Below are positions 1-46,116 of a DNA stretch of 46,116 nucleotides, one piece after another (the stretch's first letter is position 1; every line of letters starts with the position of its first letter). Made by a program: the position numbers and the translations under genes. The notes below the pieces were generated by a model. It made no database searches. It saw only the letters and a list, made by a program, of their open reading frames with translations, and had not been told where the DNA came from. Source of the DNA: Bacteroidota bacterium (GTDB lineage Bacteria; Bacteroidota; Bacteroidia; M30B66); contig CANHCM010000002.1 in NCBI GenBank assembly GCA_947459155.1, positions 1-46,116 of the forward strand, written 5' to 3'.

Positions 1-1310
1 AAAGCCAGAATTTGAAGCGGAGTGATGGCCGATTCGTATCCTATCGAAAGGCTCGGAAGGCTCGACCGCGACCATTTGTCATGCTCTGGGTGATAGAAGT
101 AGCCAGATACTTCCCCCGGAACCTTAACTCCAACCGTTTGACCGAAACGGTACTTTCTCAGTTTAGCGATGAATTTTCTAGGGTCGCGTTGGTAGGCCTT
201 CAGCACAGCTTTGATGATGCCAACATTCGATGATTCAATAAAGGCTTCAGCAAGAGGAATTTTGCCGTAACCACCGGGCTTGGAGTCGTGAATTACTTGC
301 GAGCCAAAGCGAATGACACCACCTTGTGTATCAACAATGTCTGAAGTGTCGGCCAGCCCATCTTCAACCATGGCCAATACCGAAGCCAGTTTAAATGTGG
401 ATCCGGGTGCCCAGGTTGCCGCAAAGGCATTGTTGTAGCTTTCTTCGTACAGGCTGGAATCATTAAGGCTTCGGGCAAGATTAGCCACAGCTTTGATATA
501 CCCGGTTTTCACTTCCATCACAATCACACAGCCACGGTCGGCATCGTTAAGCTGCATTTGCTTTCTCAAAGCACTTTCTGCAACGTCTTGAAGCTGAACA
601 TCTAATGTGGTGATGATGTCGTTGCCTGCAACCGGTTCAACGCCATCGGCGCCTTCTACCGGAACCCTAAGCGATTGCGAGAGACCTTGCATAAGCACAA
701 GCCCGTCTTTTCCGGTGAGTTCCTCGTTAAAACTCAACTCTAAACCAAATCGTTGCCCAGCGTCGTTAACACCGCCGATGGTAAACAAGGCCAAATTGTC
801 GAGTGTAGGGATGCGCTTTTCGCTTTGATCGATAATTACTCCTGCCTTGCGCTTGTCGTTTAGCAAAGGAAGTTTCAGCAATTGCTGCATTCCCTCATAA
901 TCGAGGTTTCTCCGAATGGTTGGGTGATAGATGGGGTTTTTGTAACCACGCTTTAAGCTGGCCCGCAACTCGGCCACATCGGTATTCGGGAATAAGGCTT
1001 TTACGCCCTGCACAAGACTGTCGACCCTCGTAGGGTAGTTTTTGCGGATTTTTTCAAAGCTAAAGTCCAGTCTAACAATGTATTGGACAACAGAAACAGA
1101 AAGAGGCGTGCCATCAGCCGCCAGTATACTCCCTCTTGGCGCTTTGATTTTTTCCAGCTTGGGATTGATGATTTTCTTCCGCTCATTTAACCAGATCTCA
1201 CGCTGAACCAATCCAATAGTAACAGCCTTACCCAATACGGCCATTCCGAGCATCACTGCACAGAAATAAATAACCCTCAGCCGGGTTAGTATTTGGCCTG
1301 ATGGATTCAT
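1..1310 (-). CDS. ftsI: Class B penicillin-binding protein / peptidoglycan D,D-transpeptidase FtsI (first ~436 codons; 3' end runs off the left edge)
   Basis: The minus-strand frame is open from the ATG (cat at 1308-1310) to position 1. It has no stop in the window, so it is absent from the ORF track. My translation gives an N-terminal hydrophobic anchor, APGSTFK (SxxK active site, about 396-416) and ESSN (SxN, about 222-233). Its ATG overlaps the ftsL stop (ATGA), and the order mraZ-rsmH-ftsL-ftsI is canonical. Confidence 0.88.
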   Translation of the reverse strand, partial: MNPSGQILTRLRVIYFCAVMLGMAVLGKAVTIGLVQREIWLNERKKIINPKLEKIKAPRGSILAADGTPLSVSVVQYIVRLDFSFEKIRKNYPTRVDSLVQGVKALFPNTDVAELRASLKRGYKNPIYHPTIRRNLDYEGMQQLLKLPLLNDKRKAGVIIDQSEKRIPTLDNLALFTIGGVNDAGQRFGLELSFNEELTGKDGLVLMQGLSQSLRVPVEGADGVEPVAGNDIITTLDVQLQDVAESALRKQMQLNDADRGCVIVMEVKTGYIKAVANLARSLNDSSLYEESYNNAFAATWAPGSTFKLASVLAMVEDGLADTSDIVDTQGGVIRFGSQVIHDSKPGGYGKIPLAEAFIESSNVGIIKAVLKAYQRDPRKFIAKLRKYRFGQTVGVKVPGEVSGYFYHPEHDKWSRSSLPSLSIGYESAITPLQILA

Positions 1311-1732
1311 TGAGCGTTATCGAGAAAGGGTTTTAGATTGTTTTGTGTGTAGAAAACTGTTCCCCCAATGGGTTCTTTAGATTCGGAAATGCCTGTATTT
1401 TGAAGCTTCACAGCCATTTTGCTAGCCGTTGAACTGAGCGACAGTTGCGATTCAAGGCTCATGTACTCACTCTTGAGGTCGTTAATCTCTTTTTTGATGG
1501 CCGCCGTTTGACGAATCCGTTTCTCGGCATTGTGGGTATTGGCCACATACAAAATGGTAAGTACGAACGCGAAGAGAAAGAAGGGCAAGCGCTTAAGGGT
1601 GCGGCTTCCGGAAAGGAAACTGCCGTCCATCAGCGACTTGATGGCCCGCAACACAAAAGGAACTTTGGCGCCCGTTGCTTGCGCTTCGGCCCTTTCCTCC
1701 TGCGGAGTTTCTTTTTTCTTGAGTCGGTTCAT
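1307..1732 (-). CDS. FtsL-like cell division protein (single TM helix plus coiled coil)
   Basis: 141-aa ORF with a hydrophobic helix (LPFFLFAFVLTILYV) followed by a heptad-like segment. It sits between rsmH and ftsI, and both junctions are ATGA overlaps. Confidence 0.6.
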   Translation of the reverse strand: MNRLKKKETPQEERAEAQATGAKVPFVLRAIKSLMDGSFLSGSRTLKRLPFFLFAFVLTILYVANTHNAEKRIRQTAAIKKEINDLKSEYMSLESQLSLSSTASKMAVKLQNTGISESKEPIGGTVFYTQNNLKPFLDNAQ

Positions 1733-2634
1733 TTCTCTGTTCGCTCGGCAATGCGCAATACTGCACTGCGTGATCGGTTATTTTCTAATTGTTCCGCTTC
1801 GGTGGGCCGAATGGGTTTCCGGGTTATCGCCCTAAAGGGCAGATGGGTCCGACCAAAAAGGTCTTTTTCCGGTTCTCCTTCGAACTTCCCGCTACGGATG
1901 AAATTCTTTACCAGTCTGTCTTCAAGGGAGTGGTAACTGATGATGACCAGTCGGCCGCCAGGGCGGAGTACATCAACGCTTTGTTCGAGAAGCGCTTTGA
2001 GGGCTTCGATTTCCTCATTCACCGCAATCCGAAAGCTTTGAAAAACACGAGCAGCAAACTGATGCTCCTGTCCTCTTTTCATGAAGGGCCGAATGAGCTC
2101 CATCAGTTTAAAAGTGGTATCCGGTTTCCGATCGGCACGTGCGTTCACCAAGTGTCGGGCAAGCCTTCCGGCCTCAGGCAGTTCGCCATAGTTGCGAAAC
2201 ATCTCTTTGAGCTGCGCCTCCGACGATTCCATCAAAAGGGCATAGGCAGTTTTGCCACCCGAAGGGTTCATTCGCATGTCGAGCGGAGCATCGAAGCGCA
2301 ACGAAAAGCCTTTTTCAGCAGTGTCGAACTGATGCGACGAAACCCCAAGGTCGCCGAGTATGCCATCCACCTGTTGGTGGCCATACATGCGAAGGAAATT
2401 TTTTAGAAAACGAAAATTCCCACGGACCAGGGTAAATCGCTCGTCACCGAAGGCGTTTGCTTGTGCATCTGGGTCTTGGTCGAAACCTAACAGTTTTCCC
2501 TGCGCACCAAGATGCTTGAGGATTTCCCGACTGTGACCGCCGCCTCCGAAAGTGACATCTACATACACTCCGTTTGGCTTCAGTTCCAGTCCTTGAATAC
2601 AATCATGTAAAAGAACGGGAGTGTGGTAGGTCAT
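1729..2634 (-). CDS. rsmH: 16S rRNA (cytosine1402-N4)-methyltransferase RsmH (MraW)
   Basis: 301 aa starting YHTPVLL, with VDVTFGGGGHS (SAM site), DLGVSSHQ and ISYHSLEDR motifs. It is in the dcw position after mraZ. Confidence 0.95.
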   Translation of the reverse strand: MTYHTPVLLHDCIQGLELKPNGVYVDVTFGGGGHSREILKHLGAQGKLLGFDQDPDAQANAFGDERFTLVRGNFRFLKNFLRMYGHQQVDGILGDLGVSSHQFDTAEKGFSLRFDAPLDMRMNPSGGKTAYALLMESSEAQLKEMFRNYGELPEAGRLARHLVNARADRKPDTTFKLMELIRPFMKRGQEHQFAARVFQSFRIAVNEEIEALKALLEQSVDVLRPGGRLVIISYHSLEDRLVKNFIRSGKFEGEPEKDLFGRTHLPFRAITRKPIRPTEAEQLENNRSRSAVLRIAERTEK

Positions 2635-3110
2635 GAGCCGGCCGATAAGGTTCCTGAACTGCCGTCGGAAAGGAACTTTTTGGCGAGCTCCGAACGCAAA
2701 CTGCGACTGTGACTTCCCATTTCCTGCTCGTAAACCTCAGGCGACCAAATTTTGTAGGTGTTTAGTCCGGGCATAAGGATGGCATCCGACGCCAATGAGG
2801 CTTTGGCAGCCAGCGAACGCGGTATGTTTATCCGGTTGGCGGTGTCCAAATCCAGCGTGGAGGCATCACCCAAAACCATGTCGATGAATACCTCCACTTC
2901 CGGGTCGTGTTGATTCAAACTCCGAATGCGGTTCATAAACTGATTCCAGGCATCCATTGAGTACAACTCCAAGCAGGGTTTGTAGAGCCCAATGTTGACC
3001 ACAAACTGCCGGCGCTGCGACTCCGGCAACTGCTTGAGCAGCCCCGAAGGCAACACGATGCGGCCTTTGGCATCAACCTTAGACTCGAACTTACCGGTGA
3101 AGTTGTACAT
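2631..3110 (-). CDS. mraZ: Transcriptional regulator MraZ
   Basis: The sequence MYNFTGKFESKVDAKGRIVLP plus a second SpoVT/AbrB-like repeat (DTANRINIP) is typical of MraZ. I chose the ATG at 3110 (about 159 aa) rather than the track start at 3176, whose 22 extra residues are unlike MraZ. Confidence 0.88.
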   Translation of the reverse strand: MYNFTGKFESKVDAKGRIVLPSGLLKQLPESQRRQFVVNIGLYKPCLELYSMDAWNQFMNRIRSLNQHDPEVEVFIDMVLGDASTLDLDTANRINIPRSLAAKASLASDAILMPGLNTYKIWSPEVYEQEMGSHSRSLRSELAKKFLSDGSSGTLSAGS

Positions 3111-3381
3111 CCCTGAGATTACGATTTGGGAGGTAAAAATACTATTTCTATGACACCCTGTGACACCTTGCCCCAATATTGTTAATAAAAAGGCTGATTA
3201 AATCTTACAAGGCTAAAATTTGAGTCTGTAACTATCTGTAAATAAATGATATAAATAATGGTGTCATGAGGTGGGGGTAGTTTAGGCTTTTTCTTCTTCT
3301 CGAGCCGTAACGATTTACTCTGCTTTCTTCCTGTTTGCTAGAAAATGTTACTTTTGGCCATTCAGATTCGCATGAAACGCT

Positions 3382-4152
3382 ATGGAGTATGAACTGAAAC
3401 ACGATGGGGAGTTCAAGTACCTCGAAGACGGGCAAGGTCCTGTATTACTGATTCTTCACGGCCTCTTTGGTGCTCTGAGCAACTTCAAAGATGTATTCGA
3501 AGAGTTCAGAAGCCGCTTCAGGGTTATCATTCCGATGATGCCTATTTATGAGCTGCCGGTGGATGAAACACACGTTAAAAGCCTGGCTTCCTTCATTTAT
3601 AGGTTTACCGAATACAAAGGGCTTGACTCTATAAACCTTCTGGGAAATTCACTCGGTGGGCATGTCGCTCTGGTTTATGCGCTTGAGCATCCGGAAAAGG
3701 TCAACTCAATGATTCTGACCGGGAGTTCAGGACTTTACGAGAATGCAATGGGAGGATCCTTCCCCCGCCGCGAAGACTATGAATTCATTAAAGCGAAGGT
3801 GGCTTACACGTTTTACGACCCTGAAACCGCCACCAAAGAGCTTGTAGATGAGGTGTTTGAAATCGTTAACAATAAAGATAAACTAATTCGAATTCTTGCC
3901 CTTGCCAAATCGGCCATTCGGCACAATATGGCTGAGGAGCTGCATACTTTCCGCATGCCTGTTTGTTTGATTTGGGGAAAAAACGATAACATCACACCGC
4001 CCGACGTGGCTGAGGAATTTAACCGCCTGCTTCAGCATTCTGAGCTCTTTTGGATTGACCAGTGCGGACATGCTCCAATGATGGAAAGGCCTAAAGAATT
4101 CAACGCGATTCTTAGTCCTTGGCTGAAAACACTTTATGCTCAAAAGGTATGA
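3382..4152 (+). CDS. Alpha/beta-fold hydrolase
   Basis: 256 aa with an HG oxyanion motif (LILHGLFG), a GNSLGG nucleophile elbow and a C-terminal CGHAPMMERP histidine motif. Confidence 0.8.
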   Translation: MEYELKHDGEFKYLEDGQGPVLLILHGLFGALSNFKDVFEEFRSRFRVIIPMMPIYELPVDETHVKSLASFIYRFTEYKGLDSINLLGNSLGGHVALVYALEHPEKVNSMILTGSSGLYENAMGGSFPRREDYEFIKAKVAYTFYDPETATKELVDEVFEIVNNKDKLIRILALAKSAIRHNMAEELHTFRMPVCLIWGKNDNITPPDVAEEFNRLLQHSELFWIDQCGHAPMMERPKEFNAILSPWLKTLYAQKV

Positions 4153-4442
4153 CCGTCGACGCTCAATTGATCCAAAATCTAGCTCACCTCTCTCGGCTTG
4201 GTTTTGATGCCGAAAGTGAAGAGGCTATGGTTAACGACCTCAACCGAATGCTCAGCTTCGTTGAAAAGCTCAATGAGGTGAATACCGATGGCATCGAACC
4301 GCTTATCTATATGGTCGATGAAGTCAATGTATTGCGCGAAGATGTTGTGGTTCAGGAAATTTCGCATGCAGAAGCACTGAAAAATTCAGCACGCCACGAT
4401 TCGGATTATTTCCGGGTACCGCGCTTTGTGGAAAACGAATAA
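4149..4442 (+). CDS. gatC: Asp/Glu-tRNA(Asn/Gln) amidotransferase subunit C
   Basis: About 97 aa. The sequences MTVDAQLIQNLAHLSRLGF...VEKLNEVNTDGIEP...REDV are typical GatC. The ATG at 4149 overlaps the hydrolase stop (ATGA). Confidence 0.85.
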   Translation: MTVDAQLIQNLAHLSRLGFDAESEEAMVNDLNRMLSFVEKLNEVNTDGIEPLIYMVDEVNVLREDVVVQEISHAEALKNSARHDSDYFRVPRFVENE

Positions 4443-4461
4443 TTAAGGCGTTTATCCAAAC

Positions 4462-4488
4462 AAAAAAGCGGCTCAAGGCCGCTTTTTT
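4462..4488. terminator. Bidirectional intrinsic terminator between convergent gatC and the bacilliredoxin-like gene
   Basis: AAAAAAGCGGC-tcaag-GCCGCTTTTTT forms a GC stem of 5 bp flanked by an A6 and a T6 run, so it reads as a hairpin plus U-tract on either strand. Confidence 0.65.
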
Positions 4489-4506
4489 GTTTGTGTTCTG
4501 TAGGGT

Positions 4507-4923
4507 TTAGCAGAATTGCTCGAAGGCCATTTTCAGGTTCTCTGCAATCATTTGTGCCGAACGCCCTTCAATATGATGCCGTTCAATAAAGTGAACCAGT
4601 TTGCCATCCTTAAACAAGGCCATTGCCGGTGAAGATGGTGGATATGGTGCAAAATAGGAGCGGGCTCTTGATGTAGCTTCTGCATCATTGCCGGCAAATA
4701 CCGTGGTTAGACGACTTGGTTTTTTCGCACTGTGCTCTAAAGCCATGCGAACGCCCGGACGAGCCGAGCCGGCTGCACATCCGCATACCGAATTCACAAC
4801 GACCAACACGGTGCCTTCTGGAGCATTCAATGCTGCGTCTACCGCATCTGCTGTGCGAAGCTCCTCAAAGCCGGCGTTAACCAACTCCTGACGCATCGGA
4901 GCAACAATCTGTTCTGGGTACAT
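4507..4923 (-). CDS. Bacilliredoxin-like thiol-disulfide oxidoreductase (BrxA/BrxB, DUF1094/YphP family)
   Basis: MYPEQIVAPMRQELV...VVVNSVCGCAAGSARP carries the family-defining CGC motif. I chose the start at the ATG at 4923 (138 aa), because the track extension adds 12 unlikely residues. Confidence 0.72.
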   Translation of the reverse strand: MYPEQIVAPMRQELVNAGFEELRTADAVDAALNAPEGTVLVVVNSVCGCAAGSARPGVRMALEHSAKKPSRLTTVFAGNDAEATSRARSYFAPYPPSSPAMALFKDGKLVHFIERHHIEGRSAQMIAENLKMAFEQFC

Positions 4924-4971
4924 ATATATGAGGTTTTGAACGAAACAAAAGTACAACAAAAGGGTTCGCGC

Positions 4972-5946
4972 CTACTTCTTTCGGTTGACTGTATAATGCA
5001 CCAAATTGATAAACGATTGCTTGTATTCACTATCCGGAAACTCCGCTAAGGCAGCCAAAGCCCTGTCTCTGTATTCACACATTTTCTGCTCTGCATAACG
5101 AATACCTTCGCTTGCATTTACCCAGGCAATCACCTCATCAACCTTGGCAGGCTCGGTGTTGTGGTTTTTGATAATGTTGATGATCTTTCGTTTTTCCGAT
5201 TTATCGGCTTGCGACAATGCGTAAATCAGCGGTAAGGTCATCTTTCTTTCTTTAATGTCAATGCCTGTTGGTTTTCCGATCGATGATCCTCGCTCATAAT
5301 CGAAGAGGTCATCTTTAATCTGAAAGGCAATCCCAACCCATTCTCCGATTTGACGCATGCGTTCGGTTCTTTCGGCATCTGAACCTGCCGAAGCAGCACC
5401 CGAGGCACAACACGAAGCAATTAAGGTGGCCGTTTTCTGCCTGATAATGTCGAAATACACCTCCTCCTGAATGTCGAGTCTTCGCGCCTTTTCAATCTGG
5501 AGCAATTCTCCTTCGCTCATCTCCCTGACCGAATTACTTACTAATCGTAAAACCGTGAATTCGCTGTGATCCACCGAAAGTAAAAGCCCTCTGGACAGAA
5601 GGTAGTCGCCTACAAGTACCGCGATTTTATTCTTCCACAAGGCATTCACCGAGAAGAACCCCCGGCGTTCGTTCGAGTCATCTACCACATCATCGTGAAC
5701 CAGTGTGGCCGTATGCAGCAGTTCGATCAACGAAGCCGCCCGATAGGTGCTTTCTGTAATTCCTCCACAAATACCCGCCGATAAAAACACAAACATGGGA
5801 CGAACCTGCTTGCCTTTCCGCTTAACAATGTAGTAAGTGATCTTATCCAGCAAAGGCACGCTCGACTTCATCGACTCTCTGAAACGCTGCTCAAAAGCGT
5901 CCATCTCTTTGGCAATAGGTTTTTTCAGATCGTCGATTCCCGGCAT
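4972..5946 (-). CDS. Polyprenyl diphosphate synthase (trans-IPPS, IspB-like)
   Basis: 324 aa with a first Asp-rich motif LVHDDVVDDSNERRG and a second FQIKDDLFD. Confidence 0.9.
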   Translation of the reverse strand: MPGIDDLKKPIAKEMDAFEQRFRESMKSSVPLLDKITYYIVKRKGKQVRPMFVFLSAGICGGITESTYRAASLIELLHTATLVHDDVVDDSNERRGFFSVNALWKNKIAVLVGDYLLSRGLLLSVDHSEFTVLRLVSNSVREMSEGELLQIEKARRLDIQEEVYFDIIRQKTATLIASCCASGAASAGSDAERTERMRQIGEWVGIAFQIKDDLFDYERGSSIGKPTGIDIKERKMTLPLIYALSQADKSEKRKIINIIKNHNTEPAKVDEVIAWVNASEGIRYAEQKMCEYRDRALAALAEFPDSEYKQSFINLVHYTVNRKK

Positions 5947-6004
5947 AGCGGCTCAAAAATAGGGCATTTCGCTATCCAATAGGCATTACGTACCTTCGTA
6001 GGCC

Positions 6005-7978
6005 GTGATTTCGCGTCGTACCATAGAACTTGTTAACGATACCGCCCGCATCGAAGAAGTGGTTGGTGACTTCGTTTCCCTTAAGCGCAGGGGAAGTAGT
6101 TTGCTCGGTCTGTGCCCATTTCACAACGAGAAAACGCCCTCTTTTAATGTTACGCCTGCGAAAGGGATTTTTAAGTGTTTTGGTTGCGGCAAAGCCGGGA
6201 ATGCAGTCCGCTTCATTATGGAGCACGAGAAACTGGCCTATCCTGAAGCCATCCGCTACCTCGCGAAAAAGTACCAAATAGATGTAGAGGAAGAGCAACA
6301 AAGCGAGGAAGTGAAGCAAGAGCTTGCCGAACGCGAGTCGATGCTGCTTCTCAACGAGTGGGTGGCCGCTTTCTTTGAAGATCAACTTTGGAATACCGAA
6401 TCGGGAAAAGCCATTGGGTATAGCTATTTCAAAGAGCGGGGTTTTACTGATGACACCATCCGTAAATTCAGGTTAGGCTTACACCCTGATGGATGGTCGG
6501 GCCTAACCGATACGGCCGTTCAACAAGGATACCGCAAAGAATATCTCGTAAAAACCGGACTTTCCATCGAGCGCGAAAATGGAAGCCTGATTGATCGGTT
6601 CCGCAATCGGGTCATGTTCCCGATTCAGAACTTGTCGGGAAGAGTGATCGGCTTCGGAGGCCGAATACTGACCAACGACAAAAAAATCGCGAAATACCTG
6701 AACTCTCCCGAGTCAGAAGTTTACCACAAAAGTTCGGTGCTCTATGGCATTTTTCACGCCCGAAAAGCCATCGCCGAAAAAGACGAAGTGCTGCTGGTCG
6801 AAGGGTACACCGATGTAATTTCACTCCACCAGGCCGGTGTCGAAAATGTGGTCTCCTCGTCGGGAACTTCACTCACTGCCGACCAGGTTCGCATCATTCG
6901 AAGGTATACTCAAAATGTAACCATTCTCTATGATGGCGATCAGGCAGGATTAAAGGCCTCATTCCGGGGAATCGACATGATTCTCGAACAAGGAATGAAT
7001 GTGAAAATCGTCCTTTTCCCCGACGGAGAAGACCCCGACTCCTTCGCCCGGAAGAATTCGCCATTGTATATTCAGGATTACATCCGTTCCGAAGCTCAAA
7101 ACTTTATCACCTTTAAAACTTCGGTTCTTTCTGCCGAAGCCGGAAGCGACCCGATTCGAAGAGCCGGCATGATTCGCGAAATCATCAGCTCGCTGGCCCT
7201 CATTCCTGACCCTGTTATTAGAGCACTTTATCTTAAGGAGTGCTCGCGGGCCGTCGACATGGAAGAGCAAACCTTGCTGCTCGAACTCAACAAACAGCTA
7301 CGTTCGCTTCACGATAAAAAACCTTACCGCACTGAGCAACCTCCTGAAGCCCCACCCGATGATCTTTTTGCCGGTGATGAAGGAGAGCAAGGCTTGCCAT
7401 TTCGTGAGGTTCAAAACGACACCACCACAGCCCAGGAACGTGATATCATCCGCTTATTGGTGCGTTTTGCCAACAAGGAACTCGTTTTCCCTGAACTCGA
7501 TGAGCAAGGCAACAAAGTCGAACACCTAATGCGTGTGGGCGATTTTATTCTCTCTGAACTGGAGGCCGATGAAGTTCGTCCTCTTGATCCTGTGTTTTTA
7601 CGACTCTACCAACTCTTTCTTGAAGCAGCAAACGATGTGTATCCAACCGATGCTCAGTTGTTTAATCATGAAGACGAGGCCATTTCTTCCATGGCCATAG
7701 ACCTCAGCACCGATGCGCATGAGCTCAGCGAAATGTGGCAAAAGCACCACCAGATCTACATTACCACGGAAGAGGATGTGTTAAAGAAATCGGTGCATAC
7801 CGCCGTTTATGCCTACAAATTGCGGCATGTTCAGCACATGCTTAAAGAGGCGGGTGAAGCGCTTAAACAAATGGGACCGGGCGAAGAAGAGGAACAAATT
7901 CGTCTCCTTGAAAAATGCATGGCCCTTCAGCAGGCAAAAATGGAGATTGCGCGTCATCTCTCTTATGTATTCATCTAA
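6005..7978 (+). CDS. dnaG: DNA primase
   Basis: 657 aa with a GTG start. It has a zinc ribbon (CPFHNEKTPSF...CFGCGKAG), an RNA polymerase core and TOPRIM motifs (LVEGYTDV, YDGDQAG). Confidence 0.95.
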   Translation: MISRRTIELVNDTARIEEVVGDFVSLKRRGSSLLGLCPFHNEKTPSFNVTPAKGIFKCFGCGKAGNAVRFIMEHEKLAYPEAIRYLAKKYQIDVEEEQQSEEVKQELAERESMLLLNEWVAAFFEDQLWNTESGKAIGYSYFKERGFTDDTIRKFRLGLHPDGWSGLTDTAVQQGYRKEYLVKTGLSIERENGSLIDRFRNRVMFPIQNLSGRVIGFGGRILTNDKKIAKYLNSPESEVYHKSSVLYGIFHARKAIAEKDEVLLVEGYTDVISLHQAGVENVVSSSGTSLTADQVRIIRRYTQNVTILYDGDQAGLKASFRGIDMILEQGMNVKIVLFPDGEDPDSFARKNSPLYIQDYIRSEAQNFITFKTSVLSAEAGSDPIRRAGMIREIISSLALIPDPVIRALYLKECSRAVDMEEQTLLLELNKQLRSLHDKKPYRTEQPPEAPPDDLFAGDEGEQGLPFREVQNDTTTAQERDIIRLLVRFANKELVFPELDEQGNKVEHLMRVGDFILSELEADEVRPLDPVFLRLYQLFLEAANDVYPTDAQLFNHEDEAISSMAIDLSTDAHELSEMWQKHHQIYITTEEDVLKKSVHTAVYAYKLRHVQHMLKEAGEALKQMGPGEEEEQIRLLEKCMALQQAKMEIARHLSYVFI

Positions 7979-8128
7979 ATCTGGGACAGGCCTATACTCT
8001 GATTCCCAGTAATTTCGTTGGTGATTGCTTGTATTGTGATTTGGATAGGCTTTTGCCACTGTTGATTAAGCTTTCTGGCTATGGCTAAGTCGTACAGGCC
8101 GTTTTCGCCGCTGCCAGGCAAAAGATAC

Positions 8129-8157
8129 TTGCCCGCCTAACAACTTTATTACATTTG
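8129..8157 (+). promoter_or_regulatory. Putative Bacteroidota sigma-A promoter for the 8190 ORF
   Basis: TTG at 8129-8131, an 18-nt spacer, then TACATTTG at 8150-8157, an exact TAnnTTTG -7 box. It lies 33 nt upstream of the ATG at 8190. Confidence 0.4.
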
Positions 8158-8189
8158 AACGTTTTTCAGCAAGGCCTCGTTAAGCCAAT

Positions 8190-9767
8190 ATGCCTATGCC
8201 CCTTTCAACTCATTCAAGGCTCACCGATTCACAGTCAACTCCACGGCCACAGTTTCTCACCATTCAAAAGGTTGTGAAACTGATGTCGCCTTTCCACAAA
8301 GCCGAGTTCTGCGAATATCTCAAGGAAATCAAAGCCATAGTGCCTTTGCGCTTGGTGGAAGCCATCGATGAGAGTATGTTGAATACAGTAAGCTCCGATG
8401 ATTTGTGTGAGGCCGTATATGGAAAAAAAGACGCCCAAACCCGAAAGAGCTTCAATCAGTTGGCTTCTCACACCTTCAAGTTAACAGCCTATCTGAGCAG
8501 GAATTACCCATCATACCTTCTGCACAACGTCGAAAAAATAGAGCACTGGATTAATGCTGCACGGATTCGGGAAGCCAACATATTAGCCGACATCACGCTA
8601 GATATTGCAGAGAAAATTGAGGATTTTCAAACTCAACAGCTGGTTTTACGGTTTTTCAGCCAGCAGGCCAATTTGCAAAAGTCGCATGCCGAAGTGGTCC
8701 GCTACACGGCTAAACTTGTTGAGGCCAGTGAGTTCGAATTGCTATACAACCAAATCAACCTTTACTTAAGAAAGAACTTTAACATCTCGGTTAAGGACGA
8801 TTCCGTCTTGCACTCCTTAGACGGCCACTTTCAGTATTTTCGGAACTTTTACGAGCATCCATCTGCCAAGATTAGGATTCTGTGCAAGTTCGCCAACTTC
8901 TATCTATACTATTATTATCGCCCGACCGAGTTCCTCACCGAACGCATCCAACAAGAGCTAAACGACTTCGATGAGGAGTTTCAAAAGCACGCCGTTGTAG
9001 CATTTCCATTCATGGAAGACATCTACAGCAAGGTCATGTTCTACAGACTCAACCTGAGTACTACCGACCTTAGCTCCAAAGAAGGGAAAAGTGAATACCA
9101 GAAATTACTGAGCCACAACCGGTTTTTAAAGTTTTGGCAGAACTATGTTAATATCCCAGAACTCTACGCCATCACCATCAAGAGTACATTTTTCCTCACC
9201 CGTTATCACAGCATTAACCATCGCCTAGATTTTCGGCAAGTCATCCCTTTAGAAGATAAGCAGGAAATTTCAAGACTCGCGGCGCGTTGCGAAGAGCTCA
9301 TCAGCAAAGACATTTGGGAACCTGATCATGTTAACGACCTGATTCACTTCAGGCTCGCCTGGTCGGCACTTTTGCTACTTGGCGAAAGAAGCGAGGTTCG
9401 GAAAGGAGTCGATAATCTGGAGAAATTGATGACCACCTTTCAGCAAATCACCTTCAGCGAAAGTCTGGATTCCATCTTCATTTGCCTCATGATTGGTTAT
9501 TTTGCTTTGGATGACTACAAGTCTTGTGTCGACACTTTCAAACGTTACACAAAGCTTTCCAAAGGCCGGGTGGTATATGCCGAAAATGACTTGGAGATTC
9601 ATACCTATTATTATGTGGCTCAGTGGCTTAGCTCACAACGGCAACAATACCTACGCAAAATTGAAGAGAACTACCGCCGCGCAGGCCAGCACAGCAGCAG
9701 TAAGGTCATTCAACAGACAATCCTCGAGTTGGTCAACTATTTTAATATCCCAGTAAGCCTTATCTAG
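8190..9767 (+). CDS. Hypothetical protein, 525 aa, predicted all-alpha/helical-repeat, no recognisable catalytic motif
   Basis: Long uninterrupted ORF with protein-like composition and a candidate promoter of its own. I recognise no family. The start is uncertain (8190, 8196 or the Met at MSPFHK). Confidence 0.6.
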   Translation: MPMPLSTHSRLTDSQSTPRPQFLTIQKVVKLMSPFHKAEFCEYLKEIKAIVPLRLVEAIDESMLNTVSSDDLCEAVYGKKDAQTRKSFNQLASHTFKLTAYLSRNYPSYLLHNVEKIEHWINAARIREANILADITLDIAEKIEDFQTQQLVLRFFSQQANLQKSHAEVVRYTAKLVEASEFELLYNQINLYLRKNFNISVKDDSVLHSLDGHFQYFRNFYEHPSAKIRILCKFANFYLYYYYRPTEFLTERIQQELNDFDEEFQKHAVVAFPFMEDIYSKVMFYRLNLSTTDLSSKEGKSEYQKLLSHNRFLKFWQNYVNIPELYAITIKSTFFLTRYHSINHRLDFRQVIPLEDKQEISRLAARCEELISKDIWEPDHVNDLIHFRLAWSALLLLGERSEVRKGVDNLEKLMTTFQQITFSESLDSIFICLMIGYFALDDYKSCVDTFKRYTKLSKGRVVYAENDLEIHTYYYVAQWLSSQRQQYLRKIEENYRRAGQHSSSKVIQQTILELVNYFNIPVSLI

Positions 9768-9870
9768 CCGGGGTTTTTTAGGATGACATTAAGTGCCGAA
9801 TGGGTTGTATGGCAAATGAATCTCAGCCCTTCCCGCAGACCACAATTCCCGGGTTTTTATTGGAATTAGC

Positions 9871-12363
9871 CTATTTCTGTGGCCTTCCCTTAGCTACCGG
9901 CATAGCTTTTAGCGGATCTTCCGGCCAGGCATGTTTAGGATAACGCCTTTGTAATTCCTTCTTCACCTCAAAGTAAGTCTTCGCCCAAAAGCTTCGCAAA
10001 TCGGCAGTGACTTGCACAGGTTTATAACCGGGCGATAGCAAATGCAACACCACCGAAGTTTTCCCACCGTTGATGCGAGGCGTATCAAGCATGCCAAACA
10101 ACTCCTGTAAACGAACCGCAAGCACAGGCACTCCGCCCGAAGGCTGATACTGGATACTTATTTTTGAGCCTGTGGGAACCGTCAGTTTTTCAGGGGCAAG
10201 CACTTCAAGTTGCTGCTGTTGATTCCAATCCAGAATTCCGCTTAAAATGCCCTTCAGCCCGAGCCCTTTAAAATCTTCAGGTTTGCGTATACCCTTCAAC
10301 ACATCATCGGTCCACAGTGTTTGATTGTTTAACAATGATACAGTATCGCTGAGGGGCCAATTTTGCTCGGGATTCCAAATTCGAAGCGACTCTATTCTCC
10401 ATTGCCATTGCTGGATGGCATCGTCGAAAGTAAGCATGTTTACACCTTCACTGGCAATCACCTTTCGGAGCAGTTCACCGAGCTTTTCGGCCGAAGGCGT
10501 TTGCATCGGCTTTGATTGTAAAACCAGACTTCCAATGCGAAGCTCTTTCTGGCATTGCAAGCCTCCTTTTCGGGTATCCCAATCAAGTATTTCACGCTCC
10601 TTTACCAAAGGCCTCAAGTCGCTGGGGCGTAACGGGGCGGCCAAAAAAATCTTCCCGTTTCCGTCGCGTTGATCAACATGCGCAACAGAAAGCCAGCTTT
10701 CGTGGGCCAAATCATCGTTGTGGTTTGCCCGCGCCAATTTCCCGTTGGCCATCATAAATTGGGCATTGTTTCCAGGCCTTGCTGAAGCAATCCTTTCAGG
10801 GTAAGCAAAAGCAATCAATAAACCGGCTTCGTAAGGATCAAATGCCTCTTTACCTGCCTCGACCTTAAGGAGGCGCGCATACGATTGTGATTGTTTGTCA
10901 ATCCGTTGAAACCTTCGCCCAATGCTATTTCTGCTTCGGTCGCGCCTTAAGAATTCAATTCGTTGATTAATATCAATTCCCGCTTCTTTACCCAAAGGGT
11001 CTTTCTCCTCTAACAATGCGGCTATATCGCAGGCCAATTGCTGCATTTCACGATTCTCCGCCATTAAAAGCATGTGCGCTATCCGCGGATGACAGGGGAG
11101 AGCATTCATTGCTTTTCCGTGCGCTGTGATCTTCCTGTTTTCAAGTGCTTCCAGCTCATGGAGTATTTCCGATGCATAACTCAAGGCTGCGTTTGGTGGA
11201 GGGTTTAGCCAGAATAAGCTGCCAGCATCATCAATGCCCCATTGTGCCAATTCTAACAACAATGCACTTAAATCGGCTTCGAGTATCTCAGGCCTTCGGT
11301 GCTCTTGTAAACGCTGATGGTCGGCCATTGACCAAAGCCTAACACAAACACCCGCGCTCAAACGTCCGGCTCTTCCGGCACGTTGGTCGGCAGCATCAAG
11401 GGTTACCGGAACGGTTACCAGTCTGCTCAAGCCCGACGAAGGATCGAATACAGCACTTCGGCTAAAGCCCGAGTCTATCACCACCCGAATTCCTTCGATG
11501 GTAAGGCTGGTTTCGGCAATAGATGTAGCCAGCACGACCTTGCGAACTCCACTCGAATTGGGCATGATGGCTTGCATCTGTTCCGAAGGAGGGAGTTGTC
11601 CGTAAAGCGGATGAATCTTCACTCCCATTAAGCTCCTCTCCAGCAACTCTGCACATTGCCTGATTTCTCCTTCGCCGGGAAGAAATACCAATATATCGCC
11701 GGCTTCTTCCCGAACAACATCAATCGTTGCCTTGGTCGCTTGTTCCGCAATCGCCATCTCGTTGAGGTTTCCACGGTAGCGGACTTCCACAGGAAACATC
11801 CTTCCCTCACTTTCCATCACTTCCGCTTGGAGAGCCTTGCTCAGACCCGGTAGGTTAAGGGTTGCCGACATGATTAAAATTCTTAGGTCGTTGCGCAAAA
11901 TGTGCTGGCATTCACGGCATAGCGCAAGCGCCAGATCAGCGTGGAGACTGCGTTCATGGAATTCGTCAAAAATCACCAGCCCAACCCCTTCCAATGCCAT
12001 GTCGCGTTGCAGCATTTTGGTTAGAATTCCTTCCGTAACAACTTCCAGACGAGTATGCGGCCCGGTTCGGCTTTCAAACCGAACGCGATATCCAACCGTC
12101 TCACCCACCTCTTCGCCTAACAGAGAGGCCATCCGCAGCGCAATAGTTTTTGCGGCTAATCGGCGCGGCTCAAGCATGATAATCTTTTGTCCTTGAAGAA
12201 ATGGGGCATCCAGCAATGTGAGCGGCAACAAGGTACTTTTACCCGCTCCGGGTGGTGCGCTCACAATAAGGGTGGATTGGTTTTCAAGTTTCAAGGCTAA
12301 ATCTTGAGCAATAGCCGCAACAGGCAATGAAAACGCGTCTTGATGTATACCCATACCCGGCAA
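9871..12363 (-). CDS. hrpB: ATP-dependent RNA helicase HrpB (DEAH-box)
   Basis: 830 aa with Walker A APPGAGKST, DEFHERS (motif II), SAT, a QRAGRAGR arginine finger and a long HrpB-type C-terminal domain. Confidence 0.9.
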   Translation of the reverse strand: MPGMGIHQDAFSLPVAAIAQDLALKLENQSTLIVSAPPGAGKSTLLPLTLLDAPFLQGQKIIMLEPRRLAAKTIALRMASLLGEEVGETVGYRVRFESRTGPHTRLEVVTEGILTKMLQRDMALEGVGLVIFDEFHERSLHADLALALCRECQHILRNDLRILIMSATLNLPGLSKALQAEVMESEGRMFPVEVRYRGNLNEMAIAEQATKATIDVVREEAGDILVFLPGEGEIRQCAELLERSLMGVKIHPLYGQLPPSEQMQAIMPNSSGVRKVVLATSIAETSLTIEGIRVVIDSGFSRSAVFDPSSGLSRLVTVPVTLDAADQRAGRAGRLSAGVCVRLWSMADHQRLQEHRRPEILEADLSALLLELAQWGIDDAGSLFWLNPPPNAALSYASEILHELEALENRKITAHGKAMNALPCHPRIAHMLLMAENREMQQLACDIAALLEEKDPLGKEAGIDINQRIEFLRRDRSRNSIGRRFQRIDKQSQSYARLLKVEAGKEAFDPYEAGLLIAFAYPERIASARPGNNAQFMMANGKLARANHNDDLAHESWLSVAHVDQRDGNGKIFLAAPLRPSDLRPLVKEREILDWDTRKGGLQCQKELRIGSLVLQSKPMQTPSAEKLGELLRKVIASEGVNMLTFDDAIQQWQWRIESLRIWNPEQNWPLSDTVSLLNNQTLWTDDVLKGIRKPEDFKGLGLKGILSGILDWNQQQQLEVLAPEKLTVPTGSKISIQYQPSGGVPVLAVRLQELFGMLDTPRINGGKTSVVLHLLSPGYKPVQVTADLRSFWAKTYFEVKKELQRRYPKHAWPEDPLKAMPVAKGRPQK

Positions 12364-12450
12364 AGGTAGCGATTGCCATCAGGCTGCCTCTCCACCGGCC
12401 CGGCGACTTCGCAGAAATTTGTATTTTGCGGCACTTTTAACGTTTGCCAA

Positions 12451-13557
12451 TTGAAAACAGCGCTCATTACGGGGATAACAGGTCAGGACGGCGCATATCT
12501 TGCCGAATTTTTGTTAAACAAAGGCTACAAAGTGCACGGCATCAAGCGACGGGCTTCTTTGTTCAACACCGATCGGATAGACCACCTGTATCAGGATCCA
12601 CACATCGACAATGCGAACTTTATTTTGCATTACGGAGATCTGACCGACTCCTCCAACCTTATTCGTATCATTCAGGAGGTTCAGCCCGACGAAATCTACA
12701 ATCTCGGTGCTATGAGCCACGTAAAAGTGAGCTTTGATGAGCCTGAATATACAGCCAATGTTGATGGTTTGGGAACACTACGCATACTCGAAGCCGTTCG
12801 TCTCTTAAACCTAACTTCGAAAACCCGAATCTATCAAGCCTCAACTTCCGAGCTTTATGGTTTGGTACAAGAAGTTCCACAGAAAGAAACCACTCCATTT
12901 TACCCACGGAGCCCTTATGCTGTAGCGAAACTCTACGGCTACTGGATTACAGTCAATTACCGCGAAGCCTACCAGATGTACGCAGTAAATGGCATCCTGT
13001 TTAACCACGAAAGTCCAAACCGGGGAGAAACATTCGTAACCCGAAAAGTAACCAGAGGTGTAGCGCAAATTGCCTGGGGCCTGAACGATAAACTCTACAT
13101 GGGTAATATTGATGCAAAGCGCGATTGGGGTCACGCCAAAGACTATGTAGAGGCCATGTGGCTTATGCTTCAGCAAGACAATCCCGAAGATTTTGTGATT
13201 GCCACCGGCGAAACCCGTACAGTACGTGAGTTCATCCAACGGGCTTTTGCCGAAGCAGGCATTGAAATCGAGTTTAAAGGCTCAGGGATTGATGAAAAAG
13301 CATTCATAACCGCGGTACACAATGCCGATTACCTCTGTCAGGTTGGTCAGGAAGTGATGAGCATCGATGCCGATTACTTCAGGCCTACCGAGGTTGAACT
13401 GTTAATTGGCGATCCAACTAAAGCGCAAACCAAGCTCAACTGGAAGCCCCGCTACAGCTTCGATGCTCTGGTCAAAGACATGGTAAAAAGCGATTTAGAG
13501 CTTTTCCGCAAAGAAAAGCACCTAAGCGAATTGAATACCGGAAAAGTTGCAGGCTAA
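12451..13557 (+). CDS. gmd: GDP-mannose 4,6-dehydratase
   Basis: [36 protein letters not shown] and [10 protein letters not shown] are typical Gmd sequences. I prefer the TTG at 12451 to the track start at 12373, whose 26 extra residues are unlike Gmd. The exact start is uncertain. Confidence 0.92.
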
Positions 13558-14498
13558 TGGAAAAGAATAGTCGCATTTTTATTGCCGGACATCGAGGCAT
13601 GGTTGGTTCAGCCATCCACAGACTTCTTGTAAAGCAAGGGTTCACAAATCTGATTCTTAGAACTTCCTCCGAACTTGACTTGCGCAATCAGCAGGCAGTT
13701 AGCGATTTCTTTGATACCGAAAAGCCTGAGTATGTATTTCTGGCCGCGGCCAAAGTGGGAGGAATTCAGGCCAATAACATCTATCGCGCCGACTTTCTGT
13801 TCGACAACCTCGCCATCCAAAACAACATTATTCACAGTAGCTGGCGCAATGGCGTGAAGAAACTCCTGTTCCTGGGGTCATCCTGCATTTATCCGAAAAT
13901 GGCCCCTCAACCACTCAAGGAAGAGTACCTACTGAGTGGTTTGTTGGAGCCAACCAATGAACCCTATGCTATCGCCAAAATCGCGGGCATTAAGCTCTGC
14001 GAAAGCTTCAGACGACAGTATGGCTGTAATTTCATCTCAGCCATGCCAACCAACCTGTATGGGCCTAACGACAATTACGACCTGAACAATTCGCATGTTT
14101 TGCCTGCCTTACTTCGAAAAATGCACGAAGCCAAGCAGAGCAATTCGCCTTCGGTAAGTATTTGGGGAACAGGCACTCCTATGCGCGAATTTTTGCATGT
14201 GGATGACCTTGCGAAAGCTTGTTTGTTTCTCATGCTGAACTACAACGAAGAGTTATTTGTGAATGTTGGATATGGCTCCGATGTAAGCATTCGGGCTCTG
14301 GCCGAGCTGATCAAAGAGGTAGTTGGTTTCGAAGGGGCACTGGAATTCGACAGTTCCAAACCCGACGGAACTCCCAAAAAATTGATGGACTCTTCACGAT
14401 TATTGAGTTACGGTTGGAGTCCTGAAATTGACCTTCGACAAGGCATTTCAATGGTTTACGAGGAGGTGAAAGAAGCTCTGAACCAGCCCGTAGTTTAG
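13557..14498 (+). CDS. fcl: GDP-L-fucose synthase (GDP-4-keto-6-deoxymannose 3,5-epimerase/4-reductase)
   Basis: 313 aa with [20 protein letters not shown] and YAIAKIAG (SYK triad context). The TAATG junction couples it to gmd. Confidence 0.92.
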
Positions 14499-14542
14499 AT
14501 TCAAACAGTTTTTGTACTCGATGCTTTTCGTTGAGTACCGCA

Positions 14543-14550
14543 TACATTTG
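14543..14550 (+). promoter_or_regulatory. Candidate -7 promoter box upstream of the UpxY-like gene
   Basis: TACATTTG is an exact TAnnTTTG, 62 nt upstream of the ATG at 14613. No well-spaced -33 TTG is present, so support is weak. Confidence 0.3.
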
Positions 14551-14612
14551 AAGTTTGACATGGGCCTTGAAATGAGTAGAAGGGATTTTTTTACATTGAA
14601 AACACTGATGCA

Positions 14613-15107
14613 ATGAATGCCTACTGGCATGTGTTTTACACCGCTTCACGCCAGGAGAAACTGTGCTGTGAGCGCCTCGAAAAGGCCGGGTTTTCTGTGT
14701 ATCTCCCCATCGTTGAGCAGCTTCGTCAATGGAGCGATAGAAAGAAAAAGGTTAAAGTTCCGCTGTTCTCCGGATATCTTTTTGTGAATTGCACCGATGC
14801 CCAAGTATCCATAATTTCAGGTTTTGCAGGCGTGGTAGGCCCATTGCGATTTGCCGATGGCTATGCGCAGGTTAGAGATCAGGAAATCAAAACAATCCAG
14901 TTGCTGATTTCCACGGGAGCCTTTGCCGAAGCAGTTGCCGGTGAAGTAACTGTGGGCGACAAGGTTGTCATCGATGATGGCCCCCTGAAAGGCATTGAAG
15001 GCAAATGTGTTATGGAAGGAGGAAGTAATTACATGTATGTAGAAGTGACTTCAATTAACCAAAGCATTCGGTTTAAATTACCTGCCGGCTTGTTAAGAAA
15101 AATTTGA
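14613..15107 (+). CDS. UpxY-family transcription antiterminator (NusG paralogue)
   Basis: 164 aa with an NGN-like N-terminus (WHVFYTASRQEK...LPIVEQLRQWSDRKKKVKVPLFSGYLFV) and a KOW-like C-terminus (VGDKVVIDDGPLKGIEGK). It heads a polysaccharide operon, as in Bacteroides capsule loci. Confidence 0.85.
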   Translation: MNAYWHVFYTASRQEKLCCERLEKAGFSVYLPIVEQLRQWSDRKKKVKVPLFSGYLFVNCTDAQVSIISGFAGVVGPLRFADGYAQVRDQEIKTIQLLISTGAFAEAVAGEVTVGDKVVIDDGPLKGIEGKCVMEGGSNYMYVEVTSINQSIRFKLPAGLLRKI

Positions 15108-15130
15108 ACTCCAATTCATACAATTACATG

Positions 15131-15158
15131 TTGTTAGATCAATTATTGAGTAAATTTG
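15131..15158 (+). promoter_or_regulatory. Putative promoter of the wHTH regulator gene
   Basis: TTG at 15131-15133, a 17-nt spacer, then TAAATTTG at 15151-15158 (exact TAnnTTTG), only 7 nt before the ATG at 15166. It is overlapped by a 7-bp inverted repeat (see findings). Confidence 0.35.
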
Positions 15159-15165
15159 CTACTCA

Positions 15166-15729
15166 ATGTTGGACGCCCTCATCACCTCTAAAACTCGTAT
15201 TCGCCTGTTGGTGAGGCTTTTCCTTAATCCGGCGATGAGCTCATATCTGCGTGAGTTGGCCGATGAGTTTGGTGAAAGCTCCAATGCTGTTCGTATTGAA
15301 TTAAACCGACTCACCGAGGCCGGTATACTGGAAAGTGAGTCGAAGGGTAAACTGGTGTTGTATAAGGCCCGGACATCCCATCCACTGTTTCCTGAAATCA
15401 GAAGTATTGTTGGAAAGATTACGGGAATCGATCAACTCTTGGAGGAAGTTATTTCCCGACTTGGTCAGCTCAAAAAAGCCTATCTGATTGGCGATTATGC
15501 CTCAGGTCGCGACAGTGGAATTATTGATATTCTTTTAGTGGGAGAAGTAAATAAAACCTATTTGGCCGAATTAATTGAAAAGGCCGAAAAATTAATTAAT
15601 CGTAGAATTCGCAGTTTGATTATGACGGAAGATGAGTTTATTAATTATATCAATAAAACTCAAAGTCCTATTGTGTTGCTGTGGAATGCGAATCAGCAGG
15701 AAACTAACACTTTGGGCACGCTTAAATAA
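15166..15729 (+). CDS. Winged-helix (ArsR-like) DNA-binding protein with a C-terminal degenerate nucleotidyltransferase-fold domain
   Basis: The N-terminus is SKTRIRLLVRLFLNP...YLRELADEFGESSNAVRIELNRLTEAGIL (wHTH). The C-terminus IGDYASGRDSGIIDILLVGE resembles the GSxxRG...DxD motif of minimal nucleotidyltransferases but lacks the second Asp. Confidence 0.7.
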   Translation: MLDALITSKTRIRLLVRLFLNPAMSSYLRELADEFGESSNAVRIELNRLTEAGILESESKGKLVLYKARTSHPLFPEIRSIVGKITGIDQLLEEVISRLGQLKKAYLIGDYASGRDSGIIDILLVGEVNKTYLAELIEKAEKLINRRIRSLIMTEDEFINYINKTQSPIVLLWNANQQETNTLGTLK

Positions 15730-15748
15730 CAGGTCTTTGGTTGTAATT

Positions 15749-15788
15749 CTAAGTTAACTTAGCAACCTTGGTCCTTTTGAATCAAAAG
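15749..15788. repeat. Two perfect palindromes in the leader before wzm
   Basis: CTAAGTTAACTTAG (15749-15762) and CTTTTGA-A-TCAAAAG (15774-15788). Both were read directly from the sequence. Confidence 0.8.
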
Positions 15789-15854
15789 CCTGCTCACCCA
15801 TTATGGGACTGAGGAGGCGAAGCTCTGAAAATACCGCAACAACGCTTTTAACAA

Positions 15855-16703
15855 ATGAATCAATCTGCAGATTCTTGGTCTAAAGTCATCCAGCCTAAAT
15901 CAAGTCTTCTTGACTTGAAATTAAAAGAGGTTTGGGAGTACCGCGACCTCATCATGATTTTCGTACGCCGCGATATTGTTGCTGTGTATAAACAAACGGT
16001 TCTCGGGCCACTGTGGTTCTTCTTGGGGCCATTGTTTACTGTGGTTACTTTCACCTTTGTCTTTAGAAATATTGCCAATATCTCCACCGAAAATATTCCC
16101 GCTCCAATATTTTACTTAGCAGGTACCACCTTGTGGAATTATTTCAGTGCGTCATTTACCGGAACATCAAATATTTTCGTAGCAAACGCCAGTATATTCG
16201 GTAAAGTCTATTTTCCACGTCTGGTAGCTCCTATCTCACAAATCATCTCAAATCTTTTAAAATTCTTTATTCAGTTATTGATGTTTTTTATTTTTTGGGT
16301 TTATTACTACTTAAATGGACAGATATCAATTAATATTTATGCATTATTGTTTCCGGTACTGGTCATTTTAATGGCTTTGATGTCGCTTGGAATTGGCATT
16401 ATCATTTCTTCAATGACCACGAAGTACAGGGATTTACAGAATTTTATTGGATTCGGACTTACGCTATTGATGTACGCAACACCCGTAATTTATCCGATAT
16501 CAGCCATCCCGGAAGCTTACCAGCCATTCATTCAATTTAATCCACTCTCCCCAATTATTGAGACATTCCGTTATGGATTTACCGGAGCCGGAACATTTAG
16601 TTGGGGCGCTTTAGCCTATTGCTCAGGATTCACTGCCGTTGTTCTGTTAATTGGACTGATCATGTTCAACCAAACCGAACGGACCTTCATGGATACGGTT
16701 TAA
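15855..16703 (+). CDS. wzm: ABC-2 type polysaccharide exporter permease (Wzm)
   Basis: 282 aa with six hydrophobic segments and the typical N-terminus (LKEVWEYRDLIMIFVRRDIVAVYKQTVLGPLWFFLGPL). It is followed directly by the ATPase. Confidence 0.87.
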   Translation: MNQSADSWSKVIQPKSSLLDLKLKEVWEYRDLIMIFVRRDIVAVYKQTVLGPLWFFLGPLFTVVTFTFVFRNIANISTENIPAPIFYLAGTTLWNYFSASFTGTSNIFVANASIFGKVYFPRLVAPISQIISNLLKFFIQLLMFFIFWVYYYLNGQISINIYALLFPVLVILMALMSLGIGIIISSMTTKYRDLQNFIGFGLTLLMYATPVIYPISAIPEAYQPFIQFNPLSPIIETFRYGFTGAGTFSWGALAYCSGFTAVVLLIGLIMFNQTERTFMDTV

Positions 16704-16727
16704 GTTAATTCCTCAAAACACAGCGCA

Positions 16728-18029
16728 ATGTCGACAGTTATCAAGGTAGAAAATCTCTCAAAGCAGTATCGGCTTGGACTTGTAGGGACCGGCACGCTTC
16801 GCGATGACCTCATTGGTTGGTGGTACAACCTTCGAGGAAAAGAAAACCCAATTCACAAAATAGGCGAAGTGAACGACAGAACCCAGAAAAGTCAATCCGA
16901 CTATGTGTGGGCGCTGCAAAACATCAACTTCGAGGTCCAACAAGGCGATGTGATGGGCATCATTGGCCGAAATGGTGCCGGAAAATCCACACTGCTGAAA
17001 CTCCTCTCACGGGTAACCGCGCCAACCACAGGGAGCATCAAACTTAAAGGACGAATTGCCTCGCTATTGGAGGTTGGAACCGGGTTTCATCCAGAATTGA
17101 CAGGAAAGGAAAACATCTTTTTGAATGGAGCAATTCTCGGAATGCGCAAACATGAAATCAAAAGAAGATTTGACGAGATCGTGCACTTCGCGGGAGTTGA
17201 ACGATACATCGACACGCCGGTGAAACGATATTCTTCCGGAATGTACGTGCGCCTCGCATTTGGAGTGGCTGCTCACCTTGAATCTGAAATATTGATTGTC
17301 GATGAAGTACTCGCCGTTGGTGACGCTGAATTCCAAAAGAAATGTTTGGGAAAAATGGGCGACATCAACAAAGGTGAAGGACGGACCATTCTTTTTGTGA
17401 GCCACAACATGGCCTCTGTGCGCGAATTATGCAATAGAGCCATGATTCTCGAAAAGGGCACCGTGGCTCAAATTGGTCCTGTTGAAAAACTGGTACGCTC
17501 TTATGTTCAGAACCCCTTGCTGGTGAAAAGCGAAAACGATCTGATGGACGACGCGAAAAGCCGTCGTGGCCATGGGGAAGTTCGCTTCATTAAAATCGAA
17601 ATCAACAAAGGGCAAACTTTCCTGGATCCCGACAAAGAAATTGTCATCCAGTTTAACTGCAAAGTATTTAAACCCGTCTCCGAACTGTATTGCTACATGG
17701 CGGTGAAGGGGGTGCTTAATTCAGATTTTGTAACTTCAGTCGGACCGGCAAGAATCGCCGATATTCCACTCTCAGATGGCCAAGTTGTTCAGTTTACAAT
17801 GACTATTCCCGCCGGAACACTAAGAACAGGAATGTACCCTTTGTATTTCTGGATAGGTAAACTTAAAGAAGGTCCAATTGGAGAAAATTATCCTTATGAT
17901 GTAATCGACTCGGTGTATTACTTAAATATTACTTCCGATAAAAACGAAAGAGATTTGGGGTACAATCCCGACCAACCAGGGGGCTATTTCAATATGCCCG
18001 TTAAATTGTCTGATGTAACTTTCATTTGA
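16728..18029 (+). CDS. wzt: ABC polysaccharide exporter ATPase (Wzt) with an extra C-terminal domain of about 170 aa
   Basis: Walker A GRNGAGKST, signature YSSGMYVRLAF, Walker B ILIVDE and an H-loop VSHN. Residues about 265-433 lie beyond the NBD and look beta-rich, like the glycan-binding domain of O-antigen Wzt proteins. Confidence 0.9.
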   Translation: MSTVIKVENLSKQYRLGLVGTGTLRDDLIGWWYNLRGKENPIHKIGEVNDRTQKSQSDYVWALQNINFEVQQGDVMGIIGRNGAGKSTLLKLLSRVTAPTTGSIKLKGRIASLLEVGTGFHPELTGKENIFLNGAILGMRKHEIKRRFDEIVHFAGVERYIDTPVKRYSSGMYVRLAFGVAAHLESEILIVDEVLAVGDAEFQKKCLGKMGDINKGEGRTILFVSHNMASVRELCNRAMILEKGTVAQIGPVEKLVRSYVQNPLLVKSENDLMDDAKSRRGHGEVRFIKIEINKGQTFLDPDKEIVIQFNCKVFKPVSELYCYMAVKGVLNSDFVTSVGPARIADIPLSDGQVVQFTMTIPAGTLRTGMYPLYFWIGKLKEGPIGENYPYDVIDSVYYLNITSDKNERDLGYNPDQPGGYFNMPVKLSDVTFI

Positions 18030-19036
18030 TGCTAAACAACAAATCCATACTCATTACCGGAGGAACAGGCTCCCTCGGTAAAGCGCTAACCAAGCGAATT
18101 CTAACAGATTGGCCCAACGTAAAGCGGTTGGTCATCTTTTCCAGAGATGAACAAAAGCAATTTCTGATGGAGCAGGAATTTCCTGCTTCTAAATATCCCG
18201 CGATACGCTATTTTATTGGTGATGTTCGTGATTACGAGCGCCTCAAACGCGCATTTACCGGAGTTGATTATGTAATTCATGCCGCCGCCATGAAGCATGT
18301 CCACATCGCTGAATACAATCCCGATGAGTGCGTGAAGACCAACGTGGGTGGTGCCGAAAATGTAATCAGAGCCTCGCTGGAAACCAATGTCGACCGCGTC
18401 GTAGCACTGTCTACCGATAAGGCCTGTGCACCGATAAACTTGTACGGTGCAACTAAATTGACCTCTGATAAGTTGTTTATTTCTGCCAATAATATCAAAG
18501 GCGTGAATCCCATTCGCTTCTCTGTTGTTCGCTACGGAAACGTTATGGGCTCCAATGGTTCGGTAATTCCCTTCTTCCTGAAGAAGAGAAAAGAAGGAGT
18601 TTTGCCAATTACCGACCCTTCCATGACACGCTTTAATATTTCCTTAGATGAAGGCGTAAACATGGTTCTCTATGCACTTGAGCACGCATGGGGAGGAGAA
18701 CTGTTTGTTCCTAAAATACCATCTTACAGATTAGTGGATGTAGCCGAAGCCATTGGGCCTGAATGTGAAAAACCAATTGTTGGAGTGCGGCCGGGAGAGA
18801 AAATTCATGAGGAAATGATTACCTCCTCTGATAGCTACAACACCTACGATTTAGGAAAGTATTTTGTAATTCTCCCTTCTACACTCTCAAAGTGGAAGTT
18901 GGATGACTTTATCAAACAATTTGGAGCCACTAAAGTACCCATTGGTTTTAGTTATAATTCCGGAGATAACACTGAATGGGAGACAGTAGATTCACTCCGT
19001 GAACTGATTAAACAACACGTTGATGCTGACTTTTAA
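18029..19036 (+). CDS. pseB: UDP-N-acetylglucosamine 4,6-dehydratase (inverting), PseB/FlaA1
   Basis: The sequence aligns by eye along its whole length with Helicobacter/Campylobacter PseB as I recall them. Matching stretches include ILITGGTGSLGK, FIGDVRD, HAAAMKHV.IAEYNP.ECVKTN, LSTDKA..PINLYGATKL and FSVVRYGNVMGSNGSVIPFF. The ATG at 18029 overlaps the wzt stop. Confidence 0.9.
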   Translation: MLNNKSILITGGTGSLGKALTKRILTDWPNVKRLVIFSRDEQKQFLMEQEFPASKYPAIRYFIGDVRDYERLKRAFTGVDYVIHAAAMKHVHIAEYNPDECVKTNVGGAENVIRASLETNVDRVVALSTDKACAPINLYGATKLTSDKLFISANNIKGVNPIRFSVVRYGNVMGSNGSVIPFFLKKRKEGVLPITDPSMTRFNISLDEGVNMVLYALEHAWGGELFVPKIPSYRLVDVAEAIGPECEKPIVGVRPGEKIHEEMITSSDSYNTYDLGKYFVILPSTLSKWKLDDFIKQFGATKVPIGFSYNSGDNTEWETVDSLRELIKQHVDADF

Positions 19037-19045
19037 ATCGCCGCT

Positions 19046-20236
19046 ATGATACCGTACGGAAAACAACAGATTACACCCGACGACATCCAAGCAGTTGTTG
19101 AGACGCTACAATCTGATTTTCTCACGCAAGGCCCAAAAATCGCCGAGTTTGAATCTGCTTTCGCACAGTATATCGGGTGTAAATATGCCGTTGCCCTGGC
19201 CAATGGAACGGCGGCTCTTCACCTTTGTGCACTCGCACTGGATTTAAAACCCGGAAATAAAGTAATTACCTCTCCAATTACTTTCGCAGCTTCGGCTAAT
19301 TGCGTCCGTTATTGTGGAGCTGATGTGGTTTTTGCAGATATAGACCCGGATACATATCTTCTCGATATCAATAAGGTCAGGGCTTTATTGGAGGCTTCGC
19401 CCAAAGGTACTTATCAAGGCATCATTCCGGTAGATTTTGCCGGAAGAGCTGTCAATCTGGAAGAGTTTCGAAAACTTGCAGATGAATTCGACTGCTGGAT
19501 AATCGAAGATGCCTGTCATGCCCCGGGTGGTTTTTTTGAGGGTTCAAATGGAGCTAAACAAAACTGCGGAAATGGCAATTATGCCGACCTCGCCATTTTC
19601 TCCTTCCACCCTGTTAAGCACATTGCCTGTGGCGAAGGTGGAATGATTACTACCAACGATGAAGCCTTATACAAAAAGCTTCTGAAGCTTAGGACGCATG
19701 GAATCACACGCGAATCAGGCTTGTTTACCAATGCTCTCGACCTTGCATATGGATCTGAATCCGATAATACAGCCTATCCGGGTTGGTACATGGAAATGCA
19801 AGAGCTTGGCTTTAATTACCGACTCACCGACTTCCAAGCAGCACTTGGGTTATCACAATTAAATCGCGCTGATCAAGGTTTAGCACGACGTATCGAAATC
19901 GCACAGAAATATTCGAGTGTATTTGAAAAAGAAAGGGCCATTATTTCTCATTCTGGCCTTGTAAATGGCCACGCATATCACTTATATGTAATTTGCGTGG
20001 AGAAACGTGCGGAGTTATACAGTTATTTGCGATCGAAGCAGATTTTTTGCCAAGTCCATTACATACCTGTTCATCTACACCCCTACTATCAATCTTTTGG
20101 ATGGAAACAAGGCGATTTCCCCAATGCAGAGAATTATTACCGCAATTGCCTAAGTTTACCTATGTTTCCAACCCTCACTGATGAGGAGCAGGAGTTTGTG
20201 ATTAAAGAAATTAAATCATTCCTAAATCAGGCTTAA
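19046..20236 (+). CDS. pseC: UDP-4-amino-4,6-dideoxy-N-acetyl-beta-L-altrosamine transaminase (PseC, DegT/DnrJ/EryC1 family)
   Basis: 396 aa with IPYGKQ.I, LTQGP, and SFHPVKHI holding the PLP lysine, plus FNYRLTD.QAALGLSQL. It is adjacent to pseB. Confidence 0.85.
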   Translation: MIPYGKQQITPDDIQAVVETLQSDFLTQGPKIAEFESAFAQYIGCKYAVALANGTAALHLCALALDLKPGNKVITSPITFAASANCVRYCGADVVFADIDPDTYLLDINKVRALLEASPKGTYQGIIPVDFAGRAVNLEEFRKLADEFDCWIIEDACHAPGGFFEGSNGAKQNCGNGNYADLAIFSFHPVKHIACGEGGMITTNDEALYKKLLKLRTHGITRESGLFTNALDLAYGSESDNTAYPGWYMEMQELGFNYRLTDFQAALGLSQLNRADQGLARRIEIAQKYSSVFEKERAIISHSGLVNGHAYHLYVICVEKRAELYSYLRSKQIFCQVHYIPVHLHPYYQSFGWKQGDFPNAENYYRNCLSLPMFPTLTDEEQEFVIKEIKSFLNQA

Positions 20237-20282
20237 TTCGATTTATTTGACCGATTAAGTTGGCCATAGATGACAATTATTG

Positions 20283-21173
20283 ATGAACCCAATAGTTATC
20301 ATCTCGCCGAATGAAGCACTTTTGAAACTACACTTACCTGTGAGCGGAAAATCTAAATTGGGTCTGGGAACAGTACAGTTCGGTTTAGATTACGGGATTA
20401 GTAACGAACAAGGAAAAACTCCTTTTCAAGAGGTAATCGACATTTTATCTTTTTCCAATGCTCATCATATCAAGGTTCTCGATACCGCCAGCGCATATGG
20501 CGAAAGTGAATCTGTATTGGGCCGGTCTGGTGTTAAGCAGTTCGATATCATCACTAAGTTTCTGGCTAAGTCAGCAGACGAGTGTACTTCTCAAATGGCG
20601 AGCAGTCTGGCGAAATTAAATTGTGATCATGTATATGGTTTTTTATCTCATAACATCTCCCAATTAATCGACAATCCGTCAATTTGGTCAGCAATGCTGG
20701 AGCTCAAAGAGCAGGGAAAAACGAAGAAAATAGGTTTTTCTTTCAATTCGCTATCCGAAATTGAAGATGTGATGAAAGCCGGCTGGATACCAGACTTAAT
20801 TCAGATACCCTTTAACATCTTAGATTATCGATTTATGGATATTGCTAAGTATTTTAAGGCTAAAGGGACAGAGATACACTCGAGATCTGCTTTTTTGCAA
20901 GGGTTGTTTTTCTGTCAACCTCAGAATTTAAGTGATCATTTTAAGGATGTAAAACCTTTTCTACAAGAGCTTCAAAACTACTCGACTAATTTAGCAGGTG
21001 ATTTATTGAAGTATTGCACAGACAATCCGGTCATCGATAAGGTAATCGTAGGCGTTAATAATTTACCACAGCTCAAAGAAATTATTGTGGGACTTGAGAA
21101 TGCGGTTAAACTTGAGCTTGAATGCCCCAAACTTGGGGAGTCAATTTTAGCTCCCTATAATTGGCGATCGTGA
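20283..21173 (+). CDS. Aldo/keto reductase family oxidoreductase
   Basis: About 296 aa with LGLGTVQFGLDYG, DTASAYGESE and IGFS motifs of the AKR TIM barrel. The ATG at 20283 is preferred over the TTG at 20280. Confidence 0.72.
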   Translation: MNPIVIISPNEALLKLHLPVSGKSKLGLGTVQFGLDYGISNEQGKTPFQEVIDILSFSNAHHIKVLDTASAYGESESVLGRSGVKQFDIITKFLAKSADECTSQMASSLAKLNCDHVYGFLSHNISQLIDNPSIWSAMLELKEQGKTKKIGFSFNSLSEIEDVMKAGWIPDLIQIPFNILDYRFMDIAKYFKAKGTEIHSRSAFLQGLFFCQPQNLSDHFKDVKPFLQELQNYSTNLAGDLLKYCTDNPVIDKVIVGVNNLPQLKEIIVGLENAVKLELECPKLGESILAPYNWRS

Positions 21174-21178
21174 CGTTA

Positions 21179-21946
21179 ATGTTTGATTTAACAGGCAAGA
21201 ATGCCATTGTTACCGGAGGATATGGACACCTCGGAGCAGCAATGGTACATGGACTAAGATCGGTGAATGCTCATGTAATTGTTGCAGGAAGAAGCAAAGA
21301 AAAATTTGATCAGATCTTCGGAGCCGATCCACAAATAACATTTATTAAGTGTGACATTACTTCAAGTAATGATATCAATCATTTAATTTCTACTACTGCA
21401 GAACAGTTTGGCTCTGTGGATATTTTAGTGAACAATGCGGCTACGGTGGTAGGGAATAGCATTGAGCGAATGAATGACATGGATTGGGCAGATACACTGG
21501 AAGGGGTATTAGGTTCTGTTCATAAATGCATTAGAGCGGTAATACCCCAAATGAAAAAACAAGGTTCTGGTAAGATTGTCAACATCGCTTCGATGTACGG
21601 TGTAGTAAGTCCTAATTTCGACTTGTATACCGACATTGAAGAATTTACCAATCCTCCCCATTACGGAGCCGCAAAGGCAGCAATTATTCAACTCACCAAG
21701 TATTATGCGGCTCATTTGGGAAAATACAACATTCAGGTAAACGCAATTTCACCCGGTCCATTTCCTACGGAGAATGTTCAGCGTAAAAGTGAGCTGTTTG
21801 TCAGTAGATTGGCCGATAAAACGATGCTTAAACGCATTGGTGTACCTGAAAACATTATGGGACCAGTTGTTTTATTAAGCAGCAGTGCTTCAGATTTTAT
21901 AACAGGTCACAATTTAATTGTGGATGGAGGCTGGACAGCCTGGTAA
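21179..21946 (+). CDS. Short-chain dehydrogenase/reductase (SDR)
   Basis: NAIVTGGYGHLGAAM (TGxxxGxG-like), NNAA, and the catalytic YGAAKAA (YxxxK). I chose the ATG at 21179, because the track TTG at 21161 overlaps the AKR end. Confidence 0.85.
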   Translation: MFDLTGKNAIVTGGYGHLGAAMVHGLRSVNAHVIVAGRSKEKFDQIFGADPQITFIKCDITSSNDINHLISTTAEQFGSVDILVNNAATVVGNSIERMNDMDWADTLEGVLGSVHKCIRAVIPQMKKQGSGKIVNIASMYGVVSPNFDLYTDIEEFTNPPHYGAAKAAIIQLTKYYAAHLGKYNIQVNAISPGPFPTENVQRKSELFVSRLADKTMLKRIGVPENIMGPVVLLSSSASDFITGHNLIVDGGWTAW

Positions 21947-21949
21947 GTA

Positions 21950-22786
21950 ATGAAGATAGGAGCTATTATTCAAGCACGATTTGGGTCAAGTCGACTCCCT
22001 GGAAAAGTGCTCATGCCTTTGCCATTTCAAAATGGTAAACCTCTGCTCAAACATATTACAGATCGGATTAAAACCTCCAGATTAATTAATTATATCGGAA
22101 TAGCATCCTCCGAAAGAGAGGATAATCAGGCCATAGAGCAATTTGCTATACAAGAACAAGTGGATTGTTTTCGCGGCAGCGAAGAGAATGTTCTGAGTCG
22201 CTTTATTGCAATCATCAAAAAAGAGAAATTAGACTATGTAGTTAGGCTTACTGGAGATAACCCTTTAGTGGTAATGAATGAAATCGATCAGGCAATTGAG
22301 TATCACGTTCAAAACCAGTTTGAGTATACAAAATCGTCGGGTCTACCTCTGGGTTTGAACTTTGAAATAATTACGGCGGCTTCACTTTTAGCCTTAGAAA
22401 ATAAAAAACTCGAGAGGGAAGATTATGAGCATGTTACAATTTATTTTTCCAAAGCCACTCATGTAAATAAAGGATTGATTCAATTTGAACTCTCCAATGT
22501 GTCAAATGTTCGGTGCACAATTGACTATCCTTCTGATTTTGCAATGATGAACATGCTGATGCAAAGTATCGACCTTCAGAACCGAGATATTCTCAGTGAG
22601 TTAAGAAGAATCAGTGTTCATTCACCTTGGATCTTTGCAATAAATAGCGGAAACTTCCAGAAGAAACAATACAAGAATTTGAAAGAGGAGTTTGAAGACC
22701 TTAAGCTTATTTTGAAAGAGAATGAATTCAATTACACGTTAGATTTTCTATCAAAAAAATTTAATTCGACTGTAGCGGATAAATAA
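21950..22786 (+). CDS. SpsF-type cytidylyltransferase (CTP_transf_3), candidate CMP-nonulosonate synthetase
   Basis: MKIGAIIQARFGSSRLPGKVLMPL and RLTGDNPL are signatures of SpsF-like cytidylyltransferases. The gene lies inside the Pse module. It is not the NeuA-like canonical PseF type. Confidence 0.72.
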   Translation: MKIGAIIQARFGSSRLPGKVLMPLPFQNGKPLLKHITDRIKTSRLINYIGIASSEREDNQAIEQFAIQEQVDCFRGSEENVLSRFIAIIKKEKLDYVVRLTGDNPLVVMNEIDQAIEYHVQNQFEYTKSSGLPLGLNFEIITAASLLALENKKLEREDYEHVTIYFSKATHVNKGLIQFELSNVSNVRCTIDYPSDFAMMNMLMQSIDLQNRDILSELRRISVHSPWIFAINSGNFQKKQYKNLKEEFEDLKLILKENEFNYTLDFLSKKFNSTVADK

Positions 22787-22884
22787 AGTAGTCCAGACCT
22801 AAACACTTTGAAACTGTTATTCTCAACGATTTATCATTAAGTACTCCATAAACTTCGTCACTCAAGCCAAATAACGCACTTAAC

Positions 22885-23793
22885 ATGGAAAACAATAACG
22901 CGGTAACAAAAAATGAATTTGGATTTTATCGACTGAATAATATTCCTTCTCAAGAAGAACTTGATGAGTACTATCAAAAGAAGTATTTTCAAGAAGATAG
23001 AGCCATTTATTTTCATGAATATAGTCCGGAGGAGCTACTTTATTTCAGAAATAAAAACGAGCAGAAAGCGATTATCATTGAAAAGCTTTTTTCATCAAAA
23101 AATGAAAAGCCCCGATTGTTGGATGTAGGTTGTGGCGAAGGCTTTACATTGGCTTATTTTCATGAACGTGGCTGGGATGTAAGAGGTGTTGATTACAGCG
23201 AATATGGTTGCAAACAGCACAATCCTGAGATGCTCCCTTTTTTCAGTGCGGGCGACATTTACAAGCAGCTTGATTCTTTGCTTCAAACTCAAACAAAATA
23301 CGATTGTATTTGGTTGGACAATGTTCTTGAGCATGTGATTGATCCTGGTGGTTTGCTTCAAAAGCTAACTGTTTTGGCACATTCCGGAACGATACTTATG
23401 ATTGAAGTGCCAAACGATTTTTCTGTCATACAGAATAAATTGCTGGCTGATGGAAAAATAGACAGACCATTTTGGGTGGTTAGTCCCGACCATTTGTCGT
23501 ATTTTAATCTGGAAGGCTTAACCAACCTGGCTGAGAGCTGCGGATGGGAGAACAAGCACACAATTGCGGATTTTCCGATTGATTTTAACCTGGCAAATCC
23601 GTTTGCCAATTATGTGATGAATCGTGATGTGGGTAAAGGTGCTCACCAACAAAGAATATTTGTTGAGAATATAATGCATTCTGTTTCTCCCGATTTGACA
23701 AACCTTTACTACGCTGCAATGGCGCAATTAGGTCTAGGTCGTCAGCTAATCTCATTTTTAACACTTAAAAACTCAGACGATGAAAGAAATTAA
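22885..23793 (+). CDS. Class I SAM-dependent methyltransferase
   Basis: LLDVGCGEGF (motif I) and YDCIWLDNVLEHV (motif post-II/III). 302 aa. Confidence 0.75.
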   Translation: MENNNAVTKNEFGFYRLNNIPSQEELDEYYQKKYFQEDRAIYFHEYSPEELLYFRNKNEQKAIIIEKLFSSKNEKPRLLDVGCGEGFTLAYFHERGWDVRGVDYSEYGCKQHNPEMLPFFSAGDIYKQLDSLLQTQTKYDCIWLDNVLEHVIDPGGLLQKLTVLAHSGTILMIEVPNDFSVIQNKLLADGKIDRPFWVVSPDHLSYFNLEGLTNLAESCGWENKHTIADFPIDFNLANPFANYVMNRDVGKGAHQQRIFVENIMHSVSPDLTNLYYAAMAQLGLGRQLISFLTLKNSDDERN

Positions 23794-24526
23794 AGTACTA
23801 AGTGGTTCAACAGATGCCGAGAAGTCTAATCGAAACTTCATTGTTGAACAATTAAGAAATACCCCAATTCCCGATTCCGAGCTTGTCTTCAATCTTGGCC
23901 TTTATATGAATCGTCAAAGTTTGTCGAGAATTTTGTTTATGACAGAGTTGTATCGAAAAATTATTGATGTACACGGAGTTGTAATGGAATTTGGCGTGAG
24001 ATGGGGACAGAATCTAGCCCTTTTTTCCTCATTACGCGGAATGTTAGAACCTTTTAATTATAACCGAAAAATTATTGGGTTCGATACATTTCAAGGATTT
24101 CCTTCGGTAGATTCAAAAGATGGTTCAATGGTTTCTGTAGGAGATTATTCCGTTTCTGATAATTATAAGAACATCTTAGAATCCATTCTTGTTTACCATG
24201 AATCGGAAAGTCCGCTTTCTCACAAACGCAAGTTTGAACTTGTTGAGGGTGATGCTACCCTTACTGTTCATGATTATATCAAGAAGAATCCCGAAACAAT
24301 TGTTGCTTTAGCATATTTCGATTTTGATATCTATTCTCCAACAAAAGCATGTCTTGAGGCCATTTTACCAAGACTCACAAAAGGTAGCATTATTGCTTTC
24401 GATGAACTGAATTGTCCGGAATTTCCTGGTGAAACCTTAGCTGTTCTCGAAGTGCTTGGACTTTCAAAGTACGCCATAAAAAGAAGTCCTTTAAATCCTT
24501 TGATATCCTATTTAACAATTGAATGA
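23780..24526 (+). CDS. TylF/MycF-like (macrocin O-methyltransferase family) sugar O-methyltransferase
   Basis: GVVMEFGVRWGQN...IIGFDTFQGFP...FDFDIY...AFDEL matches the TylF-family pattern (vEcGVwrG...FDsFeGlP plus acidic metal ligands). Confidence 0.68.
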   Translation: MKEIKVLSGSTDAEKSNRNFIVEQLRNTPIPDSELVFNLGLYMNRQSLSRILFMTELYRKIIDVHGVVMEFGVRWGQNLALFSSLRGMLEPFNYNRKIIGFDTFQGFPSVDSKDGSMVSVGDYSVSDNYKNILESILVYHESESPLSHKRKFELVEGDATLTVHDYIKKNPETIVALAYFDFDIYSPTKACLEAILPRLTKGSIIAFDELNCPEFPGETLAVLEVLGLSKYAIKRSPLNPLISYLTIE

Positions 24527-25092
24527 TGAAGCGATTAGAGCACTATTCGTGTTTAAAATCAAAGGAATTCCATCATAAAGACTACAGTATTTGCAGTATA
24601 CGCGAACAAGACATCATGTCTATTCGAGTATGGAGAAATCTGCAAATTGATGTCCTTCGGCAAAAATCTTTAATTTCCGAGGAGCAACAGAAGAGATACT
24701 TTGATTCCGTGATTTGGCCCACGTTTGAGCAGGATAATCCTAATCAGATTTTAGTGAGTTTTTTTAAACATGGGGAGTTAATCGGGTATGGCGGTTTAGT
24801 TCATATTTCGTGGGAGGACAAAAGAGCGGAGGTGTCATTTTTAGTAGATCCAGAACGTCACATTCCTGAAATTTATGAGGAGGATTTTAGTGCGTTCCTA
24901 ACATTAGTGGGCAGCATGGCTTTTTCAGACCTTGGGTTTTATCGCATCTTCACGGAAACTTACGATATTCGAGAACTGCATATATCCATTTTAGAGAAAA
25001 ACAATTTTCAACGCGAAGGAATTATGCGTAAACATGTGTTAATCCATGGAGAACGCATTGATTCAATAATTCATGGATGCATAAACGAATAA
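24523..25092 (+). CDS. GNAT N-acetyltransferase, PseH-like
   Basis: 189 aa with an IRVWRN motif near the N-terminus, like PseH (WRN), and a GNAT core (GYGGLVHISWEDKRAEVSFLV...FYRIFTETYD.N). It lies within the Pse module. Substrate assignment is inferred. Confidence 0.6.
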   Translation: MMKRLEHYSCLKSKEFHHKDYSICSIREQDIMSIRVWRNLQIDVLRQKSLISEEQQKRYFDSVIWPTFEQDNPNQILVSFFKHGELIGYGGLVHISWEDKRAEVSFLVDPERHIPEIYEEDFSAFLTLVGSMAFSDLGFYRIFTETYDIRELHISILEKNNFQREGIMRKHVLIHGERIDSIIHGCINE

Positions 25093-25094
25093 CA

Positions 25095-26999
25095 ATGCTG
25101 CAGAATAAAAGAATTTTTGTGAGTGGTGGTGCCGGAGTAATCGGCCAAGAACTTATACCAAAATTACACGCGCTTGGAGCTGTAGTTTTAGTTGGAGATC
25201 TAAAACCTCGTCCAGAGCATTTCGCAGAAGAGGTATTGTATTTTCAGGGCGACCTTAACTACTTGACAAAGGATATTTTAGAAGATTTTTCGCCTAATAT
25301 CTTTATTCACCTTGCCGCTACTTTTGAAAGATCTACGGAATCTTATTCATTTTGGGAAGAGAATTTTTGGCACAACGTAAGATTAAGTCATCACCTTGCC
25401 ACATTAGTAAAAGACTTACCTAGCGTTACGAAAGTAATTAACGCCTCCAGTTATTTAATTTATAATCCAGAGCTTTATAGCTTTTCCGAGCCGCAGTCTG
25501 CCCCTTATTCTTTAAAGGAGTCTGATCCAATTTATCCGCGAAATCTCACTGGCATGGCTAAATTGGCTCATGAAATTGAAATTCGTTTTCTTCAAAGTTT
25601 TGCCGGCGAAAGCAAATCATACATTAATGCCAGAATTTACAGAGGATATGGAAAGGGTTCCCGTTGTGTTATTTCGCGCTGGATTCGTTCATTATTAAAT
25701 GGAGAGGAAATAAAAGTTTATCGAAAAGAAGGTATCTTCGATTATATATATGCCGGTGATACAGCCGAGGGGCTAATTCAACTTGCGGCGAGTAAAGAGG
25801 CCTCTGGAATTATTAACTTAGGAACTGGTAAAGCACGCAAAGTTCAGGATGTAGTCGATATTCTTGGTAAGCATTTTCCGGGCATGCGCTATACAGAACA
25901 CGAATCTGATATTCCGTTTGAAGCTTCTCAGGCCGACATTTCACTGCTTAAATCTCTCACTCATTGGGAACCAAAGAATACTCTAGAGAGCGTAATCCCA
26001 GAAATTATTGAGTACGAGCGGGCTCACATTGAACAGGTGACTAATCCACCTGGGAATGTTATGCTTTCCTCTGTTTCGAAGAAAATACCCTTAGCTCAAT
26101 CAATAAAATTCGCGTGCAACAAGCTTGACAAGGATGTATTACTCGTAGGTGCCGATTTAAATGAAAATGCCTTAGGGCGATATTTTTGTGATGATTTTTG
26201 GTGCATGCCAAGAATTAATCACCTCGATATAAAAGACTTAATTGACTATAGTAAGTCAAAAGGCATCAAGGCAATTATTCCAAGCAGAGATATGGAATTG
26301 CCTTATTATGCCAAACATCGAGTAGAACTCCTAAAGAGCGACATAAAGGTAATGGTGTCTAGCCATGAAACGGTAGAGATTTGCTTGGATAAGTTGAAAT
26401 TTTACGAAGAGTTAAGTTCACACAATTTCCCTGTTATCCCAACAAGTTTAAGTTTGCATTCTAAAGACGCCGATCGTTGGGTCGTTAAGGAGCGATTTGG
26501 TTCCGGCTCTGCAGGATTAGCCGTTAATGTAGCTGAAGCGGAAGCTTTGGCTTTTGCTGAAAATCTTGAAAATCCGATTTTCCAGCCATTTATTCAGGGC
26601 GTTGAATACAGTGTTGATGCTTATGTTACCAAGTCTGGGAAAGTAAAGGGAATCGTATGTCGAACAAGAGATTTAGTGGTGGGTGGTGAATCTCAGATTA
26701 CTTCAACTGTAAGTAATCCAGAAATTGAAACTTTGATTGAGTCCATTTTAGGGAATTATGGTTTTTATGGCCATGTGGTTTTTCAATTAATTGAGACGTC
26801 CGATAAGAAACTTCACATTATTGAATGTAATCCGAGGTTTGGTGGTGCTTCTACGCTTTCGATAGCCGTTGGATTAGATTCGTTTTATTGGTTTTTACTG
26901 GAATCGATTGGACAGAATGTAGATAAATATCCATTTAATAAAGGGTATTCACATAAAAGGCTGGTGCGTTATGCTTCTGATATTTTTGTAAAAATCTGA
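25095..26999 (+). CDS. Fusion protein: N-terminal NAD-dependent epimerase/dehydratase-like Rossmann domain plus C-terminal ATP-grasp ligase domain
   Basis: The N-terminus has IFVSGGAGVIGQE and a YxxxK-like segment (LTGMAKLAHE). The C-terminal half has WVVKERFGSGSAGLAV and IIECNPRFGGAS, typical of ATP-grasp enzymes. It is a single 634-codon frame with no internal stop. Confidence 0.75.
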   Translation: MLQNKRIFVSGGAGVIGQELIPKLHALGAVVLVGDLKPRPEHFAEEVLYFQGDLNYLTKDILEDFSPNIFIHLAATFERSTESYSFWEENFWHNVRLSHHLATLVKDLPSVTKVINASSYLIYNPELYSFSEPQSAPYSLKESDPIYPRNLTGMAKLAHEIEIRFLQSFAGESKSYINARIYRGYGKGSRCVISRWIRSLLNGEEIKVYRKEGIFDYIYAGDTAEGLIQLAASKEASGIINLGTGKARKVQDVVDILGKHFPGMRYTEHESDIPFEASQADISLLKSLTHWEPKNTLESVIPEIIEYERAHIEQVTNPPGNVMLSSVSKKIPLAQSIKFACNKLDKDVLLVGADLNENALGRYFCDDFWCMPRINHLDIKDLIDYSKSKGIKAIIPSRDMELPYYAKHRVELLKSDIKVMVSSHETVEICLDKLKFYEELSSHNFPVIPTSLSLHSKDADRWVVKERFGSGSAGLAVNVAEAEALAFAENLENPIFQPFIQGVEYSVDAYVTKSGKVKGIVCRTRDLVVGGESQITSTVSNPEIETLIESILGNYGFYGHVVFQLIETSDKKLHIIECNPRFGGASTLSIAVGLDSFYWFLLESIGQNVDKYPFNKGYSHKRLVRYASDIFVKI

Positions 27000-27000
27000 A

Positions 27001-27699
27001 ATGAAGTACGGCGCAGTTATTTTCGATTTAGATGATACTCTTTACAGTGAAGCCACTTTTGTAGAGAGTGGTTTTCTAGAAGTTTCGAAATTCCTTGCGA
27101 GTGTTTCTGATTTGGCTGTTGGGGTTGATGAAATTTATGGAAAGATGCTAGATTCTTTGCGTCTTCACGGAAGAGGAAAGGTATTTAATGATGTGTTGGA
27201 ATGGCTTCAACTTAATGTTCAGGAATATCTTCATACCCTCATTTACATCTATCGAAATCATTCTCCTAGAAATATCAGTCTCGATAGCGAGATGAAAGAA
27301 CTATTGATAGATCTTAAAAATCATCAATTAAGGATTGGTATCGTAACAGACGGTACATACGTGACTCAGCGAAACAAGACGGATATTCTTTTTCATGATT
27401 TAATTCTGGATTGTATTATCCACACAGATTCTCTCGGAGAGCACCATTGGAAGCCATCGACTGAGCCTTTTAAGGTGGCGTCAAAACTTCTTGGTGTTAA
27501 TCCTAATCAAGCAGTATACATTGGAGATAATCCGGTTAAAGATTTTAAGGGGCCAAGATGTATTGGCATGCATGCAGTTTGGTGGAATCCTTATCATAAG
27601 TCATTTAATTTTTCAGATGAATTAAGTAAGCCTGATTTTATTGTAAGCAATATTCAAATGCTTCGAAAACACTTAATTGGAAGTCAAGATGATCAATGA
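27001..27699 (+). CDS. HAD-superfamily hydrolase (subfamily IA-like)
   Basis: Motif I VIFDLDDTLY (DxDxT), motif II IVTDG, and motif III/IV K...YIGDNPVKD. Confidence 0.8.
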   Translation: MKYGAVIFDLDDTLYSEATFVESGFLEVSKFLASVSDLAVGVDEIYGKMLDSLRLHGRGKVFNDVLEWLQLNVQEYLHTLIYIYRNHSPRNISLDSEMKELLIDLKNHQLRIGIVTDGTYVTQRNKTDILFHDLILDCIIHTDSLGEHHWKPSTEPFKVASKLLGVNPNQAVYIGDNPVKDFKGPRCIGMHAVWWNPYHKSFNFSDELSKPDFIVSNIQMLRKHLIGSQDDQ

Positions 27700-28759
27700 A
27701 CTGAAAATTGGAAATACGCTGGTGGGAAAGAATCACCCGGTATTTATTATCGCGGAATTATCTGCCAACCACAATCAACAGCTCGATGTAGCGCTCGAAA
27801 CAGTTAAGGCAGCGAAACGGTGTGGCGCGAATGCCATCAAGTTGCAAACGTACACTCCCGATACTATCACCCTAAATTCCTATCGGCCGGAGTTTAAATT
27901 GACCCAGGGAACCATTTGGGATGGCAAATTCTTGTACGATCTATACAAGGAGGCCTACACGCCCTGGGAATGGCATAAGACTCTTTTTGATGCGGCGATT
28001 TCAGAAGGTTTGGAAGTCTTTTCCTCACCATTTGACCTAAGCGCGGTTGATTTTCTGGAGACACTTAATGCTCCTGCCTACAAAATCGCCTCCTTTGAAA
28101 TTAATGATATACCGTTGATCCGCAAAGTGGCTAAACTGCAAAAGCCAATTATAATTTCCACGGGTATTGCTCGTCCTGAAGACATAGAATTGGCTTTGGA
28201 AACCTGTTTCAGTGAAGGCAACCACCAGGTAGTTTTGCTAAAATGTACCTCTAGTTATCCTGCACCAATAGAAGAAGCCAACATGGTAATGATACCTGAT
28301 TTAACCCAACGATATCAGGTACTGTCTGGTCTATCTGATCATACGCTTGGAATCACAGTGCCTGTTGTCGCAACGACCTTGGGAGCCTGTGTCATTGAGA
28401 AACACTTTATTCTGGATCGCAGCATTGGAGGGCCTGATGCTTCATTCTCATTGGATGAGAAGGAGTTTACTGCTATGGTTAATGCAGTTCGGGAGGCCGA
28501 AAAAGCAATAGGTGTAGTCGATTATTCGCTTTCTCAAAAGCAAATCAATTCACGGGAGCATTCTCGCTCTTTATTTGTCACTGCAAATATTCAGAAGGGT
28601 GAGGAATTTTCAGTGCATAATATAAGATCTGTGCGCCCAGCCAATGGTCTGCATACTAAGTATTTCGATAAGATACTTGGAAAGAAAGCATTAAAGGATT
28701 TAGAATTTGGCGAACCGCTTAGAGAGGAACATATTGAAGGATTTTCAATAAATGAGTAG
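27689..28759 (+). CDS. pseI: Pseudaminic acid synthase (NeuB family, PseI) with a C-terminal SAF domain
   Basis: FIIAELSANHNQ, AIKLQTYTPDTITLNS, YKIASFE, ISTGIA, LKCTSSYPAP, GLSDHTLG, VIEKHF and SVRP..GLH are collinear with Campylobacter PseI (NeuB3) as I recall it. The ATG at 27689 overlaps the HAD 3' end by 11 nt. Confidence 0.9.
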   Translation: MINELKIGNTLVGKNHPVFIIAELSANHNQQLDVALETVKAAKRCGANAIKLQTYTPDTITLNSYRPEFKLTQGTIWDGKFLYDLYKEAYTPWEWHKTLFDAAISEGLEVFSSPFDLSAVDFLETLNAPAYKIASFEINDIPLIRKVAKLQKPIIISTGIARPEDIELALETCFSEGNHQVVLLKCTSSYPAPIEEANMVMIPDLTQRYQVLSGLSDHTLGITVPVVATTLGACVIEKHFILDRSIGGPDASFSLDEKEFTAMVNAVREAEKAIGVVDYSLSQKQINSREHSRSLFVTANIQKGEEFSVHNIRSVRPANGLHTKYFDKILGKKALKDLEFGEPLREEHIEGFSINE

Positions 28760-28854
28760 GTTCAAAATATTTTTTGAAAATTCTACAAATCGCGTTGATA
28801 GTGTTTTACTTGAGCTGAATGTCAGCACATGAGGGAATTTATTGAAAAACGAAG

Positions 28855-30258
28855 ATGAGCAGCAGTCGTATAGGAATTTTTCCGGGGTTTAATACATCTA
28901 CCCACGATCCAATTCACAAAAGAATTATCGAATGGCACGATGCTACACCGTATAATTATCATGAGGCGCTAAGAGCAGTGTCATTGAGTAAGAGGGAGCT
29001 GATTCAGCTTAAGATTGTAAAACTCTATTATTTCCTGAAATTGTTAGTAAAGCGGGATCGAACTGCTGGACTGTATTACAAGAATGTAAATATTCTGCAC
29101 TCAGTTGTAGAGCTTTCTGTCGTTTACACTAAAGATGGTCGGTTCGATAGGTTTTCCAGAAACACATTCAATTGTCTCAATACCGCAATTCAGGTAACAT
29201 ACAATGCTCAACGGTTAGTTCAAGAGAATCGGGTTGCAATTGTAATTGGTGGTGATGAGGCCTTTGTTTATGGCTCCGTTTGGGGGCAGATTGCAGCGCA
29301 GAACAACATTAAGCATTTTCATTTAAAACAAAGAGAAGGTTTTGTATCTGCGTTTCCTTTCGACCTTAAGACGCTTTATGCAGGACCTAAATATTATAAA
29401 TTAGAGAATGATGCCAAAGCAGTGACCAACAATAATCTGCTTGCGGAAATTAGAAATGTAATTGAGCAGGGTAATTATACGTATATGCGGAAAGCGAGTC
29501 ATGACAATGATAAAGACTTGTCATACTTAGATGGCGCCTTTGTATTGTATCTGCATGACTTTTTAGATAGCCCCGGAATATATGGCCAGGTTTTCTTTTT
29601 CGATTTGTGGGAATGGATTGAGATGGCAATTAAAACATCAATAGACCGGAAACAAAAATTGGTCATTAAAATTCATCCAAACGTTTCCGAGAAAAATAAA
29701 CTGGCTATCGCACGTTTGAAAAGAAAGGTAGATAGACATAAAAACGTAATTGTTACAAACGATCACTTTTCACTTTACGCATTTCGAGAGCGAATTAAAG
29801 GCGTGCTCACGATCTTCGGAACGGTTATGGCCGAAGCAAGGCAGTTCAATATTCCTTGTCTTTCAGCTGCGGTTAATCACCCATATTTGTGTGGAAACCT
29901 TGTTCCAAAAATCAATTCGAAAGCAGATTATATTACAAAACTAAATCAGTTTTTTAGTGGCGAGAAATTAATGAATGATTCTCAGGCAAGTGATCCCGCA
30001 TTGACCTATTATTTGGTTAACTACGAGCCATTCTTTAAGAATAGTTTATTTGAAGGTCTGCCATACGACGACATGAGTATGGATTTGTTCAAGAGACTGC
30101 ATCCAACACTCGAGAATGTTGACGGTTATGGAATTCATGAAAGAAGGAGAGTTTTCTTGTATTCTTCTGAAACAAAAGAGTATATCGAAGATTATTTAAG
30201 TGAAAACGAAGAGGCGCTTAAGAAACGTTTAGAACATCTCCTGAATAGTTTTAACTAA
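28855..30258 (+). CDS. Hypothetical GT-B-like protein (Capsule_synth/KpsS- or sialyltransferase-like motifs), candidate nonulosonate transferase
   Basis: 467 aa. It has AFVLYLHDFLDSPGIY (residues about 228-243) and LVIKIHPN (HP at about 274-275). These are followed by VLTIFGTVMAEARQFNIPCL, which resembles the C-terminal half of capsule KpsS/KpsC-type and HP-motif keto-sugar-acid transferases. The function is inferred, not demonstrated. Confidence 0.4.
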   Translation: MSSSRIGIFPGFNTSTHDPIHKRIIEWHDATPYNYHEALRAVSLSKRELIQLKIVKLYYFLKLLVKRDRTAGLYYKNVNILHSVVELSVVYTKDGRFDRFSRNTFNCLNTAIQVTYNAQRLVQENRVAIVIGGDEAFVYGSVWGQIAAQNNIKHFHLKQREGFVSAFPFDLKTLYAGPKYYKLENDAKAVTNNNLLAEIRNVIEQGNYTYMRKASHDNDKDLSYLDGAFVLYLHDFLDSPGIYGQVFFFDLWEWIEMAIKTSIDRKQKLVIKIHPNVSEKNKLAIARLKRKVDRHKNVIVTNDHFSLYAFRERIKGVLTIFGTVMAEARQFNIPCLSAAVNHPYLCGNLVPKINSKADYITKLNQFFSGEKLMNDSQASDPALTYYLVNYEPFFKNSLFEGLPYDDMSMDLFKRLHPTLENVDGYGIHERRRVFLYSSETKEYIEDYLSENEEALKKRLEHLLNSFN

Positions 30259-30278
30259 ATCGATTTAGAGAGAGAAAC

Positions 30279-31148
30279 ATGATTGCATTCAAACCAATGG
30301 GCGGCCTTGGAAATCAAATGTTTCAGTATGCAGTATCATTTGTACAAGGTCAGGATGTTTTCATTGATTTTAGCTTTTTACAAAAAAACAATAAGAGTAA
30401 CGAACATTTTACCGCACGCAAGTTTGAACTCGACTTGTTTCCGAACCTTAATTGGAAGTCCTTTACAACAAGACACAGGTTATTGTATTTGAGCCATTCT
30501 GAGAACAGACTATTGGAAAGAATGAGGTCTTTATTGGGGTTTTATTGTAAGTGGATAGTTCAGCAGGAGAACGAGTTCGTTAATCTCCCCAATCACGCAA
30601 ACCTCTACTTTGTCGGGTATTTTCAATCAGAAAAGTACTTCCATCATAAACGTGCTGAATTAGTAAAGACCTTCGAATTTCCGGAGCTCGATCGCCGCAA
30701 CATACCTTATCTAAATGAAATCATGGCGGTCGAGAATTCGGTTAGCGTGCACATTCGACGCGGCGATTACCTTAAACCAAGTGTATTGGAATACCATGGC
30801 ATTTTGCCGGATGCCTATTATAAAAATGCATTAAATCATATTTCAAGTCAACATCCAGATACGACGCTTTTTGTTTTTTCCGACGACCTGAACTATGCCA
30901 AGAGCCTTTTCGGAGATTCAGGTAAGGTGATTTATATACAGGGTAATGAATCTTCTGCATGGCAAGACATGGCTTTGATGACGAAGTGTAAGCATCATGT
31001 AATTGCCAATAGTAGTTTTAGTTGGTGGGGAGCCTGGTTATCTCAGAAATCAGGAATTACTGTGGCCCCTCAGAACTGGTTTAATCCTCAAAAAGTGAAG
31101 TTCGATATTCATGATTTTATTCCCAAAACCTGGGCAATTATTGCCTAG
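30279..31148 (+). CDS. GT11 alpha-1,2-fucosyltransferase (copy 1)
   Basis: GGLGNQMFQYA, VHIRRGDY and NSSFSWWGAWL are the three GT11 signature motifs. Confidence 0.9.
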   Translation: MIAFKPMGGLGNQMFQYAVSFVQGQDVFIDFSFLQKNNKSNEHFTARKFELDLFPNLNWKSFTTRHRLLYLSHSENRLLERMRSLLGFYCKWIVQQENEFVNLPNHANLYFVGYFQSEKYFHHKRAELVKTFEFPELDRRNIPYLNEIMAVENSVSVHIRRGDYLKPSVLEYHGILPDAYYKNALNHISSQHPDTTLFVFSDDLNYAKSLFGDSGKVIYIQGNESSAWQDMALMTKCKHHVIANSSFSWWGAWLSQKSGITVAPQNWFNPQKVKFDIHDFIPKTWAIIA

Positions 31149-31186
31149 CAACACCAACGTCTCTTTCTCAAAATAAACAATCTTAC

Positions 31187-32011
31187 ATGAACCCGATAGC
31201 TTTCATCAAAACAGCTGTGCTTAAAATTGTACTGAGAATACTTAAAACATCGGTCAACCAGGATGTTTGGGAAGATGTTTTTCGCTTATCGCTCAGTAAA
31301 ATGAATTTCGGTAATGGAAGCGATTTTAAAGATAGTGGAGAACTAAGTGTACTCGGCAGAATTAAAGAATCCTACCGCGCTGGGGAGCAATTAACGGTAT
31401 TTGACATTGGGGCTAATGTGGGTAAATATGCTTGCGAGCTCTCCGATTTCTTTGGATCTCAAGCAACTATTTTTTCGTTCGAGCCTTCTGAGAAAACTTT
31501 CCAGTTGTTTTTAAGTAACACGAAAGGGAAATCGAACATCCTACCCAACAACATGGGAATGGGTAAAGAGCCATCCACCATAACCCTTTACACAAACAAT
31601 GATGGTTCTGGATTGGCCTCCGTATACCAAAGAAAGCTTGACCATTTCGGCCTTTCAATGGATAAGAAGGAGGTTATTAATCTTTCTTCAGTCGACGTTT
31701 TTTGCCAGGAAAAAGGGATCAATCGAATTCATTTTTTAAAGCTCGATATTGAAGGTCACGAGCTCAGCGCTTTACAGGGAGCTTCCACAATGCTTAACAA
31801 TGGAGCTGTTGATTTTATTCAATTTGAATTTGGTGGATGTAACATTGATTCGCGAACCTATTTTCAGGATTTCTTTTACCTCCTTAAAGACAAGTATATC
31901 ATTTATAGAATATTGGAAAATGGATTGTATGAAATAGTCCAATACAAAGAAATTTACGAAGTGTTTATAACGGTGAATTATTTAGCAATTCGTCGAGATT
32001 TGAGGGCATAG
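31187..32011 (+). CDS. FkbM-family methyltransferase
   Basis: VFDIGANVGKY and IHFLKLDIEGHELSAL are typical of FkbM (TIGR01444-like). Confidence 0.85.
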   Translation: MNPIAFIKTAVLKIVLRILKTSVNQDVWEDVFRLSLSKMNFGNGSDFKDSGELSVLGRIKESYRAGEQLTVFDIGANVGKYACELSDFFGSQATIFSFEPSEKTFQLFLSNTKGKSNILPNNMGMGKEPSTITLYTNNDGSGLASVYQRKLDHFGLSMDKKEVINLSSVDVFCQEKGINRIHFLKLDIEGHELSALQGASTMLNNGAVDFIQFEFGGCNIDSRTYFQDFFYLLKDKYIIYRILENGLYEIVQYKEIYEVFITVNYLAIRRDLRA

Positions 32012-32062
32012 CAGAGTTTGAAGCATTTATCCCTTCACATAAACATGAGGTTTTAGGTAATC

Positions 32063-32989
32063 ATGCTGATTTCTGTTATCATTCCAACATACAATAGTGC
32101 TTTGTATATTGAAGATACGCTAAATAGCGTATTCGGCCAAGGTTGGAATGATTTAGAAGTGATTGTTATGGATGATGGCTCAACCGACAACACACTTTCT
32201 TTACTCAGAAGTCTTGCGGAAAAAGAGAGTAGACTCCATGTTTTTCAGCAGCCTAATGGTAAACCAGCTAAAGCCCGTAACAATGCAATTCGAAAGGCTA
32301 AAGGTGAATGGATTGCATTTATCGATTCTGACGATATCTGGTTACCCAGGAAGTTAGATTACCAACTGGCTGAAACAATAAAATATAATGCTGACTTAAG
32401 TTTTACCAATGGTTATGTCTGTTTGAATAACAATATGGAACTGCGTGATCATTTATTTATGGTAGAACAAAGAATATATGAGGGCGAAGAAGGTGTTCAA
32501 TTATTTCATCAGCAAAATCGTATACCGACATCCTCTGTGCTGGTAAAGGCCGAAGTTTTTCGAAATTATGGATACATGCCGGAATATCCGGAATATCCGA
32601 TGTATTGCGAAGATTATTTATTCTGGACTCGGTTGTTAAACAAAGGTTGCAGATTCATAGGGCTCGAGAAACCATTGCTTTTATACAGGGTTCATTCTGA
32701 ATCTACAATTGGAGATGAAATCCGATTGCTCCCTCCATTAATTCAGGTATTGTTCCTACTACCCGGCGTGAGGGCTATTCAATGGAAGCAACATTTAGAG
32801 AAAACTACTCAACGCTATATCGAACTCCTAACAGAACGCAATCAAATGAGTGATTTAGGTCCCTTGGTTTCACCGATTTTGAGGTCTCTATACGCAAGTT
32901 GGAAGGCTACGCTTTTATCTGTTGCCTGGACGATCTCAAATCGCCTGTTTGTTAGTCTATTTTGGAGAATGAGAGAGTATAAATCATAA
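32063..32989 (+). CDS. GT2 glycosyltransferase
   Basis: ISVIIPTYNSALYIEDTLNSV, VMDDGSTDNT and FIDSDD (DxD). Confidence 0.9.
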   Translation: MLISVIIPTYNSALYIEDTLNSVFGQGWNDLEVIVMDDGSTDNTLSLLRSLAEKESRLHVFQQPNGKPAKARNNAIRKAKGEWIAFIDSDDIWLPRKLDYQLAETIKYNADLSFTNGYVCLNNNMELRDHLFMVEQRIYEGEEGVQLFHQQNRIPTSSVLVKAEVFRNYGYMPEYPEYPMYCEDYLFWTRLLNKGCRFIGLEKPLLLYRVHSESTIGDEIRLLPPLIQVLFLLPGVRAIQWKQHLEKTTQRYIELLTERNQMSDLGPLVSPILRSLYASWKATLLSVAWTISNRLFVSLFWRMREYKS

Positions 32990-33286
32990 ACCGAAAATCC
33001 TACGACAACAATTCGCTTTCTCTCAGGAAAGATTATCTGGAATCAGCGTTCGGTCTAAAAAATTGAAGCGGGACCTGTGAAGGAACCCGCTCCAATACCT
33101 AAATCAAACTAACGCTACGCATATCAAACAGGTTGCTCAGTCAATTGTTCTTGCCGATCGATAAAAATCTTTGATGAAGCATGTAAGACGCTGATTATCA
33201 ACCCAAAAAAAATAGTAACCATCCTTGTTGCCGTTGATGGCTATGCTAAACTTCTCCTTCTCACCCTTTTTGAACTGAAACACTTG

Positions 33287-34192
33287 ATGAAGAACATTAT
33301 ACGTAAACTCTTATTGAGCATCCCTTTTGCCGAAAGTTTAATCCTCAAGCCTTTGAGAAACTATCGCTTGAAGAACTATTACATGTCGCTGCTTCCTTTG
33401 GCTGACATGGACGAGAAAACCCGGCAAATGTGGCTCGAGCGGATTAGATTGGTTAAGCTAAGCAGCGATAATGCAAGAATAGATGCAATCGAAGCCGCTG
33501 GTAAGCTCGTTAATGGCCGCTTGGTAATGCATAACGGTCTTCAAATTGACCCTCTAAGCTATTATGGAGCTCCGGTTATGCGGATGCTCATGGAGAATAG
33601 AGCGATTCATGAACCCCAGGAGGAGTATGTATTTCAAGAGGTTCTTAAGCACATTCCACAAGGTGCCACCATGGTCGAGTTAGGCTGCTATTGGGGCTTT
33701 TATTCAATGTGGTTTGCTTCGAAAATTAAGAACCCAACCAATGTACTTATCGACAACTCAGATGGAATTGCCCGGGCCCAAAGTAATTTCAAAATGAACA
33801 ATCTTAAAGGCAATTTTAAGGTTGGATATATCGGTAAGTCAGCGCCTGGTTCTGAAATGGTGTACACTAACGTGGATGACATTTCGGATGAATTTGGAAT
33901 TCAGTTCATTGATATTCTCCATTCGGATATTCAGGGTTATGAATTGGAAATGCTCCAAACAATGCCGAATAAATTAAGTGCCATGTCGATTGGATTTGTG
34001 TTTATTTCAACCCATTCTAACGATTTACACTATTCATGTATCCAGTTTTTAAAGGATTCAGGATTTGTCATTCTTTGTCACGCCGATCTGAATGACTCGT
34101 ATTCAGAGGATGGACTTATTGTAGCCCGAAATCCTAAGTATCCAGGACCAGACCAAATTAAAATTTCCCTTCGAACAGCTGCGGGGCATTAA
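33287..34192 (+). CDS. FkbM-like / class I SAM methyltransferase with an N-terminal extension of about 120 aa
   Basis: MVELGCYWGFYS (degenerate motif I) and FIDILHSDIQGYELEML, similar to the FkbM xDxEGxE motif. I chose the ATG at 33287 (track TTG at 33284). The family call is tentative. Confidence 0.55.
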   Translation: MKNIIRKLLLSIPFAESLILKPLRNYRLKNYYMSLLPLADMDEKTRQMWLERIRLVKLSSDNARIDAIEAAGKLVNGRLVMHNGLQIDPLSYYGAPVMRMLMENRAIHEPQEEYVFQEVLKHIPQGATMVELGCYWGFYSMWFASKIKNPTNVLIDNSDGIARAQSNFKMNNLKGNFKVGYIGKSAPGSEMVYTNVDDISDEFGIQFIDILHSDIQGYELEMLQTMPNKLSAMSIGFVFISTHSNDLHYSCIQFLKDSGFVILCHADLNDSYSEDGLIVARNPKYPGPDQIKISLRTAAGH

Positions 34193-34197
34193 GCGTC

Positions 34198-35115
34198 ATG
34201 ACTCCGGAAGTCTCTATTTGTATTCCAGCTTATCGCGACACTGCACGTCTTACGATATTGCTAAATTCAATTCGTCAACAAGATTTTACGAGTTATGAAG
34301 TTGTCATTACTGATGATAGTCCGGATAACTCTGTAAAAGACTTAGTTGATGCTTATCAGGATTTGAAAATCAAGTATTTCAAAAATGATAGCGCCAAAGG
34401 CTCTCCGGAAAATTGGAATTACTGTATCAGTTTAGCCAGCGCACCACTCGTTAAACTAATGCACCATGATGATTACTTTTATGATTCCTCATCGTTGGGC
34501 AAGTTTATCCAGGCGGCATCCCAAAACCAGGAAATAGATTATTTTTATTCTGGGACATTTATCGTTGATTCTTCTTCTAATTCCGGAGAAGTTTATAAGG
34601 TCGACAGCCGCCTGCTTAACCGCATTTCAGAACAGCCCGCATTTCTATTTCATAAGAATTTGATTGGAGCCCCCACGGTTGGTCTGTTTAGAAAGGAATT
34701 ATCATTTAAATTCGACAGCAAGTTAATTTGGCTTGTCGATATAGAATATTATGTTCGTGTTTTGTTAGCGAAGAAAGTTCTTCATATTTCCGAACCGCTT
34801 GTTACTACTGTTATTTCAGATAGTCAATTAAGCTCAGGTCTTAGAAACACATTTACATTTGAAGTGGGTGAATTTCTCTATTGTTACAATAAATTGTCCG
34901 GCGAATTCAATAGTTTCAACATTCAAATCCTTAATTTTCGATTGTTAATGTTAATTAAGGAGTTTAATATAAATTCTGAAAAACAAATACGCGATAAGGG
35001 AGTTCAGCATGCAATTCCAGGCTGGCTCAAAATTTATTTTCTATTGAGTAAAGTTAATCAGCGATTCGCCTTTGGTTTGTTTTATAGGCTATTTAACTTT
35101 CAACCATTGAATTGA
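34198..35115 (+). CDS. GT2 glycosyltransferase
   Basis: VSICIPAYRDTARLTILLNSI, VVITDDSPDNS and MHHDD (DxD-like). Confidence 0.85.
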   Translation: MTPEVSICIPAYRDTARLTILLNSIRQQDFTSYEVVITDDSPDNSVKDLVDAYQDLKIKYFKNDSAKGSPENWNYCISLASAPLVKLMHHDDYFYDSSSLGKFIQAASQNQEIDYFYSGTFIVDSSSNSGEVYKVDSRLLNRISEQPAFLFHKNLIGAPTVGLFRKELSFKFDSKLIWLVDIEYYVRVLLAKKVLHISEPLVTTVISDSQLSSGLRNTFTFEVGEFLYCYNKLSGEFNSFNIQILNFRLLMLIKEFNINSEKQIRDKGVQHAIPGWLKIYFLLSKVNQRFAFGLFYRLFNFQPLN

Positions 35116-35999
35116 TGGTCATAGTTGAGATACTAAGTGGTCTGGGAAACCAGATGTTTCAATATGCAGCCGGGCTCAGTCTTGCAAATAGACTCAATGT
35201 CCCGCTTCTATTGGATAAGTCTTGGTTCGATGACACCTCTAAGCATCAAACACCTCGAAATTTTGAATTATCCAATTATAACATCAATTTAAATTTTGCA
35301 GATAGTATCTTGATTGACAATGACTTTAGGTTAAAAGGGGGCGGTATAGTTCAACGTATTAGAAATAAGTGGAACAGAACGAAGCCGTTGTATCAACAAA
35401 AGATTTATCAGGAAGCACATTTCCACTATGATAGTAACTTTGAAAGACTAAGTAGCCCTGTTATGATTTCAGGATATTGGCAATCAGAACGTTACTTTTT
35501 ACCAGTGGAAGATTTGGTTCGTAAAGCCTTTACATTAGATGTTCCAAGTCATCTTAAACATTGGGTTAACTCAATGCAGAAAGGGGTTTCTGTGAGTATG
35601 CATATTCGCAGAGGAGATATGATAAACAACCCTGAGGTAAATCGTGTTCACGGTCATTGTAATCTTGAATATTATCTTAGAGCAATAGCCTATATTCAAA
35701 GTAGGTACACTGATGTGAAGTACTTCATTTTCTCGGATGATTTGGAATGGTGCAAGGCAAACTTACCTTCTGAACTTGATCTGGTATTTGTTGAAGGCAA
35801 TTCGGGAGATCAGGCTTACTGGGATATTCAACTGATGCGGAATTGTCATCACCATATTATTGCAAATAGCAGTTTTAGCTGGTGGGGTGCATGGCTTAAT
35901 TCCAGTCAGGGAAAAACAGTTATTGCTCCGGTAAAATGGTTTGCTCAAAGTTCGCATCAAACCGACGATTTAATACCTTCATCCTGGATTCGTTTGTAA
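35115..35999 (+). CDS. GT11 alpha-1,2-fucosyltransferase (copy 2)
   Basis: SGLGNQMFQYAAG, MHIRRGD and NSSFSWWGAWL. The ATG at 35115 overlaps the preceding stop. Confidence 0.9.
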   Translation: MVIVEILSGLGNQMFQYAAGLSLANRLNVPLLLDKSWFDDTSKHQTPRNFELSNYNINLNFADSILIDNDFRLKGGGIVQRIRNKWNRTKPLYQQKIYQEAHFHYDSNFERLSSPVMISGYWQSERYFLPVEDLVRKAFTLDVPSHLKHWVNSMQKGVSVSMHIRRGDMINNPEVNRVHGHCNLEYYLRAIAYIQSRYTDVKYFIFSDDLEWCKANLPSELDLVFVEGNSGDQAYWDIQLMRNCHHHIIANSSFSWWGAWLNSSQGKTVIAPVKWFAQSSHQTDDLIPSSWIRL

Positions 36000-36016
36000 C
36001 TAAAACTTAAAATCAA

Positions 36017-36955
36017 ATGGCTCGAATTTTAGTTCTGGGAGGTAGTGGTTTTATCGGGAGTAATATTGTTGCTGCTTTGCTTGATAAGAATCACATTGTG
36101 GTTAATTTCGACAGGCCTGGCACGTCTCCTGTTCAGTTTGAAAAATTCCCCAATTATAAGTTCATTCCAGGTTCACTGGCCGATTCAAGCCACGTGCGCA
36201 TTGTGTTCGATCAGCAGCCGTTTGATAAGGTAATTTATTTGGTTTCTACTTTATTGCCTTCTTCAGGGTATTTGGAATTCATTCAAGAGCGAGACATCAA
36301 CATCATTGCATTGTTTGAAGTTTTGCGCAACATGGAGTCCAACGGATGTACAGATCTATTGTTTTTCTCAAGCGGAGGAACTGTTTATGGTTTAAACGGG
36401 AAATCCGAAAACAAAGAAGAAGATCCATGTTTGCCATTTACTTACTATGGATATACCAAATGGGCACTTGAGGAATATATCCGATTCTTAAGCAGGACAA
36501 CTCCGGTGAAATTCACGATTGTCCGTCCCTCAAACCCTTATGGAAGTGGTCAGAATCTGTTCGGCAAGCAGGGCTTGATTGCAGTGGCCTTAGGTCGAGT
36601 TTTGGCGGGGAAACCTATTGAAATTTGGGGCGATGGATTGGTCGTGCGTGATTATCTGTATATCGACGACCTCGTGAGTGCGGTTTGTTTACTATTGAAT
36701 GTTCCGGCAAACAATCAAACCTATAATATAGGATCAGGTTTGGGTGCGTCTGTGAACCAAATAATTGATGTTTTAAAAGAAGTTGTAGGCACCCCAGTAG
36801 TCGTTCAATATTCACCCGCACGAAAAATCGATGTACCCGTAAATATACTTAATATCGATAAAATAAAGTCAACCATTAGTTGGGAGCCGAAGATTAGTTT
36901 AACCGATGGGATTTCTTCCTTGTGGACTGAGATGAAGGCAAATTCAAAATTGTAA
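36017..36955 (+). CDS. NAD-dependent nucleotide-sugar epimerase/dehydratase (extended SDR)
   Basis: ILVLGGSGFIGSN, SSGGTVYG and YGYTKWALE (YxxxK). Confidence 0.85.
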   Translation: MARILVLGGSGFIGSNIVAALLDKNHIVVNFDRPGTSPVQFEKFPNYKFIPGSLADSSHVRIVFDQQPFDKVIYLVSTLLPSSGYLEFIQERDINIIALFEVLRNMESNGCTDLLFFSSGGTVYGLNGKSENKEEDPCLPFTYYGYTKWALEEYIRFLSRTTPVKFTIVRPSNPYGSGQNLFGKQGLIAVALGRVLAGKPIEIWGDGLVVRDYLYIDDLVSAVCLLLNVPANNQTYNIGSGLGASVNQIIDVLKEVVGTPVVVQYSPARKIDVPVNILNIDKIKSTISWEPKISLTDGISSLWTEMKANSKL

Positions 36956-36958
36956 AGA

Positions 36959-37981
36959 ATGACGGATACAGCACCATTGGTTTCGGTTTTCATGCCTGTT
37001 TACAATGCAGGAATTTATCTGGCAGAAGCTATAGATAGTATTCTTAATCAGACGTATACGAATTTTGAATTTGTTATATTAAATGATGGATCTACTGATA
37101 AAAGTGAGGAAATAATTAAATCATTTAATGATCCGCGTATTCGTTTAGAGAATAATGAAAGAAATATTGGATTAATAGCCTCTTTGAATAGAGGCTTGAC
37201 GCTTTGTAAAGGCAAATACATAGCGCGAATGGACCAGGATGACATTAGCCTTCCTACTCGCCTTGAAAAGCAGATTTCTTGGCTGGAAGGCCATCCTGAG
37301 TATGGTTTAATAGGATGTTGGTTTGAGGATTTTGGAGATCAGATTGAACCCAAAATTGTGAGGTACAGCTCGGATGATACGCACATTCGAATTCGACATC
37401 TATATCAAACCCATATATCTCATCCAACAGCGGTGCTAAGAACCGAAATCATCAGAAAGCACCAGCTAACTTTTGATCCCGACTTTGTTCACGGAGAGGA
37501 TTACAATTTTTGGGTTACCCTTTCTTCCTATGCCTTATTGTCGAATTATGAAGAAGTGCTGGTACGTAAGCGAGATCACCCTCGAAGTATTACCAACCAA
37601 TTTGCCTCAACCATGCATGCTACATGCACCCGTGTGAAACAAAGGCAATTTGCTGCTATGGGAGCTCCCTTATCTATTACTGAGGCCGATTTATACACTC
37701 GATTTGCCGATACAGAGTGGGATTTTTCTGAATCTGAAATGAATAGTTTGGTTGAGATTCTAACTCGAATTTCAGAAGCCAACAAGAAATCGGCCTTCAT
37801 TAATATTCCTTCTTTTGAATACTACCTCGCGGAAAAGTGGTTTCACCTGTGTTATCAAAATAAACACATCCGATCTAAATCACAACAATATTTTAACAAG
37901 ATCAAATTTAGTACTGGTTTCAAAGCGCCTGGTCTTGCGGCAATGCGAATGATGCTTAGAAGTTTACGTTTGCCTGTTTAA
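36959..37981 (+). CDS. GT2 glycosyltransferase
   Basis: VSVFMPVYNAGIYLAEAIDSILNQ, ILNDGSTDKS and RMDQDD. Confidence 0.9.
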   Translation: MTDTAPLVSVFMPVYNAGIYLAEAIDSILNQTYTNFEFVILNDGSTDKSEEIIKSFNDPRIRLENNERNIGLIASLNRGLTLCKGKYIARMDQDDISLPTRLEKQISWLEGHPEYGLIGCWFEDFGDQIEPKIVRYSSDDTHIRIRHLYQTHISHPTAVLRTEIIRKHQLTFDPDFVHGEDYNFWVTLSSYALLSNYEEVLVRKRDHPRSITNQFASTMHATCTRVKQRQFAAMGAPLSITEADLYTRFADTEWDFSESEMNSLVEILTRISEANKKSAFINIPSFEYYLAEKWFHLCYQNKHIRSKSQQYFNKIKFSTGFKAPGLAAMRMMLRSLRLPV

Positions 37982-37988
37982 CACCTGC

Positions 37989-38918
37989 ATGCAGAAATCC
38001 CCATTCTTCAGCATAATTATTCCTACTTTTAATCGGGGGTATATTTTGCCCGAGACGGTTCGCTCTATTCAAAATCAGTCCTTTGCTGATTGGGAGGTTA
38101 TAATTGTTGATGATGGTTCAACAGACAATACAGCCTCAGTTGTCCGGTCTCTGCAACAGAATGACGAACGCATTAGTTATGTATTCCAGGAAAACGCGGA
38201 GAGAAGTGCAGCTAGAAACAATGGCGCAATTCAATCCAAGGGCCAGTATTTGTTGTTTTTAGATAGTGATGATGCTTTTACTGATGACCACTTAGACGAA
38301 TTAAATCAATTAATACAACGCCATAAGGCTCCTGTTGGGATGATTTTTTCGAATATGATCTATTTAACCGAGGATGGCCTTGAAGCGGTTGAATTGCCTT
38401 TAATGCAGGCGGGTAAAGAGTTTGAGTACATGCTGCTGCAGCCAATCACGCCGAGCAGGGTGTGTATTCATCGCGATGTGTTTAGTGTGTTTCGCTTTGA
38501 TCCTCAAATTACAATTGTTGAGGATTTGGTTCTTTGGGTGTGTATTGCTTCTCAATTTCCAGTGTATCAGCTAACCAAGCCAACTGTTTTATATAGGGTT
38601 CATCCCGATAATTCAGTCGATTTAAGTAGAAATTCTTATGCGAAGAGATATAAAGGCCTAAAGAGATTTTTTACACATGATGACTACAGCGTTGTCAGTA
38701 CTAAGATTTCACCAGACATCAAAAGCCATCTTTTGGCAGAATGTACATTTAATATAGCCAGACATTTTGAGTTTGTTCGAAATTATTCTGCTATGAATTA
38801 TATGCTGCTCAGGTCATTATTTCACAAGTTTAGCTATAGAAATAAAGAAAGATTATACATGTTTTTAAGCCATTTGCCTGTTCTGGGATACTGGCTCAGG
38901 AATCGAAAGCGAAAGTGA
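37989..38918 (+). CDS. GT2 glycosyltransferase
   Basis: FSIIIPTFNRGYILPETVRSI, IVDDGSTDNT and FLDSDD. Confidence 0.9.
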   Translation: MQKSPFFSIIIPTFNRGYILPETVRSIQNQSFADWEVIIVDDGSTDNTASVVRSLQQNDERISYVFQENAERSAARNNGAIQSKGQYLLFLDSDDAFTDDHLDELNQLIQRHKAPVGMIFSNMIYLTEDGLEAVELPLMQAGKEFEYMLLQPITPSRVCIHRDVFSVFRFDPQITIVEDLVLWVCIASQFPVYQLTKPTVLYRVHPDNSVDLSRNSYAKRYKGLKRFFTHDDYSVVSTKISPDIKSHLLAECTFNIARHFEFVRNYSAMNYMLLRSLFHKFSYRNKERLYMFLSHLPVLGYWLRNRKRK

Positions 38919-40069
38919 GAATAGTACATGTGATTCCCAGCTTATTTGCTGGAGGAGCTGAAATTTTAATGTCGAATATGGCCATAGCTTCGGCTAAGCT
39001 TGGCCATTCAGTATTGGTTTGCTGTTTGTTTCCTCCTGATCAAAGCTGGAACAAACAACAGTTATGTATAGAGTTAGAAAAACACTGTGAAGTTGTTGTT
39101 TTGGAAGAGAGTATTCATTTTAGATTCCTTCGGTCTCCAAAGCTCAATAACAAGAAGTTCATTCAGAAAATTATTGAATTTAATCCCGATATTATTCATT
39201 CACATTTATACTTATCGGAGCTTCTTGTTTATTCGCATATTTTTAAAAGTTGCAGGTATTTTAGTCATGGGCATGATAATATCATTCAATTAAATCCATT
39301 CCGAATTTCATCCTTATTCAACAAGTCGAAACTCACAAATTGGTGGGAGAGAAGATGGTTGCTTTCTCAGTATTCTAAAGCTAAACCCAACTTTATAGCG
39401 ATTTCAAAAGATGTTGAAGCCTTTTTCAAAAGAGTTTTGCCATCTAATCGATTTAAAACTTATTATTTACCCAATGCAATTAACGTTGAAAGATTCGCCC
39501 ATCAACGTGTTTATGAAAATACGGCTAAACCGTTCAAGTTGATTTCAATCGCGAATCTGGTACCTAAAAAGAATCACACGTATTTAATTGATGTTGCTAA
39601 AGTGCTTGTAGACAGAAAACTAGATGTTCGTGTAGAAGTATTGGGAGATGGTCCTTTAATGGGTGAATTACAAGCCAAGGTCAAGCAGAATGGGTTAGAG
39701 GATGTGTTTTTCTTCTTAGGAAGTGTGGGTGATGTGTCTAAGCATCTTAACAATGCTAATCTTTACGTGCACCCTGCGTGGTATGAACCTTTTGGCCTGG
39801 TTCTTCTGGAGGCCATGGCCAGTGGTTTACCGGTAGTTTGCTTGGACGGCTATGGAAATCGTGAGCTCATGTTTGAGGGGCAAAATGGTTACATGCTTCC
39901 AGTTGATACCTCCGCAGATTTATTTGCCGATAAAATTGAGTTTTTCATGAAAAATCCAGGCTCTTTAAAAGAGCAGGGTTTGTGGGCAGCAAATTTTGCA
40001 AAGCGTTATGACATTAACCTTTATGCCCAGAAATTATGCGATCTCTATTTGCAATCTAAAGAAAGCTAA
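38915..40069 (+). CDS. GT4 (GT-B, retaining) glycosyltransferase
   Basis: GTG start overlapping the previous stop (GTGA). It has an N-terminal GGAE motif and a C-terminal EPFGLVLLEAMASGLPVV (EX7E). Confidence 0.9.
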   Translation: MRIVHVIPSLFAGGAEILMSNMAIASAKLGHSVLVCCLFPPDQSWNKQQLCIELEKHCEVVVLEESIHFRFLRSPKLNNKKFIQKIIEFNPDIIHSHLYLSELLVYSHIFKSCRYFSHGHDNIIQLNPFRISSLFNKSKLTNWWERRWLLSQYSKAKPNFIAISKDVEAFFKRVLPSNRFKTYYLPNAINVERFAHQRVYENTAKPFKLISIANLVPKKNHTYLIDVAKVLVDRKLDVRVEVLGDGPLMGELQAKVKQNGLEDVFFFLGSVGDVSKHLNNANLYVHPAWYEPFGLVLLEAMASGLPVVCLDGYGNRELMFEGQNGYMLPVDTSADLFADKIEFFMKNPGSLKEQGLWAANFAKRYDINLYAQKLCDLYLQSKES

Positions 40070-40811
40070 GTTCTTTCTCTGAAGGGTATGAAATTAATAC
40101 AGCCCTATGCTTCCCCTGAAAAACAAACATACTGCCGGCAGCAACTGCCGAAGCTCCCGCGTCGATAGCTTGTTTAAAGTCGCCGGTTTGAGCGGCTCCT
40201 CCACACGCGATTAGAGGTATTGAGACCTGAGGGGCAATCATTTTAATCAGCCCTAAGTCGAAACCTTCCATTGTGCCATCCCGGTCTACCGAATTGAGAA
40301 GCACCTCACCCGCTCCTTTCTCTTCTAACATTTGAACATATTCCAAAGGCGGAATGTCGAGTTTTCGACTACCGCTTTTAACAACTACGCGGTATTTACC
40401 CCAAAAGTCCTTCTTTACGTCTACCGATACTACAGTTGCTGAACTCCCAAACTTTTCCGAACATCGGGTTACCAGTTCTGGGTCATCTGCAAGAATACTG
40501 TTGAGGCTAACTTTTTCAATTCCGGCTTTTATCACCGCCGAAATATCTTCCATCGTTCTTAATCCTCCACCGTATGCCAGTGGCATGAAAGCTTCAGTAG
40601 CGACATCCCGGATATAGCGAACATTAGGTTTTCTTCCTTGTTGGCTTGCGGTAATATCAAGGAAGATGAGTTCATCAACTTCTTTGTCGTTGAAGATTTT
40701 AACCGCATTAACAGGATCTCCTACATAAACGGGTTTTTCAAACTTCTTTGTTTTAACCAAGGACCCTTCAAGGTTGCACAATAAAACAGGAATAACGCGT
40801 GCTCTAATCAT
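40056..40811 (-). CDS. wbuZ: HisF-like cyclase-subunit homologue dedicated to glycosyl amidation (WbuZ type)
   Basis: RVIPVLL...DELIFLDI...GGGLRT...GAGEVLLNSVDRDGT..G.D...GGA are (beta/alpha)8 HisF signatures. The ATG at 40811 overlaps the hisH-like stop (ATGA). No other his genes are nearby, and it pairs with the PP-loop amidotransferase at 42775. Confidence 0.88.
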   Translation of the reverse strand: MIRARVIPVLLCNLEGSLVKTKKFEKPVYVGDPVNAVKIFNDKEVDELIFLDITASQQGRKPNVRYIRDVATEAFMPLAYGGGLRTMEDISAVIKAGIEKVSLNSILADDPELVTRCSEKFGSSATVVSVDVKKDFWGKYRVVVKSGSRKLDIPPLEYVQMLEEKGAGEVLLNSVDRDGTMEGFDLGLIKMIAPQVSIPLIACGGAAQTGDFKQAIDAGASAVAAGSMFVFQGKHRAVLISYPSEKELSFL

Positions 40812-41431
40812 TGTCCATCCCAATTGACAAAGTTTCTCAATAAGGCCATCCCAAATTTGTGGCTTTTTTCAGGGTGAAACTGAACCCCTGCAACATTTTT
40901 TCTGACGAAGGCAGACGCATAACGATACCCATAATTCGACTCCAGTAATTCATCTTCAGCATTTTGCATATTGAAGTGGTAAGAGTGCACAAAGTAATAT
41001 CGAGGTTCCTCAGGGAGCGAATCAACCAGAGGATGCGGTTTCGTGCTGTGAACGAACCCCCAGCCCATAAACGGAACTCTTAAGCCCTTGTTGCTAGAGT
41101 CGAACTGAAAGCGGATTACCTTTCCCTCAATAAATCCTAAGCCTGGAAGCTTACCTTCTTCAGAGCTATTCAACAACAACTGAGCGCCGAGGCAGATGCC
41201 AAGAATTGGCACGTTGTCTTGCTTTATTTTTTGCTCAAGTGTAGCCGAGAGGCCCATGGTATGAAGCTGTTGCATACCACTGTCGAAGGCTCCAACACCG
41301 GGTAAAATAAGCCGGTCTGCATCAGCAATAATCTGAGCATCTCTGGTGATTATTGCTTTATGCCCAATCTTTTTCAACATGTTGGCAACGGAACCAATGT
41401 TACCCATGTCGTAGTCAATAATTGCAATCAT
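40808..41431 (-). CDS. wbuY: HisH-like class I glutamine amidotransferase dedicated to glycosyl amidation (WbuY type)
   Basis: MIAIIDYDMGNIGSV, LPGVGAF, GICLGAQLL (catalytic Cys) and FHPEKS (His-Glu). Confidence 0.88.
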   Translation of the reverse strand: MIAIIDYDMGNIGSVANMLKKIGHKAIITRDAQIIADADRLILPGVGAFDSGMQQLHTMGLSATLEQKIKQDNVPILGICLGAQLLLNSSEEGKLPGLGFIEGKVIRFQFDSSNKGLRVPFMGWGFVHSTKPHPLVDSLPEEPRYYFVHSYHFNMQNAEDELLESNYGYRYASAFVRKNVAGVQFHPEKSHKFGMALLRNFVNWDGQ

Positions 41432-41438
41432 TATGGTT

Positions 41439-41498
41439 CAAAGGTAGTAATTCGTTTAGCCTTAGCCTTCAAATGGATTCCATTAATTTTTAGTTTTG
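41439..41498. promoter_or_regulatory. Divergent control region with one TAnnTTTG box per strand
   Basis: On the minus strand, TACCTTTG (41446-41439) lies 7 nt before the hisH-like ATG. On the plus strand, TAGTTTTG (41491-41498) lies 5 nt before the ATG at 41504. Confidence 0.3.
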
Positions 41499-41503
41499 CC
41501 CGA

Positions 41504-42778
41504 ATGTTGGGAAAGCGCCAAATCCTCTATATCATCGTTTCCGATTATCCTTATGGTTTCGGAGAGCCCTTTTTAGAGGACGAATTGGCCTATATATCCG
41601 ATAAATTCACCAAAGTTTATATAGTTATTCCGGAATCGCACCGAATCGATAAATCACATGTAAAGTTTAAAGTCCCAGCCAACGCTGAGATTTTGGAATT
41701 TAACATTTCAATCACGGCAAGCGATAAATTGAAGAGCGCCATTAAATGGCTTTCGCCAGCCTGGGTGCTTGAACGCGAATTCATCCGAAAACATTACAAA
41801 CATCCCTTTTCACTCTTGCATCTTAAATTGATGCTTGCCTATGAAGCTTACGCGGCGAAGTTTGCTGATGCGCTCGAGAAGCACATTTATAAAAAGGGAT
41901 ATTCTTTAGATGAAGTAAGCCTTTACACTTATTGGTTTAGTAATGTATCGTATGCTCTGGCAAAGCTTAAACATAAATTTCCGCAATTAAGGGCGATTAC
42001 AAGGGCGCATCGATGGGACTGTTTTTACTATGTAAACCCTTCCGATTATTTGCCTTTCCGACCTTGGATGGCGAAGTATCTTGATGGCATTTATCCTATT
42101 TCTGATGCCGGTTCGTTTTACCTAAAAGAGAAATTAGCAGGGCTTTTTGATTCAAAAATTATTACTTATCGCCTGGGCGTGGATATTCAAACCCAGATCC
42201 CTGAAAGGAGTAAAAAAGGAGGCAATTTAAATGTCGTTTCAATTGCTTTTATTTCCCGAGTGAAACGAATTGATCGTATAGTTGAGGCGCTCAGTTTAAT
42301 GAATAATGTAAATATAAATTGGACACACATTGGTAGCGCTCCCAAGGACGATAAGCAAGTCGAAGAGCTTGCCAGTGAGAGTCTAAGTTCTAACGTGCAT
42401 GTAAACTATTCATTTTTGGGCGAGCGTTCTAAGCAAGAAGTGCTCAGCTTTCTGCGTTCCAACCAAGTTGATGTGCTTTTGTGTACTAGTGAATCGGAGG
42501 GAATTCCCGTATCGATGATGGAGGCGCTGGCGCATGGAATCCCTGTAATTTCATTAAATGTAGGAGGGATTTCTGAGTTGGTTAATGACAAATACAACGG
42601 AACCTTGCTTCCTGAGCACGCCACTGTACAAGACATTGCCCAAGCCCTGCATGAATGGGCCTATCTTTCTGAGATTGAGTATCAGCAATTTTCCAGGAGG
42701 GCATATGAAAGCTATTTAACGTATTTTTCGGCACAGAATAACTACACTACATTTTACGCTGAAACGCTACAAGCATGA
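41504..42778 (+). CDS. GT4-like (GT-B) glycosyltransferase
   Basis: The C-terminal SESEGIPVSMMEALAHGIPVI is an EX7E motif. I chose the ATG at 41504, because the track start at 41360 would overlap the hisH-like gene by 72 nt on the opposite strand. Confidence 0.8.
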   Translation: MLGKRQILYIIVSDYPYGFGEPFLEDELAYISDKFTKVYIVIPESHRIDKSHVKFKVPANAEILEFNISITASDKLKSAIKWLSPAWVLEREFIRKHYKHPFSLLHLKLMLAYEAYAAKFADALEKHIYKKGYSLDEVSLYTYWFSNVSYALAKLKHKFPQLRAITRAHRWDCFYYVNPSDYLPFRPWMAKYLDGIYPISDAGSFYLKEKLAGLFDSKIITYRLGVDIQTQIPERSKKGGNLNVVSIAFISRVKRIDRIVEALSLMNNVNINWTHIGSAPKDDKQVEELASESLSSNVHVNYSFLGERSKQEVLSFLRSNQVDVLLCTSESEGIPVSMMEALAHGIPVISLNVGGISELVNDKYNGTLLPEHATVQDIAQALHEWAYLSEIEYQQFSRRAYESYLTYFSAQNNYTTFYAETLQA

Positions 42779-43917
42779 AAAAGGATTATCAGATTTGCAC
42801 TCGATGTATCATGGATACCAATGATTATCCGCAAATCACATTTGATTCCAGTGGAGTTTGCTCAATTTGTCACATCTATGATGATCTGGCAAAGAGAACG
42901 GTAAAGAGAGGTGACTCAGCCAAGGAGGCACTTCAATCTATGATTACTGAGATAAAAACTTGGGGAAAGAAGCGCGAATACGATTGTTTGATTGGTGTGA
43001 GTGGTGGTGTTGACTCCACATATCTGGCTTATTTGGCGAAACAATGGGGATTGCGACCCTTGATTCTGCACGTAGATAATGGATGGAATACCGAATTATC
43101 AGTGATGAATATTGAAAATTTGGTCAAAAAATTAGGATATGATTTATTCACGTATGTAATTGATTGGAATGAGATTCGTGATCTTCAGTTGGCTTATATG
43201 AAGGCCTCCGTGCTTGATATCGATGTTCCAACCGACAATGCTTATGCTGCTGCTGTTTTTAAAATTGCGAATGAAAAAAAGATAAAGTATATATTAACAG
43301 GACATAATACTGTTACTGAAGGCTGGCTTCCTCCAACCTTTACGCATTTTAAATACGATATAATTAATATGAAAGCCATTCATAAAAAATTTGGATCGGT
43401 TCCTTTAAAGTCCTTTCCTTATTTAGGCGTAGCCCGTGGATGGTATTTGATGAAAGTAAAAGGACTTACGACCTACTCCCCGCTGAATTGGATTGATTAT
43501 GATAAAGCAGAGGTGAAAAAATTTATTCAAAACGAGTTGGGCTGGCGAGATTATGGAGGTAAGCACTACGAGAATATTTTTACACGATTTTATCAGGGTT
43601 ATATTCTGTATAAAAAATTTGGTGTCGACAAACGAAAGTCACACCTGAGTACGCTCATTTGCAGTGGTCAAATCTCTCGTGAAGCCGCTATAGAGGAAAT
43701 ACAGAAGAACCCATATCCTACCGAAGAATTGCTCTTAGAGGATCGCGAGTATGTGATCAAGAAGTTGGGAATTACTGAAGAGGAATTCGAACGCTTGATG
43801 TCGTTGCCCATAAAGGCGCACACCGATTATCCCTCAATTTTACATTGGTATGATCGACTGCGCCCTTATGTTAGAGCCGCACGTAAGGTAAAGAAAGCCA
43901 TTTCCGGCAAACCATAA
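42775..43917 (+). CDS. wbuX: N-acetyl sugar amidotransferase (PP-loop ATP pyrophosphatase; WbuX/PseA/WbpG/LfnA family)
   Basis: N-terminal Cys cluster CTRC...GVCSIC and PP-loop GVSGGVDSTYLAY. It is 380 aa, which fits the TIGR03573-type family as I know it. Confidence 0.88.
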   Translation: MKKDYQICTRCIMDTNDYPQITFDSSGVCSICHIYDDLAKRTVKRGDSAKEALQSMITEIKTWGKKREYDCLIGVSGGVDSTYLAYLAKQWGLRPLILHVDNGWNTELSVMNIENLVKKLGYDLFTYVIDWNEIRDLQLAYMKASVLDIDVPTDNAYAAAVFKIANEKKIKYILTGHNTVTEGWLPPTFTHFKYDIINMKAIHKKFGSVPLKSFPYLGVARGWYLMKVKGLTTYSPLNWIDYDKAEVKKFIQNELGWRDYGGKHYENIFTRFYQGYILYKKFGVDKRKSHLSTLICSGQISREAAIEEIQKNPYPTEELLLEDREYVIKKLGITEEEFERLMSLPIKAHTDYPSILHWYDRLRPYVRAARKVKKAISGKP

Positions 43918-43996
43918 TTCTTCCTCGCAAATAGAAGCAACGGGTAAAATGGCCAATGAATTACCTTCTGAAAGCCGCCTTCAATCTTCGCTTGAA

Positions 43997-44584
43997 ATGA
44001 AGATGCCACATGAACTCGTATTCGCAACACGAAATGCCCATAAGATCGAAGAGGCGAGATCTATTGTCGGAAGCCACTTCACAATTTTAGGGCTTGATGA
44101 TATTGGGTTCACTTTGGAATTGCCGGAAACAGGCAATACGCTGCATGATAATGCTCTTGAGAAGTTGCGCACATTTGTGAAAGCTACCGGAAGGAATGCT
44201 ATTGCTGACGATTCAGGACTTGAGATTGATTGTTTGAACGGTCGCCCAGGTGTCCACACAGCTCACTACTCGGGGAGTAGAGATGCAAGGCTTAATATGT
44301 CGAGAGTTTTGGATGAAATGGGTGAATCTGCCATAAGAACAGCTCGCTTTGTTACCGTTCTTGCATGTAGTTTTCAAGGTCAGGAGTTTATCTTTGAAGG
44401 CCAGGTTCGAGGAGTGATAACACATGAAATGCGAGGTAATGATGGATTCGGGTATGACCCAATATTTATTCCGGACGGCTACGAACAAACATTTGCTGAA
44501 TTAAGCCCACAAGTTAAGAACTCGCTGAGTCATAGGGCAAATGCCTTCAGAAAGTTCATGGAATGGCTGGTTTCAGTCGATTAA
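43997..44584 (+). CDS. rdgB: Non-canonical purine NTP pyrophosphatase (RdgB/HAM1 family)
   Basis: LVFATRNAHKIEE, ADDSGLEIDCLNGRPGV, GFGYDPIF and SHRA. The start is ambiguous (43949, 43997 or 44003). Confidence 0.85.
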   Translation: MKMPHELVFATRNAHKIEEARSIVGSHFTILGLDDIGFTLELPETGNTLHDNALEKLRTFVKATGRNAIADDSGLEIDCLNGRPGVHTAHYSGSRDARLNMSRVLDEMGESAIRTARFVTVLACSFQGQEFIFEGQVRGVITHEMRGNDGFGYDPIFIPDGYEQTFAELSPQVKNSLSHRANAFRKFMEWLVSVD

Positions 44585-44600
44585 TTACCTTTGGCCAGCT

Positions 44601-45269
44601 ATGATGGAATTCCTGACCTCTTTTCTTGACTTCATTCTCCATATTAATCAACACCTTGATGCCCTCGTGGCTGAATATGGGACTACAATTTATGCGATTC
44701 TATTTCTGATCATTTTTGTGGAAACAGGCTTGGTTGTTATGCCCTTTTTGCCCGGAGATTCGCTCCTATTTGCGGTTGGTGCAATATGCGCGAGACCAGG
44801 CTCAGATTTAAGCATCGGAATAGTAATCTCATTGCTGTTTATTGCGGCGGTTTTGGGTGATAACCTCAATTATTTTATTGGGCGCTTTGCCAGTAAAAAG
44901 GTTGTGAGTCTAAAGTTATTCGGTAAGCGGCTCGTGAAGCAAGAGTATCTTGATAATACGCAACAGTTCTTTCAGCGCCATGGAACTAAAGCGATTATCA
45001 TGGCTCGATTTGTACCTATCGTTCGCACCTTTACGCCCTTTGTAGCTGGGGTTGGAAAGATGGATTATAAAGGAAAGTTTCTGCCTTACGATATCGCTGG
45101 TGGTGCATTGTGGATTTCCTCTATGTCGCTTTCGGGTTATTTCCTGGGTAATCTCCCTTTCTTCCAGCAGCATTTTGAAGCAGTAGTACTTGGAATTATT
45201 GTACTTTCGATTAGCCCAATGATTTTCGCTTTTCTTCGGTCTAAGTTAAAAGGCAAACCGATTCAATAG
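44601..45269 (+). CDS. DedA-family (SNARE-associated/VTT domain) membrane protein
   Basis: FVETGLVVMPFLPGDSLLF, plus GDNLNYFIGR and ARFVPIVRTFTPFVAG motifs. I chose the ATG at 44601, because the track start overlaps rdgB. Confidence 0.85.
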   Translation: MMEFLTSFLDFILHINQHLDALVAEYGTTIYAILFLIIFVETGLVVMPFLPGDSLLFAVGAICARPGSDLSIGIVISLLFIAAVLGDNLNYFIGRFASKKVVSLKLFGKRLVKQEYLDNTQQFFQRHGTKAIIMARFVPIVRTFTPFVAGVGKMDYKGKFLPYDIAGGALWISSMSLSGYFLGNLPFFQQHFEAVVLGIIVLSISPMIFAFLRSKLKGKPIQ

Positions 45270-45443
45270 CCCTGTTATTCGGAAATTTAATTTCAAGGAT
45301 TGTATCACTCGGCCTTTGCTTCTTCAGATCTTTCCGATTGAATTAAACTGTTTGTTCCTTTAGTGTTGCTTCAATAAAGCATCGTTTAGCGTAGCCAATG
45401 CAGGTAGACAATTCGATCGTAAGATTCAAACGCTCACAGTATT

Positions 45444-45494
45444 CCTAAAAAGGAAACAAGGCTTAAAGTGGAACCTTGTCCCCCTTAAGCCTTG
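45444..45494 (-). terminator. Intrinsic terminator downstream of citrate synthase
   Basis: A 10-bp inverted repeat, CAAGGCTTAA (45457-45466) and TTAAGCCTTG (45485-45494), with an 18-nt loop. On the minus strand it is followed by TTTCCTTTTT. Confidence 0.55.
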
Positions 45495-45513
45495 GTATAG
45501 CAAGTTTTAATGC

Positions 45514-46116
45514 TTAGGAATTCGCCAATTGCGCTTGAATTCTTTTCTTCAATCCTTCAGAAGTAATGCTTCCGGGGCGTTCGATAGGGAGACCCATTGC
45601 GCGGCTGATGGTTAATTGTGCTAAAACACCCAGTGCTCTTGATACACCGAAAAGCACAGTAAAGAAATCGTACTCCTTAATGCCGTAATGAATGAGTAGA
45701 GCTCCGGAGTGAGCATCAACATTTGGCCAAGGGTTTTGAATTTTTTTGATGGACCCTAGAATTCCAGGCACCACATCATACACTCTCCAAACAATATTAC
45801 AAATGTCGTCGTCGGGCATGTATTTCTTGGCAAAATCCATCTGAGCAGTGAAGCGTGGATCTGTTTTACGAAGTACGGCATGTCCATACCCTGGAACAAC
45901 TTTTCCTTCTGAAAGTGTACGATTTACATACTGAGCAATTTGCTCACTGGTAGGCAAACCTCCACCAAGATCTTTTTGTAAATCTAAAATCCAACGAATA
46001 ACTTCTTGATTTGCCAATCCATGCAGTGGGCCGGCCAAACCGTTAATTCCGGCTGAGAAGGAGTAATAAGCATCGCTCAGGGCTGAGCCTACCAGATGTG
46101 TTGCATGCGCAGAAAC
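45514..46116 (-). CDS. gltA: Citrate synthase (C-terminal ~200 codons; 5' end off the right edge)
   Basis: [12 protein letters not shown] and the following region are typical of the eukaryote-like citrate synthases found in Bacteroidota. The frame stays open upstream of the track Met to position 46116. Confidence 0.88.

Follow-up and report, generated by a model that had tools for sequence, protein, structure and literature searches.

A putative pathway for a CMP-activated non-standard pseudaminic acid encoded in a Bacteroidota Wzm/Wzt polysaccharide locus

Results

The window analyzed here, a stretch of 46,116 nucleotides from a Bacteroidota bacterium, carries a Wzm/Wzt ABC-transporter-dependent polysaccharide locus, of which the region from 18026 to 28759 is the nucleotide-sugar block. 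The exporter is encoded upstream, on the forward strand, by the genes for a Wzm-type ABC-2 permease (15855–16703; NF050109 and KpsM-like matches, ABC2_membrane) and a Wzt-type ATPase with a C-terminal Wzt_C carbohydrate-binding domain (16728–18029; NF050108/TagH-like, PF14524). The stop of the ATPase gene overlaps the start of pseB, the first of 11 tightly packed genes that all run in this same direction; most of them overlap or are separated by at most 43 bases, and the two largest gaps measure 95–98 bases. The earlier note on this DNA had raised the recurrence of this gene order in other genomes, and this was indeed found: an exact match of the fusion protein described below, flanked by the same genes as here, occurs on contigs of three public assemblies, and a pond Bacteroidetes MAG shows an identical gene order, with identities ranging from 68% (SpsF-type protein) to 83% (467-residue protein). 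Because the same gene set and order recur in other assemblies, the arrangement is not a product of chance. The comparison covered about 160 related loci; among the samples counted below are 80 genome loci seeded with the SpsF-type protein and 41 metagenome loci carrying GNAT_w, a protein introduced below.

The core enzymes had been named as orthologues, and all three exceed their NCBIfam equivalog cut-offs: PseB, an inverting UDP-GlcNAc 4,6-dehydratase (18026–19036; TIGR03589, 494.7 bits, cut-off 407.75), the aminotransferase PseC (19046–20236; TIGR03588, 466.2 bits, cut-off 423.5) and the pseudaminic acid synthase PseI (27677–28759; TIGR03586, 503.4 bits, cut-off 340.25). By these family scores, PseB and PseC convert UDP-GlcNAc into UDP-4-amino-4,6-dideoxy-L-AltNAc, and PseI condenses the released hexose with PEP. 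The absence of PseG was also borne out, since neither a gene nor a remnant was detected anywhere in the 46 kb: TIGR03590 matched none of the NCBIfam-scanned ORFs, a tblastn search of the window with a verified PseG gave a best E value of 0.13, and a 49-sequence PseG HMM applied with filters off to all six frames gave a best E value of 1.3. The idea that UDP release must be assigned to an unrecognized enzyme or to a gene elsewhere in the genome was supported as necessary.

The gene at 24523–25092 (forward strand; PF13420, Acetyltransf_4) encodes the protein that had been described as a PseH-like GNAT. The fold assignment stands, given that its AF2 model (pLDDT 96.8) matches SpeG and H. pylori PseH (4RI1); its identity as PseH does not, since it scores only 25 bits against the PseH model (cut-off 93) and lacks motif A, the RGxGxG CoA-binding loop, which is kept in 44 of 44 aligned PseH-like domains. 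We refer to this GNAT-fold protein without a CoA pyrophosphate loop as GNAT_w; it represents a distinct, highly conserved family with 28 invariant residues.

We then scored PseG and GNAT_w within each of the 102 loci having PseI plus PseB or PseC. Intact PseG alone was present in 49 loci and GNAT_w alone in another 49, while four had neither and none of the 102 had intact PseG and GNAT_w together (Fisher p = 8e-13 in the unbiased SpsF-seeded subset, a value inflated by loci related by descent). Besides, GNAT_w directly follows the cytidylyltransferase gene, the same slot that PseG occupies; in five loci it forms a fusion with a PseH-like GNAT, a partner that PseG shares; and it accompanies whichever N-acyl enzyme is present, be it a GNAT, a formyltransferase or an ATP-grasp protein. 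In Hymenobacter, the flanking genes of PseG-type and GNAT_w-type loci are 77–84% identical. Similarity to PseG beside GNAT_w was seen in three loci (L123, L138 and L157), where it covers the N-terminal part only, up to about residue 183; among these, only L123 has PseI plus PseB or PseC, and together with one further locus that has a fragmentary PseG it stands outside the main tally. This recurrent half PseG might be a working protein and not a remnant.

From these results, GNAT_w emerges as the strongest candidate for a non-orthologous replacement of PseG. With a PseH-related fold devoid of the acetyl-CoA loop, it would either perform the UDP release or make the PseG step unnecessary; to our knowledge, there is no precedent for a GNAT fold working as a UDP-sugar hydrolase. 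A different explanation, to which we give a lower but appreciable likelihood, is that the gene for PseG lies in another part of the genome and the cluster is simply short of one pathway gene, GNAT_w being an ordinary tailoring acyltransferase, perhaps an O-acetyltransferase or an enzyme with an unusual donor. The search for PseG spans just the 46-kb window, and the confidently predicted GNAT fold, whose best structural matches include H. pylori PseH, fits an acyltransferase. However, no locus among the 102 combines GNAT_w with an intact PseG, even though PseG is otherwise always found in the cluster, and the anticorrelation persists within genera having closely similar flanking genes. An ordinary acyltransferase is also at odds with the loss of the CoA pyrophosphate loop and with the presence, in the loci designated type B, of a second, canonical PseH-like GNAT that is sometimes fused to GNAT_w.

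GNAT_w is flanked by genes that recur with it, all on the forward strand. Upstream lie a class I SAM methyltransferase gene (Methyltransf_23, 22885–23793; PF13489, 72.6 bits), which occupies this position in many loci, and a gene for a conserved methyltransferase-like protein (23780–24526), weakly similar to TylF and Methyltransf_24, with Pfam scores of 24.7 and 21.1 bits that are both under the gathering scores; orthologues from other loci reach about 350 bits. Downstream, an extended-SDR (epimerase-like) domain is fused to a PylC-like ATP-grasp ligase (25077–26999; Epimerase PF01370, PylC-like_N PF21360 and ATP-grasp_3 PF02655; PDB sequence matches to MoeE5/GalE and 2pn1). The fusion was correctly recognized in the earlier note, but a working epimerase is not supported, as all 42 homologues have Thr or Cys at the position of the catalytic Tyr. 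A HAD-IA phosphatase gene, a constant companion of the ATP-grasp gene, follows (27001–27699; PF13419, TIGR02253-like with 106.6 bits, under the cut-off). In the metagenome loci, the ATP-grasp gene comes after GNAT_w in 35 of 41 and HAD is then next in 33, and in Runella sp. SP2 and locus L141 the tailoring module occurs with PseB, PseC, PseI and PseF alone. The proposal that ATP-grasp, HAD and methyltransferase genes form an N-acyl tailoring set agrees with this joint occurrence, and we infer that, together with GNAT_w, they constitute a module in place of PseH and PseG. In such a module, the Tyr-less SDR-like domain would bind the UDP-sugar, the ATP-grasp domain would join a carboxylic acid other than acetate to the 4-amino group of the UDP-4-amino sugar, HAD would take a phosphate off the acyl group, and the methyltransferases would methylate it. 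As a guess, the acyl group may be 3-phosphoglycerate, converted to glyceroyl and then to O-methylglyceroyl.

We also considered that another protein of the locus frees the sugar from UDP, either HAD together with a pyrophosphatase or a soluble 467-residue orphan protein, maybe GT-B-like, encoded downstream of pseI (28855–30258, forward strand). The end of the HAD gene overlaps the start of pseI by 23 bases, which is compatible with such a role; however, HAD is missing from the PseG-less type-B loci L018, L028 and L056, and its distribution follows that of the ATP-grasp gene rather than the lack of PseG. The 467-residue protein had no Pfam, NCBIfam or PDB sequence match, and its model weakly resembles GT-B folds of the UDP-GlcNAc 2-epimerase/NeuC type, but with a pLDDT of 57 and a TM of about 0.25. 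An iterative HMM built from it reaches Capsule_synth proteins, and its relatives occur in 13 PseG loci as well as in GNAT_w loci. It was rejected as a PseG substitute on account of these relatives and of its distant link to Capsule_synth/KpsS-like transferases, and release by either protein appears very improbable. Instead, this KpsS-like protein is a putative transferase that probably transfers the Pse sugar.

An acetamidino gene set is located at 40–44 kb of the window: an AglZ/HisF2-family modification protein (40056–40823, reverse strand; NF038364, 345 bits, cut-off 310), its HisH-type glutamine amidotransferase partner (40808–41431, reverse strand; TIGR01855, 221.7 bits) and a WbuX/PseA-family N-acetyl sugar amidotransferase (42775–43917, forward strand; TIGR03573, 288.1 bits, cut-off 203.2). 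This set may convert an N-acetyl into an acetimidoyl group, possibly as a further tailoring of the same sugar.

The remaining three genes, between pseC and the first methyltransferase gene on the forward strand, encode an aldo/keto reductase (AKR, 20280–21173; PF00248, Aldo_ket_red), a classical SDR (21161–21946; adh_short_C2, PF13561/PF00106; 151 bits against the PtmA-type model PRK09186, under its cut-off) and an SpsF-type CTP_transf_3 cytidylyltransferase with a C-terminal extension (21950–22786; PF02348 at residues 5–173; best PDB match 6oew, 'Cytidylyltransferase'). The last one gave no match to the PseF model TIGR03584 at E ≤ 1e-5, and its Fodinibius orthologue, scanned at E ≤ 0.01, reached only 16.8 bits, the cut-off being 205.7. 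The three genes are consecutive in 67 of the 80 SpsF-seeded loci, about 49 of the loci with this trio are otherwise plain PseB-PseC-PseG::PseH-PseI clusters without ATP-grasp or HAD, and in Fodinibius the trio adjoins a verified PseG (TIGR03590, 189 bits, cut-off 154).

The earlier note had seen AKR and SDR as acyl-tailoring genes. In that case they, and possibly the Tyr-less SDR-like domain, would prepare an unusual acyl donor and the normal Pse stereochemistry would be kept. Keto-acid reduction is indeed common among AKR and SDR enzymes, and the likeness of the trio to EpaA/EpaB consists of domain family and gene association; even so, we regard this as improbable. In the approximately 49 plain loci the sole N-acyl enzyme is PseG::PseH; conversely, the ATP-grasp module lacks AKR and SDR in Runella, L093, L126, L141, L154 and L168, and canonical PseF (280–346 bits) is present in module loci of this kind. 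Moreover, AKR occurs fused to the cytidylyltransferase, as in P0331, a natural AKR::CTP_transf_3 protein among the relatives of the window AKR. Thus, the seven interleaved genes are present as had been described, but they make up two independent recurrent modules rather than one tailoring set.

EpaA (CTP_transf_3::AKR) and EpaB (SDR) make 8-epi-Pse from Pse, as determined by NMR (PMC12053666). Because the trio genes are consecutive in most SpsF-seeded loci, mostly stand beside plain PseG::PseH and encode the domain set of EpaA/EpaB, the trio is, by this analogy, probably a separate module for activation and epimerization. The SpsF-type transferase would make the CMP-sugar, as a CMP-Pse synthetase in place of PseF, and AKR and SDR, the latter in an EpaB/PtmA-like role, would oxidize and then re-reduce a hydroxyl of CMP-Pse, most likely at C8, giving an 8-epi-Pse derivative. 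The analogous SDR/oxidoreductase pair of C. jejuni, PtmA/PtmF, was reportedly assigned by Schoenhofen in 2009 to a different, upstream step, which counts against a C8 role for AKR and SDR.

Discussion

We propose, with a probability of roughly 0.6, that this locus directs the synthesis of a CMP-activated non-standard pseudaminic acid, built in three parts by the PseB/PseC/PseI core, the N-acyl module with GNAT_w in the place of PseG, and the trio for activation and epimerization. This supports the non-standard CMP-nonulosonate that had been suggested as the product. Judged by the genes present (ATP-grasp, HAD, two methyltransferases and WbuX/HisH/HisF2), the sugar could plausibly bear an N-acyl group other than acetyl, with methylation and an acetimidoyl option, which would place it beside known N-acyl variants such as the di-O-methylglyceroyl Pse of C. 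jejuni and a Pse of T. forsythia. The latter, the acetimidoyl/glyceroyl Pse correctly given in the earlier note, is Pse5Am7Gra, and the genes that make its N-acyl groups in Tannerella are unknown (PMC5378307).

Compared with the canonical PseB-PseC-PseH-PseG-PseI-PseF pathway of C. jejuni and H. pylori, the window shares PseB, PseC and PseI at equivalog level, and it is expected to follow the same substrate logic, from UDP-GlcNAc through a nine-carbon acid to a CMP-sugar; in contrast, it has no PseG, no canonical PseH, its sole GNAT being GNAT_w, and an SpsF-type CTP_transf_3 protein instead of PseF. PseH (4RI1) and GNAT_w share a fold (TM about 0.75) and are found in the same clusters, but GNAT_w forms a family apart, whose members score about 150 bits against one another and about 40 bits against PseH-like domains. 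It is also devoid of RGxGxG, can stand beside PseH-like domains in a locus and is negatively associated with PseG.

The activating role that had been assigned to the SpsF-type enzyme agrees with the genetics of B. subtilis, where SpsF, annotated in the same CTP_transf_3/'SpsF' subfamily, is required downstream of sugar synthesis, as fits CMP activation (PMC7439481). The sps legionaminic acid pathway differs from the window in that it includes a PseG-like protein, SpsG, yields Leg and lacks AKR and SDR partners. Trios of an oxidoreductase, a cytidylyltransferase and an SDR, as in the window, are known from A. baumannii KL49 (ElaA/ElaB/ElaC, for 8-epi-legionaminic acid; PMC13656337) and from Campylobacter and Plesiomonas (PtmF/LegF/PtmA), where they likewise adjoin a nonulosonate pathway; the proposed logic of CMP activation, C8 oxidation and then reduction would be common to all. 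However, ElaA and PtmF, each about 325 residues long, belong to the Gfo/Idh/MocA type rather than to the AKRs, ElaB is PseF/NeuA-like rather than SpsF-type, and these trios act on Leg, whereas that of the window would act on Pse. The EpaA/EpaB system of A. baumannii prophages (PMC12053666) is prophage-borne, acts on top of the host PseF and has a fusion of opposite domain order in EpaA, unlike the three separate genes that lie inside the Pse cluster of the window; nevertheless, both systems consist of adjacent genes linked to Pse production and have an identical Pfam set, CTP_transf_3, Aldo_ket_red and adh_short_C2.

A pseudaminic acid block inside an ABC transporter-dependent polysaccharide locus

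The pseudaminic acid (Pse) block is part of a locus of about 31 kb, which lies between HrpB and RdgB and has a G+C content of 0.37-0.40 as compared with approximately 0.48 upstream. The locus starts with gmd and fcl, followed by an UpxY-type antiterminator and an HTH protein, Wzm and Wzt, the Pse block, and an orphan protein of 467 aa; after the orphan there are two GT11 enzymes, two FkbM-type methyltransferases, several GT2/GT4 enzymes, an epimerase, and finally an acetamidino set. The Wzm permease and the Wzt ATPase (16728-18029), which ends in a Wzt_C carbohydrate-binding domain, identify the locus as ABC transporter-dependent, and no match to Polysacc_synt or Wzy, indicative of Wzx/Wzy, was found among the window ORFs searched against Pfam or NCBIfam. 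The organism is placed in Bacteroidota by its nearest genomes and by an FtsL-like Bacteroidetes protein.

At the head of the locus (14613-15729), the UpxY-family antiterminator precedes a 187-aa winged-helix (ArsR/PaaX-like) protein, and this pair is conserved in L004, a related locus from a metagenome-assembled genome (MAG). Wzt_C domains of such export systems recognise the chain-terminating residue; the chain could be capped at its end by the Pse derivative, and the two FkbM-type methyltransferases are encoded downstream. The acetamidino set, missing from the list of the earlier note, is encoded at the other end of this locus (40056-43917) and comprises AglZ/HisF2 (- strand), HisH (- strand), and an N-acetyl sugar amidotransferase of the WbuX/PseA family (+ strand). 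It could turn an N-acetyl group into acetimidoyl, either on the Pse derivative or on a different sugar. Outside the polysaccharide locus, between dnaG and hrpB, there is a 525-aa ORF (8190-9767) with no family match.

The block has a canonical Pse core and lacks PseG

The block consists of eleven ORFs on the + strand (18026-28759), mostly overlapping or at most 43 bases apart; the widest two intergenic gaps measure 95-98 bases. PseB (18026-19036; TIGR03589, 495 bits, cut-off 408), PseC (19046-20236; TIGR03588, 466 bits, cut-off 424), and PseI (27677-28759; TIGR03586, 503 bits, cut-off 340) all exceeded the curated NCBIfam cut-offs, in agreement with their earlier identification as orthologues of the canonical core. 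Between PseC and PseI are encoded an aldo/keto reductase (AKR; 20280-21173, PF00248), a classical SDR (21161-21946, adh_short_C2), a cytidylyltransferase (21950-22786, CTP_transf_3), a methyltransferase (22885-23793, Methyltransf_23), a methyltransferase-like protein (23780-24526) with weak TylF/Methyltransf_24 similarity under the gathering scores, a GNAT-fold protein (24523-25092, Acetyltransf_4), an epimerase-like::ATP-grasp fusion (25077-26999, PF01370, PF21360 and PF02655), and a HAD hydrolase (27001-27699, PF13419). The cytidylyltransferase is of the SpsF type, as had been proposed, and did not match the PseF model TIGR03584 at E ≤ 1e-5; its Fodinibius orthologue scored 16.8 bits with this model (cut-off 205.7), as compared with 280-346 bits for the canonical PseF proteins of other loci.

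The claim that no gene in the window encodes PseG, the GT-B UDP-sugar hydrolase, held in three different searches. The window ORFs scanned with NCBIfam gave no matches to TIGR03590, the best tblastn hit of a verified PseG against the window had an E value of 0.13, and a profile HMM of 49 PseG sequences, run with filters off against the six frames of the window, reached at best E = 1.3. The fusion protein was found to be identical, with the same gene neighbours, on contigs from three public assemblies, and the gene order is repeated in a pond Bacteroidetes MAG, with identities ranging from 68% (SpsF-type protein) to 83% (467-aa protein). Because PseG is absent by three tests, and both the fusion with its neighbours and the gene order recur, the observation of a PseG-less Pse block is confirmed.

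A GNAT-fold family is found in place of PseG

The survey comprised two sets of 80 loci each, one from genomes with the SpsF-type protein as the seed and one from metagenomes with the GNAT as the seed. In the 102 loci counted, which carry PseI plus PseB or PseC, the presence of PseG was judged at the locus level and compared with that of the family of the window GNAT (GNAT_w). Intact PseG without GNAT_w was observed in 49 loci and GNAT_w without PseG in another 49; no locus had both intact, and 4 had neither. A fragmentary PseG only was present in two further loci, L080 (without GNAT_w) and L123 (with GNAT_w), the total being 102. This exclusion gave a Fisher p of 8e-13 in the unbiased SpsF-seeded set, a value inflated by shared descent.

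The position of GNAT_w follows the same pattern: it is encoded directly after the cytidylyltransferase, in the slot that PseG occupies, and five loci carry a fusion of GNAT_w with a PseH-like GNAT, a counterpart of the common PseG::PseH fusion. In other loci, it is paired with a PseH-like GNAT encoded by its own gene, with a formyltransferase, or with an ATP-grasp protein. PseG and GNAT_w only seem to coexist in L123, L138, and L157, given that the similarity to PseG beside GNAT_w, in any frame, is restricted to an N-terminal piece reaching approximately residue 183 of about 330. In L138 (15-599) and L157 (8-247) this piece lies just upstream of the GNAT_w module, and in L123 (1757-2122) PseC and PseI flank it, with GNAT_w about 2.4 kb further downstream; these pieces may be remnants or a recurrent stand-alone domain. 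In Hymenobacter, where both cluster types exist, PseI is 84% and PseC 77% identical between them, and therefore the slot has been exchanged inside related clusters. No other recognisable hydrolase was found within the PseG-less loci of the simplest type. The distribution of PseG and GNAT_w is the classical signature of non-orthologous displacement.

The earlier note had regarded the window GNAT as PseH-like, an assignment that we do not retain: it scored 25 bits with the PseH model (TIGR03585, cut-off 93.1), and it belongs to a separate family. GNAT_w members match each other with a median of 150 bits, and any match to PseH-like domains was obtained in just 184 of 1,584 comparisons (median of about 40 bits). 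Across the family, 28 residues are invariant. Its AF2 model shows a GNAT fold (pLDDT 96.8), and Foldseek retrieved SpeG and PseH with E values of about 6e-12, H. pylori PseH being among the best matches. The Q/RxxGxG/A loop between beta4 and alpha3 (motif A), which holds the pyrophosphate of CoA, is absent from all 17 GNAT_w sequences in alignments that included SpeG, and an acidic, glycine-free loop is found in its place; RGxGxG is kept in 44 of 44 aligned PseH-like domains from the same loci.

From these results we infer that the strongest candidate for the missing step of UDP release is GNAT_w. We tentatively propose, with a probability of about 0.4, that it represents a new enzyme class, in which a GNAT fold descended from PseH no longer binds acetyl-CoA and frees 2,4-diacylamino-2,4,6-trideoxy-L-altrose from UDP, or bypasses this step, thus displacing the GT-B PseG; the resulting PseG-independent pathway would be widespread in Bacteroidota and environmental metagenomes, with the corollary that 8-epi-Pse would be the usual nonulosonate of many Bacteroidota. 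To our knowledge, there is no precedent for a UDP-sugar hydrolase with a GNAT fold, and 8-epi-Pse is so far known from A. baumannii only.

Other candidates for the release of UDP

The 467-aa soluble protein encoded after PseI (28855-30258) carries an 'IKIHP' motif and had no Pfam, NCBIfam, or PDB sequence match; a search of 5.8 billion proteins retrieved just three homologues. As the missing hydrolase it has in its favour weak matches to GT-B folds, obtained with a poor model (pLDDT 57). Against this role, GNAT_w loci and 13 PseG-containing loci both encode relatives of the protein, and an iterative HMM linked it to Capsule_synth/KpsS-like proteins. We rejected it as the hydrolase, and because of the latter link it is probably a Pse transferase. 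The HAD hydrolase is also an unlikely UDP-release enzyme, since it tracks the ATP-grasp gene and not the absence of PseG. In L065 (7961-8749) and L171 (2587-3360), neither of which has PseG or GNAT_w in the locus, an AP_endonuc_2 protein (xylose isomerase-like TIM barrel) is encoded between the cytidylyltransferase and PseI/NeuB. This protein may be a third alternative in the PseG slot, and the UDP-release step may have more than one solution.

A candidate N-acylation module formed by the ATP-grasp fusion, the HAD hydrolase, and the methyltransferases

The earlier note treated the seven interleaved genes as one tailoring set. The set splits into two separate recurrent modules, one with the AKR, the SDR, and the SpsF-type cytidylyltransferase and the other with the methyltransferases, the fusion, and HAD, to which the GNAT also belongs. 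The part of the proposal that remains reasonable is acyl tailoring by the ATP-grasp, HAD, and methyltransferase genes, which co-occur; the AKR and SDR are excluded from it. Of the metagenome loci, 41 extend far enough downstream for the comparison; the ATP-grasp gene follows the GNAT in 35 of them, with HAD as the next gene in 33. The minimal case is L141 (PseB-PseC-GNAT-fusion-HAD-PseI-PseF), in which the GNAT, the fusion, and HAD occupy the exact place of PseH and PseG.

In the fusion, a PylC-like N domain (PF21360) followed by ATP-grasp_3 (PF02655) identifies an ATP-grasp ligase; the protein scored 154 bits with PRK12767-type models, under the cut-off, and a PDB sequence search with this half gave no functional lead. 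The epimerase-like half (25077-26036) keeps the NAD-type GxxGxxG motif of extended-SDR epimerases/dehydratases, but not the catalytic Tyr of YxxxK, which is replaced by Thr (36) or Cys (6) in all 42 fusion homologues. This half is probably not a conventional epimerase; it could be a pseudo-enzyme, or serve to keep the nucleotide sugar in place for the ligase. In the simplest reading, the ATP-grasp enzyme would join a phosphorylated acid to the 4-amino group in an ATP-dependent N-acylation, which would be followed by dephosphorylation and then by methylation. Our guess is that the N-acyl group is glyceroyl or O-methylglyceroyl, which would fit known Pse variants. A HAD of the nonulosonate-9-phosphate phosphatase type (NANP/KDN-9-P) was rejected on chemical grounds, Pse being 9-deoxy, and because of the association of HAD with the ATP-grasp gene. 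The earlier prediction that the product is a non-standard Pse derivative stands.

A parallel N-acyl set was found between SpsF and PseI in L042, L049, L050, and L014. It is made up of a small SDR of about 221 aa, a metallophosphoesterase of about 232 aa, and an ATP-grasp protein of about 313 aa that is not part of a fusion, and it accompanies PseG in three loci and GNAT_w in one. Other GNAT_w clusters contain a formyltransferase and a PIG-L-type deacetylase (L017, 11857-13237), a formyltransferase alone (L053, 11377-12234), or a KASIII::ACP fusion and a second KASIII (L022, 11960-14278); these options point to a wide N-acyl repertoire.

Implications of a PseG-independent pathway

Pse is a virulence-linked bacterial sialic acid mimic, and its six-enzyme pathway, including PseG, is treated as fixed and serves as a drug target and for the chemo-enzymatic production of CMP-Pse. 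The architecture is recurrent and the cluster is an altered form of this known pathway; the more novel, testable claim is the replacement of PseG by a GNAT-fold protein. We found no account in the searchable literature of this architecture, of a PseG-less Pse pathway, or of a GNAT replacing PseG. A natural PseG-independent route, if true, would provide a new catalyst for nucleotide release and a new activity for the GNAT fold, and would account for the many Bacteroidota Pse clusters that are called 'incomplete' in screens based on homology. Additionally, the ATP-grasp/HAD/methyltransferase set offers concrete candidate enzymes for non-acetyl N-acyl groups; the enzymes that install such groups were stated to be unknown in a Tannerella study (PMC5378307).

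The AKR-SDR-SpsF trio and its comparison with known systems

In 67 of the 80 genome loci, the genes for the AKR, the SDR, and the SpsF-type protein follow one another directly. The commonest cluster, PseB-PseC-AKR-SDR-SpsF-PseG::PseH-PseI, has all the canonical functions and no ATP-grasp, HAD, or methyltransferase gene; Fodinibius sediminis has this cluster type, with a PseG over the curated cut-off. Conversely, Runella sp. SP2 and loci L093, L126, L141, L154, and L168 carry the GNAT-ATP-grasp-HAD set without AKR/SDR, and their cytidylyltransferase is a canonical PseF (280-346 bits). Therefore, the SpsF-type enzyme goes with the AKR and SDR and not with the acyl machinery. Among the relatives of the window AKR, P0331 is a natural AKR::SpsF-type fusion, and the natural fusions of a PseH-like GNAT (Acetyltransf_3) to a cluster-type AKR (P0312 and P0386) tie the AKR to the Pse pathway proper.

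In A. baumannii, EpaA (CTP_transf_3::Aldo_ket_red, SBS22546.1) and EpaB (adh_short_C2, SBS22545.1) convert Pse into 8-epi-Pse, as determined by NMR (PMC12053666). The same domain set, CTP_transf_3, Aldo_ket_red, and adh_short_C2, is encoded together in the window, a likeness at the level of Pfam domains. Because this domain set is shared and the trio is separate from the acyl machinery, by analogy we read the trio as a putative module for CMP activation and oxidation/reduction at C8, not for the synthesis of an acyl donor. The earlier suggestion that the AKR and SDR shape a hydroxy-acyl donor is thus not supported, both being assigned to the activation/epimerisation module. If the trio does perform 8-epimerisation, 8-epi-Pse is predicted to be common in environmental Bacteroidota, which would bear on glycan typing, Pse-specific antibodies, and phage receptor predictions.

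EpaA/EpaB were also sought in a phage collection by tblastn with the AKR, the SpsF-type protein, and P0331, which gave unrelated matches only, one of them a true kdsB on Acinetobacter chromosomal contigs labelled as phage; a scan of IMG/VR yielded two unfused relatives. The record L172 of the phage collection (CAKLQH020000011.1, 'Acinetobacter phage MD-2021a') resembles a mislabelled bacterial chromosomal contig, since it carries msbA, lpxK, kdsB, and holB. A PDB sequence search with the AKR gave no functional lead. ElaABC, the 8-epi-Leg enzymes of Leg clusters, were rejected as direct homologues of the trio, because ElaA is a Gfo/Idh/MocA protein and ElaB is PseF-like, whereas the window has an AKR and an SpsF-type enzyme; PtmF, an oxidoreductase of about 326 aa, is likewise unlike the window AKR. 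ElaABC and PtmF/LegF/PtmA follow the same logic as the trio, built from non-homologous parts.
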